The notes: generated from the sequence alone by a model not told the origin. Shown: positions 1 through 64,000, counted from the stretch's first letter. The stretch is 64,000 nucleotides of DNA from Phenylobacterium sp. (GCF_004299445.1 NZ_SCTC01000057.1:28798-92797), one strand, 5' to 3'. Numbers and translations: made by a program.

Positions 1-456
1 GCGGGCTTCGACCTGATCTACGGCGGCGCGGGCGATGACTGGGCGGTCGGCGGCAAGGACGACGACGAGGTCTACGGCGAGGCTGGCGACGACGTCGTGC
101 TGGGCAATCTGGGGGACGATAACCTGTCGGGCGGCGATGGCGACGACTGGGTGCGCGGCGGCCAGGGCGACGACGATATCCTGGGCGGCGCCGGCCGCGA
201 CTGGCTGTCGGGCGACCGCGGCGTCGACACACTCACCGGCGGGGCGGGCGCAGATGTCTTCCACACCTTCGGCGAGTCCGGCGAGGACTGGGTCACCGAC
301 TTCGTCGCCGGCGAGGGCGATCAGGTCTATGTGGTCGGCGCCTACAACGTGGCACAGCGGGGCGCGGACATGGTGATCACGGTCGAGGGCGGCGGGCGGA
401 TGATCCTGATGGACACCCAGCTGTCGAGCCTGCCGGCCGGCTGGATCTTCAGCTAA
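1..456 (+). CDS. RTX-type calcium-binding repeat protein, C-terminal part (5' truncated by window)
   Basis: Frame is open from base 1. Tandem GGxGxDxLx nonapeptides (YGGAGDDWA, LSGGDGDDW, RGGQGDDDI, LGGAGRDWL, TGGAGADVF) are followed by a DxVTDF-type C-terminal tail. Confidence 0.85.
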   Translation, partial: AGFDLIYGGAGDDWAVGGKDDDEVYGEAGDDVVLGNLGDDNLSGGDGDDWVRGGQGDDDILGGAGRDWLSGDRGVDTLTGGAGADVFHTFGESGEDWVTDFVAGEGDQVYVVGAYNVAQRGADMVITVEGGGRMILMDTQLSSLPAGWIFS

Positions 457-1111
457 GCGCCAGCTCGGCGGCGAGCGCCTGCAGCTGGGCCGCCACCGAG
501 CCCGGATGGCTGATCATGGCGAGGTGGTGCAGATCGGCCCGGCGCACCGGCCAGCCGCGGGCCTCCGCCCAGTCGGCTTGGTCGGTGTAGCGACGGCTGA
601 GCCGCAGGTAGGCCGCGGGCGCACGCTCCCAGTCGCCAGAGGCGGGCGCGACGGCGTGGAGGAAACCTACTGGCGGGCGCGGCAGGTCGGCGACGAATGC
701 GGCGCGCTGGGCCGGGTCGGGCAGGAAGCGCTGTAGCGGGTCGCGGTCGAACCACAGGTTCCAGGGCGCCAGGCAGCCGTCGAAGGCGCGGACCTCAAGG
801 TGGGCCACGACCTCGGGGTCGACCTGGCGAAGGCTGCGGCCAGGGTGGGGCCGGACGGCGTCAACAAAGATCAGTCCCGAGGCGCCCGCTTCGGCCAGCG
901 ACGGGGCGAAGGCCCCGGCGCCGCTGTGCAGGACGGCGATCCAGGGCCCTTCGCCCATGACCGCCGCTGTCCGGCGCGCAACGCCCTCGTACCAGTCCGG
1001 CGGCTGCACGCCGCCATAGTCTACCGCCACCGCCTCAGGCAGTCGTCGGGCCAAGGGCCGCCACGCCGCTGCCCCCGTGAAGGGGCTGGGCACGAGGGCC
1101 AGCCGGGGCAC
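449..1111 (-). CDS. small alpha/beta-hydrolase fold protein
   Basis: Nucleophile-elbow-like VLHSGAG and a C-terminal His (LHHLAM). The GTG start overlaps the alaS stop codon by 1 nt. Confidence 0.65.
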   Translation of the reverse strand: MPRLALVPSPFTGAAAWRPLARRLPEAVAVDYGGVQPPDWYEGVARRTAAVMGEGPWIAVLHSGAGAFAPSLAEAGASGLIFVDAVRPHPGRSLRQVDPEVVAHLEVRAFDGCLAPWNLWFDRDPLQRFLPDPAQRAAFVADLPRPPVGFLHAVAPASGDWERAPAAYLRLSRRYTDQADWAEARGWPVRRADLHHLAMISHPGSVAAQLQALAAELALS

Positions 1112-3756
1112 TAGCCGGCCAGTGCCGCCTTCACGGCTGCGAGGCCCTCCTCGGCCTTGGAGCCGTCCGGCGCGCCGCCTTGGGCGAAGTCGGGGCGGCC
1201 GCCGGCCCCCTGCCCGCCCATGGCGAGCACCGCGGCCTTGGCGAGGTCGGCCGCGTTGAATCGGCCCTGCGCCGAACCGGTGACGGCCACGGTCACAGCG
1301 GCCTTGCCGTCGGCGGCGCCGATCAGCGCGATGACGCCGTCCGGCAGCTGCTTCTTGAACTCCTCGGCGATGGGCCGCAGGTCCTTGCCGCCGACGCCGT
1401 CCATGATCCGCGCCAGCACCTTGACGCCGCCGATCTCCTCCGGACCGGCCGCCGCCGCGCCGCCGCCGCCCATAGCGAGCTGGCGCTTGGCGTCGGCCAG
1501 TTCCTTCTCCAGCTTGCGGGCGCTGGCCTGCAGCGCCTCCACGCGGGCGGCCACCTCGGTCACCGGGACCTTGAACTGCTCGGCCAGCGACTTCGACACC
1601 GCCGCCTGCTCCAATAGGTACCGGCGCGCGCTCTCCCCCGTCAGCGCCTCGATCCGGCGAACGCCGGCGGCGACGCCCTGCTCCGAGACGATCTTGAAGA
1701 TCGCGATGTCGCCCGTGCGGGCCACATGTGTGCCGCCACAGAGCTCCACCGAGTAGGCTGCATCCCCGGTCAGCGCCTTGCCGAGCGTCAGCACGCGAAC
1801 GCTGTCACCGTACTTCTCGCCGAACAGGGCCATGGCCCCGGCCTCGATCGCCTCGGCCGCCGCCATCTGCTTGGTCTCGGCGGCGAGGTTCTGGCGGACC
1901 ACCGCATTCACTTCCGCTTCGATGCGGTCGATCTCGTCAGGCGACAGCGGCGCGCCGTGGCTGAAGTCGAAGCGGATGCGCTCGCCGTCGACCATCTGGC
2001 CCTTCTGGGTCACATGGCGGCCCAGCACGTTGCGCAGCGCCGCGTGCAGCAGGTGGGTGGCCGAGTGGTTCGACCGCGTGGTGGCGCGGTTCGGGCCGTC
2101 GACTGACAGCTGCACCCGCGCGCCAGGGCTCAGGGCGCCCTCCAGGATCTCCAGGTCATGGACGTGGAGGTCCCCAGCTAGCTTCTGGACGTCGGTCACG
2201 CGCGCGCGGCCGCCATCCCAAGTGATCTCGCCCTTGTCGCCCGCCTGGCCGCCGCTCTCGGCGTAGAAGGGCGTGCGGTCGAACAGCGCCTGCACCGTCG
2301 CGCCGGTCGTGGCCCCATCGACCTCGCGGCCGTCCTCGACCAGGGTCAGCAGCTCGCCCGTACCCTCGGTCTCGTCGTAGCCGGTGAACACCGTCGGACC
2401 CAGGCGCTCGCGGATCGAGAACCATTCGGCCGCGGCGGCCACCTGGCCCGAGCCCTTCCACGCCCCGCGCGCCATCTCGCGCTGGCGGGCCATGGCCGCG
2501 TCATACTCGTCGAGGTTCACCGTGAGGCCCTTGGCGCGGACCGCGTCCTGGGTCAGGTCAAGCGGGAAGCCGTACGTGTCATAGAGCTTGAAGGCGGTCT
2601 CGCCCGACAGCACGTCGCCGTCCTTCAGGCCCGCGGTCGCCTCGTCCAGCAGCGCGAGGCCCCGGCCCAGGGTCACGCGGAAGCGCTCCTCTTCCTGGCG
2701 CAGGGTGTCGACGATGGCGTCCTGGGCGCGCTTCAGCTCGGGATAGGCGTCGCCCATCTCGGTCACCAGCGTGGGCGCCAGGCGGTGCATCAGGGGTTCT
2801 TCCGCGCCCAGCAGGTGGGCGTGGCGCATGGCGCGGCGCATGATGCGGCGGAGGACGTAACCGCGGCCCTCGTTCGAGGGCATCACGCCATCGGCGATCA
2901 GGAAGCTGGATGAGCGCAGATGGTCGGCGATCACCCGGTGCGACGGGCCGTTCGAGGCGCCGCCGGCGCCGCCCACCAGCTCGCGGCTGGCCTGGATGAT
3001 CGTGCGGAACAGGTCGACGTCGTAGTTGTCGTGCACCCCCTGCAGGACGGCCGCGATGCGCTCCAGGCCCATGCCGGTGTCGATCGACGGCTTCGGCAGG
3101 CTTTCGCGACGACCGTCGGCGAACTGCTCGAACTGCATGAAGACGAGGTTCCAGATCTCGACGAACCGGTCGCCGTCCTCGTCCGGGCTGCCGGGCGGGC
3201 CGCCGGGGATGTGGTCGCCGTGATCGTAGAAGATCTCCGAGCACGGACCACAGGGGCCGGTGTCGCCCATCGACCAGAAATTGTCGCTGGTCGGAATGCG
3301 GATGATCTTGTGGTCGGGCAGGCCCGCAATCTTCTTCCAGAGATCGAAGGCCTCGTCGTCGGTGTGGTAGACAGTGACCGTCAGCTTGTCGGTCGGGAGC
3401 TTGAACTCCTTCGTCAGCAGGTCCCACGCGTGGACGATCGCGCGCTCCTTGAAGTAGTCGCCGAACGAGAAATTGCCCAGCATCTCGAAGAAGGTGTGGT
3501 GGCGCGCGGTGTAGCCGACGTTGTCCAGGTCGTTGTGCTTGCCGCCGGCGCGGACCGACTTCTGCGAGGACGCGGCGCGCGGCCACGGCGGGGTCTCGGC
3601 GCCGGTGAAATAGTTCTTGAAGGGCACCATCCCGGCGTTCACGAACAGCAGCGTGGGATCGTTCTGGGGCACCAGGGGGGCCGAAGCGACCACGGCGTGA
3701 TCGTTCCTCTGGAAGAAGTCCAGGAAATGGGTCCGGATCTCGTTCAGGCTCGCCAT
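1111..3756 (-). CDS. alaS: alanine--tRNA ligase
   Basis: [42 protein letters not shown], editing-domain HSATHLLH and ELCGGTH, C-terminal [10 protein letters not shown]. Confidence 0.99.
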
Positions 3757-3889
3757 CGGTCGCTACGTTTCATCAAGGTATTGGAACAGGGTTCCCACGT
3801 GGGGACCCGCGACCCTTTACGAAACCTCTGGCGCAACCGCCAAGGAGAAAGGCGGAGGTCGCCGTTTGGGCCGCAGGCCAGGACTAGGT

Positions 3890-4801
3890 TCAAGGCGCCG
3901 TGGCGGGACGGCGTGCGGACCACAGCATGCTGAACGCCGCATAGGTCACAACGACCACCACGAGGACGCGCAGCCAATCCAGCGGCAGCGACTTCACGAT
4001 GTAGGCGGCAACCAGCACCGCCGGGATGCCGCCAAGGGTCAGGCCGAGGGCGGCGCGCAGGCTATAGCGGCCGCTGGCCACGAACCGCGATCCGCCGACA
4101 GGCATCAGGAAGGCGCATGAGCCCATCATGATGGGAAACGCCACCAGCGGGCTCATACCCAGCAGCGCGACCAGGATCAGGCACGGCGCGTAGAGGCCGA
4201 TGCCCAGCATCATCAGCCCCCCGAGGACGAAGTTGGCCCCCAGGGCCAGCGCCAGCTTCGCGCCGGTCAGGCCCTTGGCGTCGCCGCCCACCGGCATGAC
4301 GCCCAGGACGGCGGCCAGGAAGAGGCCGGCCGCCACCAGCAGCGCGACGCCCATCGCCAGTTGGATGACACGCGCCGGCGCGCGGGCCACGAAAGCGCCG
4401 CTCAGCCAGGCGCCGGCGACCGCCGCCGCGATCATGCCGACGAGTGTGACAGGGTCGACCTCTACGACAGCGATAAAGATCAGCGCCTGGGCGATGGTCG
4501 GCAGGGCGTGGCCGGCGTTGAGGGTGCCGGGGATCTGTTCGTCCGGTACGCGGCGGAACAGCTTGAAGGCCGCGGTGGTCGTGGCGAAGGCGCCGATGCC
4601 CAAGGTGTCGAAGAAGTTCGCGACCGCGCCGATGGCGAGATCGAGGAGGCCTGGTCGGCCCGGCGCGCCGTCGGCCGCCCGTGAGCGCTCCACCCGCCAC
4701 CACCAGGCGGCGAAACCAACGGCTAGAGCCAGCAAGGCCGCCAGGATGAAAGGCGTGACCGGCAGCCCCTCGAACAAGCCGGGGTTCGGTTCCGATTGCA
4801 T
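3890..4801 (-). CDS. TSUP (TauE/SafE) family membrane transporter, sulfite exporter-like
   Basis: Multi-TM protein with the repeated motifs ANFFDTLGIGAFA and GGLMMLGIGLYAP. Start set at ATG 4801. Confidence 0.75.
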   Translation of the reverse strand: MQSEPNPGLFEGLPVTPFILAALLALAVGFAAWWWRVERSRAADGAPGRPGLLDLAIGAVANFFDTLGIGAFATTTAAFKLFRRVPDEQIPGTLNAGHALPTIAQALIFIAVVEVDPVTLVGMIAAAVAGAWLSGAFVARAPARVIQLAMGVALLVAAGLFLAAVLGVMPVGGDAKGLTGAKLALALGANFVLGGLMMLGIGLYAPCLILVALLGMSPLVAFPIMMGSCAFLMPVGGSRFVASGRYSLRAALGLTLGGIPAVLVAAYIVKSLPLDWLRVLVVVVVTYAAFSMLWSARRPATAP

Positions 4802-4953
4802 CACGGTCCCCCCAGGTCCGACGCGGGCCAAAACGACCTTAGCGCGCCGCGCCGCGCCCGATAGCCGTTTCCGCTCTCAGGGGCGCACGCCGGGCGTCCA
4901 GGCCGCAGGAGCGGGCGCCGAACGACAGACATCGGTCAGGGCCTCTACGCAAA

Positions 4954-4977
4954 GACGCCCGGGAGGGCCCGGGCGTC
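4954..4977 (-). terminator. GC-rich hairpin downstream of recA, probable terminator
   Basis: GACGCCCGGG-AGGG-CCCGGGCGTC, a perfect 10-bp inverted repeat about 35 nt after the recA stop. Confidence 0.6.
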
Positions 4978-5011
4978 GGTGCGGTGCAGTCGGGAGGTGA
5001 CGCCGCCGCGA

Positions 5012-6091
<1,080 letters not shown>

Positions 6092-6186
6092 GCTTTAGCG
6101 CCCTTCTATCCCACGATTCCGCCAACCGGATGGGCCAACCGCAGGCCCCGCTCGGGATGACCAAAGACGTACTCGCTTTGCCGAAT

Positions 6187-6201
6187 GTTCGCAAGACGTT
6201 C
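6187..6201. promoter_or_regulatory. alphaproteobacterial LexA (SOS) box
   Basis: GTTC-GCAAGAC-GTTC is an exact GTTC-N7-GTTC direct repeat about 95 nt upstream of the recA start. Confidence 0.9.
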
Positions 6202-6243
6202 CCAGAACAACATGCGTCCGATTTTGACGTATGTTGAGCCGGC

Positions 6244-7374
6244 CTAGTCCCGAGCGTGGCTGGCGATGAAGTCGCGCAGGTCGCGGTAGGCGTGAGCCTC
6301 CATGGCCCGGAGCGCGTCGATCTTGGCGTCGAGGCCGCCGGCGTCGAACTGCGCACGGGCCTGCACCGCAGCGGCGTTGTACCCGGCGAATCGCACCAGC
6401 TCGGCCGAGGGGTAGAGGGCGTCATTGAGCGCCCGCAAGCCAAGCACGACGCCGACGGCCGCAATCGCGACAGCCACCGGTGCGCGTGTGGCAAGCGTTT
6501 CGGGTCCGTAGCCGAGCAACAGCGCCAGGCCCGCAGCGCCGGCCGCGACGGCCGCGACCACCAGCGCGAGTCTGGCCAAGGCGGCGTTGGCTTCGGCGCG
6601 TCGGCGCGGCGCGCCCATCGATTCGCCCAGTTTGCGGCGGCTGTAGGCGATCTGGACATCGAACCGCTGGGCGCGCAGGCGCTCCAGCAGCCGGTCGAGG
6701 TCGGGGCCGCGCGTAGGCGGCGGGGGCGCATCGCGCCATTCCGGCAGGATCCAGACTTCGTCGTCGGCGACATCGCGGGCCAGGGCCCGGACCCGGTCGG
6801 CCATGTCGCGGGCCGGAGGCAGCGCTTCCAGCGCCCGGGCGCGGGTCGCTTTCCAGCCGGCCAGCGCGGTGTTGTCGGTCATCGCCGCGACCGCCTGATC
6901 GAGATTGTTGATCAGCACCTGAAAGTAGAGGCCGCGCGCGCGCTCGGTCCAGTAACGGCTCCCCAGCCACAGCTCGGTCGAGCGCGAAACCAGCCTGCGG
7001 GCCGCGACCAGCACGCCGGCGATAGCCGCGAGAGCCAGGGCGATCGCGCCCACGGCGACGGTGGCTGCCGGCGGCACGAGCAGCGCGATAGCCGCGACGG
7101 CCAGGGCCAGCACGCCGCACCCCCCCGCCATCAGGCCCAGCTGACGGCCGCGCCGGACGTGCTGGTTGGCCGGGCCCTCGTGTTGCTTGAACATCGCCCG
7201 CAGCTCGGGCCAGTCGAGAACGCGCAGCAACTGCGGCTGAACATTGCCCAGCGCCTGGCGGGCGTCCTTGTCCAGCAGGATGTCGTCGTTGTGCCATCCG
7301 GCCAGCGGATCGGCGAAGGCGGCCAGCCTGGAGTCGCCCCCGTGTCTCGGCGCTGAAGCGTCGGCCATGGCCAT
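6244..7374 (-). CDS. membrane protein with two 2TM units, resembling tandem SLATT/DUF4231 effectors
   Basis: Unit 1: a 2TM hairpin followed by WLGSRYWTERARGLYF (W-x3-R-x3-E). Unit 2: QRFDVQIAYSRRK, a 2TM hairpin and a terminal helix with MEAHAYRDLRDF. Judged by eye only. Confidence 0.5.
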   Translation of the reverse strand: MAMADASAPRHGGDSRLAAFADPLAGWHNDDILLDKDARQALGNVQPQLLRVLDWPELRAMFKQHEGPANQHVRRGRQLGLMAGGCGVLALAVAAIALLVPPAATVAVGAIALALAAIAGVLVAARRLVSRSTELWLGSRYWTERARGLYFQVLINNLDQAVAAMTDNTALAGWKATRARALEALPPARDMADRVRALARDVADDEVWILPEWRDAPPPPTRGPDLDRLLERLRAQRFDVQIAYSRRKLGESMGAPRRRAEANAALARLALVVAAVAAGAAGLALLLGYGPETLATRAPVAVAIAAVGVVLGLRALNDALYPSAELVRFAGYNAAAVQARAQFDAGGLDAKIDALRAMEAHAYRDLRDFIASHARD

Positions 7375-7551
7375 ATCCCGTGAATCCCCTGGCTGTCAGC
7401 GATCCCGACCTGCGTCCTGCGGTCAAGATGTGGCGTGGCCGCGCGCGCCCCTCACCTTACGTCGGCTCGCGCTGCGGCGCCCTACGCGCTACCACAGTCG
7501 GGCGCGAGCCGTCCGAAGAGACGTCCGCCGCCGCCTTGCAGGGATGAGACA

Positions 7552-9249
7552 ATGCACTACGCCGAGCTGAACCGGGCCTGGGCCGAACTGACCGCGCCCG
7601 GGGCGCCCTTCGAGATCGCGATCCAGGAGGTCGGCGGCGCGCCGATCCGGACTTTCAAGAATGCGCCACCGAACGTGAGGGCGCTCTGGCTGTCGACAGC
7701 CCAGTTCGCCGAGCGCGACTATCTCGTCTTCGACGACGAGCGGATCACCTATGGCGAGGCCCACCGGCAGGTGGCCTCCATCGCCAACTGGCTGATGGCC
7801 AAGGGGGTCAAGCCTGGCGACCGCGTGGCCGTCGCGATGCGGAATTATCCGGAGTGGATGCTGATCTACTGGGCCTGCGCCTGCATCGGGGTGGCCTGCG
7901 TCGGCATGAACGCCTGGTGGACCGCAGCCGAGATGGCCTACGGCATGACCGACGCCGGGCCCAAGGTCCTGTTCGCCGACGCCGAGCGGATCGCGCGGCT
8001 CGACGAGCAACCAGGCATGCTGGGCGACACGCTGCTGGTGGCGGTACGGGCGGAAGCCCCCGCCGGCGCAGCGTCCTGGGCCGAGGTGGTGGCGCACGGC
8101 GGGGCCCTGCCCGACGTGGCGGTCGCCCCGGACGACGACCTCTGCATCTTCTACACGTCGGGCACGACCGGCTTCCCCAAGGGCGCGCAGCTGACGCACC
8201 GCAGCTGCGTCTCCAACCTGATGAACATGATGTTCGCCGGTCAGGTCTCGACGCTGGCGACCCAGCGCGCGACCGGCGTGACGCCCGATCCGTCGGTAGC
8301 CCCGCCGATCCCCGTCACCCTGGTGACCACGCCTCTCTTCCACGTGACCGCCAACAACTGCGGCGCCTACGCCACCACCGCGGCCGGCGGCAAGATGGTG
8401 CTGATGTATCGCTGGGATGCGGGCGAGGCGCTGAAACTGATCGAGCGCGAGCGCTGCACCTCGGCTGGCGGCGTGCCCGTGATGGCGCGCGAGCTGATCA
8501 GCCATCCCGACTTCGCCAAGTATGACACCTCGAGCCTGCTCACGGTCGGCGGCGGCGGCGCACAGCTGCAGCCCGACCTGGTGGACAAGATCGACAAGGC
8601 GGTGGCCACGGCGCGCCCCAACACCGGCTATGGCATGACCGAGACATCGGGGATCATAACCTCGATCTCGGGCGACTTCTTCGTGGACAAGCCCGCAAGC
8701 TGCGGACGCGCGATGCCGACCTTCGAGGTGCGGGTAGTCGGCGACGATGGCCAACCGCTGCCGGCGGGACAGCCGGGCGAGCTGTGGGTGCGCGGGTCAT
8801 CGGTGATCAAAGGCTACATCAACCGGCCCGAGGCCACGGCCGAGAGCATCACCGACGGCTGGCTGCATACGGGCGACGTGGCCTACCTCGACGAGGACCA
8901 GTTCATCTATCTGGTGGACCGCAAGAAGGACATGGTGCTGCGCGGCGGCGAGAACATCTACTGCGCCGAGGTGGAAGCCGCCTTGCACGGTCATCCGGGA
9001 GTGGCCGAGTGCTCGGTGTTCGGGGTGGCCGACCCGCGGCTGGGCGAGGAAGTGGGCGTGGCCGTCTTCCTAAAGCCTGGGGCTGAAGCGACCCCCGACG
9101 CCCTGCGCCAGCATTGCGGCGCGGCGATCGCGAAGCACAAGATCCCTCGCTACATCTGGATGATGGACCAGCCGCTGCCGCGGAACGCCAACGGCAAGTT
9201 CCTGAAGCGCGAGCTGCGTGACACTCTGAAGGTCGAGGACGCGGTCTAA
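7552..9249 (+). CDS. class I adenylate-forming enzyme, long-chain acyl-CoA synthetase-like
   Basis: YTSGTTGFPKG, GYGMTET, TGD, RKKDMVLRGGENIY and terminal GKFLK. Start set at ATG 7552. Confidence 0.92.
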   Translation: MHYAELNRAWAELTAPGAPFEIAIQEVGGAPIRTFKNAPPNVRALWLSTAQFAERDYLVFDDERITYGEAHRQVASIANWLMAKGVKPGDRVAVAMRNYPEWMLIYWACACIGVACVGMNAWWTAAEMAYGMTDAGPKVLFADAERIARLDEQPGMLGDTLLVAVRAEAPAGAASWAEVVAHGGALPDVAVAPDDDLCIFYTSGTTGFPKGAQLTHRSCVSNLMNMMFAGQVSTLATQRATGVTPDPSVAPPIPVTLVTTPLFHVTANNCGAYATTAAGGKMVLMYRWDAGEALKLIERERCTSAGGVPVMARELISHPDFAKYDTSSLLTVGGGGAQLQPDLVDKIDKAVATARPNTGYGMTETSGIITSISGDFFVDKPASCGRAMPTFEVRVVGDDGQPLPAGQPGELWVRGSSVIKGYINRPEATAESITDGWLHTGDVAYLDEDQFIYLVDRKKDMVLRGGENIYCAEVEAALHGHPGVAECSVFGVADPRLGEEVGVAVFLKPGAEATPDALRQHCGAAIAKHKIPRYIWMMDQPLPRNANGKFLKRELRDTLKVEDAV

Positions 9250-9259
9250 GCGGCAGGAC

Positions 9260-9296
9260 ATAGGAAATCTCGATCGATCAGATAAGAACGATCGTT
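9260..9296. promoter_or_regulatory. OxyR-type binding site upstream of katG
   Basis: ATAG-N7-CGAT-N7-ATAA-N7-CGTT matches 12 of 16 positions of the ATAG-N7-CTAT-N7-ATAG-N7-CTAT consensus, with exact spacing. Confidence 0.6.
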
Positions 9297-9323
9297 TTGT
9301 CATTAGGCCCCAGGTCGGCCTAG

Positions 9324-11558
<2,235 letters not shown>

Positions 11559-11567
11559 GCGACGGCC

Positions 11568-11598
11568 CCGTGACGCCGGGAAGCTCCCGGCGTCACGG
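11568..11598. terminator. bidirectional terminator hairpin between convergent katG and TBDR genes
   Basis: CCGTGACGCCGGGA-AGC-TCCCGGCGTCACGG, a perfect 14-bp inverted repeat in the intergenic gap. Confidence 0.75.
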
Positions 11599-11607
11599 AC
11601 GTCTCGA

Positions 11608-13854
11608 TCAGAAGTTCACCCGGGCGGTGACGCCGTAGTAGCGGTCAGCCTCGCGCGGGATCTGGAAGCGGAAGCTGCCGCCCGGGCCGCCGGACTCCAC
11701 GTGAGTCGCGAAGCTCTGGTCGAACAGGTTCCGGACGACCGCCGTCACCCGGTACTTATCGTCAGGATCGGCTAGGCCCAGGCTGACATCCACCAGTTCG
11801 TAAGCCTCGATCCGGGTTCCGAGGCGGACAGCCGGGTTGGCGCTCAGTTCCGCATAGGTGCTCGACTGGAACGAGCCCTGCGCTCCCATCAGGACATCGA
11901 AGCCGCCGACGTCGCGAATGCGATACTCGACGTTGAGCGAACCCTTCCACTTGGGCGCGTAGGGCAGTTGCGTACCCGAAGGCACGACGCCCGTATTCAC
12001 CCCCGCGATCGGCGCGCGGAACTTGTTGATGTGCGCGTCCGTGTACGCCAGACCACCGGACAGAGTCAGGTCGGCAAGCGGACGATAGAGGAAGTCAGCT
12101 TCCGCGCCGCGCGTTGAGATTGTTCCCGCGTTGGTGAAGCGGCTCACGACCACACCCGCGACAAGGTCCGGATTGTTGGCCTGGAAGTTGTGGTACTTGG
12201 CGTAGAAGGCCGCGAGGTTGAGGATGAGCCGGCCATCCAGCGCGGTGTTCTTCAGGCCCACTTCGAAGCTATCCGACGTTTCCGCCTCAATGACGTTGGT
12301 TCCCGTCGCCCCAAGATTGAAGAACAGGTTGAACGCCGGGCCCTTGTAGCCACGCGAGTAGGTCAGGTAGCCGACGCTGTCCTGCGACAGGTCGTATTGG
12401 ATCCCCACCTTGCCCGACAGATCCGTGTTGTCGGTGTCTCCGGTGAACGAGAAGGGAGCGGAAATCCCCGGACCCGCTGTGCCTGTACGGCTCAGATACG
12501 CTTCCAGCTTGTCCGACGAAAGGCGAAGGCCGCCGAGCAGCCGCAGGCTGTCGGAGAGGTTCCAGGTCCCCTGTCCGAACAGGGCATAGTTCTTGAACAC
12601 CGACCCGTGAGTCGTGGATCCGCTGATCCGGGTGGTCACCGCCCCGGGGGCCGAGCAGGGCGTCAGCGTCGTGGGAGCCGGCGCCAGAGTGCAACTCGCG
12701 ACGTTCCGGGTGAATACCCGGTCGGTCTCGGCGCGAGAGTAATAGGCGCCCAGAACATACGAGAACGTCTGGTCCGCCGGAGACGCGATGCGGATCTCCT
12801 GAGTCAGAGTATTCGAGGTGGTCGGCCCAAAGTCGTGCAGTTCGTTAAGCCCCACGTAGGGCTGCGGCAGCCAGTCGCCGTCGCGGATCTCCTTGTTGTC
12901 CCATTCCCGGTAGGACGCGATGTACGTCAGCACGTGGCCGCCCAGGTCGTAGTCGGCCTGCAGCGAAACGCCGCCACTTTCCTCGATGGTCGACGTGACC
13001 AGGTTCTGGTTCACGAAACGGCTCTTGTCGCGGCGCGGCGACGGCAACACCTGCGCCGCCAGGTTGGTGGGAACATTGCCGATGATCTGCGCGCAGCAGT
13101 CATCGTCGGCCTTGCGATAGTCCGCGATGACGGTCAGCGTCAGGTTCTCGGTGGCTTCGGCTTCCACGATCGCGCGAACGCCATACCGTTCATAGCCATT
13201 CACCCGCGACCCGGTGGTGAGGTTGCGGATATTGCCGCCGTACGTGCCGTAGAAGCCGGTGACCCGGGCCTGGACGCCTGCGCCAAGCGGCGCATCCACT
13301 GCGCCGCGCAGTCGGAATTCGTCGCCGTTCGAACCGTAGCCGGCCTCGACATAGCTGCCCGCGCCCGGACGCTTGGTGACGATGTTGATGACGCCGGCCG
13401 AACTGTTCTTGCCGAACAGCGTTCCTTGCGGACCCCGCAGGACCTCGATCCGCTCCACGTCGACAAGGTCGCTGAACGCCTCCCCGGCGCGACTGTAGAC
13501 CACTCCGTCCACCACCGAAGACACAGACGGCTCACCGGCGATTGAGAACGTCGAGGTGCCGACGCCGCGAAGGAAGATGACCTGGTTGAGTGAGGTGCCC
13601 GCCTTCCGGATGGAGAGCGTCGGAATGAGCCGTTGCGCCCCTTCCAGGTTGACCGCGCCGCTCGCCGCGATGGCGTCCCCCGAAACGACCGAGACAGCCA
13701 GGGGCACGTCCTGCAGCCGCTCTTCCCGCTTCTGGGCGGTGACGACGATCTCGCCAAGATCTGTGGCGCCCTCGCCGGCGGTCTGCGCCAACGCGGGCCC
13801 CGCGGTGACGATCGCCGCAATGGCCGCGCTCGTGATGAGGATGGTCTTTTTCAT
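11608..13854 (-). CDS. TonB-dependent outer-membrane receptor of the putative sulfoquinovose cluster
   Basis: Signal peptide ending ALA-Q, TonB-box region EIVVTAQKREE, plug motif VERIEVLRGPQGTLFG, C-terminal YGVTARVNF. Confidence 0.95.
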   Translation of the reverse strand: MKKTILITSAAIAAIVTAGPALAQTAGEGATDLGEIVVTAQKREERLQDVPLAVSVVSGDAIAASGAVNLEGAQRLIPTLSIRKAGTSLNQVIFLRGVGTSTFSIAGEPSVSSVVDGVVYSRAGEAFSDLVDVERIEVLRGPQGTLFGKNSSAGVINIVTKRPGAGSYVEAGYGSNGDEFRLRGAVDAPLGAGVQARVTGFYGTYGGNIRNLTTGSRVNGYERYGVRAIVEAEATENLTLTVIADYRKADDDCCAQIIGNVPTNLAAQVLPSPRRDKSRFVNQNLVTSTIEESGGVSLQADYDLGGHVLTYIASYREWDNKEIRDGDWLPQPYVGLNELHDFGPTTSNTLTQEIRIASPADQTFSYVLGAYYSRAETDRVFTRNVASCTLAPAPTTLTPCSAPGAVTTRISGSTTHGSVFKNYALFGQGTWNLSDSLRLLGGLRLSSDKLEAYLSRTGTAGPGISAPFSFTGDTDNTDLSGKVGIQYDLSQDSVGYLTYSRGYKGPAFNLFFNLGATGTNVIEAETSDSFEVGLKNTALDGRLILNLAAFYAKYHNFQANNPDLVAGVVVSRFTNAGTISTRGAEADFLYRPLADLTLSGGLAYTDAHINKFRAPIAGVNTGVVPSGTQLPYAPKWKGSLNVEYRIRDVGGFDVLMGAQGSFQSSTYAELSANPAVRLGTRIEAYELVDVSLGLADPDDKYRVTAVVRNLFDQSFATHVESGGPGGSFRFQIPREADRYYGVTARVNF

Positions 13855-13885
13855 ATCTCCCCCGATTCCTTGTTCTCGTTGGATT

Positions 13886-13910
13886 TGTCTGACGCTGTCA
13901 TAGCGACAGC
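13886..13910. promoter_or_regulatory. operator-like site upstream of the TBDR gene
   Basis: Carries the ATGACAGCG half-site on the minus strand, shared with the sites at 15057 and 19059. Also GCTGTC-N5-GACAGC inverted repeat. Confidence 0.35.
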
Positions 13911-13946
13911 AGATTTTCGTGCGTTACGTCTGGTTCAGGCTTCGGT

Positions 13947-15035
13947 TCAGAAACCCAGTTCGCTCATCTCCACGACGCGCTTTTCTCGCGCGCTGATCTC
14001 AGCGGCAGTCCCGATGGCGACCGCCATCAGCCCGTCGTGAGCGGTGACTTCCACGGGACCTGCCCCGCGCACCGCGGCGTTGAACCGCTGGTGCTCGTAG
14101 AAGGTCGAGCCATGATGCGTGCCGGCCTTCAGCGCGGTGGCGTCGACATCCACAACGCGCTGTTCGACCTGCTTCGGGTTGCGGAACCCGACGCGCGGCG
14201 AATATACTATCGATCCAGTAGGAATTAAAACATCCAATCGACCGGCGTCACCGACGGCCGTGATCTCTTCCTGGTTCTCCGCGCCCTCGGCGAACATGCA
14301 GAGGTCGAGCATGGCGCGGACGCCGTTTGCGAAATCGACGGTGGTGTAGCTGTTGTCGATGATGTCGGGTCGGCGACCGTCGTAGCGCTCGTCCAGGTGG
14401 TTCACGTCCATGGCGCCCGAGCAATAGACACGCACCGCCTCAGAGCGGACGATCAGGCGCATCAAGTCAAAGAAATGACAGCACTTTTCGACCATCGTGC
14501 CGCCGGTGTTGACCGAGAAGCGGTTCCAGTCGCCAACCTTGGGAAGGAACGGAAAGCGGTGCTCGCGGATCGACAGCATCCGCAGCGCTCCGATGCGCCC
14601 GCCGTGCACCTCCTCGATGAAGGCCGCCGCCGGCGGCATGTAGCGGTACTCCATCGCCGTCCAGAACGGCGCGGAGCTCTTGGCCGCCCGCTCGACGATC
14701 CAGCGCGCATCCTCCAGCGTGGTGGCGAGCGGCTTCTCGCACAGGATGGACAGGCCCGCGTCGAACAGGGGTTCGAGGACGTCACGGTGGGTATAGTTGG
14801 GGCTGGAGACGATGACGCAATCCACCTCGCCGCTGGCGGCCAGCGCGGCGCTGTCGGCGTAGGTCTTGGCCTGTCCGGCGCGGGCGCCCAGAGCCTCGCG
14901 CGCCCAACCCAGCGATGTCTCCACGGGGTCGGCAAGCGCCGTCACGACCGCGCCCGGCGTGACCGCCAGGTTGTGGATGTGCTCGACGCCCATCATGCCC
15001 GTGCCAACCAGGCCGTAGCGCACCACCTCGGGCAA
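13947..15035 (-). CDS. sqgA: Gfo/Idh/MocA-fold protein, probable NAD+-dependent sulfoquinovosidase (GH188-like)
   Basis: Rossmann GTGMMG, CEKP, MEYRYMP, EHRFPFLPKVGDWNRF and GGTMVEKCCHFFD motifs as I recall them from GH188 proteins, plus context beside a SmoC-like monooxygenase. Start set at TTG 15035 after GGAGG; ATG 15056 is an alternative. Confidence 0.7.
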   Translation of the reverse strand: MPEVVRYGLVGTGMMGVEHIHNLAVTPGAVVTALADPVETSLGWAREALGARAGQAKTYADSAALAASGEVDCVIVSSPNYTHRDVLEPLFDAGLSILCEKPLATTLEDARWIVERAAKSSAPFWTAMEYRYMPPAAAFIEEVHGGRIGALRMLSIREHRFPFLPKVGDWNRFSVNTGGTMVEKCCHFFDLMRLIVRSEAVRVYCSGAMDVNHLDERYDGRRPDIIDNSYTTVDFANGVRAMLDLCMFAEGAENQEEITAVGDAGRLDVLIPTGSIVYSPRVGFRNPKQVEQRVVDVDATALKAGTHHGSTFYEHQRFNAAVRGAGPVEVTAHDGLMAVAIGTAAEISAREKRVVEMSELGF

Positions 15036-15056
15036 AAGCCCCTCCCCGAAATCCAT

Positions 15057-15072
15057 ATGACAACGCTGACTT
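15057..15072. promoter_or_regulatory. LacI-type operator candidate in the divergent sqgA/MFS promoter
   Basis: ATGACAACGCTGACTT matches 13 of 16 positions of the symmetric ATGACAACGTTGTCAT. Confidence 0.5.
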
Positions 15073-15160
15073 ATTGTGAGCATTCTCCCAGACCGCCCGG
15101 CGGGGCAAGCCCAAATGTTGCGCAGACGACAGCCGGGCCGGGATCGAGGGGAGGCCTGAC

Positions 15161-16438
15161 TTGACGAGTTCCACGCGCGCCGAATCCAGCGAGCCCAGCC
15201 TCCGGATGCGTTGGATCCTGTTCGGGTTCCTTGCAGCGGCAGGCGTGCTGGCGCTGGTGGACCGCCAGATCATCTCGGTGCTGAAGCCCGAGATGGCCGC
15301 CGAACTAGGCTGGAGCGACGACGACTACGGCACGCTGGGGGCCTGGTTCCAGGGCGCCACAGCGGTAGCCCTTCTCGCCGCCGGTCCTCTCGTCGACAAG
15401 CTGGGCGTGAAGTGGGCCAACCCCATCGCCGTGTTCAGCTGGAGCGTGGCGGCCATGTTCCACGGCTGGGCGCACAGCCTCGTGCAGTTCACCCTCTGCC
15501 GCATCGGCCTGGGCGCCACCGAGGCCGCGGTGACGCCGACCGCCGTGAAGACCATCGCCACGATCTTCCCGCCCCACATGCGATCCACCGGCGTGGGGCT
15601 ACAGAACGCCATCGCCAGCTTCGGGGCGATCAGCGCCCCCTTCATCATCCCCCTGATCGCCGCACCATTCGGATGGCGGGGCGCCTTCCTGGTGGCGGGC
15701 GCCATGGGCATCGTGTGGTCGATCGGCTGGCTGCTGGTGACCCGCCGGGTGAACTTCGGCGACACCGCGCCCGCGACGCCGGCGGAGATCGCCCTACCCC
15801 GCGGCGCCTTCTTCCGGGATCGCGCGGCCTGGGCGGTGGCCGGGGCCAAGTTCCTGAGCGACTCCACATGGTGGCTGCTGCTGTTCTGGATGCCGGACTT
15901 CCTGAACCGGCAGTTCGGACTCTCTGGCGCCGGGATCGCCGCGCCGCTGGCGCTGGCCTACACGGGCGCCGCGGTGGGATCGCTGGTCAGCGGCACGCTG
16001 GCCACAAGGTTCCTGGCGATGGGCGTGCCGGTGAACCGAGTGCGCAAGGTGGCGATGCTGATCAGCGGCCTGATGGTGTTGCCCATGCCGCTGGCGCTGC
16101 AGGCGACCAGCCCCTTTGCGGCGGCGGGCATCCTGGCGCTGGTGCTGGCCGCGCACCAGGGCTTCTCGACCAACCTCTTCGCCCTGATCACCGACGTCAC
16201 CGAGAAGTCCAAGATCGGTCGCATGACCAGCTTCGGCGTGTTCAGCGGCAACATCGGCGGCATGCTGATCCTGAAGATCGCGGGCATGGTTCTGGCCGCG
16301 GGTCTCGGCTACCTGCCCCTGTTCCTGTTCGCGTCGGTGTCGTACCTGCTGGCGCTGGGCTGGATCCACGTGATGCTGCCGAATATCAAGATGGTGGACG
16401 CCAGCCAGCGGGGCGAGGCGCCCCTCGGGTTCCACTAG
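15161..16438 (+). CDS. MFS transporter, ACS/ExuT-like anionic sugar family
   Basis: About 12 TMs, DRQIISV in TM1, GPLVDKLG loop motif, RIGLGATEA, KFLSDSTWWLLLFWMPDFL. TTG start after GGAGG. Confidence 0.9.
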   Translation: MTSSTRAESSEPSLRMRWILFGFLAAAGVLALVDRQIISVLKPEMAAELGWSDDDYGTLGAWFQGATAVALLAAGPLVDKLGVKWANPIAVFSWSVAAMFHGWAHSLVQFTLCRIGLGATEAAVTPTAVKTIATIFPPHMRSTGVGLQNAIASFGAISAPFIIPLIAAPFGWRGAFLVAGAMGIVWSIGWLLVTRRVNFGDTAPATPAEIALPRGAFFRDRAAWAVAGAKFLSDSTWWLLLFWMPDFLNRQFGLSGAGIAAPLALAYTGAAVGSLVSGTLATRFLAMGVPVNRVRKVAMLISGLMVLPMPLALQATSPFAAAGILALVLAAHQGFSTNLFALITDVTEKSKIGRMTSFGVFSGNIGGMLILKIAGMVLAAGLGYLPLFLFASVSYLLALGWIHVMLPNIKMVDASQRGEAPLGFH

Positions 16439-17007
16439 GCCAGGGCGGGACGCTTCAGGAAATCGACCACCTGCTGGCCTACCAGGCCAAGTTGGGCCAT
16501 CACGGCCGGATCCGTGCAAACGCCGTCGTCGGCGAAGCGTGAGACGGCGCTGTTGACCGCCGCGGCCAGCGGTGTCGGCCAGCCGCGCAGCGCATGCACG
16601 ATGCCCCGCAGGGCGGCGATGGTTCCCCCGGTCGCCTGCCAGCCATAGGCGGTGGCGATCACGCCCACGGGCATGCCTGTGAGATAGACGCGCGGATCGG
16701 CGGCGGTCTCCTCCAGCAGGTCCAACGCATTCTTGATCAGGCCCGAGACGCTGCCGTGATAGCCGGGAGATGCGATGATCACCCCGTCGGCGCGGCGTAC
16801 GGCGTCGATGAACGCCCGCTCCTCGGCCGTCCGCTCAGCCTTCTGCGCATAGAGCGGCAGCCGTGAGAGGAAGGCGCCTCCGAACGCCTGGACATCAGCG
16901 CCGCGCTCCGCCGCGGCGCGAAGCGCGATCTCAAGCGCCCGCTCGGTGGACGACGGCGTGACCGTCGTACCGCCTATGCCGACGATAAAGGGCCGGCGCT
17001 GGGTCAC
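16435..17007 (-). CDS. NAD(P)H-dependent FMN reductase (flavodoxin-like SsuE/MsuE type)
   Basis: ADGVIIASPGYHGSVSGLIKNALD motif. Overlaps the monooxygenase stop (ATGA). Confidence 0.85.
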   Translation of the reverse strand: MTQRRPFIVGIGGTTVTPSSTERALEIALRAAAERGADVQAFGGAFLSRLPLYAQKAERTAEERAFIDAVRRADGVIIASPGYHGSVSGLIKNALDLLEETAADPRVYLTGMPVGVIATAYGWQATGGTIAALRGIVHALRGWPTPLAAAVNSAVSRFADDGVCTDPAVMAQLGLVGQQVVDFLKRPALA

Positions 17008-18077
17008 GCGATGACCAGCGGACCGTGCTCCAGCTTGGGCAGGACATGGCGGGCGAACAGGTCGGCCTCGGCGGCGTGCGGATAGCCCGACAGGATGAAG
17101 GCCTCGATCCCCATGTCTCGGTAATCATTGAGCTTGGCCAAAACCTGGTCTGGGTCGCCCACGATGGCGGCGCCACAGCCCGAACGGGCGCGGCCGACGC
17201 CGGTCCACAGGTTGGGCTCGGCGTAACCGTCATCCGCGGCGCTCTCACGGAGCGCGGCCTGGGCCTGGACGCCGACAGAGGTGGAATCGAGCGACTTGGC
17301 GCGGATGGCCGCGCCCTGGGCGTCATCCAGCTTCGAGAGCAGACGATCGGCGGCGGCGCGAGCCTCGGCCTCGGTGTCGCGCACGATGACGTGGGCGCGG
17401 TAGCCGAACTTCAGCGTGCGGCCATACTTCGCCGCGCGCGCCGTCATGTCGGCGATGATATCGGCGACCACCTCCTTGCGGTCGGGCCACATCAGGAAGA
17501 CGTCGCAGCCCTTGGCCGCCGCCTCGCGGGCGTCTTCCGACAGACCGCCGAAGTACAACAGCGGAGCCTTGCCCGAGACCGTGGTCACGCGCGGCGGATC
17601 CAGCTTGAGCTTCCAGTGCTCGCCGTCGTGGTCGAGCGGCTGACCGTTCAGCATGGTCTTCAGGATGCTCATGGCCTCGACCGTGCGGCCGTAGCGCGGG
17701 GCCGACGCCATCTTCTCTCCCGGCATGTCGGACGAGATGATGTTCACGGTCAGGCGGCCGCCCAGCAGCCGGTCGATGGTCGCGATCTGGCGGGCCAGCT
17801 GCGGCGGCCACATCTCGCCGATGCGCACGGCCATCAGCAGGCGCATCCGCTTCAGTTGCGGCGCGATGGCGGCCGCGAAGGCGGTGGTGTCGATGCCCAG
17901 CTCATAGCCCGACGGCAGCAGGATGTTGTCGAAACCGCCGGCCTCGGCCTGCAGGACGATATCGCGGCAATGCTCCCAGCTCGACTTCAGCATCGGGTCG
18001 GGCACGCCCAGGAACTCGTAGTCGTCGTCGCACAACGCCGAGAACCAGGACACTTCGCAGGGAGGACGGGTCGTCAT
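17004..18077 (-). CDS. smoC: LLM-class FMNH2-dependent monooxygenase, sulfoquinovose monooxygenase SmoC/SquD-like
   Basis: EVSWFSALCDDDYEFLGVPD, NIISSDMPGE, PLLYFGG, DVFLMWP, LWTGVGRARSGCGAAIVG and FILSGYPH match my recollection of Agrobacterium SmoC rather than SsuD. Confidence 0.8.
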   Translation of the reverse strand: MTTRPPCEVSWFSALCDDDYEFLGVPDPMLKSSWEHCRDIVLQAEAGGFDNILLPSGYELGIDTTAFAAAIAPQLKRMRLLMAVRIGEMWPPQLARQIATIDRLLGGRLTVNIISSDMPGEKMASAPRYGRTVEAMSILKTMLNGQPLDHDGEHWKLKLDPPRVTTVSGKAPLLYFGGLSEDAREAAAKGCDVFLMWPDRKEVVADIIADMTARAAKYGRTLKFGYRAHVIVRDTEAEARAAADRLLSKLDDAQGAAIRAKSLDSTSVGVQAQAALRESAADDGYAEPNLWTGVGRARSGCGAAIVGDPDQVLAKLNDYRDMGIEAFILSGYPHAAEADLFARHVLPKLEHGPLVIA

Positions 18078-18982
18078 GGCAGCGGCGCTCCGAGGCTTGC
18101 GACGAGGACCGCGTACCACTCGGCGCGGGTCCAGCGAGGAATGTAGGCTTGCGGGATCTCGGCGATGCGCGCCGGAGCCTGGGTTCCCACGATCGGGATC
18201 GGCTGGGCGGGATGCGCCATGATCCAGCTGTAGGCGGCGGCGGCGCGGCTGACGCCGGCCTCCTCCGCCTTCGCGTCCAGGGCCTGCGCGACGGCGCGCG
18301 TGCGGTCGTCGGCGGGTTTGGCGAGCCGCCCGCCGCCAAGGGGCGACCAGGCCAGCACGGCCATGCCGCGTGCGACCGCCTGATCGAGGACGCCGTCGCT
18401 CAAGGGGCTCACGGCGAGCGGGGAGAACTCAGGCTGGCACGACACGATGGGCAGCGGCAGGTGGGCGGCCAACGCCTCGACCTGCCAGGCCGTGAAGTTC
18501 GAGACGCCGACCGCGCCGATCTTGCCGGCCTGGTGCGCCGCCAGCAGCGCCTCGCCGATCTCGCTCGGATGGGTGAGCAGATCAGGGCGGTGAATCTGCC
18601 AGAGCGCCACGTGATCGACGCCCATGCGGGTCAGCGACGCGTCGATGGCCGACGTGAGGTACCCGGCGCTCGAATCGTAGGGCACGCCCATCGAAATGCC
18701 GCCCTTGGTGGCGATGACCATGCGCTGCGCAAGCGGCGGGTTCGCCGCCAGCACCCGGCCGAGCAGCGCCTCGGCCGCGCCAAACGGCTCGCCGTTGTCG
18801 GGTCCGTAGATGTCAGCGGTGTCGAAGAGGGTCACGCCCGCGTCCAGGGCAGCCTGCACGCGCGCCTCGGCTGCGCCGACGTCGTCGCCAGCGAACCGCC
18901 ACATGCCCCATGCGATCGACGAAACCTCGGGGCCGCCTGGATACAGAGCTCGACGGGTCGGCGGTACGGGGAGATGGGTCAT
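18074..18982 (-). CDS. smoB: aldo/keto reductase, probable 6-oxo-glucose reductase (SmoB/SquF-like)
   Basis: AKR motifs FDTADIYG, ATKGG, QIHRPD, GVSNF, AWSPLGGG. YdhF-like subgroup, translationally coupled to smoC. Confidence 0.7.
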   Translation of the reverse strand: MTHLPVPPTRRALYPGGPEVSSIAWGMWRFAGDDVGAAEARVQAALDAGVTLFDTADIYGPDNGEPFGAAEALLGRVLAANPPLAQRMVIATKGGISMGVPYDSSAGYLTSAIDASLTRMGVDHVALWQIHRPDLLTHPSEIGEALLAAHQAGKIGAVGVSNFTAWQVEALAAHLPLPIVSCQPEFSPLAVSPLSDGVLDQAVARGMAVLAWSPLGGGRLAKPADDRTRAVAQALDAKAEEAGVSRAAAAYSWIMAHPAQPIPIVGTQAPARIAEIPQAYIPRWTRAEWYAVLVASLGAPLP

Positions 18983-19058
18983 GGGCCTCTTCGTCACCAG
19001 CCTGAAGACTGCGGTTCTGCGGCGTCCCACCCCGGCGGCTTGCCCCGGATGACACCGT

Positions 19059-19074
19059 ATGACTACGTTGTCAT
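19059..19074. promoter_or_regulatory. LacI-type palindromic operator
   Basis: ATGACTACGTTGTCAT is a near-perfect palindrome (one mismatched pair) with a central CG core, between the divergent smoB and YeiH genes. A partial copy ATGACACCG lies at 19049. Confidence 0.7.
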
Positions 19075-19134
19075 ATTGATAGGTGAGCGGACAGGCCCTT
19101 GGCAAGCGGCGCCTGTCCGAGAGGGGCGGGTCCG

Positions 19135-20136
19135 GTGAGCGAGAGCGAGGTCACAAAGGGCGGCGTGCGGGCGCATTTGCCCGGACTCGCGGTCACAGCG
19201 CTGGCCACGCTGGCAGCCGCCTACGTCTCGGACCACTACGGCGCGCCGCTCACGCTGATGTGCCTACTGTTCGGCCTCGCCTTGAACTTCCTGGGGACGG
19301 ACCGGCGTCTGGACCTGGGCCTGTCGTTCGCCTCGCGCACCCTCCTGCGCTGGGGGATCGTCTTTGTGGCGGCGCGGGTCACCCTGGTCGAGATCGCCGA
19401 CCTGGGACCGATCGCCCTCCTCTGCGTAGCGGCGATCGTGGCGGCCACCCTGACGACCGGCGTGCTGGCGGCCCGGGGGCTGGGTTTCAGCGGCGCGTTC
19501 GGCGCCCTGTGCGGCGGGGCGGTGGCGATCTGCGGGGCGTCGGCGGCGATGGCCTTTGCCAGCCTGCTGGGCGAGCGTCGCGTGAGCCAGGCGCAGTTGA
19601 CCCTCGTGCTGGTGGGCGTCTCGGCCGCAAGCGCGTTGAGCATGACGCTCTACCCGGTGCTGGCGCACCAACTGGCCTTCAGCGATCTGCAGGCGGGCTT
19701 CATGATGGGCGCATCGATCCATGACGTCGCCCAGGCGCTGGGGGCGGGCTACGCCTTCTCGAATCCGGCCGGCGAGACTGCGACGATCGTGAAGCTGGCG
19801 CGGGTCGCCCTGCTGGCGCCTGCGATGCTGGCGGTGGCCCTGTTCATCCCGCGCGAGCCAGGCGCGAAGATCGCCTCGTTCGTGCTGCCCTGGTTCGTGC
19901 TGGGCTTCTTCGGTCTGGCCGGCGTGAACTCTCTGGGGTGGATCCCACCTCAGGTCGCCGACCTGTCGGCCAGCGCCAGCAAGGCGCTGCTGGCCTGCGC
20001 GGTCACGGCGACCGGCGTGCGGTCCAACCTTCAGTCCCTGACGGCTGAAGGCCTGCGGCCCCTGCTCGCCATCGTGGCGGCGACCCTGGTGGCGCTGGCC
20101 CTGGCGACGGGCGCGGCTGCGTTCCTCATCGGCTAG
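19135..20136 (+). CDS. YeiH/PSE family membrane protein (putative sulfate/sulfite exporter)
   Basis: GGAVAICGASAAMA, GASIHDVAQALGAG, ATIVKLARVALL, PWFVLGF motifs. Confidence 0.85.
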   Translation: MSESEVTKGGVRAHLPGLAVTALATLAAAYVSDHYGAPLTLMCLLFGLALNFLGTDRRLDLGLSFASRTLLRWGIVFVAARVTLVEIADLGPIALLCVAAIVAATLTTGVLAARGLGFSGAFGALCGGAVAICGASAAMAFASLLGERRVSQAQLTLVLVGVSAASALSMTLYPVLAHQLAFSDLQAGFMMGASIHDVAQALGAGYAFSNPAGETATIVKLARVALLAPAMLAVALFIPREPGAKIASFVLPWFVLGFFGLAGVNSLGWIPPQVADLSASASKALLACAVTATGVRSNLQSLTAEGLRPLLAIVAATLVALALATGAAAFLIG

Positions 20137-21146
20137 CGCTTCCCGGGCGCCGCTGTGGACCCGCGGATCACCAGCTCGTGCGGCAGGCGTCGATGCACCA
20201 CCTCGTCTTCGGCGCCGAACAGCAGGCTTGCTGCCGCATAGGCCAGTTCCCGGGTCGGCTGGCGCACAGTCGTCAGCGGCGGCCACAGCTGGCTGGCCAG
20301 GGCCGTATCGTCGAATCCCGCGACCGACAGATCGCCCGGCACGCTCAGGCCGCGCCGGTGGGCCACGGTCAGCACGCCGGCCGCCATGTCGTCGTTGCTG
20401 GCGAAGATTGCGGTGGGGGGCTGCGGCAGGTCGAGCAGGATGTCGGCGGCCGCCTCGCCCGAGGCGAAGTCGAACTGCCCGGGCCGCACATACTTGGGCT
20501 CGAAGGCGAGGCCCGCACGGTCCATTGCGCGGCGATAGCCGAACAGCCGCAGATCGCTGGCCGTATGGTTGGTGTGGCCGATGATGAAGCCGATACGGCG
20601 GTGGCCCAGCGCGATCAGATGGCTGGTCATGTCGTCGGCGGCCTGAACGTCATCCATCGACACCGAGGAACTGCGATCATGCTCGGTCCCCGGCGAGATC
20701 CGGACATAGGGCACGCCGCGGCGATCCAGTTCGGCGAGCGCCGCCGCGGCGTCGGTCACCGGCGACGACAGAATCACGCCGTCCACCTGGGTCTGATCGA
20801 TCAACCCGCCGATCTCGCGCGCCAGGTTCGCCAACGCCACGTCGGTGGGTTGGGCCAGCATCCGCACCCCCTCCTCGATGCAGCGGGCCCAGACGCCGGT
20901 CTGGATCTGATGGATGTAGTGGGGGCTGTGATTGTCGTAGATCAGGGCGATCTGGTAGCTGCGGCTGCCCTTCAGGATGCGAGCGGCCACGCTGGGCTGG
21001 AAATTGAGCTGAGCCACGGCGCGCTCGACGGCCAGCCGCGTCTTCTCCGAGACGTACTTTTCCTTGTTCAGCACACGCGAGACGGTCTTCATGGACACGC
21101 CGGCGATGTCCGAGACGTCTTTGATGGTCGGGCGCATGTCGCTCAT
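20133..21146 (-). CDS. LacI family transcriptional repressor
   Basis: TIKDVSDIAGVSMKTVSRVLN HTH, hinge YxPxxxAR-like FQPSVAAR, PTAIFASNDDMA, LSVAGFDD, LTTVRQP. Confidence 0.95.
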   Translation of the reverse strand: MSDMRPTIKDVSDIAGVSMKTVSRVLNKEKYVSEKTRLAVERAVAQLNFQPSVAARILKGSRSYQIALIYDNHSPHYIHQIQTGVWARCIEEGVRMLAQPTDVALANLAREIGGLIDQTQVDGVILSSPVTDAAAALAELDRRGVPYVRISPGTEHDRSSSVSMDDVQAADDMTSHLIALGHRRIGFIIGHTNHTASDLRLFGYRRAMDRAGLAFEPKYVRPGQFDFASGEAAADILLDLPQPPTAIFASNDDMAAGVLTVAHRRGLSVPGDLSVAGFDDTALASQLWPPLTTVRQPTRELAYAAASLLFGAEDEVVHRRLPHELVIRGSTAAPGKR

Positions 21147-21175
21147 CTATGGCCTGACTGACGGGCTTGCGCCAC

Positions 21176-23041
21176 CTAGGGCAACAGCAGCGGCCGCACT
21201 GTGATGCGGAACGACACGCCGCGGTCCTGCAGATCGCGTTTGCCGGCCGAGGCGACGTCCTTCAGCGCCTTTGCATAGGTGATCCGGGCGGAAAGAGCGT
21301 CGGCGGGGGTCCAGGCCAGCGAACCGCCGACGCTGTAGATGCGATGCACCGGCTGCGGGTCCTCGACGTTCGTCATGTAGGCCGCGTCAGCGAAGCCGGA
21401 GACGGTGAAGGCGCCCCAGTCGAAAGTGCGCCCCGTCCCCTGGCGTCCGCCCAGGCGGATCGGCCGGGCTACCTCAACCGAACCTACCGCGCCCCTGTCA
21501 GCCAGCAGCAGGTTCTCGCGATAGCCGCGAACCGTGCTCTCGCCGCCCGCCGAGAAGCGCTCGCCCGAGTAGAGGACGCCATCGGCCCACTGGCCATAGA
21601 ACCGCGCGCGCAGCTCAAGGCCGTCGTCGGTCAGGCGCCGCGCGTAGTTCACCTGGGCCAGGACAGCGCGGAAGTCGCGCTCGGGCACGGGCAGGCCGGG
21701 GACGTCAGACTTGGTGCCGTCCAGCCCTTGCGTGCCGGTCACGGAGATGGCGAACACCTGGTCGACGTTGCGGACTACGTAGTCGCCCACGAAGCGCAGC
21801 GCCCGGTACTCGGTCTGGCCATCGACGGCGCCCGGCGCGAACGAGAACCGCTCGCCCAGGAGATAGGCGGTAGACTGCCGCCAGGCGAACATCATCCCCG
21901 CGCTCAGCGTGCGGGCCGAACGCCAGCGACCGGGCTGTGCGGCGGGCAGCAGCGGCGCATCCAGCAGCTTCCGGGTGACCCCTGCCTCGAACGCCATATC
22001 CTTGGCCTTGATGTCGAGCGGGGCCAGCAGGGCGTCGGTGACGGCGGCCTCGTTGATCGCGCCGCGCACCGAAATGGTGGTCTTGGGCGAGACGAACGGG
22101 AAAGCGTACGCCACCGTGGCGTCCTCGACGCCATCGGTCAGACCCGCCTCGACGCTCAGCCGGTCGCCCGCGCCGATCACGTTGCGCATGGATCCGCCGA
22201 CCGCCTTGCGTTCACCGCCCACCGAGGGCGAGCGGTTGTTGGCATAGCTGACATAGAGGTCGAAGCGGTCCTGCGGCAGGACCGCCAGCGCCAGGCTGGC
22301 CTCGCCCGGCCGCGAGCCTGGCCGCAGGTCGGCGTTGATCGTGCGGATCGCCGGGTCCTCGGCCAGCAGGCGGAAGTCACGCTCCAGCTCGACGGCGCTC
22401 AGCGGCCGGCGGGCTGCGGCGGGCATGCGATCTTCGATGTAGCGGGCGTCCAGGCCCTTGGCGCGGCCGCCGATCCACTCGACGCTCAGCGGCGGAAGGT
22501 CGCCGCCGGGCGACGCCAGCGCGCCGTAGATGATCTCCAGCTCCAGGACGCCCGGCGCGCTCGACGGCCGAACCACGACGCCCGAATTGATGTAGCCGGC
22601 GCCCAGGAAGGCGCGGTTGGCCGCCTGGACCACGGCCAGCGCCCGCGACACGCCGCCGCCGGGCAGGCCGTTGTTGGAGAACTGGCGGCGCAGCCAAGCT
22701 TCGTTCAGCGCCTCGCCCGGATTGTGGTCCAGCCGCAGGCCGCCGATGTCGGCCGGCGGGGTCCACTGCGGCGGCGGGATCGCGTCGCGGTGCGGCCCCG
22801 AGACCTTGATGCGCAGATCGGTGACGGGCGCGCCACCGGTCGGCGCGACGCCGTCCGGACCCGCGGCGGCTGGCGCGGGGGCAAGGCCGGGCGCGGGCTG
22901 CGCGTAGGAGGGCGTTGGCGGCGGCGTCGACTGGGGGCCTGTGCGCCCCTGCGACAGGTCGGCCGGCTGGGCCGCGGCGGGCGCGGCCGCGGCCAGCACG
23001 GCGAGCGTGGCGGCGGTCGACACTTCGGACCAGCGGCTCAA
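21176..23041 (-). CDS. TpsB (ShlB/FhaC/HecB) two-partner secretion transporter
   Basis: Signal peptide ending AAA-Q, Pro-rich linker, POTRA-like FLGAGYINSGVVV, YANNRSPSVG, VRGY loop (GGESTVRGYREN), C-terminal amphipathic strand. TTG start overlapping the tpsA stop is inferred; GTG 23023 is an alternative. Confidence 0.88.
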   Translation of the reverse strand: MSRWSEVSTAATLAVLAAAAPAAAQPADLSQGRTGPQSTPPPTPSYAQPAPGLAPAPAAAGPDGVAPTGGAPVTDLRIKVSGPHRDAIPPPQWTPPADIGGLRLDHNPGEALNEAWLRRQFSNNGLPGGGVSRALAVVQAANRAFLGAGYINSGVVVRPSSAPGVLELEIIYGALASPGGDLPPLSVEWIGGRAKGLDARYIEDRMPAAARRPLSAVELERDFRLLAEDPAIRTINADLRPGSRPGEASLALAVLPQDRFDLYVSYANNRSPSVGGERKAVGGSMRNVIGAGDRLSVEAGLTDGVEDATVAYAFPFVSPKTTISVRGAINEAAVTDALLAPLDIKAKDMAFEAGVTRKLLDAPLLPAAQPGRWRSARTLSAGMMFAWRQSTAYLLGERFSFAPGAVDGQTEYRALRFVGDYVVRNVDQVFAISVTGTQGLDGTKSDVPGLPVPERDFRAVLAQVNYARRLTDDGLELRARFYGQWADGVLYSGERFSAGGESTVRGYRENLLLADRGAVGSVEVARPIRLGGRQGTGRTFDWGAFTVSGFADAAYMTNVEDPQPVHRIYSVGGSLAWTPADALSARITYAKALKDVASAGKRDLQDRGVSFRITVRPLLLP

Positions 23042-26000
23042 CGGCAGCCTCCGACAGGCGCTTCGGCGGGCTGGATGGGCGCGATGGGCTGGGCCTCGCG
23101 GGCGTAGGGGCCGACGGGGCGTGTGATCAGCTGGCTGACCGCGCCGGTGGAGCGGGCCGCCGGGCACTGCCCGCGCAGCACCTTGGAGGCGTCGAGCACC
23201 GACAGATCGCGACTGACCGTGCCGCTGGAGACGTCATACAGCCCTGTCTGAAGCCGGAAGTCGCCATCGACGTCCACCACGTTCAGCCGGTCGGTGGAGT
23301 TGATGAAATACCGGCTCTGGATCTGCACGTTCGCCCCGCGCTGCTGACCGAGGGCGAGGATGCGGCCGCCGTTCGAGATGATCGCGAGGGGGTCGACAAT
23401 GGTGATCGCCCCGCCCGTGCCCGGTCCCGACGACGTCTGGATAACGCCGGGCGCTTCAGCCCCCTCCAGGACGAAGAGGCCGGGCCGCTTGATGCTGATG
23501 CCGATCGCGCCCGCAGCGCCTGCGAACGAGTTCGTGGATATGCGGCCGCCGTTCGAGATGGTGAGGTTGGCCGCGTCGATCAGGACAGTGCCCGCGTCAC
23601 CCCCCGGGCCCATGAGGCCGCCAAAGCCGGGATTGCCGCTCTGGTTCTCGCTGCCGATGATCGATCCCAGACCGTCCACGCGCAGTTCGCCCGTCGCGAT
23701 GGTGATCAGCCCTGCTGGGTTGGGGTTGGTGGAAAGCGTCGAGATCGCACCGCTGTTCACAACCCTCAGCGTGTCTGAGGTTAGGAACAGCGCGTTTGCC
23801 GAGCCGGTAGCGCCGACCTCGGCCGACGAGGCGATGCGGCCGCCATCGACCGTCAGGGTCTTGGCCTCGATAGACACCTCGCCGGCGTCTCCGGCCCCGG
23901 CCGTCGAGGTGCTTATGCTGCCGCCGTCGCCCACGGTCAGATTGTCAGCGACCAGAATGACCGAGCCTGCCCTGCCGTCCGCGTTACGGCCGATGGCTTC
24001 GGACAGGATATTGCCACCGCCCTCCAGCGTAATCGTCTTGGCCTCGATGTTGACCGAGCCGGCGTTCCCTTCCGACCGGGTCTGGGAGCGGATCTCGCCG
24101 AAGTTGCGCACGGCGAGGATGTCGGAGCTGATGACGAGGTCGCCACCCCTTCCCGAGGAGTAGGTGTCGGATGAGATGAACCCGCCATTGTCGACCAGGA
24201 TCGACTTGGACACGACCGACACCGTCCCAGCGTTGCCGCCCTGCAGTGCGTCTGAACTGATGTAAGTGGACTCGAACCCGCCGCCATCGACCACCAGCTT
24301 GTCGGCGGAGATGACCACGTCGCCAGCGTCGCCGAGGTCGTAGCTGTCAGACGCGATCTGACCGCCGCGTTCCAGCAACAGGTCCTTGGCGACGACAGCG
24401 ATATTGCCGGCATTGCCCGACCCCCTCGCGTCGGAGGTTATCCGGCCACCCCTTCGCAAGATCGCGGTGTTCGTCTGAATGAAGATGTCGCCTGCATTGC
24501 CGGAGCCGAACGTCTCGCCGGTGATGGCTGTGAAGTCCCGACCGGCGCCATCCAGAACGATCTCGTCGGCATCGATGAAGATGCCGCCCCCCTCGCCGCT
24601 GGTCTTGGAGCCCGACGAGATGATCGCGTCGTTCATGAAGAGCTTGCCGGTCGTGATCGACACCTGGCCGGCGTCGCCGGTTCCCCTGCTCGCCTGAGAG
24701 GTAATCGACGCCTCATCGACCAGCTCGATCCGGCCTGCCGCGATGGTGACCGAACCGGCGTCACCAACGTCCAGGGCGTCGGAGCGGATACCGGACGCGG
24801 TCTGCATCCGCAGCAGATCCTTCACCGTCACGATGACGTCGCCGCCCGCGCCCTCACTGGATGAGGTGGATGTGATGCTTCCCTTCGCGCTCATGAAGAG
24901 CGTATCGGCGGTCACAGTGACCAGACCGGCGTCGCCTGTGGCAAAGCCGAAGGTGTCGGACTCGACCCTCGCTCCGTCACCGGTGATTTCGACATCTCGA
25001 CCCTCGATGAGGACGAAGCCGCCATCGGCTGCGCCCGTCGCGTTCGAGCGCACGGCCGTGTTGAGCAGCACGAGATCGCCCGTAGACCGCAGCAGAATGG
25101 CGCCGGGCGTGGCCCCCACGCCGTCCGCCGCGTCGTTCACCACCTCGGAATCGACGAAGAGGAGATCGCCGGTCTCGACCAGGATGCTGCCCGGCGATCC
25201 ATCGTCGATCGCGCCGGCGATCAACTTAGCCGTGTCGAGGAAGATGGAGGGCGTCCGGATGACGATCGTCCCGGCGGCTTGGCCCGTAAAGCTCGCGACC
25301 TGGAAGCTGGTGGCGATCCCGTCGATCCGTTCGGAGGCCTGGACGAAGAGGTCGCCGCTGGAAAACAGCCCGCTCGTCTGGATGTCGAGGGCGCCGCCGT
25401 TCACCCGCAACGAACGGGCGCCCACGCTGCTGTCCACCGCCCCCAGCAGACTTGAAGAGATCTGCATGCGTCCGCGCCCGGGGGTCGCCAGAGGGTTGAC
25501 GATCCGCACGGTTGACCGACCATCGCCCACCGCGCTCAGGTCCAGGCCGCGGGTGAGGATCTCGCTGTCGTCGATCACGAGGTTGCCAGCCGTGAACGAA
25601 AGCGTGGTCTCGGGCGCAGCGAAGGCGTCGCCGACGCCTTGAATATCGGGCCCGACCCCCAGGGCCGTGATGTCGCCCTGCCCGCCCAGGAACCCCCAGG
25701 CTTCGGGCGCCGCCACCGACAGTGTGGATCCGTTTGGCGTGGCGATGGCGAAGCGGTCGCCGTTGGCGAAACGAAGCTCGCCGGCGGTCGAGAAGTGCGC
25801 GGCCGACGGGACGTTCACCTGGGCGCCGGGGCCGAAGACGATGCCCGCCGGGTTCACGAAGTAGAACGTCGCGTTGGGCAGGGCCGTGGAGTCGATCGTC
25901 CCGTTGATCCGCGAAGCCTGGCCGCCGGTGACCCGGTTGATGACGTTGTTGACCGCCGCCGCGTCGCCGCCGCCCACCCAGCGGGCCGTGTCGCCGGCGC

Positions 26001-26208
26001 CCAGGTCGAACTGGCTGAAGCTGTGGAACAGGTTGCCCCCGGCGCGCGTGCCGCCCGCGATCGTGTAGGTGACGCCCGCCTGCCCTACGGTCGTGCCCAA
26101 CGCGCGTCCGGCGGCGACGTCGGGGCTGATGACCGTCTGGCCGACGGCGGCCAGCGGCCAGCCCGCCAGAACCAGACCCATCGCCGCGACAGCCCCTCTC
26201 AACGCCAC
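23038..26208 (-). CDS. TpsA-like filamentous haemagglutinin-domain exoprotein
   Basis: Signal peptide followed by a TPS domain (NLFHSFSQF, NVINRVTGGQASRINGTI, FYFVNPAGIVFG) and about 20 beta-helix repeats. Confidence 0.88.
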   Translation of the reverse strand: MALRGAVAAMGLVLAGWPLAAVGQTVISPDVAAGRALGTTVGQAGVTYTIAGGTRAGGNLFHSFSQFDLGAGDTARWVGGGDAAAVNNVINRVTGGQASRINGTIDSTALPNATFYFVNPAGIVFGPGAQVNVPSAAHFSTAGELRFANGDRFAIATPNGSTLSVAAPEAWGFLGGQGDITALGVGPDIQGVGDAFAAPETTLSFTAGNLVIDDSEILTRGLDLSAVGDGRSTVRIVNPLATPGRGRMQISSSLLGAVDSSVGARSLRVNGGALDIQTSGLFSSGDLFVQASERIDGIATSFQVASFTGQAAGTIVIRTPSIFLDTAKLIAGAIDDGSPGSILVETGDLLFVDSEVVNDAADGVGATPGAILLRSTGDLVLLNTAVRSNATGAADGGFVLIEGRDVEITGDGARVESDTFGFATGDAGLVTVTADTLFMSAKGSITSTSSSEGAGGDVIVTVKDLLRMQTASGIRSDALDVGDAGSVTIAAGRIELVDEASITSQASRGTGDAGQVSITTGKLFMNDAIISSGSKTSGEGGGIFIDADEIVLDGAGRDFTAITGETFGSGNAGDIFIQTNTAILRRGGRITSDARGSGNAGNIAVVAKDLLLERGGQIASDSYDLGDAGDVVISADKLVVDGGGFESTYISSDALQGGNAGTVSVVSKSILVDNGGFISSDTYSSGRGGDLVISSDILAVRNFGEIRSQTRSEGNAGSVNIEAKTITLEGGGNILSEAIGRNADGRAGSVILVADNLTVGDGGSISTSTAGAGDAGEVSIEAKTLTVDGGRIASSAEVGATGSANALFLTSDTLRVVNSGAISTLSTNPNPAGLITIATGELRVDGLGSIIGSENQSGNPGFGGLMGPGGDAGTVLIDAANLTISNGGRISTNSFAGAAGAIGISIKRPGLFVLEGAEAPGVIQTSSGPGTGGAITIVDPLAIISNGGRILALGQQRGANVQIQSRYFINSTDRLNVVDVDGDFRLQTGLYDVSSGTVSRDLSVLDASKVLRGQCPAARSTGAVSQLITRPVGPYAREAQPIAPIQPAEAPVGGCR
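23320..25290 (-). repeat. imperfect ~28-33 aa beta-helix repeats in TpsA
   Basis: Recurrent G[ND]AGx[VI]x[IV]x(A/T)xxLx(L/V)xxGGxIxSx(T/A) units, about 20-23 by eye. Boundaries approximate. Confidence 0.8.
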
Positions 26209-28592
26209 GCTCCCAGCAGGGTGAAAGCCGCCCAGATGTTGGGGTTGGCCAGGTCTCCGCCCTGGGCGATCAAGGACAGCTGGGCCTCGCGCAGCGCCTC
26301 GGACTTGGAGCGGCCCTCACGGTAGCGGCCATAAAAGCTCTTCATCAGTTCGGCCGTGCCGGCGTCGCTGACCGGCCACAGCGAGGCGATGGCGCTTCTG
26401 GCGCCCGCCTGCACGGCCGCGCCGGCCAGGCCCATGCTGGCCTCGTCGTCCCCAACCGCCGTCTCGCAAGCGCTGAGGATCAGGAGGTCCAGTTCGCCGC
26501 CACGCGTGCGATTTGCGCTCAGGATCTGGCGTAGTTCCGACAGCAGGATCACCTCGCCGTTGGCGACGATGAACGCGCGGTCCGAGCGGCCGTTGAACGA
26601 GGCGTGGGTGGCCAGGTGCAGGACGTCGACCTGCTCGCGGGTCAGCGCGCCCACGAGATCGGCCTTGCTGAAGTTCTCGATCACCCACGAGCGCTGAATG
26701 CGCTTGCCGTCGGTGACCGCGGCCAGGCGCGCCTCGGCGCCGGTGCCGTCCAGCTTCTCGAAGCGGCCGGCCGGGACGCGGACCTCCATCTCCAGGGAGG
26801 CGGCGACCAGCTGCTGGTTCTGGGCCTGGATGCCGCCCGCTTGGGAGTAGGCCAGTGCGGGAGCGATCGTGACGCGCGTCTTCTCGACCAGGTAGCGGTT
26901 CTGGCTGTCGATCAGCACCGAGAACGGCAGGCTGCGCAGGGCCCCGTCGGGCACGACCGCCAACAGCGACCCAGGGGTCAGCTCGGCCTCGATCGGCTTG
27001 ATCAGGATGTCGTAGAGTTGCCGCGAGGCGGCGCGCCAGCTGTCGTCCTCGCCGCCGCTCAGCGAAACGACCGCCGCTTCCACAAGGCGCGCCACGTCCT
27101 GGCGATTGACGCTGCGATTGGGCGGCAGACGGCGAAACTCGGCCCCGGCCTGGCCGCCGGCCACATACAGCATCTCCAGCCGGTCGGGCAGCAGGATCGG
27201 ATAGAGCAACACCTCGCCTGGCCGCAGGGCCTCGGGCTTGAGTGGGTCGCGGGCGGGGATGCACTCGCTGCCGAAGACGCTCTGCAGCTCGGCCTGCCGA
27301 TAGGCCTCAAGGATCTGCTGCGCGCTCTTCACGCGGATCGCGGCGCCGGCGTCGGCGGCGCCGGCCAGCTGGACGTCGACCGCCCCCTGGAACACGCGGC
27401 GCATGTAGAGCGAGAACGCCGTCTCCTCGGTCAGCGGGTCGAACCTGGGCAGCAGCGGCCGGATCGCTTCCAGCGCCTCGTAGGCGGCCAGCACGTGGGC
27501 CTCGCGGTTGGCCGGGTCGAACTCGGAGAGCAGCAGGTGGAACTCAGGCAGGCGCGCCGGGAGGCTCCGCTGCGCCTCGAGCAGCAGCGCCTGGTCCATC
27601 ATCTGCCGCGCCGCATTGGCGTCGCCGTTCGCCGCGGCCATTCGCGCGTCGAGGGCGGTCGCGTAGGCCTGGGCCGCCGGGGCAGAGGACACGCGCATGG
27701 CGGCGGTGACCCCGCTCATGCCGTCCAGCGGACCGCCAGCGTCGAGATAGGCCGACAGCAGCCGGCCCAAAAGCTCGGCGCGGAGGGTCGGATCCTGGAT
27801 CTTGCGCGCGTCGGCCATGCCGTGGGCGGCCACGCCGACGGCTTCGCGCCGGAATTCGGCCGCCGCCGCGGCGTTCGTCTCGGCGACAGAGAGGCGCAGG
27901 CGAGCCAGCCGCAACTCGGCCAGCGCGGCCGTACGGTGGTCCTCGTTCGCGTGGGCCTGTTGCGCGGCGCAGCCCAGCGAGGCCACCGACAACGACAGGC
28001 TCGAGCTGACCACGAAGCTGGTGCGCATCAGCGCGACGCAGGGGTCGTCGCCCAGTTGCCCGACTTCGCGGGCGGCTTCCGACGGGCCGCGACTGGCCCG
28101 CCGGCCACCGCCACGGGTGCCCGTGGCCGGCGTCCCCGACAGCGAAACGAGACCCAGGCGATAGGCGGCCATGGAGGCGGGACCGCGGAGGTTCGCGCGG
28201 CTGGCCGTCTGGAACGCGCCCAGCAGGTAGGTCTGAGCCTGCAGCTGGCTGCCCTGGGCGCTGACCCGCATCAGTTCGCCGGCGGCCGAGCAGTACTCCG
28301 CGATCGCCAACGGCGACGGGCGTTCAGGACCCGACCCGCGCAGCTCCAGCGAAGGGGCGATCTCGGCGAACGGGTCTGCGGCCCCGCGCCGGGCCAGGCG
28401 GGACTCCGCCATTTCGGCGGCCTGTTGCAGCGCGCCGGCGCTGGGATAGGTCGGCAGGGTGACGTCGCCGGACGGGAGGCACAGGTCGTCGGTCAAGGCC
28501 GCGCGGGCCACGTCAGGCGACGCCGCCAGCACCCCAGACACCACCGCAGCCCCCGCCGCAGCCCACAGCCGTGTGACGCCCCCACGTCCCAT
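26199..28592 (-). CDS. CHAT domain (caspase/HetF-like) protease with N-terminal signal peptide and helical TPR-like region
   Basis: LAVVPDGALRSLPF, catalytic His in LHLATHA (26604-26606), Cys in LSACETA (26466-26468), SLWPVSD, HetF-type ending WAAFTLLGAWR. Confidence 0.92.
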   Translation of the reverse strand: MGRGGVTRLWAAAGAAVVSGVLAASPDVARAALTDDLCLPSGDVTLPTYPSAGALQQAAEMAESRLARRGAADPFAEIAPSLELRGSGPERPSPLAIAEYCSAAGELMRVSAQGSQLQAQTYLLGAFQTASRANLRGPASMAAYRLGLVSLSGTPATGTRGGGRRASRGPSEAAREVGQLGDDPCVALMRTSFVVSSSLSLSVASLGCAAQQAHANEDHRTAALAELRLARLRLSVAETNAAAAAEFRREAVGVAAHGMADARKIQDPTLRAELLGRLLSAYLDAGGPLDGMSGVTAAMRVSSAPAAQAYATALDARMAAANGDANAARQMMDQALLLEAQRSLPARLPEFHLLLSEFDPANREAHVLAAYEALEAIRPLLPRFDPLTEETAFSLYMRRVFQGAVDVQLAGAADAGAAIRVKSAQQILEAYRQAELQSVFGSECIPARDPLKPEALRPGEVLLYPILLPDRLEMLYVAGGQAGAEFRRLPPNRSVNRQDVARLVEAAVVSLSGGEDDSWRAASRQLYDILIKPIEAELTPGSLLAVVPDGALRSLPFSVLIDSQNRYLVEKTRVTIAPALAYSQAGGIQAQNQQLVAASLEMEVRVPAGRFEKLDGTGAEARLAAVTDGKRIQRSWVIENFSKADLVGALTREQVDVLHLATHASFNGRSDRAFIVANGEVILLSELRQILSANRTRGGELDLLILSACETAVGDDEASMGLAGAAVQAGARSAIASLWPVSDAGTAELMKSFYGRYREGRSKSEALREAQLSLIAQGGDLANPNIWAAFTLLGAWR

Positions 28593-28671
28593 CTCTACCC
28601 CCAGGACTTGGACCTACTGTGCCCGCGTGTTGGGGGTCGCTGTCAATGTATGGCAGCGCAAGACCCCGCCC

Positions 28672-29463
28672 TCAGGCCATGCCACGCGTGAGATCGCGAC
28701 GGCTGGCGTCGCCCAGCTGGGATCCGCCGTCGCAGTCCAAGATCGTGCCCGTGACGTAGCTCGCGGAAGAGCTGCAGAGGAAGACGGCGGCCTCGGCCAC
28801 CTCGTCGATACGGCCCCAGCGCTTGAGCGGAATGCGTTCCTGGTGGCCGCCGTCGGCCGACGCGCCGGGCGCGAGCCGGCTCATGCCCTCCGTGCCGGCG
28901 ATCGGGCCCGGGGAGATGCCGTTCACGCGCACCTCGGGGCCCCACTCCATGGCCAGCACCCGGATAACCTGGTTGATGCCGGCCTTGGCGGCGCAGGCGT
29001 GGATCTGCAGCGGCGAGGCGTTCACGGCCTGGCCCGCGGTGATGGCGATCAGCGATGCGCCGGGCCGCGCCAACAGGTCGTAGCAGCCCCGGAACACGTT
29101 GAAGGTGCCGTTGAGGTCGATGTCGACGACGGTGCGGAAGGCGTTAGCCGACATGCCCAGCGCCGGGGCCAGGAAGTTGCCGGCCGCGCCCGAGATGACG
29201 ATGTCGAGCGCGCCCATCTCGCCCGCGGCATGCTCCATGGCGCCGCGGATCGCGGCGTAGTCGCGAACGTCGGCGGTGAGACCCAGCGCGCCCTGCCCGA
29301 TCTCGGCGGCGGCGTTCGCGGCCTTCTCCGGGTTGCGACCCAGCACGGCCACCTTGGCCCCCAGTTCGGCGAACCGCTTGGCGATGCCGAGATTGATGCC
29401 GCTGGTGCCGCCGGCCACAAACGCCGTCTTGCCGACCAGCAGGTTGTCCTTGAATGCGCTCAC
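28672..29463 (-). CDS. SDR, 2,4-dienoyl-CoA reductase-like
   Basis: [30 protein letters not shown], HxxxK (HACAAK) in place of Yxxx[12 protein letters not shown]. Confidence 0.85.
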
Positions 29464-29609
29464 GTCCCGCTCCCTACGAAGTGTGGCGGCCGTGATGGAC
29501 GTCTGCCCCTACGGATGGGAAGTCGGTTGGCGTCCGCCTCGGCAGGGTCGTAACGTCAGGCTGGACCCGCCCGAGCCGCCGCGAGAGCCGCCGGGACGAG
29601 GTCGGGGAG

Positions 29610-32600
29610 ATGTCCATGCTCAAGCGTGTCCTGATCGCCAACCGCGGCGAGATCGCCATTCGGATCGCCCGCGCCGCGGCCGCACTTGGGATCGAGAGCG
29701 TCGCCGTCTACGCCCCCGCCGACGTGCGGGGACTGCACACGAGGTCCGCGACGCGGGCTATGGCGATCGGCGCCGGTGCGGGCGATGCGTTGGCGCCCTA
29801 CCTGGATATCGACGCCATGATTGCGGCCGCCCAGGCGGCGGGATGCGACAGCGTACATCCAGGCTATGGCTTCCTGTCGGAGAACGCGGCCTTCGCGCGG
29901 CGCTGTCTGGCCGAGGGACTGACCTTCGTGGGCCCGCCTCCCGCGGCGCTGGAACTGTTCGGCGACAAGGTGAAGGCGCGCACACTGGCCGCCTCGCTCG
30001 GCGTGCCGACGGTTGCCGGGAGCGCAGGGACGCTGTCCACGGTCCAGGCGGCGGCCGAGGCGGCGGAGGCCGTGGGCTATCCGGTGATGCTGAAGGCTGC
30101 GGCCGGCGGCGGCGGGCGGGGCATGCGCCGGGTGGACGGGCCGGCTGAGCTGGAGGCCGCGCTCGCCCGCTGCCGCAGCGAAGCCGAGGCCGCGTTCGGC
30201 GATGGATCGGTGTTCCTGGAGAAGCTCATCGAGCGGCCGCGGCACATCGAGGTGCAGGTGCTGGCCGACGCCAAGGGCGACATCGTCCACCTGTGGGAGC
30301 GTGACTGTTCGGTCCAGCTGCGGAACCAGAAGGTCGTGGAAGTCGCTCCGGCGGCGGGGTTGCCCCCCGAACTCAGGACGGCGATCCTGGCCGACGCGGT
30401 TCGGCTGGCGAAGGCCGGCGGATGTCTGAACGCGGGGACAGTTGAGTTCCTGGTCTCGCCGGAGACCGGGCGGCACGTCTTCATCGAGTGCAACCCGCGC
30501 ATCCAGGTGGAGCACACGGTCACCGAGGAGGTGACGGGCGTCGACCTCGTCGAGGCTCAGTTCCGGATCGCGGCGGGCGCGACACTGGGAGACCTGGGAC
30601 TGGACGCGCCGCCACCGGCGCGCGGGTTCGCCGTGCAGGCGCGGGTGACCGCCACGGGGCCAGGAACGCTGGACGGCTACAAGGAGCCGACCGGGCCGGG
30701 CGTGCGCGTGGACAGCTGCGGCTACCCCGGGCTCACGCCGCCGCCTCAGTTCGACCCGATGTTCGCCAAGGTGATCGCGCGGGCGGGGACGCTGGCGGGC
30801 GCTGTCGAGCGGTGCGAGCGCGCGCTCAGTGAATTCCACATCGCCGGCCTGCCAACCAACCTGGCGCAGTTGCGAGCGATCCTGGCGGAGCCCTCGGTGG
30901 CGGCCGGCGACGCTCGTACGACCTTGCTGGCGGAGCGCCCCGGGCTGGGTTCCGCCACTCCCCCTCCCTCCCCGTCCCTGTCCCTGCTGGGGGCCCCTCG
31001 GTCCGGCCCGGGAGACGCACCGGCCCCGCCCGCGCTGGCGCTGGAAGCCGGCGAGGAGGGTATCGAGAGCCCGATGGGCGGATCGGTGATCGAGATCTCG
31101 GTCGCCGTCGGTGCGAACGTCGCGGCGGGGGACACCCTGATGGTGGTCAGCGCCATGAAGATGGAGACATCCGTCACCGCCCCATGCGCGGGCGTGGTGA
31201 CGCGGCTGGCGACACTGGAGGCGGGATCGGCCGTCGCGGCCGGCCAGATCGTCGCCGCCCTCGCCCCCACGAAAGGCGCCGGGACGTCGGCGCCGCGCAC
31301 CTATGGCGAGGACAGCTGGGCGCCGACGGTGCGCCAGGTGGAGGCGCTCCAGGCGATCGCCCACGCACGCTTCGCCCCCGACACCCAGGACCCGGGTGTG
31401 ATCCGGCAGCGCAACCGCCAGAAACTGTCCTGCCGGGAGCGGATCGATCTCCTCCTCGACGATGGCAGCTTCCGCGAAGTGGGCAGCCTGGCCGGCTTTG
31501 CGAGCTATGACGCGGACGGCGGCATCGCCGATTTCACCCCCGCAAACCACGTGGGCGGCTGGGGCGCGGTGGAGGGCCGGCGCACCATCGTCTGCGCCGA
31601 CGATTTCACATCGCGCGGCGGCCATTCGGACGGGGCGATCGGGCAGAAGAGCCGCTACCTGGACGAGCTTTCGATCACGCAGCGCTGTCCCTCGGTCCGC
31701 CTGCTGGACGGCTCCTCGGGCGGCGGCAGCGTGGCCACGATGGTGCCGAAGTCCGAGACAGGCGGGAGCGCCGCAAAGGAGAGTTCCGGCGCGATCACCG
31801 CAGGGCGGCCCCGAGTGTCCGGCGGCGGCGGCTCGTTCCTCCCAGGGCACCTGGGCAGCGAGATGTACGCGCAGCAGTTGGCCACTGTGCCGGTGGTGAA
31901 CCTGTTGCTGGGCAGCGTGGTGGGGATCGGCGCAGCCAAAGCCGTGCTGGGGCACTTCTCGGTTATGGTGCGCGATATCGCTCAGCTGTTCGTTGCAGGC
32001 CCCCCGGTCGTGGCCCACGCCATGGGCTATGAGATCACCAAGGAAGACCTGGGCGACTGGCGGGTTCACGCCCGCAATGGGTCCGTGGACAACCTGGCCG
32101 AGTCCGAGGCGGACGCGGTGGCGCAGGCCCGCCGTTTCCTCAGCTATCTGCCACCCAGCGTCTACGACGCCCCGCCCCGGAGGCCCTGCGATGACTCGCC
32201 CGATCGGCGCGAGGAAGAACTGTTCACGATCGTGCCACGCAAACGCACGACCACGTTCGACATGCGCCGCGCGATCCGGCTGATGGCGGACAAGGGCAGC
32301 TTCTTCGAGATCGGGGCGCTGTGGGGCTCGGACCAGATCGTGGGCTTCGCACGCTTCAACGGCGTGCCCGTCGGCGTGCTGGCCTCGGACAGCCGGCACG
32401 AGAACGGGGGGGCGCTGACCGCCGACGGCTGCGACAAGCTCAAGCGCCACCTGGATCTCTGCGACCTGTTCCACCTTCCGGTCGTGAACCTGGTGGACAA
32501 TCCGGGCTTCGCGGTCGGCCGCGAGCACGAGATCGCCGGCACGATCCGCAAGGGGGGCGAGTGGATGATCGCCTTCGCCCAGGTCAGCGTGCCGATCTTC

Positions 32601-32966
32601 ACGGTGATTATGCGCCGCAGCTTCGGCGTGGCGGGCAACAACTATGCGACGCCCAAGGCCGGCGCCGGCGCGCGGGTCGTCTGGCCGGCGGCCGACGTGG
32701 GCGGAATCCCGCCGGAGGGCGGCATCGAGGCGGCCTACAAGCGCCAGTTGGCCGAGGCGGCCGATCCCGTGGCGCTGCGCGCCGAGATCGAGGCGCGGAT
32801 TGAAAGCGTGCGTGGACCGCTGGGGCCGCTGAATCGCTTCCAGATGGAGGAGATGATCGACCCGCGCGACACCCGCGCCTGGATCTGCGACTGGGTCGAG
32901 AACGCCTGGCGCGTGGTCACTCAGCCCGCGCGCCTCGGGCCGCGACCACTCGGATTCCGGCCCTAG
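29610..32966 (+). CDS. single-chain BC-BCCP-CT acyl-CoA carboxylase (LCC-like architecture)
   Basis: BC motifs [35 protein letters not shown]; biotinylation site AMKM; C-terminal carboxyltransferase repeats ([18 protein letters not shown]). Confidence 0.9.
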
Positions 32967-33267
32967 CTCGAGCAGCGTCGGCGCCTCGCCTGGAGGTCTC
33001 GCCTCGGCGGGATGCCCGAGCGGCCCAGTACACGCCACGCGACGTCCACCTCGACCGATGGACGTAGCCGCATTGTCGCGGTAGCGTCCGACGCAGCAAT
33101 CGGGGCGGCGAACACCGCCTCTATTGGACGGGGCCAGAGGACGGGGCTGGGGTGCAAGGTCAGAGTCGCGATACCCGCCCTGTGAATCTTGGCGGATGCA
33201 CGCTGTCTTCAAGACTGCGTCTTTGCCGACGTTTCGAGGAAGCGTCTTTCACCTTCAAGGGCGCGGC

Positions 33268-35028
33268 GTGACGATCCCTCAGTCTCCGCCGACCCCTGAG
33301 CACCGCGCCGCCTCGGTACGCGCCGCGCTGGCGCGAGGCGACCTGTTGGGTGCGTACGACGAAGTCGTGCGCCGTGGCAGCACCGATCACCACGGCCTGA
33401 ACTATCTGGAGGTCCTGACCCTCGCGCGGTTGGGCGACACCGAGCGCGCGCTGCGTCTGTACGATGACTATGGCCTGGCCGAGGTGGACGACGTGGACTC
33501 GCTGTCGCTGAAGGCGCGGCTCCTCAAGGATCTCGCGTTCCAGGCGGACGGCGAGCCGAACCACGAAAAGCTGATGGCCGCCTGCGAGCTGTATCAGGCC
33601 GTGCACGTGCGCACCCGCTCCAGCTACCCCGCGATCAACGCGGCCAGCCTGGCCCTTATCGCGGGGCAGACCGAGCTGGCGCGCAAGCTGGCCGATGAGG
33701 TGGCGCGGGAAACCCCGCCCGAGCGGCGGCGAGGCTACTTCTCGCTGGCGACCCTGGCCGAGGCGCTGGTCGTACTGGGCGACGTGGCGGGCGCCCGGGA
33801 CGCCCTGAGCCGGGCGCTCGAGGCCGAGGACGCCGATGTGGGCGCCCGATCCACCACCGTGCTGCAGCTACAACGTCTCGTGGCGGCAAAGAGCGTGGCT
33901 CCCGGGATGGAAAGTCTGCTGGAACTGGTCCAGCCGCCGCGGGTGGCGATGTTCTGCGGCAACATCTTCGTCGGCGGCGAGGAACTCGAGGCCAAGCTGG
34001 CGGCAGCGATGTCGGCTCTGATCGCTCGCGAGAACGTCGGCTTCGCCTATGGCGCGCTGGCCGCCGGCAGCGACATCGTGATCGCCGAACAGCTGATCGC
34101 GCGCGGGGCCGAGTTGCACGTCGTGCTACCCTTCGCCGAGGTCGACTTTCTGGAGCAATCGGTGGCCCCGGCGGGCGAGAGCTGGGTCGCCCGCTACCAT
34201 GCCTGCAAGGCCGCCGCGACCGAAGTCACCTATGCCAGCAACATGACCTACATGGGCGGGATGGAGCAGTTCGCCTACGGGTCCAAAGTGACCATGGGCA
34301 TGGCCCGACTGCGCGCCCGTCAGCTGCACGCCGAAGCGATCCAGCTGGTCATCGTCGAGGACCGCGGGGACGGTACGCTCTCGGGCTCGGACGTCACCGC
34401 CTGGCGCTCGACAGGCGGGCGCGCCGAGGTGGTGGCGGCGCCGCCCTTGACCCGACCGGTGATGCCCCCGCCGCCGCCCAAGCTGAACGTGGACCGGGGC
34501 GACTACGGCCTGATGTTCACCGACTATCCCGGCTTCTCGAAACTGGACGAGCGCGTCCTACCCATCTTCTGGGAGGAGGTAATGGTCCGGTCGGCCGGGA
34601 TCCTCGAGGCCTACGGCAAGGTGATCCGCCAGGGCAACACCTGGGGCGATGCGATCTTCGCCGTCTTCGGCGATGCGCCAACGGCGGCGGCGGCGGCGCT
34701 CGACCTCTGCGAAGGCCTGGCCAAGGTGGACTGCAAGCGCCTTGGCGTGCGCGACGGCACGGCGATGCGGATCGCCCTGCACTATGGCTCGACCTACTCG
34801 GGCTACGACCCCGTGACCAAGCGGATGAACTACTACGGCAGCGAGGTCTCGAAGGCGGCGCGGATCGAGCCGGTGACGCCGTCAGGCAGCGTGTACGTGA
34901 CGGAGCCGTTCGCTGCGGTGCTCGAGATGCAGAACGACCACCCGTTTGTCTGCAACTACGTCGGCAAGATCGCCCTGCCCAAGAACTACGGAACCTTCCC
35001 GCTGTATCGCCTCAGCCGCGCGGGCTAA
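33268..35028 (+). CDS. TPR-S (DUF4071-like) - SLOG - class III nucleotide cyclase fusion
   Basis: N-terminal helical region SLKARLLKD / YPAINAASL / YFSLATLAEA; SLOG-like core AYGALAAGSDIVIAE...LHVVLPF; cyclase MFTDYPGFS, NTWGDAIF, RIALHYG, AARIEP. Start set at GTG 33268. Confidence 0.8.
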   Translation: MTIPQSPPTPEHRAASVRAALARGDLLGAYDEVVRRGSTDHHGLNYLEVLTLARLGDTERALRLYDDYGLAEVDDVDSLSLKARLLKDLAFQADGEPNHEKLMAACELYQAVHVRTRSSYPAINAASLALIAGQTELARKLADEVARETPPERRRGYFSLATLAEALVVLGDVAGARDALSRALEAEDADVGARSTTVLQLQRLVAAKSVAPGMESLLELVQPPRVAMFCGNIFVGGEELEAKLAAAMSALIARENVGFAYGALAAGSDIVIAEQLIARGAELHVVLPFAEVDFLEQSVAPAGESWVARYHACKAAATEVTYASNMTYMGGMEQFAYGSKVTMGMARLRARQLHAEAIQLVIVEDRGDGTLSGSDVTAWRSTGGRAEVVAAPPLTRPVMPPPPPKLNVDRGDYGLMFTDYPGFSKLDERVLPIFWEEVMVRSAGILEAYGKVIRQGNTWGDAIFAVFGDAPTAAAAALDLCEGLAKVDCKRLGVRDGTAMRIALHYGSTYSGYDPVTKRMNYYGSEVSKAARIEPVTPSGSVYVTEPFAAVLEMQNDHPFVCNYVGKIALPKNYGTFPLYRLSRAG

Positions 35029-35035
35029 GGGCCCG

Positions 35036-36997
35036 TCAGCTCTTCGCGGCCACGCGGCTTGGCGCCCGTTCTGAGATGGTCTTGCACTCCCCGGCGAGCT
35101 GGCGGGTGAAGCTGGCCTCGGCGCCCAGGGTCTCGGTGAGAATGCGGACCCCCGCTGCACAGTCGCTGCGGGCCTCGGCGAAGCGGCCTGCTTTCGCCAG
35201 GATCTTAGCCCGATTGACCAGCAGGTCGCCGTGGTTCGGGTGGATCTTGCCATAGCTGGCGTCGTAATTGCGCTTGGCGTCGGCCAGCGTGGCCAGGGCG
35301 GCGTCAGGGTCTCCGCGCGCGGATTCGATCATCGCCAGATAGACTTCCGCAATGCCGATCAGGAAGTGAGGCCCCCCGAACGCCTGGCGATAGATCGCGA
35401 CCGCCTCGCGCAGCGAACGCTCGGCCTCACCCAGCTGACCCAGCCCCTGAAGGATCTGCCCCTGCATGGACAGCGTGTTCGCCAGGATCGGGTTGTCGGC
35501 GTCGAGCACCTTGCGCTGGATCCGTAGCGCCTCGGCGATCTGCTGGCGGGCCTTCGGAAGTTGCCCGGCGTTGAACGAGTTCTGGGCCAGCGCGAACCAC
35601 GCCTTGCCCGACTGCAGATGGCTCGGTCCCAATTCCTTCTGGAACAGGACCAGAGACTCCTGCAGCGAGGCCTCCGCTGCGGCGAACTGACCGTCATCCG
35701 ACAGCAGCAGGCCGCGATTGGAAAGGACTGACGCCATGAAGTTGGGCGGGGCGTCCTCGGCGCGTCGGGCGTAGTAGACCGCCAGATCCAGGGCCGCCAG
35801 GCCGTCCTTAACTCGCGACGCGTTCACGAGGATGCGTCCTCGGGCGAGTGACGCCTTGGCGCGCAGGAACGGCTGTGCCTCCGGATCGGGGCCTATCACC
35901 CGTTCGGCGTGTCTCACCGTCGCGAGCGACTTCTCGATCTGCCCCTGGAGACCATATGTCTGCGCCAGCACGAGCAGGGCGTCGACCCCGTCGGGCCCGG
36001 CCTTCTCGACCACCGGCATGGCCTTCTCGAGCGACGCCTGCGCCTCGCTGAGCAGGCCCAGGTTGTTGTACGCCCGCCCGAGGGTGGCCAGCAGACGCGC
36101 TTCGATGGTCGGCTGCCCGGCCAGTTCGCGTTGCGCGCGCTCGGCGCTGCGGCTGAGGATTGTCAGGGCGGTGATCGTCCGCGGATTGTCGGTGGCCGGA
36201 TTCGAGAGCTCGAACGTGCCGACCAGATAGTCCGAAGCCGCCCGTGCCGCGGCCGCCTCATGTTCGGCGATCGCCCGCTGTGCGTTCGCTTCAATTCGGA
36301 GAGAGTTGGCGTAGAAGGCCAGTCCGCCGGTGACCACCATGCCCATGACCGCGCCGACGGCTACCGCCGTGGCCTGTGCGATGCGTCGTTGGGTCTCGCG
36401 CTGGACGAGGTCGTCGAGCTTGAGGCCGGTAAGGCCCGCGATCAGTTTCTGCGTGGCGAGCCGCGGCCCATCGGCCTCGCGACGATAGTCCGCCGCGATG
36501 GGCTCGGCCGGAACATCGGAGAGTTCGCCGCTCGGCCCGATCCGGAATCGCATCGCCTCGGGGAAGCACTCGCGATGGTCGCGGCCGGGAATCTCGCTGG
36601 CATGCGGCTCGCCATCGACCACCAGGGCCAGAACGCGGCCGTCGCCGTGGAACGCCTTGAACTGCTTGATCTCCTCGTTGACCCAGCGCGACCCCGCCGC
36701 GGCCGGAGAACAGATCACCAACAGGAACATCGACTGGCGAAGCGCAGCGGTCAGCTCGGCCGAGAGGTCGCCTGAGGCCGGAAGTTCCTCGCGGTCGCGG
36801 AAAATGGGACGCAGGCGCGACGGCGTGCGGCCCAACGCAGTGACTTTGCCGACCAGCTTCGAAGGAATGCGATAGGACTCGATCGCCCTATGCAGCCGTT
36901 GGGCGACCTCCTTGTCCCGATGGGAATAGCTGATGAACGCCCGGTAGGCGTACGCGGTCTCGGTACGTGCCTGGGTGTCCGTCTCAGCCGGCGTCAT
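35036..36997 (-). CDS. TIR domain - TM - TPR receptor-like protein
   Basis: TIR motifs AFISYSHRD, IFRDREEL, LLVICSP, WVNEEI (catalytic-position Glu at 36671-36673); one TM (AVAVGAVMGMVVTGGLAFYA); about 7 long TPRs. Confidence 0.88.
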   Translation of the reverse strand: MTPAETDTQARTETAYAYRAFISYSHRDKEVAQRLHRAIESYRIPSKLVGKVTALGRTPSRLRPIFRDREELPASGDLSAELTAALRQSMFLLVICSPAAAGSRWVNEEIKQFKAFHGDGRVLALVVDGEPHASEIPGRDHRECFPEAMRFRIGPSGELSDVPAEPIAADYRREADGPRLATQKLIAGLTGLKLDDLVQRETQRRIAQATAVAVGAVMGMVVTGGLAFYANSLRIEANAQRAIAEHEAAAARAASDYLVGTFELSNPATDNPRTITALTILSRSAERAQRELAGQPTIEARLLATLGRAYNNLGLLSEAQASLEKAMPVVEKAGPDGVDALLVLAQTYGLQGQIEKSLATVRHAERVIGPDPEAQPFLRAKASLARGRILVNASRVKDGLAALDLAVYYARRAEDAPPNFMASVLSNRGLLLSDDGQFAAAEASLQESLVLFQKELGPSHLQSGKAWFALAQNSFNAGQLPKARQQIAEALRIQRKVLDADNPILANTLSMQGQILQGLGQLGEAERSLREAVAIYRQAFGGPHFLIGIAEVYLAMIESARGDPDAALATLADAKRNYDASYGKIHPNHGDLLVNRAKILAKAGRFAEARSDCAAGVRILTETLGAEASFTRQLAGECKTISERAPSRVAAKS

Positions 36998-37000
36998 GCC

Positions 37001-38074
37001 TTAGCTGTACGACAGCGCCCCCCGACGCCGCAACGCCGCACCGAGCAGGCCGAAGCCCATAATCATCATCGCCCAGGTCGCGGGCTCGGGCACCGCGCCG
37101 CCGCCATTATTGAACTCGAACGGCGTGATCTCCCGCGGATCGAAGACGATGCCCGTGATCGGGTTTTCGCCGCCGCCGAAGCTGGACATCTGCATGCTGC
37201 CGAGCAGCCCCGTGCGCGCCTCGTCGAAGTCGGCCCCCCCGCCGCGGCCGATGGGGTCGCCGAAGCCGGAGTAGGCGACCAGGCAGGTGATCGAGGTGAT
37301 GCACTCGGCCCGGGTGCGGCTGGTCACGCTGGTGCGATACTGGATCGTCTGGCTCTGACCGCTTTCGATAAGGGCGTTCAGCGGCAGGACGATGTGGGTC
37401 GAATCCCACGCGAAGGCCCAAGCGAACGGGTTGTCGTAAGCGGTGACGAAGCCGTCCAGCGCGCCGGGCTGGCTGATCCAGAAATTCCGCTGCAGGCCGT
37501 CGTAATAGTCGTACGACAGGGTCATGTAGCCGCTCAGCGAATAGAGCGTGACGTCGTTGCTGACGACGCTGAATTCGAAGTCAGAGTAGGCCAGCAGGCC
37601 GCTTTCGTCCGTAGAAACCAGGTCCTCGAAAGTCAGGCCCGACGAGGTCTGACCAAAGCCCGTGAAGATATTGTTGTCGGTGGCCGCGCCATCCCGATCC
37701 TGCAGGTAGAAGCCCATGCCCGCCGGGATGATCGTCGAGCCGAAGGTGTCGATGTCGAGCAGGTCCTCGCTGCCATTGAAGATCGTAATGTCGACGCCCG
37801 AGTACGACGTGGACTGGGCGAAGCCGCCCGAGACCGCCACGCCGCTCTCGAACGCGATCTTCTGCGAGGTGATGGTGTATAGGGCCTCGAGGCTTCCGCC
37901 TTCGCCGTTGTTGTCCCACAGATACCGGCCAGGCTTGTTCGCAGGGATCGTCAGGGTGTCCTGGGTGATCGTACCGCTGGCGAGGCCCGTGGCGTCCAAA
38001 TTCAAGGATTGCGCACTCGCGCCGCCAGCGTAAAGCAGGGCAGACGCGACCGCCGTGATCATCAGGGCTCGCAT
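37001..38074 (-). CDS. PEP-CTERM (PEPxxWA type) sorted surface protein
   Basis: Signal peptide ending ASA-Q and C-terminal VPEPATWAMMIMGFGLLGAALRRR. GGAG RBS 7 nt before ATG 38074. Confidence 0.9.
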   Translation of the reverse strand: MRALMITAVASALLYAGGASAQSLNLDATGLASGTITQDTLTIPANKPGRYLWDNNGEGGSLEALYTITSQKIAFESGVAVSGGFAQSTSYSGVDITIFNGSEDLLDIDTFGSTIIPAGMGFYLQDRDGAATDNNIFTGFGQTSSGLTFEDLVSTDESGLLAYSDFEFSVVSNDVTLYSLSGYMTLSYDYYDGLQRNFWISQPGALDGFVTAYDNPFAWAFAWDSTHIVLPLNALIESGQSQTIQYRTSVTSRTRAECITSITCLVAYSGFGDPIGRGGGADFDEARTGLLGSMQMSSFGGGENPITGIVFDPREITPFEFNNGGGAVPEPATWAMMIMGFGLLGAALRRRGALSYS

Positions 38075-38345
38075 TGACTTTCTCCAGCTTTCAGCAAGGC
38101 GGCGCACAACGCACGCCGGACCAACCCCATCTTATAATCGACCTTAACAGAAGCCGTTGAACCCGCGATGGCGTTCTTGCGTGAGTTGAAAAACACTCGC
38201 CTTGTTCGCGCGCCTATCCAGCATTTCTGGGTTACCGGAGCCCAGCGTTCGCTCAAAGTGGGCGCCCTTCCTGACAGGCTCGCATGCCGCGTTATGTGAA
38301 TCGGCCTACCCTGGTCTGAGTTGCATCCAGAGGAACCTCGCGCGC

Positions 38346-38933
38346 ATGCGCCCCCGCATGTCCGATCGAACCGGCGCCGCCATACGAAAGCTGCGGCTGG
38401 CGCGTGGCTGGAACCTCGCCACGCTCAGCGCCGAGAGCGGGGTGCCGATCTCGACGATCTCGCGGGTTGAACTGGGCCAGAACGCCCTGAACTACGAAAA
38501 GCTGATGCGGCTCTGCCGCGCGCTGGATGTGGACCTCGAGGGTCTGGTGACGCGCGAGGCCGAGGCTGCGCACGGCGGGTCGGGGCGCCGGGCGGTGCTG
38601 CGGGCTGGCGACGGGCCGCCGACGCGCACCGGAGGCAACACCGGTCGCAGGGCGGCCGCCGACCTGAAGGCCAAGAGCCTGTCGCCGATCATCGTGGATG
38701 TCACCGCCGCCAGTCTCGGCGCTCACGGCCCGATGACGGCCCATGACGGCGAGGCCTACGTGCTGGTTCTTGAGGGCGAGGTCGAGTTCCACTCCGAGCA
38801 CTATGCGCCCCTGCGGCTCGCGGCCGGCGACGCCATCTATTTCGACGCGGCTTCCGGCTATGCCCTGCTCGCGCCCACGAGGCCGGCGCGCGCGCTCCTG
38901 GTCGCCGCCGGCGAGACCGCCTTCGGGCCCTGA
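38346..38933 (+). CDS. XRE (HTH_3) + cupin transcriptional regulator
   Basis: IRKLRLARGWNLATLSAESGVPISTISRVELG HTH; cupin HDGEAYVLVLEGEVE...LAAGDAIYFD. Start could be 38346 or 38358. Confidence 0.85.
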   Translation: MRPRMSDRTGAAIRKLRLARGWNLATLSAESGVPISTISRVELGQNALNYEKLMRLCRALDVDLEGLVTREAEAAHGGSGRRAVLRAGDGPPTRTGGNTGRRAAADLKAKSLSPIIVDVTAASLGAHGPMTAHDGEAYVLVLEGEVEFHSEHYAPLRLAAGDAIYFDAASGYALLAPTRPARALLVAAGETAFGP

Positions 38934-39252
38934 TTCGCCCATACCGTCGCCGGGTTGCAACGAAGACCCAGTCAACTCAAGTCCCGGTTGAGAATAGGCG
39001 CGCAACACAACAGCGTTTCCCATTCTCGCGTCCAGTTTCCCACTATTTACCAATAATCAAACCGCGCCTGGGATTGTCGGGATCGGCGGGGTCAGTCGGC
39101 TTCGCTCCAGCCCCGAAACGGCAACGGCGAACCACCCCATGCGGCGCTTCCGCTCCCCTGTAGACGACACATGCGCGGCGTCGCGCGGCGTTGCCTGCGG
39201 CTGGGCGCTCAAGAACCCCGCGTTCACCTTCCCCCGCTAAGTCTCAGAGACG

Positions 39253-41205
39253 ATGATGGCCTTCCTCAACAACGTGAACATCTCCAAGAAGCTGACGGTC
39301 GGCTTTGCGGTCGTGGTGACTGTCGTCGCCATCATGTGCGCGGCGGTGTTCGCCAGCCTCATGAGCATCAAGAATGCCGTGACGCTCAACGACCAGACCG
39401 TGGCCGAGATGGGATTGGCCGACGACGTCCTCTACGCTCGCGTGGAACGTCAGAACGCGATCCGCGGCCTCGTGGCCAGCGGCGACCCTGAGTTCCTGAA
39501 GAAGATTGAAGAGGCAGAGAAGAAGTACGCCAGCGCGATCGAAAGCTGGGAAAAGGTGGCTCCGGAAGAAGCCGCGAAGATCGGCGCCATCAAGGCGGCG
39601 GTCGCGAAGGTGCAGGCCGAGGAAGCCGAGCTGATCGCCGCGGGCCAGGACCCGACGCGCCAGGCCGAGGCCATGATGCAACTTGGCACGAAGGGCCGCC
39701 TCAACGACTTCCGAAACGCGATCGCGACCGTGATGAAGCAGCAGGAAGCGATCCTGAAGCAGCGCGCCGCCGGGCAGGACGCCGCCCAGGCCTTCGCCAT
39801 GACACTGCTGGCGGTCGGCTCGCTGCTCGCCGTCGCGCTGTCGGTGCTGATGGGCGCGGTGCTGGCCGGCGCCATCGCCAAGCCGGTGGCCGCCATGACG
39901 AACGCCATGGGCAAGCTGGCCTCGGGCGACACCAACGTCGACGTGCCCGCCGTGGGCCGTAAGGACGAAGTCGGCCGCATGGCCGCGGCCGTCCAGCACT
40001 TCAAGGACGCCGCGATCGAAAAGGCCCGCGTCGAAGCGGACGCCAATGAACACCGCCGTTCCGCTGAGGCCCTGCGCCAGCAGAGCGACGAGGAACGCGC
40101 CGCCACGGCGGCTGAGCAGGCGAGAGTGGTCGAGGGTCTCGCTCAGGGCCTCGACCGTCTGGCCGCCGGCGTGCTGACCTTCCGCCTGAACGAGGCTTTC
40201 CCGTCGCACTACGAGCAGCTCCGCGCGGACTTCAACCGCGCCATGGACACGCTGCAGACGACGATGCGCGAGGTCACGGTCAACGCGACGGCCGTGCGCT
40301 CGGGCGCCGGCGAGATCACCTCGGCCTCGGACGATTTGTCGCGCCGCACCGAGCAACAGGCCGCGAGCCTGGAAGAAACCGCCGCCGCTCTCGACCAGAT
40401 CACCGCGACGGTCCGCAAGACGGCCGAGGGCGCCGCCCAATCGCGCGAAGCTGTTGGCGCCGCCAAGGGTGACGCCGAACGTTCGGGTGTCGTCGTCCGC
40501 GACGCCGTGGCCGCGATGAGCGAGATCGAAGGCTCGGCCAAGCAGATCGGGCAGATCATCGGCGTCATCGACGAGATCGCCTTCCAGACCAACCTGCTGG
40601 CGCTGAACGCCGGCGTCGAGGCGGCGCGCGCCGGCGACGCGGGCAAGGGCTTCGCGGTCGTGGCCTCGGAAGTCCGGGCCCTGGCGCAGCGGTCGGCCGA
40701 GGCCGCCAAGGAGATCAAGTCGCTGATCTCTGCCTCGTCGCAGCAGGTCGAGCGCGGCGTGGGCCTGGTCGGTGAAACGGGCAAGGTGCTGGAGCGCATC
40801 GTCTCGCAGGTCACCCAGATCAGCGGCGCGGTCGCCGAGATCGCCGCCTCCGCGCAGGAGCAGGCGACCGGCCTGCAGCAGGTGAACACCGCCATCAACC
40901 AGATGGACCAGGTGACTCAGCAGAACGCCGCCATGGTCGAGCAGGCCACCGCCGCCAGCCACGCCCTGGCCTCGGAGAGCGAGGCCCTGACCCGCCTGAT
41001 CAGCCGCTTCGACACCGGCGCGGGCGTCAGCGCACCGCTCGCGGTTCCGGCTTCGGCCTCGCCTTCGGTCCGCGCGCCGAGAGCAACCGCGCAGTTCAGC
41101 GCCCCCGCCCCCTCGACCACGACCGCCATGAAGCACACCGGCCGCGGTGGCGCCGCGATCAAGTCGGTCAACGACATGGATGAAGACGCCTGGGATGAGT
41201 TCTAG
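39253..41205 (+). CDS. mcpA: methyl-accepting chemotaxis protein (McpA-like position)
   Basis: TM1, periplasmic helical sensor, TM2, two HAMP-like regions, signalling tip IAFQTNLLALNAGVEAARAG, C-terminal pentapeptide AWDEF. Symbol assigned by synteny. Confidence 0.9.
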   Translation: MMAFLNNVNISKKLTVGFAVVVTVVAIMCAAVFASLMSIKNAVTLNDQTVAEMGLADDVLYARVERQNAIRGLVASGDPEFLKKIEEAEKKYASAIESWEKVAPEEAAKIGAIKAAVAKVQAEEAELIAAGQDPTRQAEAMMQLGTKGRLNDFRNAIATVMKQQEAILKQRAAGQDAAQAFAMTLLAVGSLLAVALSVLMGAVLAGAIAKPVAAMTNAMGKLASGDTNVDVPAVGRKDEVGRMAAAVQHFKDAAIEKARVEADANEHRRSAEALRQQSDEERAATAAEQARVVEGLAQGLDRLAAGVLTFRLNEAFPSHYEQLRADFNRAMDTLQTTMREVTVNATAVRSGAGEITSASDDLSRRTEQQAASLEETAAALDQITATVRKTAEGAAQSREAVGAAKGDAERSGVVVRDAVAAMSEIEGSAKQIGQIIGVIDEIAFQTNLLALNAGVEAARAGDAGKGFAVVASEVRALAQRSAEAAKEIKSLISASSQQVERGVGLVGETGKVLERIVSQVTQISGAVAEIAASAQEQATGLQQVNTAINQMDQVTQQNAAMVEQATAASHALASESEALTRLISRFDTGAGVSAPLAVPASASPSVRAPRATAQFSAPAPSTTTAMKHTGRGGAAIKSVNDMDEDAWDEF

Positions 41206-41208
41206 ACA

Positions 41209-41487
41209 ATGACCCACACCGTGACCCTGGGCGACGCCCTCGACATGACCGCCGCCGCCCCGCTCGTCAAAGAGCTGCTGGGCGTCCGCGGACAGCCGCT
41301 CACGCTGGACGCCTCAAGCGTCCGCCGGCTCGGCGGCCAGTGCCTGCAGGTGCTGCTCTCGGCCCAGACGACCTGGGCGGCTGACGGCCAGCCCTTCGCG
41401 ATCGTCGAACCCTCGCCCGAGTTTACGGAAGGCCTCGCCCTGATGGGTGCGACCGACCTGTGCCCCATCTCCCCTGTCCAGGACTGA
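41209..41487 (+). CDS. STAS domain protein (called CheX in the Caulobacter che operon; unrelated to the CheX phosphatase)
   Basis: LTLDASSVRRLGGQCLQVLLSA STAS pattern; lies between mcp and cheY. Confidence 0.8.
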   Translation: MTHTVTLGDALDMTAAAPLVKELLGVRGQPLTLDASSVRRLGGQCLQVLLSAQTTWAADGQPFAIVEPSPEFTEGLALMGATDLCPISPVQD

Positions 41488-41492
41488 ACCCC

Positions 41493-41858
41493 ATGAGCAT
41501 GACTGTCCTCACCGTCGATGACTCCCGGACCATGCGCGAAATGCTGCGCCTGGCCCTCGCCGACGCCGGCTTCCGCGTCGTCCAGGCCGAAGACGGCCTG
41601 CACGGGCTGGAAGTCCTGCAGGCTGAAAAGCCTCAGGTCATCGTGACCGATATCAACATGCCGCGCATGGACGGCTTCGGCTTCATTGAAGAAGTCCGCG
41701 GCGACCAGCGCTATCGCGCCATCCCGATCCTGGTGCTGACGACGGAAAGCGACGCGGAAAAGAAGAACCGCGCACGCATGGCCGGCGCCACGGGCTGGAT
41801 CGTGAAGCCCTTCAATCCCGACAAGCTGGTCGACGCCATCCGCCGCGTCGCCGCCTGA
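41493..41858 (+). CDS. cheY: response regulator CheY (CheYI)
   Basis: VDDS, VTDINMP, VLTTE, WIVKPF. Confidence 0.93.
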   Translation: MSMTVLTVDDSRTMREMLRLALADAGFRVVQAEDGLHGLEVLQAEKPQVIVTDINMPRMDGFGFIEEVRGDQRYRAIPILVLTTESDAEKKNRARMAGATGWIVKPFNPDKLVDAIRRVAA

Positions 41859-41913
41859 CGACTGAACGCGACCTACCCTTCGCCCGCCCAAGACGAGTTC
41901 AAGGAAACGCCCA

Positions 41914-44124
41914 GTGGATCCGCTAGCCGCAATCCGGGAAACATTCTTCCAGGAATGTGAGGAACAGCTCGCCGAGCTGGAATCCGGCCTGCTCGCCATG
42001 GAAGGCGGGGATCAGGATCCCGAGACCATCAACGCGGTCTTCCGCGCGGTCCACTCGATCAAGGGCGGCGCTGGCGCCTTCCAGCTGGAAGCGCTGATCC
42101 GCTTCGCGCACGTCTTCGAGACCGCCTTGGACGAGATGCGCTCAGGTCGGGTGCCGATCACGCCCGATGTCCTGAAGACCATGCTTCGGGCCGCCGACGT
42201 GCTGGCCGATCTGGTGCGCGCGGCGCACGACGGGTCGGAAACAGAACATCCCCTCGCCTCTGGCCTTGTGGACGAACTGAAGGCCATGAGCGGCCAGGCC
42301 GCCGACGAGGACGAGGCGGAAGAGGACTGGGGCGACTTCGAATTCCAGCCGATGGCCGCGGCCGTCGACATGCCCGAGGCCCCTGCGGGTCCGGCTGGCT
42401 TCGTGGTGAAGTTCAAGCCGCGCGGCGACCTTTACGCCAAGGCCAACGAGGCGGCCCTGCTGCTGCGCGAGCTCGCGCGCCTGGGCCAGACCGTGGTGGA
42501 GCTGGACGCCCACGAGGTGCCGCCCCTGACCGAAATCGACCCCGAAGCGGCCTATCTCGCCTGGACCATCACCATCTCCGGCGACACCGACGAAATCGCG
42601 ATCCGCGAAGTCTTCGAATGGGTCGATGGGGACTGCGAACTCGAGATCACGAAGCAGGGCCCGGCGGATGGCGGCTTCGACATGGCCTCGCTGCTGGCCC
42701 GCGTACAGGACGAAGCGCCCGCCGAAGACGAGGGTCCCGCCGTCGTCCCCGCCAACGCCGGCGAGGTCGATGTCGCCTCGCTGATCGCCAACCTGTCACC
42801 GGCCGCCGCGCCGGAGCCCGAACCCGCGCCCGCAATAGCCCCGCCCACCCTTTCGGTCGTGGCGAGCGCGCCCGCCCCAGCCGCTCCGGACGCCGCGCCC
42901 GAGGCGCAGGCCGCCGGCGGCCCTCGCAAGAGCGAGGCCGGCGCGACCATCCGCGTGGACCTCGACCGCGTCGATCGTCTGATCGACCTGGTCGGCGAGC
43001 TGGTCATCAACCAGGCGGTTCTGGCCCAGCGCGTGATGGAGGCGGGCCTGGCCCGCGCCAGCGCCGTCGCCATGGGCCTGGACGAACTGGAGCAGCTGAC
43101 CCGGGAGATCCAGGACAGCGTGATGGCCATCCGCGCCCAGCCGGTGAAGTCGGTGTTCCAGCGAATGCCGCGACTTGTGCGCGAAGTGGCCGCCATGACC
43201 GGCAAGCCGGTCCGCCTGGTCACCGAAGGCGAAGGCACCGAGGTCGACAAGACCGTCATCGAGCGCCTGGCCGATCCGCTGACGCACATGATCCGCAACG
43301 CTATCGACCACGGACTGGAAAGCCCCGAGAAGCGCGCGGCCGCCGGCAAGCCCGCCGAAGGCGTGGTCAAGCTGGCCGCGTTCCATCGCTCGGGCCGCAT
43401 CGTGATCGAGGTCTCGGACGACGGGGGCGGCATCAACCGCGAACGCGTCAAGGGCATCGCCATCGAGAAGGGCCTGGTCGCAGCAGAGGCCACCCTGTCG
43501 GACGAAGAGATCGACAATCTGATCTTCATGCCCGGCTTCTCCACGGCCGCCGAGGTGTCGGACATCTCGGGCCGCGGCGTGGGCATGGACGTTGTCCGCC
43601 GCTCGATCCAGGCGCTGGGCGGCCGGATCAACATCGTCTCCAAGCCCGGCAAGGGCTCCACCTTCACCATGAGCCTTCCGCTGACCCTCGCGGTCCTGGA
43701 CGGCATGGTGGTTTCGGCCCACGGCCAGACCCTCGTCGCCCCGATCACCGCGATCGTCGAGACGCTGCAGCCCAAGGCCGAAGACGTCCACAGCCTGGGC
43801 GGCCACGCCCGGGTGATCTCGATCCGCGGCGGCTTCGTCCCTCTGATCGATGTGGGCATGGCGCTGGGTTACCGGCGCGATCCGCTCGAAGCGACCCAGG
43901 GCGTCGCGCTGCTGATCGAAGGCGAAGGCGGGTCCCGCGCGGCCCTGCTCGTCGACGCGATCCAGGGCCAGCGCCAGGTGGTCATCAAGTCTCTGGAAGC
44001 GAACTACCGGCAGGTGCCGGGCGTCGCCGCCGCCACCATCCTGGGCGACGGCCGCGTGGCCCTCATCCTCGACATCGACACCATCGTCACCGTTTCCCGC
44101 GGCGACATGCGCAAGGCATCGTGA
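41914..44124 (+). CDS. cheA: chemotaxis histidine kinase CheA
   Basis: Hpt [51 protein letters not shown]-terminal CheW-like P5 domain. Confidence 0.98.
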
Positions 44125-44126
44125 TC

Positions 44127-44609
44127 ATGAACCAGATCCTCACCTCAAACGGCCAGGCTCAGGCTGGCGGCATGAAAGAGCTGATCTCCTTCCGGATCGG
44201 CGCGCAGGAGTTCTGCGTCGACATCATGGCCATCCGCGAGATCCGCGGTTGGACCGCCGCCACCGCGCTCCCACAATCCCCGTCCTTCGTGAAGGGCGTG
44301 ATCAACCTGCGCGGCGCTGTGCTGCCCATCGTCGACCTGGCCTCGCGCCTGGGCTTCGAGAGCACCGAAGCGAGCGACCGCAACGTCATCATCGTCGCCC
44401 AGATCGGCGAACAGGTCGTGGGCCTGCTGGTCGACGCGGTGAGCGACATCCTGACGGTCACCGACGACGTGATCCAGCCCACGCCGGACGTGGCGTCCGA
44501 AACGGCGAAGTCGTTCATCCGCGGCCTGATCGCGATGGACGGCCGCATGATCAGCCTGATCGGCCTCGACCGCGTCCTGCCCGAAAACGTGGAACTCGAA
44601 GCCGCCTGA
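44127..44609 (+). CDS. cheW: purine-binding chemotaxis protein CheW
   Basis: [27 protein letters not shown]. Only the last ~160 aa of ORF 42618..44609. Confidence 0.95.
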
Positions 44610-44610
44610 C

Positions 44611-45495
44611 ATGACCGTGTCCGCGACGACATCTACGCGCCAGGGCGCCAATATGGTCGACGGCGAGTTCGCCTTCACCGAAGCCGATTTCCGCAAGATC
44701 TCGGCGATGGTCCATGGCGACGCCGGCATTTCCCTGCCCGAGGCCAAGGCGACGCTCGTCTACTCGCGCCTGGCCAAGCGCCTGCGCGCCCTCGGCCTGA
44801 CCAGCTTCAAGGACTATTGCGAGCTGGTCGCCGACGGCAACGGCGTGGACGAGCGCCAGAAGATGCTGGCGGCCCTTACGACGAACGTGACCCGGTTCTT
44901 CCGCGAGCCGCACCACTTCGATCATCTGAAGGAAAAGGTGCTTCCGCCGCTGCTCGACGCGGCGCGACGCGGCGGTAAGGTGAGGATCTGGTCCGCGGCC
45001 TGCTCCAGCGGACAGGAGCCCTTTTCGATCGCGATGACCATCCTATCGGTGATGCCCGAGGCCGTCGACAAGGACGTCAAGATCCTGGCGACCGACATCG
45101 ATCCGAACATGGTCGCCGAAGGACGCAGCGGGACGTACGCGCCGCACCTGCTCGAGGGCATTCCCGACGCGTTCCGCAAACGCTGGACCTCCAGCGCCGG
45201 TGACGGCCGGGTGCGCATGAGCGACGACCTGCGCTCGATGATCACCTTCAACGAACTGAACCTGATCGGCGACTGGCCCATGAAGGGCAAGTTCGACGCC
45301 ATCTTCTGCCGCAACGTCGCAATCTACTTCGAAGACGACACCCAGGCCCGCCTGTGGAGCCGCTTCGCCCCTCTCAACCAGGTGAACGGCGCCCTTTACA
45401 TCGGCCATTCCGAACGGATCCAGGGCCCCGCCGTCACGGCCTATAAGCCCGACGGCGTCACCACCTATCGCCGCGTCCAGGAGGGCGCCCGATGA
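44611..45495 (+). CDS. cheR: chemotaxis methyltransferase CheR
   Basis: [41 protein letters not shown]. Confidence 0.96.
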
Positions 45496-46514
45496 ACACC
45501 CGTGTACTCGTTGTCGACGACTCGACCGTCATGCGCCAGCTGATCGGCGCGGCCCTTTCCGCTGACCCTGAGCTGGAGGTCGTGGGCGAGGCCGGCGATC
45601 CGCTGCAGGCGCGCGAAGCCATCAAGCTGCTGAACCCCGACGTCATCACTCTGGATGTCGAGATGCCGAACATGAACGGCATCGACTTCCTCGAGCGGAT
45701 CATGCGCCTGCGGCCGATGCCGGTGGTGATGGTCTCGACCCTGACCGCCCGGGGCACCGACGCCACGCTCGCCGCTCTCGAGTTGGGGGCCGTGGACTGC
45801 ATCGAGAAGCCGCGCGGCTCCGACGCCGAAGGTTTCCGGCAGATCGCCGAAAAGGTGAAGATGGCCGCCAAGGCCAGGGTCCGCCAGCGCATCAAGCGCG
45901 AAGAGCCCCACACCACCGACGACTTCACTCCGAACGACAAGATCGTGGCGATCGGATCGTCGACCGGCGGCGTCGAGGCGCTTCTCACGATGATCGAGCG
46001 GCTGCCCGCCAACTGCGCGCCGACGGTGATCACCCAACATATGCCGGCCAGCTTCACCAAGAGCTTCGCCGAGCGCCTGAACCGCGCCAGCGCGGCCACG
46101 GTCTCGGAAGCCCGCGACGGCGATCCGCTGGTCCCCGGCCGCGTCTATGTCGCGCCCGGCGGCGACTTCCACCTGGAAGTCGAGGGTACGAAGCACCTGC
46201 GGTGCAGGGTCACCCGGGGCGCCCCGGTCAGCGGCCACTGCCCCTCGGTCGACGTGCTGTTCAATTCCGTCGCGAAGTGCGCGAAGGACCGAAGCGTCGG
46301 CGTCATCCTGACCGGCATGGGTCGGGACGGCGCCAACGGCCTGCTCGCGATCCGCCAGGCCGGCGGTCGCACCCTCGGGCAGGACGAAGCCACCTGCGTT
46401 GTCTACGGCATGCCCCGCGCCGCCCACGAATTGGGCGCGGTGGAACGCCAACTCCCCCTGGAGCGGCTGGGCCCGGCCGTTCGAAACCTGACCAACAAGG
46501 AAATGGAACGCTGA
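45492..46514 (+). CDS. cheB: chemotaxis methylesterase CheB
   Basis: REC domain followed by GSSTGG, QHMP and LTGMGRDGA catalytic motifs. Confidence 0.97.
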
Positions 46515-46515
46515 G

Positions 46516-46905
46516 ATGCCGGCGAGCTCTTCCCTCACCTGTCTAATCGTCGACGACCAGCAAACCATGCGTTCGCTGGTTCGCACAGGCCTGCAACAGC
46601 TCGGCTTCCGGACCATTTATGAGGCTCCGGATGGCGAGGAAGGCCTGCGCCAGATGCTGGCGCGGCCGATTCACCTCGTCATCTCCGACTACAATATGCC
46701 CAAGCTGGACGGCCTGGGGCTGCTGCGAGCCATTCGCTCGCATCCGCCGATCCAGAAGACGGCGTTCATCATGCTCACCGGCCGAGCCGACAAGGAGCTG
46801 GTGCAGCGGGCGGTGCAGTTCGGGGTCAACAACTACCTCGTGAAGCCGTTCACCGTGGGCACCCTCAAGGAAAAGATCGAAGCGATCTTCGGCGTCCTCG
46901 CGTGA
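46516..46905 (+). CDS. cheY: response regulator CheY (CheYII)
   Basis: VDDQ, ISDYNMP, MLTG, YLVKPF. Confidence 0.92.
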   Translation: MPASSSLTCLIVDDQQTMRSLVRTGLQQLGFRTIYEAPDGEEGLRQMLARPIHLVISDYNMPKLDGLGLLRAIRSHPPIQKTAFIMLTGRADKELVQRAVQFGVNNYLVKPFTVGTLKEKIEAIFGVLA

Positions 46906-47465
46906 GCTTCACTTCGCACGCCCAAGACCCCGCACACGACGCGGAGCTGCGCAAGATCCACGTGATCCAGGGGCAGTTCCATGTCGCAGACGGCGACGAT
47001 GTGGTCCTGACCACGATCCTCGGGTCGTGCGTGGCTGCGTGCATCCGCGACACGGCGCTGGGGATCGGAGGGATGAACCACTTCCTCCTGCCCGGCTCCA
47101 CGGGCGACGAAGGCTTGCGTTACGGCGTGCAGTCCATGGAACTCCTGCTCAACGCGCTGCTGCGCAAGGGCGCGCGGCGGGAACGGATGGAAGTCAAGCT
47201 GTTCGGCGGGGCTCACCTGTTCGATGGCCTGTCGGATGTGGGCGCTCAAAATTCGGCGTTCGCCGAGCAGTTCGTGCGTGACGAAGGACTCAACTACCTG
47301 GGCGGCTCGCTGCGCGGTGATCGCGCGCGCCGGATCCAGTACTGGCCGGTCAGCGGCCGCGCCCGCCAAATTCTACTCGCCCCCACGGAGTCCAAGGTCT
47401 TCGCGACCGAGCGTCGCCAGCCCATCGCGAAGGTGGAAGACACCGGCGCTCTGGAGCTCTTCTGA
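46902..47465 (+). CDS. cheD: chemoreceptor glutamine deamidase CheD
   Basis: TILGSCVAAC, GGMNHFLLP, KLFGGA. Confidence 0.93.
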   Translation: MSFTSHAQDPAHDAELRKIHVIQGQFHVADGDDVVLTTILGSCVAACIRDTALGIGGMNHFLLPGSTGDEGLRYGVQSMELLLNALLRKGARRERMEVKLFGGAHLFDGLSDVGAQNSAFAEQFVRDEGLNYLGGSLRGDRARRIQYWPVSGRARQILLAPTESKVFATERRQPIAKVEDTGALELF

Positions 47466-47827
47466 TGAGCGGGCGAGCCGCCCTGCCCTGCCTGCGCGAG
47501 TCCCTGGACCTCGTAGCCCAGGAGGCCAGCGATCTGGTGAACTTGGGCGACCAGATCCAGGGCGTGATCTCGCGGCTCGTCAGCGCGGCGCTGCCCAGCG
47601 ATCCCAGCCTGCTGATCGACGCTCAGGCGGCCGATCTGCTCAGTCAACGCCTGTCGGGCCTCGCGAATTTCGTGGGCGCCCTGGCCGAAGCCGCGCCGGC
47701 CGGCCTCGCAGCGGACATCGAGGCTGCGATCCGCACCCTGACCCTCGCCGAACAGGCGCGTCGCCTGTCGGGCCCCACCATGAGCCCCGCCCCGGAGACG
47801 GGCGAGATGATGACCTTCTGGGACTAA
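47465..47827 (+). CDS. cheU: small helical chemotaxis-operon protein (CheU-like)
   Basis: TGATG-coupled to cheD; same position as Caulobacter cheU. Named by synteny only. Confidence 0.6.
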   Translation: MSGRAALPCLRESLDLVAQEASDLVNLGDQIQGVISRLVSAALPSDPSLLIDAQAADLLSQRLSGLANFVGALAEAAPAGLAADIEAAIRTLTLAEQARRLSGPTMSPAPETGEMMTFWD

Positions 47828-47831
47828 CGTC

Positions 47832-48431
47832 TTGAGCCTGCCCTATACCAAAACAGAACGGGTCAACCTCTCGACCGCAGAGGTGATGCTGGCCTGCGGC
47901 GATCCTGAGGGGCTCAATATTCTGGCCGAGATGTTCGCGGGCTTCGGCGTGCACACACCACGCCGCTGTCTGACCGGCGCAGAGGCCCGCACGTCGATCA
48001 ATGAGCGGATCCTGAACCTGATCGTGGTCGACAGCGCTCTGCAGGACCAGACCGGCTATGACTTCATCCATTGGCTGCGCCGCTGCGACGTCGCGCCAAA
48101 CTGCTACGCGCCGGTGATCCTGCTCACCGGTCACACCAAGCCGTCGCAGATCTTCAAGGGTCGCGACGCCGGCGCCAGCTTCGTGGTGCGCAAGCCGGTC
48201 GCGCCGATGGTGATGATGCAGCGGATTCTATGGCTGCTGAACGACCAACGCAAATTCGTAACCTCGCCCGGCTACTGTGGTCCGGATCGCCGCGTGAAGG
48301 CGCTGGGTCCGCCCGTCGGCATGAAGGGTCGCCGACATGACGACCTGTCAGCAGAAGTCGGGGCCGCCTCCACGCCAAACCTCGGACAGGACGAAATCGA
48401 CGCCCTGTTCAAGCCGAAAGCCGTCATTTGA
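47832..48431 (+). CDS. cleA: CheY-like c-di-GMP effector (CleA/CheYIII-like)
   Basis: REC domain with a C-terminal arginine-rich motif YCGPDRR...GRR matching the Cle [YF]xGP[DE]RR signature; operon position matches. Confidence 0.8.
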   Translation: MSLPYTKTERVNLSTAEVMLACGDPEGLNILAEMFAGFGVHTPRRCLTGAEARTSINERILNLIVVDSALQDQTGYDFIHWLRRCDVAPNCYAPVILLTGHTKPSQIFKGRDAGASFVVRKPVAPMVMMQRILWLLNDQRKFVTSPGYCGPDRRVKALGPPVGMKGRRHDDLSAEVGAASTPNLGQDEIDALFKPKAVI

Positions 48432-48904
48432 TGTCCACCGCCCGCATCTTCACCGTCGAGAACCAGCTGGCCAAGCTCGCCGACAGGCCCGGCGGCAAGA
48501 CCGTGGCAGAGCACGTCCGGGCCGCCGAGATTCGCGTCCAGGGCGTTCGCGACGTCACGCTGGCGTCTCTCGTGGAGAAGGCAGAGGCTATGGCGGCGGC
48601 CGTCAGCGCGGGCAAGAACGGCAGCGACCCCAAGGCCTTCGACACCATCTACGACATTTCCAACGCGATCTTTGGCCTGGCGGGCACCTTCGGCCTGAAG
48701 GGGCTGGCCGAGGCCGCGTTCAGCCTGTGCGACCTGGCCGACAGCTTCCGCGGCGGCGAGTCGGTGAACTGGCCTTCGATTGATGTGCACGTGGACGGCA
48801 TCCGCCTTCTCGCCAGCCTGGGCGACAAGGCCGAAGCCGCCGGCGCCGATACGATCCTGGAAGGCCTGCGCCGCGTTCGCGCCCGGGTGCTTCCGAACGG
48901 CTGA
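48431..48904 (+). CDS. cheE: CheE-like helical protein, last gene of the che operon
   Basis: TGATG-coupled to cleA; helical bundle; synteny with Caulobacter cheE. Confidence 0.6.
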   Translation: MSTARIFTVENQLAKLADRPGGKTVAEHVRAAEIRVQGVRDVTLASLVEKAEAMAAAVSAGKNGSDPKAFDTIYDISNAIFGLAGTFGLKGLAEAAFSLCDLADSFRGGESVNWPSIDVHVDGIRLLASLGDKAEAAGADTILEGLRRVRARVLPNG

Positions 48905-48949
48905 CGCCCCGCCGGCGACGCCTAGCGTCCCGAAGACAGGGGCGGGCGC

Positions 48950-49303
48950 CTATTGCGGGCGTTGCGTTTCAGCGTCCCACGGCTCTTCGAGATCGGGCAA
49001 CGCATCGGCCGCGGCCTGGAGAGCCTCCTCCAACACCCCCATCAGAGCCATCTGAGCCGGCAGCAGCTGAAGCCGCGACCGTGCGTCCTCAAGCACCTCG
49101 ACCGTGCGGATCGCCGAGAACTCGTGGGCCCGCTCCAGCTCTTCATCCAGCGCCAGTTCCGTCGCCGCGCAATGAGCCGTCGACAGGGTCGCCACGGCGT
49201 GCAGCGCAGCCCGGCTCAGCGCCAGAGCAGCTTCGATGTCGGCGCTCATGGCGCAAACGGCGCGACGAAGGTCGTCATTCGTCGAGAGCATGGGGTGCGA
49301 CAC
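48950..49303 (-). CDS. hypothetical helical protein (117 aa)
   Basis: GAGGA RBS before GTG, protein-like composition, fills an otherwise empty gap. Confidence 0.55.
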   Translation of the reverse strand: MSHPMLSTNDDLRRAVCAMSADIEAALALSRAALHAVATLSTAHCAATELALDEELERAHEFSAIRTVEVLEDARSRLQLLPAQMALMGVLEEALQAAADALPDLEEPWDAETQRPQ

Positions 49304-49746
49304 GGGTGGTCCTCTTGGTCTTGCCCTCAGCGTTACGGCGCGACCGTTAACGCGTGGATACCACTGGACGTCGCCACCGTTGGTGGTGTTGCGGCGGGTT
49401 GTCGCACCGGTGCAAAAGTCAAGGGGTGAGATTCAGATTGAGGACCCGGCCGGAGCGGGGGGTGGCGCTCCAGCCGGGTCAACGTCGCATCCCGGCGATG
49501 GTGGCGCCGGGCGCGCCGAACTCGTACGCACAAGCAAACATGAGTTTGTTGCCTGGTCGTTAAGATCACCCCGATGATCCACTCAGGCGATTTCTAACGG
49601 CGTGCGCCAGATCGTCGCACTAGCGCCACAAAATCTACGGCGCCCGTGATGTTCGCCAGACAAGGCACGCGTTAATCCACACACATCCGCCGAGATGCGA
49701 AATCTCGGCGGTTTTCTACACCTGAAACCTCTCCAGATTCCCACAA

Positions 49747-49761
49747 TTAACCGCAGATTAG
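49747..49761. promoter_or_regulatory. CtrA-like box upstream of the hybrid kinase
   Basis: TTAA-CCGCAGA-TTAG matches 7 of 8 positions of TTAA-N7-TTAA. Confidence 0.45.
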
Positions 49762-49849
49762 GCCGCCCCACCCTATTTCTCATTTTGAGTAACTCGGTGA
49801 GGCATCAGGCGATGCGTGTCCCCTCTGGCGTCTGCGAAGTGACGGTTCG

Positions 49850-52090
49850 ATGACCGCCAGCCTCGCTGTGCGTCCAACAAGGGACGAGCGCGGAAGCTTC
49901 CAGGTTGTGCTGCGTCGGCGCGTGCGCGCGCACCGAACCCGGGTGGTCGAAGCCGGGTTGGTCGGCGTGTTGGCCTGGCTCGCCACTCAGAATAACTGGC
50001 TGGGCGTCTGGTACGCCGCCACCCTGGCCGCCGGGCTGATTGAGACGATCATCAGCCGCCGCGCCCTCGCCGCGCCGGATCCCTGGACCCACAGACGCTC
50101 AGCGTTCCTCGCACAGTGCGCAAGCGCCCTGATCTTCTCGAGTCTCGCCGCCGTTATCATCATGACCCCGACAGCGACCACACTGTCCGGGGCATGCTTC
50201 CTGTTGTGTGCGGTGTCGCTGGCGAATGCGCTCAAGTCGTCGGGTTCACGGCTGGCGATGTGGGCCCTCGTGCCGCCGCCGGCGATGGGCCTGATCGCCG
50301 CGCCGCTGTGGGTCGGGTTTGCGGGCGGGGCCGACGTGCCGCTGGGCGATACGCTGCTGATGGCGCTGGGCGGGGTGGGCTACACGATCTTCATTGTCCG
50401 CGCGACGATCACACTGGCCGCCGAGCGCAACGCCATGCGCGCGGCGATGCGCGAAGCCGAGGCTGACAAGCTACGTTGGCGCCAGGTGTTCCACCACAGC
50501 CCCATGGCGCGGGTGTGCTTCAACGCCGAGAATCTCTACGCCAGCCTTACGGCGGCGGCGCGTGGACGGACGAGACTCGGCGACGTGCTGCTGGAGCTCT
50601 ACCCCAGCCGGGCGTCGGTTTTCGACGCCGTCCAGATGGTCGAAGCCAACGCCGAGGCGCGGAGCCTCTTCGCGCGCTTCGGCGGCGCTGGCGGATTCGG
50701 GGAGGACTTCCTGCCCGCCTTCGCAGAGGCGATGAACGCCATCGACGCCGACGGCGCCATGCCGCCCTTCGAGACCACCATGGTGCTGGGTGATGGTTCG
50801 ACTCGCACCATCCGTGTTCACTACCGCGCCACAGCGAACGCGAACGGCGCACCGTGGAGCATGTGCCTGGCGGCCTATGACGACGTGACCGAGGCCCGGC
50901 GCGCGGTCCAGGTCCAGGAGGAGGCCCGTCTGGCCGCCGAGGCCGCCAATCGCACGAAGAGCGACTTCCTGGCCCGGATGAGCCACGAGATCCGCACGCC
51001 CTTGAACGGCGTGCTGGGCATGGCGCAGGCGATGGACCTCGAGCACCTGGAGCCGCGCCAACGTGAGCGCCTGAAGGTGATCCGAAACAGTGGCGGCGCC
51101 CTGCTGGAATTGCTGGACGACCTGCTGGACATCGCGCGCATCGACGCCGGGCGACTGACGCTTCGAATGGGCGAGTTCGACCTGCAGGCCGTGGTCCGCA
51201 GCGCCCATGACGCCTTCGCCGCTCAGGCGGCCGCAAAGGGCCTGTCGTTCCCGCTGGTATTGGACCCGGGCCTAGAAGGCCTGTGGCGCGGCGACGCCGG
51301 CCGCCTGCGCCAGATCCTCACCAACCTGATCTCGAACGGCGTCAAGTTCACCGAGTCCGGCGAAGTTTCGGTGCAGGTCGCGCTGACCGCCACCGGGGTG
51401 CGCATCGAGGTGGCCGACACCGGCATCGGCATCCCCCCCGACCGCATCGGCCGCCTGTTCGAGAAGTTCGTCCAGGCCGATGAGTCTTCCACCCGCCCCT
51501 ACGGCGGCACTGGCCTTGGACTGGCCATCTGCCAGGAGCTGTGCCGGGCGATGGACGGGGCGATCTCCGCCAGCAGCGCGCCGGGCGTGGGCAGCACCTT
51601 TGCGCTGGAGCTGCCGCTGGGCCGGGTCGACGATGGCGCGTCCGAGGATCGTCCCGCCCCGCTCACGGGCGCCCTCGCGTCGAGTGGCTTGCGCGTTCTG
51701 GCCGCCGAGGACAACGACGTGAACCGGATCGTTCTGAAAACGCTGCTGAGCCAGTTGGGGATCGAGGCGACCCTCGTCGAGAACGGCGCCGAAGCCGTAC
51801 GCGCGTGGGAGTCGGCGCATTGGGACATGATCCTTATGGACGTCCAGATGCCGGTCATGGACGGCCCCACCGCCACCATGACCATCCGCGCCCGCGAGAC
51901 TTTGATGAGCCGCCCGCGTACCCCGATCCTCGCGGTCACCGCCAACACCATGCCGCACCAGGTGGCGAGCTATCGGGCTGCGGGAATGGACGACGTCGTG
52001 GCCAAGCCGCTGAACGTGCGCGACCTGCTGGGCGCATTGATCGGCGCCGCATCAATGGAAGAGGCGATACCCGAGCGTATCGCCTCCTGA
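49850..52090 (+). CDS. membrane-bound hybrid sensor histidine kinase/response regulator
   Basis: About 6 N-terminal TMs, degenerate PAS-like region, H-box MSHEIRTPLN, NGVKFT, DTGIG, GGTGLGL, REC AEDN / LMDVQMP. Confidence 0.93.
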   Translation: MTASLAVRPTRDERGSFQVVLRRRVRAHRTRVVEAGLVGVLAWLATQNNWLGVWYAATLAAGLIETIISRRALAAPDPWTHRRSAFLAQCASALIFSSLAAVIIMTPTATTLSGACFLLCAVSLANALKSSGSRLAMWALVPPPAMGLIAAPLWVGFAGGADVPLGDTLLMALGGVGYTIFIVRATITLAAERNAMRAAMREAEADKLRWRQVFHHSPMARVCFNAENLYASLTAAARGRTRLGDVLLELYPSRASVFDAVQMVEANAEARSLFARFGGAGGFGEDFLPAFAEAMNAIDADGAMPPFETTMVLGDGSTRTIRVHYRATANANGAPWSMCLAAYDDVTEARRAVQVQEEARLAAEAANRTKSDFLARMSHEIRTPLNGVLGMAQAMDLEHLEPRQRERLKVIRNSGGALLELLDDLLDIARIDAGRLTLRMGEFDLQAVVRSAHDAFAAQAAAKGLSFPLVLDPGLEGLWRGDAGRLRQILTNLISNGVKFTESGEVSVQVALTATGVRIEVADTGIGIPPDRIGRLFEKFVQADESSTRPYGGTGLGLAICQELCRAMDGAISASSAPGVGSTFALELPLGRVDDGASEDRPAPLTGALASSGLRVLAAEDNDVNRIVLKTLLSQLGIEATLVENGAEAVRAWESAHWDMILMDVQMPVMDGPTATMTIRARETLMSRPRTPILAVTANTMPHQVASYRAAGMDDVVAKPLNVRDLLGALIGAASMEEAIPERIAS

Positions 52091-52121
52091 ACGCAGGACT
52101 GCTCGGCCCCTTCGCCTCAAG

Positions 52122-53357
52122 CTAGAGCAGGTCGCCGCCGCAGGCTCCTGCCGTGGTGCCCGTCGCCTGGAAGGCCTTGATCACATTGCGGCCCACCGTC
52201 CAGCGGTGCACCTCGTCGGGCCCGTCGACCAGGCGCTGCGAGCGGATGTGCGTGTACCAGGCGGCCAGCGGCGTATCGCGGCTGTAGCCCAGGGCGCCGT
52301 GCAGCTGGATCGCGGTGTCGACCACGTGGTGGACCATGTGGGCCAGGTAGACCTTCGCGATCGAGTTCTCCTGCCGCATGTCCATGCCCTTTTCCGCCTT
52401 GTAGGCGATGTGAAGCAGCATGAGGCGGCTGATGTAGAGCTGGCTTGCGCACTCGGCCATCATGAACTGGACGGCCTGGCGCTTGTGCAGCGCCGAACCG
52501 AAAGTCTCGCGGTTGGTGATGTGCGCCGCGGCCAGGTCCAGCGCGCGCTGGGCCATGGCGATGTTGTGCATGCCGTGGCGCAGGCGGCCGTAGGCCAGGC
52601 GGTGCTGGCCCATGTCGAAGCCGCGGCCCACGCCGCCGACGATGTTCTCGGCCGGAACCACCAGGTCCTTGATCTCGATCTCGGAGTGGCCGCCGCCCAT
52701 GATGTGGCTGAGCGGACCCTCGGCGGCCATGGTCGGGATGTCGCGCTTGATCTTGTAGCCCGGGTTCGGCAGCTCGACGATGAACGTCGAGAACTGCTGA
52801 TGGCGCGGGCCCTCGGTGTCGGTGCGGGCCATGACCAGGGCCAGATCCGCAGCGCTGGCGGCCGAGGAGAACCACTTCTCGCCGTTCAGGACGTAGTTCT
52901 CGTTGCCGTCCTTGACCGCGGTCGTGCGCATGCCGGTGGCGTCGGCGCCCGCGGCCTTCTCGGTCATCGAATAGCAGACGCGCTTCTCGCCGTTCAGCAG
53001 GGGCTTGAGGAACTTCTCCTTCTGATACTCCGTGCCGTGGGCGATGAGCGTCAGGATCGTGGCGTCGTCAGGCCCCTGCGAGTTCATCGACAGTGCGCCG
53101 ATGTAGCTCTCGCCCAACTCCATCTGGACCAGCGCGTTGGCGAGCGGGCCCAGGCCCATGCCGCCGTACTCCTTGGGCACAAAGGGCATCCAGAGGCCCT
53201 GGGCGCGCGCCTTGGTGCGCAGCTCGTCGATGACCTTCTTGTAGCTCTCCTTGTCGGTGATCCGCTCCTGCGCGGGAATGCACTCGTCATGGACCCACTG
53301 GCGGACGCGCTCGCGGATGGCCTTGGCCTCGGCGGGAATCTCGAAGTCGATGGACAT
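52122..53357 (-). CDS. acyl-CoA dehydrogenase
   Basis: YSMTEKAAGADA, LNGEKWFSSAA, RLAYGRLRH, AIQLHGALG, RSQRLVDGPDEVH. Start set at ATG 53357. Confidence 0.92.
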   Translation of the reverse strand: MSIDFEIPAEAKAIRERVRQWVHDECIPAQERITDKESYKKVIDELRTKARAQGLWMPFVPKEYGGMGLGPLANALVQMELGESYIGALSMNSQGPDDATILTLIAHGTEYQKEKFLKPLLNGEKRVCYSMTEKAAGADATGMRTTAVKDGNENYVLNGEKWFSSAASAADLALVMARTDTEGPRHQQFSTFIVELPNPGYKIKRDIPTMAAEGPLSHIMGGGHSEIEIKDLVVPAENIVGGVGRGFDMGQHRLAYGRLRHGMHNIAMAQRALDLAAAHITNRETFGSALHKRQAVQFMMAECASQLYISRLMLLHIAYKAEKGMDMRQENSIAKVYLAHMVHHVVDTAIQLHGALGYSRDTPLAAWYTHIRSQRLVDGPDEVHRWTVGRNVIKAFQATGTTAGACGGDLL

Positions 53358-53493
53358 GGCGGCGCGTCTCCCAACAGTTGTTTGAATTTGGAAAACACGG
53401 TGCGGCGCCCACCTCACGCAGGCAAGTGGAAAGCGCCCGCCTTTGACGTGGCGTCCGGGATATCGTTCCCTCTGGGACGCAAGGAGACGCGTG

Positions 53494-54366
53494 ATGTCGA
53501 TGACGGTGCGGGCGCTGACGCCCACGATCGGGGCGGTGGTCGAGGGCCTGGACCTCTCGCAGGGCGTATCGGCAGACTTGGCCGGCGCGCTCCGCGCCGA
53601 ACTCTTGAAGCATCAGGTCCTGTTCTTCGAAGACCAGCACCTGACGCCCGTTCAGCACCGCGACTTCGCCGCCCGCTTCGGCGAATTGCACACTCATCCG
53701 CTCTATCCCGGCGTGCCCGAGGCGCCTGAGCTGTTCATTCTGGACAACCACAAGGACAACCCGACCGACAACGACAGCTGGCACACTGACGTCACCTTCA
53801 TCGAGACCCCGCCGATGGGCTCGATCCTCTATGCCAAGAGCCTGCCGGCCAGCGGAGGCGACACGATCTGGGCGAACATGAAGGCCGCCTATGAGGCGTT
53901 GTCGCCGTCGTTCCGCGGCTATCTGGAAGGCCTCGACGCCGTGCACGACTTCGCCCGCGGATTTCCGCAGCGCGGCATCGTCGCCAATGCGGCCGGGGCG
54001 GAGAAGCACGCGAAGGCGATGGCCGAGCACCCGCCCGTGCTGCACCCGGTGGTTCGCACCCATCCCGAGACCGGCGAGGACGCGCTGTTCGTGAACTTCG
54101 GCTTCACCGAGCGGCTCAAGGGCCTGCGGCGAAAGGAAAGCGACGCGATACTGGGCATGCTGTTCGAGCATGTGACCAAACCCGAGTTTCAGGTCCGCTT
54201 CCGTTGGAGTCCGAACGCTATCGCCTTCTGGGACAACCGGATCACCCAGCATTACGCGGTCAACGACTACCTGCCGCACCGTCGGATCATGAACCGCGCC
54301 ACGATCCTCGGCGACCGCCCCTATCACCACTCGCGAAAGCCCGCGCAGGCGTTGGCGGCCGAGTAG
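53494..54366 (+). CDS. tauD: taurine/2-oxoglutarate dioxygenase
   Basis: DNDSWHTDVTFIETPP (HxD), LHPVVRTHP, WDNRITQHYA, RRIMNRATILGD, closely following E. coli TauD. AAGGAG RBS. Confidence 0.9.
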   Translation: MSMTVRALTPTIGAVVEGLDLSQGVSADLAGALRAELLKHQVLFFEDQHLTPVQHRDFAARFGELHTHPLYPGVPEAPELFILDNHKDNPTDNDSWHTDVTFIETPPMGSILYAKSLPASGGDTIWANMKAAYEALSPSFRGYLEGLDAVHDFARGFPQRGIVANAAGAEKHAKAMAEHPPVLHPVVRTHPETGEDALFVNFGFTERLKGLRRKESDAILGMLFEHVTKPEFQVRFRWSPNAIAFWDNRITQHYAVNDYLPHRRIMNRATILGDRPYHHSRKPAQALAAE

Positions 54367-54402
54367 GACTCGGCTTGGCGTCGCGCCGGATCGGCATCCG
54401 AT

Positions 54403-54621
54403 CTAGGCGTTCAACGCCGCTTCCGTGGCTTCCATCTCGTCGCGAATCCAATCGTGGCCGCTGGTCACCATCACGCCTTCCAGCGCAGTGATGTGGCCGC
54501 GCAGACGGTCGCGGATGTCCTTGGGCACGTCGTCCCGGGTGGCGATCCACCGGGCGATCTGATGGACCGCGAAGGCGCTGTGCAGGGCCAGACGATCACG
54601 ATCGTCGTCGGAGAGCTTCAT
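54403..54621 (-). CDS. hypothetical 72-aa helical protein
   Basis: GGAG upstream of ATG 54621; compact amphipathic sequence in an intergenic gap. Confidence 0.55.
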   Translation of the reverse strand: MKLSDDDRDRLALHSAFAVHQIARWIATRDDVPKDIRDRLRGHITALEGVMVTSGHDWIRDEMEATEAALNA

Positions 54622-54686
54622 TGGCGGGCTCCGTAGTTGCAGGCCCACCATAGCACGGGCCGAGCGCTTCTGCTGAGGCGTCGACG

Positions 54687-55709
54687 CTACCCGACAACGG
54701 CCAGCGTGGGCGGCCTGGGCAGCCCCAGGCGCTCGGCGACGCGGTCCTGGAACCAGGCCACGCCCTGCTCGTGCTTCGGCGAGAGGACCCCGCCCTGATA
54801 GACGCCGGCCTCGAGGTTGCGCTGCACCTTCTCGCAGATCTGCAGGTCCTGGACGGTGACCAGGTCGGAGAACTCGAACAGCGCCGGCAGCTCATGGGCG
54901 CAGGCCGGGTCAAAGAAGTAGAAGTAGTCCAGCCGGGTGTGAGCCGGGCCCACGGCCGTCATCCGTTCGACCATGTAGCCGTGCCGATAGACATTGATCG
55001 CCAGGTTCGGCCACAGCCACACCCATAGGCCACCGTAGACGGACGCATCGCGCAGCGGCGCATGGGCGAAGATCACCTCGTCCTCGATCTCCGTCCGGTA
55101 CTCGGCCACCACGACGTCCCCGTCGAACTCGGGGTGCACGCTCTTGATGTGATAGCCCTCGAGATAGTTCTCGACGTAGGCCTTCCAGTTGCAGCGGATG
55201 TCGTGGCGGCGCGCCTCCACCAGCGGGAATGACGACTGCTCGTCGGCCCAGCGACGCGCCAGCGGCGCCATCAGGTCGGCCAGCGGCCGGGCGTCCAGGT
55301 CCTGGTTCACGAAGATCAGGCCGCGCCAGGTCTCGAGCCGCACGGGGTAGAGGCCGTACTCGCGGGGGTCGAAGCCTGGCAGGACGCCGAAGTCGACCGC
55401 GCTGCGCAGGCGCCCGTCCAGGGCGTACTTCCAGCCGTGGTAGCGGCACGTGAAGGCGTCGCCGCAGTGGCCGGCGCCGTCGGCCACCAGAGCGCCGGCC
55501 CGGTGGCGGCAGACATTGTGGAAGCCGGCCAACTCGCCATCGCCCTTGCGCACCACGACAACCGGCGCGCCGCCCAGAACGTCGGCCAGGTAGTCGCCGG
55601 GGGCGGGCAGTTGGCGCTCGTGGCCGATGAACTGCCAGCTTGGCCGGATCACGCGCTGGCGGTCGGTCCGCAGGGCCTCGTCGCCGCGATAGAGTTCGAC
55701 CGGGAGCAT
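54687..55709 (-). CDS. Rieske non-heme iron oxygenase alpha subunit (choline monooxygenase/quaternary-amine type)
   Basis: Rieske NVCRHRA...FTCRYHGW, mononuclear Fe site NYLEGYHIKSVH and QDLQICE. GGAGG before ATG 55709. Confidence 0.88.
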   Translation of the reverse strand: MLPVELYRGDEALRTDRQRVIRPSWQFIGHERQLPAPGDYLADVLGGAPVVVVRKGDGELAGFHNVCRHRAGALVADGAGHCGDAFTCRYHGWKYALDGRLRSAVDFGVLPGFDPREYGLYPVRLETWRGLIFVNQDLDARPLADLMAPLARRWADEQSSFPLVEARRHDIRCNWKAYVENYLEGYHIKSVHPEFDGDVVVAEYRTEIEDEVIFAHAPLRDASVYGGLWVWLWPNLAINVYRHGYMVERMTAVGPAHTRLDYFYFFDPACAHELPALFEFSDLVTVQDLQICEKVQRNLEAGVYQGGVLSPKHEQGVAWFQDRVAERLGLPRPPTLAVVG

Positions 55710-55738
55710 AGCGCCGCCTCCGCTGGATCGCGCGCCCT

Positions 55739-57055
55739 TTAGCGCCGACGCAGCCAAAGATACAGCAGGCCTGCGGCACCCAGCGGCACGACGGCCAGGG
55801 CCAGCTCCAGGGGCTTGGCCTGGGCGATCAGGGCCAGCGAGCAGGCGATGGCGGCTGCCGCGGTCGCGATGGCCCAGGTGCGCCTGCCCCCCTCGAACCG
55901 ACCCGCCAGCCGGATCAGGGAAACGCCGGCCAGGATGTAGCAGTACAGCGCCAGCAGCACCGCCATGTTGGCCAGCGTGCCGAACTGTTCGCCGATGGTG
56001 GGCGTCGCCGTCAGCGCGGCGATCAGGCTCATCAGGACGCCGGCGGCCAGCAGGTTGATCTCGGAGGCGCGCTCGCCTGGACGGGTCCGGAAGATGGCGG
56101 GGAACGCGCCGGCGTCGGCGCCGCTGCGGGTGGTCTCGGCGGTGACCAGGGTCCAGCCGGTCAGGCACCCGGCGGCGCGGAGCAGCGCGCACACCGCGAT
56201 CACCGCGCCGAGGCCGAGGCCGAGGACGCTGCGGGCTGCGTCGGCGAACGGGGCGGTCGAGCTGGCCAGTTCGGCGCCCGGGATGATGCCCATCACGACG
56301 GAGGTGGCCGCGATGTAGAGCACCGCCACCCCGCCCACGCCCACCAGGGTGGCGCGAGGCACGTTGCGGACGGGGTCGCGGACGACGCCGGCGGCGGCGG
56401 CGGCGCACTCCAGGCCGAGGAAGGCCCAGAACGCGGTCAACGCCGAACGGCCGATGGCTTCGCCGAAGCCAAGGCCCTGCGGGTTCCAGGCGTCGAGGAA
56501 CACCTGCGGCTGGAACCAAAGCCAGCCGCCGATCGCCGCGGCCGCCACGGGCAGCAGGCCGACGCCCAGGGTCAGCCCCTCCATACGGGCGACGGCGCGG
56601 GGGCCGATCCAGCTGATCGCGACGGCCATCCAGAGGACGACCAGGGTGGCGCCCAATCGGGGGCCGGCCTCGTTGAGGCCCGGCACGAGGTAGGCCCCCG
56701 CGCCGACGACGGCGAGCGCGACCGCCACGTTGCCGATCCAGCAGAGCGTCCAGAACGCCACGGTGGTCTGCACGCCGAAGAACTGGCCCAGGCCGGCCTG
56801 GACGTAGGCGCCCATCCCCGTGGCCTCAGGCGCCGCCTGCGAGAGCCAGGCGAACAGGCCGGCGATGGCCAGGGCGGCAAGCGTGGCGGCCCCCCAGCCC
56901 AGGATCGAGATCGAGCCCACGGCGCCGAAGGTGGCCGGAAGGAGGTACACGCCCGAGCCGACCATCGAGCCCGCCACGAGGGCCGCGGCCCCCATGACGC
57001 CGACCTTGCCGTGGTGGGACGGGACGTTCGCCTGCGCCGCTGCCGCTTCCGCCAT
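55739..57055 (-). CDS. APC superfamily permease, AdiC/PotE-like basic amino acid/polyamine family
   Basis: GSMVGSGVYLLP in TM1, FWAFLGLECAAAAAGVVRDPVRNVPRAT in TM6-7, 12 TMs. Confidence 0.9.
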   Translation of the reverse strand: MAEAAAAQANVPSHHGKVGVMGAAALVAGSMVGSGVYLLPATFGAVGSISILGWGAATLAALAIAGLFAWLSQAAPEATGMGAYVQAGLGQFFGVQTTVAFWTLCWIGNVAVALAVVGAGAYLVPGLNEAGPRLGATLVVLWMAVAISWIGPRAVARMEGLTLGVGLLPVAAAAIGGWLWFQPQVFLDAWNPQGLGFGEAIGRSALTAFWAFLGLECAAAAAGVVRDPVRNVPRATLVGVGGVAVLYIAATSVVMGIIPGAELASSTAPFADAARSVLGLGLGAVIAVCALLRAAGCLTGWTLVTAETTRSGADAGAFPAIFRTRPGERASEINLLAAGVLMSLIAALTATPTIGEQFGTLANMAVLLALYCYILAGVSLIRLAGRFEGGRRTWAIATAAAAIACSLALIAQAKPLELALAVVPLGAAGLLYLWLRRR

Positions 57056-57102
57056 CAAATCGCCCCCGGGACTCAGGTGACTATGGAAGGTCCCCGACGG
57101 GC

Positions 57103-57152
57103 TTGACAGTCCAATTTACACGCGTAACGTCGGGAGCTTGCTACGCGCGTAA
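57103..57152 (+). promoter_or_regulatory. sigma70 -35 (TTGACA) plus two BlaI-type operator boxes upstream of blaI
   Basis: TTGACA at 57103-57108; TTACACGCGTAA at 57116-57127; CTACGCGCGTAA at 57141-57152. Confidence 0.8.
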
Positions 57153-57170
57153 GATCCGAAGAACCCACAC

Positions 57171-57545
57171 ATGTCGAAAATCTCCGGCGCCGAGAGCCAC
57201 ATCATGGAAGCCCTATGGACCCGGGGGCCGCTCACCGCCGAGGAGCTGGTGCAGTCGGTGGGCCGGGAACAGGCGTGGGGCGAGGCCACCGTCAAGACGC
57301 TGATCAACCGCCTCCTGAAGAAGAAGGCGCTGAAGTCCGAGCGCTCGGGGGGCCGCGCGCTCTACCAGGCGCTGGTCAGCCGCGAGGAGTACGTCACCGG
57401 CGAAAGCCAGGGTCTGCTCGACCGCCTGTTCGGCGGCCAGCTGGCCCCGCTCGTCGCCCACTATGCCCAGCACCGTGCGCTGTCGCCCGCCGAGGTGGCC
57501 CGGCTGAAGAAGCTGATCGCGGAGCTGGACGACGATGGCCAGTAG
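57171..57545 (+). CDS. blaI: BlaI/MecI/CopY family repressor
   Basis: ISGAESHIMEALW, WGEATVKTLINRLLKKKAL, LLDRLFGG...LVAH. Confidence 0.9.
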   Translation: MSKISGAESHIMEALWTRGPLTAEELVQSVGREQAWGEATVKTLINRLLKKKALKSERSGGRALYQALVSREEYVTGESQGLLDRLFGGQLAPLVAHYAQHRALSPAEVARLKKLIAELDDDGQ

Positions 57546-58356
57546 CCTCGAGGCGATCTTCGGCCCCGAGCCCGGCGCCTTCCTCGCCAGCGCGTTCGTG
57601 CTGGCGAATGTGGTGGGCGGCGTGGCGGTCGCAGCCGTCGCCATCCTGCGGCTGCCGATCCGGCGGCTGATCGGTCCCAGCGCGGCCTACAATCTCTGGA
57701 TCCTGCCCCCGCTGGCCGCCGCAGCCACGCCGGTCGCTATTTTGGTCTCCCACGCCAACACGCCCGTCGGGGCGCTGTTCGACCTGCCCGCCGCCGCCAC
57801 GGTGCTGGGCGGGGTCTGGGCGCTGGGCGCGCTGGCGCTGGCGTTGATCTTCGCCGTGGCGCAGGCGCAGTTCATGGCCGAGGTGCGCGCCGGTCGCGCC
57901 GGCCCCGCCGTGGTCGGGCTGATCTATCCGCGCATCGTGCTGCCTTCCGAGGACAGCGGCTACACGGCCCCGGAACGCGACCTGATCCGGGCGCACGAAC
58001 GCGAGCACGTGGCGCGCAAGGACCCCCGCGCCGCTGCGGCGGCCGCCCTGCTCCAGTGCCTGTGCTGGTTCAACCCTCTGGTCCATCTGGCCGCCTACCT
58101 GGTGCGGCTGGACCAGGAACTGGCCTGCGATGCGGCGGTGATCCGCAGCCGGCCGCAGGCGCGCGGGCTCTACGCCCAAACGTTGCTCAAGACCCAGCTG
58201 GCGCACACGCCCCTGCCCTTCGGCTGCTACTGGCCCGCCCGCGGCCTGCACCCGCTGGAGGTGCGGATCGGCCTGCTCAAGCGCCGGTCGGGCCAGCCCG
58301 GGCGCGGCGACGGCTCCGCCGTGGTCAGCGCCACCGTCGAGTCCATCCGTCCCTAG
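57535..58356 (+). CDS. M56 family (BlaR1/MecR1-type) zinc metallopeptidase, no sensor domain
   Basis: GPAVVGLIYPRIVLP, HEREH zinc motif, WFNPLVH, DQELACD. Ends shortly after the peptidase core. Confidence 0.88.
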   Translation: MASSLEAIFGPEPGAFLASAFVLANVVGGVAVAAVAILRLPIRRLIGPSAAYNLWILPPLAAAATPVAILVSHANTPVGALFDLPAAATVLGGVWALGALALALIFAVAQAQFMAEVRAGRAGPAVVGLIYPRIVLPSEDSGYTAPERDLIRAHEREHVARKDPRAAAAAALLQCLCWFNPLVHLAAYLVRLDQELACDAAVIRSRPQARGLYAQTLLKTQLAHTPLPFGCYWPARGLHPLEVRIGLLKRRSGQPGRGDGSAVVSATVESIRP

Positions 58357-58441
58357 ACGGCCGATCCCGCCCGAATTCGGACCAGCTGCGCCATAAATCC
58401 GCCGTCACGCAGGTCGCCCGATTGTGACCTTGCAACGTCGC

Positions 58442-58490
58442 TTGACAGCGGAATTTACATGCGTAACTTCACATCAGGCTACGCATGTAA
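58442..58490 (+). promoter_or_regulatory. duplicated -35 plus two BlaI-type operator boxes upstream of the second M56 gene
   Basis: TTGACA at 58442-58447; TTACATGCGTAA at 58455-58466; CTACGCATGTAA at 58479-58490. Same layout as 57103-57152. Confidence 0.8.
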
Positions 58491-58519
58491 GACGCAGCTC
58501 ATCGCGGAGTTGGACGCCG

Positions 58520-59431
58520 ATGGCGAGTGATATCCTGGCGGCGATCATCCGGGCCAACCTGGTCGGGGCCCTGGCGATCCTGGTGGTGCTGGCGTTGCGG
58601 CTGCCCATGCGTCGCCGCTTCGGCCCCGAACTGGCTTACGGCCTCTGGGCCATCCCGCCGATCGCGTTCGTCGCCACCCTGATGCCGCCGCCGGTGCTGC
58701 TGGACGATCCGGCGGCCGACCCCTTCGCCCTGGCGCAGGATCACTCGGCCCTGGCGATGGCGCTGTGGGTGTCCGGGCTGGCGCTGGCCGTCGCGCTGTT
58801 CGCCCGCGCCCAGATGAAGTTCATGGCCGCCGCCCGCATGGGCTGCGCCGGACCGTCGGTGGTGGGCGTGGTCAACCCGCGGATCATCATGCCCCGCGAC
58901 GAGGGCGCCTATTCCGCCGAGGAGCGCGAGCTGATCCGCGCCCACGAGCGCCAGCACATCGCCCGCGCCGATCCCCGCGCCGGCGCCCTCGCCACCGCGT
59001 TCCAGGCGATCTGCTGGTTCAACCCGCTGGTCCACGTGGCCGCCCACCTGATGCGGCTGGATCAGGAGCTGGCCTGCGACGCCGGCGTCCTGCGCGCCCG
59101 CCCGCACGACCGCGCCCTCTATGCCCGCACCCTGCTGAAGACCCAGCTCGCGACCCAGGCCCTGCCCTTCGGCTGCCACTGGCCCGCCGCCGCGCCGCAT
59201 CCGCTGGAGGTGCGGGTGGTGACCCTGGCCCGGCCGGTCAGCCATGACGGGATCACGGGCCCGGTCCTGCTGGGCGTCGCGATCGTCACCGCCGCCCTGA
59301 TGGCCTGGAACGCCCAGCCGCCCGGCGAGAAGCATCCGCCGCCGGTCATCGTCTTCCTCGAGCAGCAGGCGAAACGCCCCGTCTCGGTGATGCTGGTCGA
59401 CGCCCCGCGCCGCCCGACCGCGCAGCCCTAA
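58520..59431 (+). CDS. second M56 family metallopeptidase, paralogue with final TM and short tail
   Basis: GPSVVGVVNPRIIMP, HERQH, WFNPLVH, DQELACD, then TM PVLLGVAIVTAALMAW and a ~40-aa Pro-rich tail. Confidence 0.88.
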   Translation: MASDILAAIIRANLVGALAILVVLALRLPMRRRFGPELAYGLWAIPPIAFVATLMPPPVLLDDPAADPFALAQDHSALAMALWVSGLALAVALFARAQMKFMAAARMGCAGPSVVGVVNPRIIMPRDEGAYSAEERELIRAHERQHIARADPRAGALATAFQAICWFNPLVHVAAHLMRLDQELACDAGVLRARPHDRALYARTLLKTQLATQALPFGCHWPAAAPHPLEVRVVTLARPVSHDGITGPVLLGVAIVTAALMAWNAQPPGEKHPPPVIVFLEQQAKRPVSVMLVDAPRRPTAQP

Positions 59432-59452
59432 GCCCGACTTCGGAGGCCTCCC

Positions 59453-60013
59453 GTGAAGACCCTGCCCTGCCGGGCGCGACGGCTCGCGCCTGCGATCCTG
59501 CTCGTCCCTGTCATGCTGGTTCTGGCCGCCTGCAGCGCGCCCCAGCGCCAGTCGCGGCTGACCGACCTGCAGGCCGACGTCGACCCACCTGAGCTTTGGC
59601 GCGTCGAGAGCCTCGACCATAGGGGCGTCGTCAACGGCGCTCTGGACGTATGCGTCGACCAGTCAATGCGCGACGGCTTCGCCCGGGCGGACGCCGAGAT
59701 CTGGGGACGCCCCTGCCTGCCGCATCGCGACGCGGTGGACACGCCCAACCTCTACGCCGTGCGCTGCGAGATCGACGGCCGCCGCTTCGGCCTGACGCTC
59801 AACCGCAGCGGCGACCTGCGCCGCGACTTCACAGCCGCCTTCTCGCTGACGGCGCTGGACGGAAGCGGCGCGACGGCCAAGCAGGTGCGGCGCTTCCGGC
59901 GCGAGGGCGCGTGCCCTGCCGGCTGGATCATCGGAGATCAGGCCCGGGTCGGCAGCGCCAAAGGCGTGAACGCGCTGGCCGGGACCTGGAGCGGCATGGG
60001 GCGCAGCGAATGA
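59453..60013 (+). CDS. predicted lipoprotein with four Cys in the mature part (DUF3617-like pattern)
   Basis: Lipobox LAAC (Cys27); four further Cys (VCVD, PCLP, RCEI, GACP); begins 21 nt after the M56 gene. Confidence 0.65.
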   Translation: MKTLPCRARRLAPAILLVPVMLVLAACSAPQRQSRLTDLQADVDPPELWRVESLDHRGVVNGALDVCVDQSMRDGFARADAEIWGRPCLPHRDAVDTPNLYAVRCEIDGRRFGLTLNRSGDLRRDFTAAFSLTALDGSGATAKQVRRFRREGACPAGWIIGDQARVGSAKGVNALAGTWSGMGRSE

Positions 60014-60102
60014 TCGGTCTTAACCTCACCTGGTCCTTCGGCGGTTGAAGGTCGCCACGTCAGCCCGCTACCGTGCGCGCAACAAGCAAGCGGGAGAAAA
60101 CG

Positions 60103-61134
60103 ATGCCGGAAGCCATTCTCGACCCCGAGCTGCCGATCGTCGATCCGCACCACCACCTGTGGGACCGCAGCATGGCGCCCCGGCCCACGGGCCCGCAGCA
60201 TCCGTTCACCACCGCCATCGAGCCGGCCCAGCGCTACCTGCTGGACGAGCTGCTGGCCGACACCGGCAGCGGCCACAACGTGATCGCCACGGTCTTCCTG
60301 GAGTGCGGCGCCTTCTACAAGGCCGACGGCCCGGTCGAGCTGCGGCCGGTGGGCGAGACCGAGTTCGTGAACGGCGTCGCCGCCATGAGCGCCAGCGGCC
60401 TGTACGGGCCGACCCGCGCGTGCGCCGGCATCGTCAGCCGCGCCGACCTGACCTTGGGCGATGGCGTGAAAGCGGTGCTGGAGGCGCATGACCGCGCGGG
60501 CGGCGGGCGCTTCCGCGGCATCCGCAACAGCGCCTCGTGGGACGCCGATCCCGAGGTGCTGGGCCCGCTCAATCGCATGCAGGCCGGCCACTATCTGCGC
60601 GACGATTTCCGCGCGGGGTTCAGGCACCTCGCGCCCATGGGCTTCTCGTTCGACGCCTGGATGCTGGAGCCGCAGCTGCCCGACCTGATCGACCTGGCTC
60701 GCGCCTTCCCCGACACCACCATCGTGCTCGACCACGTGGGCACCCCGATCGGCCGCGGCGCCTACACCGGCAAGCTGGACGAACGCTTCGGGATCTGGCG
60801 CGACAACATCCGTGAGCTGGCCAAGTCGCCCAACGTGGTGGTCAAGCTGGGCGGCCTGGCCATGGCCTTCTGCAACTTCCCCTCGTTCCTGGCCGAGCCG
60901 CGGGTCCCGTCGGAACAGCTGGCGAAGGAGTGGGGCCCGTACATCGAGACCTGCATCGAAGCCTTCGGCGCCGATCGCTGCATGTTCGAGTCGAACTTCC
61001 CGGTCGACATGGGCAGCTGCACCTACGCGGTGCTGTGGAACGCCTTCAAACGCATCGCCGCGGGCGCCTCGGCCGACGAGAAGACGGCGCTGTTCTCGGG
61101 CACCGCGACGAAGGTGTATCGGCTGGAGCTCTGA
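60103..61134 (+). CDS. amidohydrolase_2 family (lactonase-like) metallohydrolase
   Basis: IVDPHHHLWD, IVLDHVG, VVKLGG, CMFESNFPVD. Confidence 0.88.
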   Translation: MPEAILDPELPIVDPHHHLWDRSMAPRPTGPQHPFTTAIEPAQRYLLDELLADTGSGHNVIATVFLECGAFYKADGPVELRPVGETEFVNGVAAMSASGLYGPTRACAGIVSRADLTLGDGVKAVLEAHDRAGGGRFRGIRNSASWDADPEVLGPLNRMQAGHYLRDDFRAGFRHLAPMGFSFDAWMLEPQLPDLIDLARAFPDTTIVLDHVGTPIGRGAYTGKLDERFGIWRDNIRELAKSPNVVVKLGGLAMAFCNFPSFLAEPRVPSEQLAKEWGPYIETCIEAFGADRCMFESNFPVDMGSCTYAVLWNAFKRIAAGASADEKTALFSGTATKVYRLEL

Positions 61135-61142
61135 GGCGCGCC

Positions 61143-61273
61143 AGCGCCCCCTCCACCGCTTCGCGGTCCCCCTCCCCCATTGGCATGGGGGAGGAACTGA
61201 TGCGGAAAGATCGCCCCCCAGTTCCTCACCCGCTTGCGGGGGAGGGGGACCGCGAAGCGGTGGAGGGGGCGCT
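61143..61273. repeat. palindromic intergenic element (REP/CIR/RPE-like, possible non-autonomous mobile unit)
   Basis: Perfect 36-bp terminal inverted repeats at 61143-61178 and 61238-61273, plus an internal GAGGAACTG/CAGTTCCTC pair. Confidence 0.85.
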
Positions 61274-61853
61274 ACGGCCGGGGCTTGGCGTTGCTCCACT
61301 TGGGCGCCGGCGCGACGTAGTTGCGGAACGCCTCCAGCGCCGGCTCTGTCGCGTCGGCGTAGATCAGCATGTCGACGTACTGCTGCCCGATGAACCCGCT
61401 GTCGGCCATCTTCTGGATCGTCTGAGCCATCAGGTCGTAATAGCCGCTGGTGTTCACGAACCCGCACGGCTTGGCGTGGATGCCCAGCAGCGCCCAGGTC
61501 CACTGCTCGAAGATCTCCTCGAACGTGCCGGGGCCGCCCGGGAGGCACAGAAACGCGTCCGACAGATCGGCCATCTTCAGCTTGCGTTCGTGCATCGATT
61601 TCACGACGTGCAGCTCGGTCAGGCCCCGATGCGCGATCTCGGCGTTGACCAGATCCTCCGGCATCACGCCCAGCACGCGACCGCCCGCAGCCAACGCCGC
61701 GTCGGCCACGGCGCCCATCAATCCGGTCTTGCCGCCGCCATAGACCAGGGTCAGTCCGGCCTGCGCGATGGCGGTCCCGCAAAGGACCGCTTCCTGCATG
61801 AATTTCGGGTCCGCTCCAGGCGATGACCCACAGAAAACACAGATGTTCTTCAA
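61272..61853 (-). CDS. LOG family (TIGR00730) nucleotide phosphoribohydrolase
   Basis: CVFCGSS, VYGGGKTGLMG, MHERK, PGGPGTFEE (PGGxGTxxE). Confidence 0.92.
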   Translation of the reverse strand: MKNICVFCGSSPGADPKFMQEAVLCGTAIAQAGLTLVYGGGKTGLMGAVADAALAAGGRVLGVMPEDLVNAEIAHRGLTELHVVKSMHERKLKMADLSDAFLCLPGGPGTFEEIFEQWTWALLGIHAKPCGFVNTSGYYDLMAQTIQKMADSGFIGQQYVDMLIYADATEPALEAFRNYVAPAPKWSNAKPRP

Positions 61854-62039
61854 GTCAGCGCCTGACTGCAGAGCTGTGGCGAAAGGGTCGCTCCCTTATT
61901 CCGAATACCAGCGTGTGTCACGACCGCTGGTCTAACGGAAATTCCGCGGCTACAACTTCTGTACGGCTCGTCAGGGCGATTAGCCGGGCGCATCCCCATG
62001 GGCGGCGCGGGACTTCTATTTGCGGTTAGGTTTCGACGA

Positions 62040-62636
62040 ATGGCGAGCGGCACGGTTAAGTGGTTCAACACGGCTAAAGGCTTCGGTTTCATCCAACCTG
62101 ACGATGGCGGCGCAGACGTCTTCGTTCACATTTCGGCTCTGAATCAAGCAGGCCTCGACAGCCTCAACGAGGGCGACAAGGTCGCCTACGAACTCGAGCA
62201 GGATCGGCGCTCGGGCAAGCTGGCGGCGACCGGCATCGTGGTCACCGAGGCGGGCGCCCCTGCGCCGCGTCGCTCGGGCGGCTTCGGCGGCGGCGGTGAC
62301 CGCGGCGGCTACGGCGGCGGTGGCGGCGGCGGCTACGGCGGCGGCGGTCGTGACCGCGGCTTCGGCGGCGGCGGCGGCTTCGGCGGCGGCGGCGGCGGTC
62401 GTGACCGCGGCGCCGTGATGGGCTCCGGCTCGGGCGAAGTGAAGTGGTTCAACCCCACCAAGGGCTTCGGTTTCATCAAGCCTGAGGGTGGCGGCCAGGA
62501 CATCTTCGTCCACATCTCGGCGGTCGAGCAGGCCGGCCTGTCGGGCCTCAACGAAGGCCAGCGGGTCAACTTCGACCTCGAGCAGGACCGTCGTTCGGGC
62601 AAGACCTCCGCGACCAACCTGAAGGTCTCGGGCTAA
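62040..62636 (+). CDS. cold-shock protein with two CSDs joined by a Gly/RG-rich linker
   Basis: Two copies of KWFN-x-x-KGFGFI and [VI]FVHISA; linker GGFGGGGDRGGYGGGG...RDRG. Confidence 0.95.
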   Translation: MASGTVKWFNTAKGFGFIQPDDGGADVFVHISALNQAGLDSLNEGDKVAYELEQDRRSGKLAATGIVVTEAGAPAPRRSGGFGGGGDRGGYGGGGGGGYGGGGRDRGFGGGGGFGGGGGGRDRGAVMGSGSGEVKWFNPTKGFGFIKPEGGGQDIFVHISAVEQAGLSGLNEGQRVNFDLEQDRRSGKTSATNLKVSG

Positions 62637-62643
62637 CGCTCCT

Positions 62644-62685
62644 GGGGGCCTGCTCCAGCGGGCCCCCGTTCAGCCCCGGCTGAAC
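62644..62685 (+). terminator. two adjacent hairpins after the csp gene
   Basis: Stem GGGGGCCTGC/GCGGGCCCCC (62644-62667) and GTTCAGCC/GGCTGAAC (62668-62685). No U-tract, so function is uncertain. Confidence 0.45.
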
Positions 62686-62705
62686 CGCAACGCCCCTACG
62701 GCGTT
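62681..62705 (+). promoter_or_regulatory. possible SigT/EcfG (general stress) promoter
   Basis: TGAAC-N16-CGTT against the GGAAC-N16/17-CGTT consensus (one mismatch), about 40 nt before the start codon. Confidence 0.35.
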
Positions 62706-62744
62706 GAGAACGCTCCAAGCGAGAAACCTCGTGGAGCGTTGATT

Positions 62745-63233
62745 GTGCGTCCCTTTCTCAGCATCGCCGCCTGTAGCCTGATCGCTGCGCCGGGCGCCGC
62801 CATGGCGCAAACCCTGCCGCTTTCCGAGCCGCCGCATCCCGCGGTCCTGGCGCCCACGCCCACGCTGGCGCCGACCCGACCCGCGCCCGACGCGGTCACC
62901 GTCCCGCCGCCGCCGGCGCCCGAAGCCGGCGCAGCGCCTCCCCAACTCGAGCCGCCCACGACCGTCCCCCCGGTGATCGTGGCCAAGGAGGACAAGGGCG
63001 GCGGGGCCAAGACCGTGGTCGGCACGACGGCCCTTGGCGTCGCCGGCGGCCTCGCGGGCGCGGCGGTGGCCGGACCCGTCGGCAAGTTCGCCGGCGGCTT
63101 CATCTTCAAGCGCGTCGCCCAGGGCCTGTTCGGCGACAAGGACAAGACGCCCGAGCTGACAGTGATCCCCCAGACGCCGGCGGCCGCCGACTCCGCCATG
63201 CCGGCCGCTGACCGCGTAGCCGACGAGCGCTAG
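62745..63233 (+). CDS. exported Pro-rich protein with a glycine-zipper segment
   Basis: Signal peptide ending AMA-Q, Pro/Ala/Thr-rich stretch, GxxxG array TALGVAGGLAGAAVAGPVG. Confidence 0.65.
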   Translation: MRPFLSIAACSLIAAPGAAMAQTLPLSEPPHPAVLAPTPTLAPTRPAPDAVTVPPPPAPEAGAAPPQLEPPTTVPPVIVAKEDKGGGAKTVVGTTALGVAGGLAGAAVAGPVGKFAGGFIFKRVAQGLFGDKDKTPELTVIPQTPAAADSAMPAADRVADER

Positions 63234-64000
63234 GGCCGAACCGGCGATGGCCGCGCGATCCCGCCCCCCGGCAGCTTCGCCACATAGGGCCCGAAGCGCA
63301 CATCCGGGGTCATGTAGTCGGTGGAGACATACTGCGCCCCCGAAGCGAAGGCGGCGGCCTGCCGCGAGGTGTCGTTCGTGCGGGCTTCGCGGGTGTCGGC
63401 GTCGGCGCGGGTGCGCACGATGAGCCCCGCCTTGATCGCCGCCGCGATCCGGGCGGCCTGCTCCTTGGGCTCGTTCAGCGTGATGTAGCCGGCGGCCGGC
63501 GACGTCTCGTCGACGTTCACGAAGGCCGCGCGCCCTTCCAGCACCTTGCGATCCCCGCGGTAGCGGGCGACCTGGTCGGGCGGGCAATCGAGCGCGATCA
63601 TCACCTTGCCGCGCGCGGCCTTCAGCGACGGCCAGGCGCCGGCCGCGGCGGCCTCGCGCAGGGTGGCGTGTTTGCCCTGCACCTTGTCGGGCGTGATCAG
63701 ATCGATCTCCGGAAACACGGATCGGATCTCGGCGTCGACGAGGTCCATGGCCTTGGCGTCGAACAGCGGCGCCTTGATCGCGCCGGGCATCGAGGGGCCG
63801 CCTTCCTTCAGGTTCAGCAGGATGATCAGCGGAACGTGGTCGCGATGCCTGAGCGACCAGGCGCGGACTTCCTTCAGGCACTGGACGAACAGCGGACAGG
63901 TCACACGGTAGTCGACGGAGGGCTCGTGGATCACCTTCAGGCCCCGCTGGCGGTAGGGCGTAAAGTCGTAGGGCTCGGCCTTGGCGCCGGCCATCTTGAA
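63230..64000 (-). CDS. PI-PLC-like phosphodiesterase (Ca2+-dependent PI-PLC-C1 type), 5' truncated by window
   Basis: KVIHEPSVDYRVTC, HVPLIILLNLKE, LITPDKVQG, GLIVRTRADADT, GAQYVSTDY. Frame is open to base 64000. Confidence 0.75.
   Translation of the reverse strand, partial: FKMAGAKAEPYDFTPYRQRGLKVIHEPSVDYRVTCPLFVQCLKEVRAWSLRHRDHVPLIILLNLKEGGPSMPGAIKAPLFDAKAMDLVDAEIRSVFPEIDLITPDKVQGKHATLREAAAAGAWPSLKAARGKVMIALDCPPDQVARYRGDRKVLEGRAAFVNVDETSPAAGYITLNEPKEQAARIAAAIKAGLIVRTRADADTREARTNDTSRQAAAFASGAQYVSTDYMTPDVRFGPYVAKLPGGGIARPSPVRP

Follow-up and report, generated by a model that had tools for sequence, protein, structure and literature searches.

An operon that couples a predicted exported TPR-CHAT protease to a two-partner secretion pair in Phenylobacterium and its relatives

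The window of DNA analysed here comprises 64,000 nucleotides from a groundwater Phenylobacterium and includes three consecutive minus-strand open reading frames with GC3 values of 0.86-0.90, as is typical of coding sequence. The first gene (26199..28592) specifies a predicted exported TPR-CHAT protease of 797 amino acids and is followed by tpsA (23038..26202; 1054 amino acids) and tpsB (21176..23041; 621 amino acids), with the CHAT and TpsB assignments based on Pfam, AF2 and Foldseek. The reading frames and Pfam domains bear out the order CHAT-tpsA-tpsB on one strand that was proposed in the original prediction. The predicted start of TpsA is the TTG at 26202 (CGTTGAG), because the ATG, GTG or TTG start of tpsA overlaps the TGA stop of the CHAT gene by 4 nt in 74 of 78 related junctions; the remaining four junctions read TGATG or TAATG. 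The resulting start/stop overlap, TTGA at 26199..26202 on the minus strand, is indicative of translational coupling. The 10-nt overlap described initially is present if translation begins at the GTG at 26208, but in view of the related junctions this codon probably is the wrong start. The junction between tpsA and tpsB has the same arrangement, with TTGA at 23038..23041 (minus strand), and the previously provisional TTG start of tpsB at 23041 is backed by 4-nt overlaps in 49 of 63 related loci.

A gap of 79 bp separates the stop codon of an upstream SDR gene (28672) from the CHAT ATG (28592) and contains, as had been pointed out, a perfect TTGACA at 28641..28646 on the minus strand. This hexamer is scarce in the window, with four occurrences observed against 10 ± 3.4 expected. 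As no -10 element was found at the right spacing from TTGACA (28646..28641), the hexamer is only a candidate -35 element with a putative promoter function. RNA support for expression of the operon was weak and consisted solely of short contigs in metatranscriptomes. The original prediction also contrasted ~63% GC in tpsA with ~73% in the CHAT gene as a hint of foreign origin. However, these values are local extremes: whole-gene GC contents are 72.0% (CHAT), 67.6% (TpsA) and 72.5% (TpsB) compared to 68.7% for the window, and the corresponding GC3 values are 0.90, 0.86 and 0.90. The gap between the CHAT gene and tpsA arises chiefly at the first codon position (0.74 vs. 0.63) because the TpsA β-helix is rich in G/S/T/I/D/N. 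Other local genes are equally low in GC, including those for a TonB receptor (64.2%) and LacI (67.8%). Thus, a foreign origin is unsupported, as the small difference tracks amino acid composition.

The CHAT protein possesses a Sec-type signal peptide (residues 1-31, MGRGGVTRLWAAAGAAVVSGVLAASPDVARA|AL; 28500..28592, minus strand) with a predicted cleavage site. The basic n-region, hydrophobic core (hydropathy 1.98) and AxA site are retained in 22 homologues; a search for homologues of the protein yielded 206. The signal is followed by an all-helical TPR-like region (residues 32-520; 27033..28499, minus strand) that includes five invariant cysteines (C38, C101, C185, C208 and C444) and by a CHAT caspase-fold domain (PF12770, E 5e-57) at residues 521-794 (26211..27032, minus strand). 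The His-Cys dyad is intact, as was claimed at the outset: His663 (HLATHA; codon 26604-26606) and Cys709 (LSACET; codon 26466-26468) are invariant in the 22 homologues, down to 48% identity, and each is positioned directly after a β-strand in the AF2 model (pLDDT 80). Helices span residues 52-440 in this model, and three further helices (744-758, 763-777 and 779-787) are C-terminal to the catalytic cysteine. The best Foldseek matches to the full-length protein were Csx29 TPR-CHAT (E 7e-14), DdvA and separase, in keeping with a helical N-terminal region packed against the protease domain, and the TPR-like region aligned with the TPR portions of Csx29, DdvA and LGN. The protein may be classed as a putative clan CD cysteine protease. 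Moreover, the conserved signal peptide, the five invariant cysteines and the TPR-CHAT fold suggest that it probably is periplasmic. A free active-site cysteine would have to withstand the oxidizing conditions of this compartment, as that of LapG does.

TpsB consists of a signal peptide (residues 1-24), a proline-rich segment (residues 25-65), two POTRA-like units (approximately residues 66-256) and a barrel of 16 strands in which the L6 motif VRGY occupies residues 504-507. The protein matched ShlB (PF03865, E 1.5e-16) and Omp85 (PF01103) in Pfam, and the AF2 model (pLDDT 81) shows two β-α-α-β-β units and the barrel, with CdiB (6wim; E 5e-24) and FhaC (4qky; TM 0.67) as the best Foldseek matches. 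The proline-rich segment that connects the signal peptide to POTRA1 was modelled with low confidence (pLDDT <50) and includes an invariant RTGP motif. The H1 plug helix of FhaC and CdiB was sought within this segment, for which no helix is predicted.

TpsA comprises a signal peptide with a hydrophobic N-terminus, a TPS secretion domain, G(D/N)AG β-helix repeats of ~28 residues, and a conserved C-terminal module. The TPS domain (residues 35-229; 25516..26100, minus strand) matches PF05860 (E 2e-28) and TIGR01901 (E 6e-16), with the NPAGI motif at residue 117. The passenger core (23610..25665, minus strand) is hypervariable: this region is without a nucleotide match in L006, the closest relative, to which both flanks are 88-91% identical. 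The length of orthologous TpsA proteins ranges from about 780 to 2650 amino acids. The conserved portion instead is the C-terminal 260 residues, which end in a predicted anchor module (23041..23193, minus strand). In this module, the motif DASxVLRGQC(1013)xxxRxxGxxSQLxxRPxGPY is followed by a Pro/Ala-rich spacer that varies and then by Cys1053, the penultimate residue of the protein. TpsA contains no cysteines other than C1013 and C1053. All 69 complete orthologues contain exactly two cysteines within the last 120 residues, separated by a loop of 32-54 residues, and the last cysteine is 0-3 residues from the C-terminus in 67 of these. By analogy, the C1013-C1053 loop appears to belong to the class of loops by which HMW1 and HxuA are anchored in their TpsB proteins; a disulfide between the cysteines, and tethering of TpsA at the cell surface, would follow the same pattern. 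The locus was considered as a contact-dependent inhibition system (CdiBAI), which would have an immunity gene and a polymorphic C-terminal toxin behind a VENN/PT motif, and this assignment was rejected: TpsA lacks toxin or pretoxin Pfam matches, its C-terminus is conserved and not polymorphic, and there is no room for an immunity gene because the TpsB start overlaps the TpsA stop.

Relatives of the operon were surveyed in 80 Caulobacterales and Sphingomonadales genomes, with only those loci counted that were long enough to show all three genes. The CHAT-TpsA-TpsB triad was present in every such locus, including when the search was initiated from TpsB, and the flanking genes differed between genera. 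In this respect, the original proposal withstood its own refuting condition that the genes should not be conserved together. Where a genome harbors two triads (L032/L077, L052/L078 and L021/L083), each retains its own CHAT gene. The pairing of CHAT with TpsA recurs in Caballeronia inside a T6SS cluster and in cyanobacteria in company with DUF928 and CHASE2, and the CHAT/hemagglutinin-domain/ShlB neighborhoods of filamentous cyanobacteria mentioned in the original prediction are real. The CHAT-paired TpsA proteins of Nostoc punctiforme, N. flagelliforme and Planktothrix share the two-cysteine pattern, with one cysteine near the extreme C-terminus, and the partner CHAT protein has a hydrophobic N-terminus in all three. 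Neither a fourth gene that might encode a target was conserved across the alphaproteobacterial loci, nor was a LapD-like gating partner detected among the neighbors of the surveyed triads. That the genes are merely co-located and independent, or that CHAT is a catalytically silent scaffold, is very improbable. DdvA offers a precedent for silence as a periplasmic TPR-CHAT protein with an incomplete active site (PMC11506125), but synteny persists across orders amid changing flanks, the start/stop overlap is kept in 74 of 78 loci, histidine and cysteine are invariant to 48% identity, and each paralogous triad has a dedicated CHAT gene. The three-gene unit occurs in hundreds of bacterial species and seemingly has never been studied; CHAT was nowhere linked to two-partner secretion in the literature that was searched.

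The gene identities, export signals, two-cysteine motif, intact dyad, fold, synteny and coupling observed for the module provide the basis for a proposed mechanism. The three products, each with a Sec signal peptide, would constitute a three-component type Vb module in which TpsB acts as an FhaC/CdiB-like outer membrane transporter for the predicted export of TpsA, a putative β-helical surface fiber with a fast-evolving passenger. The two-cysteine loop probably would be a disulfide-closed plug, as in HMW1 and HxuA, that remains at the periplasmic face of TpsB and thereby tethers the fiber to the cell. The TPR-CHAT protease, produced in step with TpsA and TpsB via TTGA coupling, would recognize and cut the periplasmic tail of the cognate TpsA (DASxVLxGQCxxxRxxGxxSQL..GPY) which would mature or release the fiber. 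The TPR region may keep the enzyme inactive until a cue is received. Against the proposal, an ungated enzyme would free all TpsA, and the surveyed neighborhoods show no conserved gate of the LapD type. Both the role of TpsA as substrate and the gating of CHAT are what we infer from this arrangement. The proposal that the anchored tail of TpsA is a target for processing or release by a protease in the periplasm, in the manner of LapG with CdrA but by means of an unrelated, operon-encoded clan CD enzyme, has slightly less than an even chance of being correct. The general notion of TpsA as the target of the protease is partly supported, being strengthened by two facts, the CHAT export signal and the conserved TpsA two-cysteine loop.

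The position of the CHAT gene at the head of a tightly coupled operon also would suit an aid to secretion, in which a TPR chaperone passes unfolded TpsA to the TpsB POTRA units and CHAT degrades stalled or mis-targeted TpsA. This protein would be a private counterpart of periplasmic DegP, which both aids and degrades FhaB and HMW1 (PMC5422565). TPR domains bind extended peptides, and the proline-rich N-terminal segment of TpsB with the invariant RTGP could be a docking site. Nevertheless, this role is distinctly unlikely: it leaves unexplained both the strictly conserved TpsA Cys-loop motif and the cyanobacterial CHAT-TpsA pairs that often lack an adjacent TpsB, and classical systems work without such a helper. 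The conserved C-terminal motif followed by a variable, disposable tail also could denote a signal that CHAT removes before ligating the freshly cut end to a component of the envelope, thereby fixing the fiber covalently. The enzyme belongs to clan CD and is predicted to be periplasmic, and there presumably is a likeness to the clan CD proteins PorU of the type IX system, GPI8/GPI transamidase and legumain-type ligases. Transpeptidation is highly improbable, however, as no CHAT enzyme is known to act as a ligase, the two-cysteine loop suffices as a non-covalent anchor with precedent, and genes for acceptor synthesis are not linked to the module.

Stoichiometric, coupled expression is easier to reconcile with a stable complex than with an enzyme that diffuses freely, which counts against the preferred reading, and 1:1 coupling would accord with TpsA as an extracellular sensor or receptor whose Cys-loop tail restrains the TPR-CHAT protease, as securin restrains separase. 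Loss of the fiber, pulling, or binding of a ligand or phage then would lead the protease to cut envelope or inner membrane targets, resulting in trans-envelope signaling or cell suicide. TPR-CHAT enzymes typically are ligand-gated switches (Craspase and separase, as also proposed for DdvA), the passenger is hypervariable among near-identical genomes like surface receptors under conflict, and the Caballeronia version is within a T6SS cluster. Furthermore, the CHASE2 sensor proteins and DUF928 linked to cyanobacterial versions hint at signaling over simple release. Such signaling appears unlikely overall: the alphaproteobacterial loci lack a conserved fourth gene as target, no defense-system signature was detected beyond a weak generic CHAT match, and a TpsA-gated protease is without experimental precedent. 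More unlikely again is the specific switch in which the looped tail of hypervariable TpsA, threaded through TpsB, restrains the caspase-like protease until a phage, competitor or surface disturbance unleashes it. If true, this trans-envelope switch would be a bacterial counterpart of the death-receptor-to-caspase pathway to which cyanobacteria add CHASE2 sensors.

The preferred reading, processing or release of the anchored tail, resembles the CdrA-CdrB system of Pseudomonas aeruginosa in which the periplasmic cysteine protease LapG cuts the C-terminal tail that holds the CdrA adhesin at the surface (PMC5422565; PMC4694147). Here, the shared elements of a TpsA adhesin with a periplasmic tail and a periplasmic cysteine protease are deduced from the genes. 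LapG is a transglutaminase-like (BTLCP) protease that is encoded elsewhere and gated by LapD and c-di-GMP, whereas the Phenylobacterium enzyme is a TPR-CHAT protein of clan CD specified by the first gene of the operon without a linked LapD-like partner. Membership of the LapG-type release systems was rejected on these grounds, although the enzyme may act in a LapG-like manner. The C-terminal cysteine pair is shared with HMW1-HMW1B and HxuA-HxuB of Haemophilus influenzae in which the loop fastens the end of TpsA to its TpsB (Buscher 2006, as cited in PMC5422565). However, the Phenylobacterium-type loop of 32-54 residues has its own conserved motif, TpsA has no PDB match and no sequence similarity to HMW1 or HxuA, and the third HMW1 partner is a cytoplasmic glycosyltransferase instead of a protease. 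Csx29 (Craspase), separase and DdvA likewise combine a TPR region with a caspase fold and a His-Cys dyad, the last being a TPR-CHAT module that works in the periplasm (PMC11506125). DdvA lacks the three-helix element that completes the TPR-CHAT active site. Two of the three, Csx29 and separase, act in the cytoplasm under the control of RNA or securin, respectively, and DdvA is a membrane-anchored anti-sigma factor, in contrast to the free, predicted exported protein described here. The latter is only 11-16% identical to these three proteins, and has a private N-terminal region with five invariant cysteines. Dedicated proteolytic maturation of TpsA on secretion, as proposed here, is known for FhaB/FhaC/SphB1 of Bordetella, where the protease, SphB1, is a subtilisin autotransporter of the cell surface whose gene is not in the FhaB/FhaC locus; according to a 2017 review, genes for maturation proteases seem to be absent from TPS operons (PMC5422565). 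Also closely comparable are the annotated, but apparently unstudied, TpsA-CHAT-DUF928-CHASE2 clusters of Nostoc, Anabaena and Planktothrix plasmids. These clusters include extra DUF928, CHASE2 and DUF1822 genes, vary in gene order and often have TpsB at a non-adjacent site, their CHAT domain shares about 30-36% identity, and the loop between the cysteines, at about 100 residues, is longer. Nevertheless, they combine an exported CHAT protein that ends in ...W(A/G)x(F/Y)xLxGxW(L/R) with an adjoining TpsA that has G.AG β-helix repeats and, in the C-terminal part, no more than two cysteines, of which the second is 1-7 residues from the end.

The segment 28592..21176 is filled by three minus-strand open reading frames with coding-type GC3 values in a window of 68.7% GC: the CHAT gene (28592..26199; PF12770 at aa 521-794 in Pfam, E 5e-57), tpsA (26202..23038; two-partner secretion (TPS) domain in family profiles PF05860 and TIGR01901) and tpsB (23041..21176; ShlB PF03865 and Omp85 in Pfam). 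The frames, GC3 and domain profiles bear out the three-gene unit on one strand that was described in the original prediction. A minus-strand short-chain dehydrogenase (SDR) gene lies upstream of the CHAT gene across a 79-bp gap, and a gene for a LacI-family regulator (21146-20133, minus strand) starts 27 bp past the tpsB stop. Both genes were considered as parts of the module and rejected as they are common only to the closest relatives (loci L006 and L007), and the LacI gene probably does not belong to the module. The TTGACA that was noted upstream of the first gene does exist at 28646..28641, and copies of this hexamer are few, with four found in the window against ten expected. No -10 element was found for it, and a sigma-70 promoter scan returned no site. 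A terminator scan gave no site on the operon strand and nothing terminator-like between the tpsB stop and the LacI gene. Read-through from tpsB into the LacI gene therefore is possible. Expression evidence for the triad is weak, as the metatranscriptome of a biofilm and a single RNA-seq run contained only short contigs of near-identical sequence from each of the three genes, and no contig spanned either of the two gene junctions. The closest genome is Phenylobacterium MAG NI281 with 91% protein identity, and together with the names of homologues it assigns the window to Phenylobacterium (Caulobacterales). Every sampled word of the region was present in a single run of a groundwater metagenome, and the majority also in drinking-water metagenomes.

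The survey of neighborhood conservation that had been proposed as a check was performed with one genome per GTDB species, which produced 545 stretches encoding a relative. The best 80 of these, which were analyzed for gene order, are from Caulobacterales and Sphingomonadales, with the exception of a single record from Acidovorax. TpsA and TpsB are encoded directly downstream of CHAT in every one of these best 80 loci for which the contig was long enough, and the genes that flank the triad vary between genera and even inside Phenylobacterium. The order is CHAT-tpsB-tpsA in two loci (L047 and L049), and in another (L014) a pair of tpsA genes separates the CHAT gene from tpsB. Where a genome possesses two triads, as several do, a separate CHAT gene belongs to each. 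Cultivable carriers include Phenylobacterium kunshanense BUT-10, Sphingomonas parva and Sphingosinicella sp. BN140058. When TpsB homologues at 51-57% identity were the starting point instead, 3/3 were within the same triad. A search with the CHAT profile among 1.84 billion representatives matched ~40 clusters over the full length; beyond these lies a very large CHAT superfamily, matched in the C-terminal 500-600 residues only (5,646 proteins at E <= 1e-30). The triad is widespread, strongly conserved and apparently uncharacterized. The Acidovorax record, a contig of A. delafieldii CCH4-A2, is the only non-alphaproteobacterial one among the best 80. Its triad nearly equals that of Sphingomonas ursincola (L042) in tblastn identities and matched ranges, and the TpsA C-terminal tails are near-identical, which suggests either a contaminating contig or recent transfer.

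The CHAT-TpsA and TpsA-TpsB junctions in the window both read CGTTGAG. Among related loci, an ATG, GTG or TTG codon forms a 4-nt overlap with the TGA stop in 74/78 CHAT-TpsA junctions, with TGATG or TAATG in the remaining four, which argues for TTG at 26202, and not GTG at 26208, as the start of tpsA; the 10-nt overlap envisaged originally probably reflected the wrong start. The TTG start of tpsB at 23041 was sound, as the same 4-nt overlap occurs in 49/63 related TpsA-TpsB junctions. Moreover, the CHAT protein always terminates with ...GAWR, and its final Arg codon almost never has C at the third position, which indicates that the overlapping tpsA start is under selection. An apparent CHAT-TpsA fusion, the metagenomic protein P0272 (1782 aa), was rejected as a true fusion, since the reading frame shifts close to the C-terminus of CHAT and carries on in the frame of the overlapping tpsA gene; the single open reading frame probably is an artefact of assembly or gene calling. 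The GC content is 72.0% in CHAT vs. 67.6% in TpsA with GC3 values of 0.90 vs. 0.86. This modest contrast lies mostly at codon position 1, as is expected from the beta-helix of TpsA which is rich in G/S/T/I/D/N, and other native genes in the window have GC as low as tpsA. The hint of foreign origin that was drawn from base composition thus was discarded.

The 797-aa product of the first gene is a member of the CHAT family. Alignment of 22 homologues (100-48% identity), supplemented by a hydropathy analysis, revealed that the N-terminus varies in sequence and contains basic residues, then a hydrophobic core and an AxA site, ahead of a conserved start, AL.D.LC. The catalytic dyad that was recognized initially is intact, as His663 and Cys709 are invariant in this set, and so are five cysteines of the helical region (C38, C101, C185, C208 and C444). 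The AF2 model (pLDDT 80) is all-helical to approximately residue 440 and continues as an alpha/beta domain in which His663 and Cys709 each follow a strand. Foldseek comparison with the PDB produced full-length matches to the Csx29 TPR-CHAT protein (E 7e-14), the periplasmic TPR-CHAT domain of DdvA, and separase, and sequence searches of the PDB detected no relative of the CHAT profile. The anti-sigma factor DdvA has been described as the sole structurally characterized periplasmic TPR-CHAT protein (PMC11506125). We infer that the CHAT protein is a soluble periplasmic TPR-CHAT protease with a predicted signal peptide that would be cleaved during export. Roles as a chaperone or quality control factor for TpsA, as a transpeptidase, or as an inert scaffold are less likely. 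PADLOC returned a weak generic CHAT match only (BovA, E 1e-5), and so assignment to a known defense system is unsupported.

Pfam, AF2 and Foldseek analyses resolve TpsB into a pair of POTRA-like units and a barrel that contains the VRGY loop motif, the model (pLDDT 81) matching CdiB (E 5e-24) and FhaC (TM 0.67). Residues 25-65 (22847-22969, minus strand), which connect the signal peptide to POTRA1, are proline-rich and include an invariant RTGP. In contrast to FhaC and CdiB, no H1 plug helix was predicted by AF2 in this segment, for which model confidence is low. TpsA (1054 aa) consists of a signal peptide, the TPS domain, ~28-residue G(D/N)AG beta-helix repeats and a C-terminal stretch of 260 aa, the conserved parts being the TPS domain and the C-terminal 260 aa. 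The central passenger (23610-25665, minus strand) has no nucleotide-level match in the closest relative and is bordered by flanks that are 88-91% identical, which suggests that the repeats exposed at the surface diversify rapidly or recombine. Orthologues vary in length from ~780 to 2650 aa. A contact-dependent inhibition (CDI) locus was considered and rejected as the triad is without a toxin, pretoxin or immunity feature.

The only cysteines in TpsA are C1013 and C1053. Exactly two cysteines, separated by 32-54 residues, are found within the last 120 residues in 69/69 complete orthologues, and the last is 0-3 residues from the C-terminus in 67 of the 69. The first is embedded in a nearly invariant motif, D(-9)A S x V L x G Q C x x x R x x G x x S Q L .. 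G P Y, with the D and C present in 70/70 sequences and R+4 in 68/70; the remainder of the loop is variable and Pro/Ala-rich. Sequence searches of the PDB with TpsA revealed no relative, a protein search with the C-terminal 200 aa recovered only short metagenomic fragments that lacked gene context, and a tblastn search of annotated plasmids with the same segment found no match. HMW1 and HxuA retain a C-terminal disulfide loop in the periplasm, by which the end of TpsA is locked in its TpsB (PMC5422565), and CdrA is freed from the surface once the periplasmic protease LapG cuts its C-terminal tail (PMC5422565, PMC4694147). We infer likewise that the two cysteines of TpsA form a disulfide and tether the protein to the surface. 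These precedents, combined with the anatomy of the triad, lead to a model in which the periplasmic TPR-CHAT enzyme encoded in the operon would target the Cys-loop tail that its cognate TpsA leaves in the periplasm, thereby maturing or releasing TpsA, under the control of the TPR region. This model is the most economical one and is favored tentatively. Going by conservation of the motif, R1017 and R1028 are candidate P1 residues for the presumed cut.

Related arrangements exist in other phyla. Ten distant CHAT matches on annotated plasmids, seven of them cyanobacterial, were inspected. A gene with a filamentous hemagglutinin N-terminal domain adjoins the CHAT gene in five (Nostoc punctiforme, N. 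flagelliforme, Planktothrix agardhii, Anabaena cylindrica and Caballeronia), and the P. agardhii neighborhood also carries ShlB. The cyanobacterial CHAT/hemagglutinin neighborhoods that were mentioned in the original prediction thus are genuine. In Nostoc PCC 7120, a hemagglutinin N-terminal domain gene is 7 kb from the CHAT gene. The two cysteines in each of the N. punctiforme and Planktothrix TpsA proteins recur in N. flagelliforme, which has a further one in the signal-peptide region; one member of the shared pair belongs to a motif resembling that described above (LVDASNQISNAC...GRSGLP), and the other is 1-7 residues from the end. The CHAT partners of these three proteins begin with hydrophobic, export-like segments. 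The recurrence of the pairing and of the cysteine pattern in other phyla indicates that exported CHAT proteins and Cys-loop TpsA proteins form an ancient or widely exchanged combination. On the Caballeronia sp. M1242 plasmid (L091), CHAT-TPR, ShlB and TpsA (2008 aa) are encoded in that order at 6666-16884, and this triad is inserted into the gene cluster of a type VI secretion system, with tssJ on one side and tssA on the other.

Genes for DUF928 and CHASE2 proteins adjoin the CHAT gene in 4/7 cyanobacterial records. In N. punctiforme DUF928 is nearby without CHASE2, and PCC 7120 and Pseudanabaena have neither. Gloeothece has both, with no TpsA gene within 9 kb, and 3/10 plasmid matches have neither a TpsA gene nor a partner of the DUF928/CHASE2 type nearby. 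The CHASE2, DUF928 and CHAT set recurs in cyanobacterial plasmids L088, L090, L097 and L098, accompanied by DUF1822 in L088 and L098 and by TpsA in L088, L090 and L098; DUF928 is mentioned in a single paper of the full-text literature searched. The CHASE2 link in cyanobacteria favors the main rival explanation, in which the TpsA tail gates the CHAT protease which then cuts other targets. The tight stoichiometric coupling of the genes and the hypervariable TpsA passenger also fit this alternative, but no conserved fourth gene accompanies the triad in Alphaproteobacteria and we consider the explanation improbable.

Elsewhere in the window, the product of a gene at 33085-35028 (plus strand) combines a TPR-S sensor domain with a class III adenylate/guanylate cyclase in one fusion. 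Its convergent neighbor at 35036-37000 (minus strand) specifies a ThsB-like TIR domain fused to TPR repeats, with a weak PADLOC match to SAVED_TIR, and is followed by a PEP-CTERM protein gene (37001-38131, minus strand). The cyclase and TIR-TPR genes could be a small signaling or defense pair. At 29610-32966 (plus strand), a single 1118-aa polypeptide unites biotin carboxylase, biotinyl carrier and carboxyltransferase. The closest relative L006 lacks exactly this gene, with window position 33005 joined to 29549, but L007 carries it.

Two-partner secretion usually is taught as a minimal two-protein pathway. To our knowledge, few CHAT proteases have known targets, and for a bacterial member of the family TpsA is a candidate natural substrate. 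Genes for TpsA maturation proteases appear to be absent from TPS operons according to a 2017 review (PMC5422565). No paper linking CHAT to TPS was found in the full-text literature searched, which covers a minority of subscription journals. The module with its operon-encoded, exported caspase-fold protease occurs in at least 545 species-representative genomes, with related forms in cyanobacteria and betaproteobacteria, and defines a widespread three-partner TPS subtype. The triad further offers a tractable model of the tethering and release of surface adhesins in Alphaproteobacteria of the environment and of biofilms, among them Phenylobacterium and Sphingomonas from drinking water, and a switch mechanism, if true, would extend caspase-like signaling to the bacterial periplasm. 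The original view that CHAT acts on TpsA, or is gated by it, is partly supported and is sharpened here to processing of the Cys-loop tail. The triad is a member of type Vb secretion; by analogy it may work like LapG and CdrA, but it is not a member of the LapG-CdrA system.
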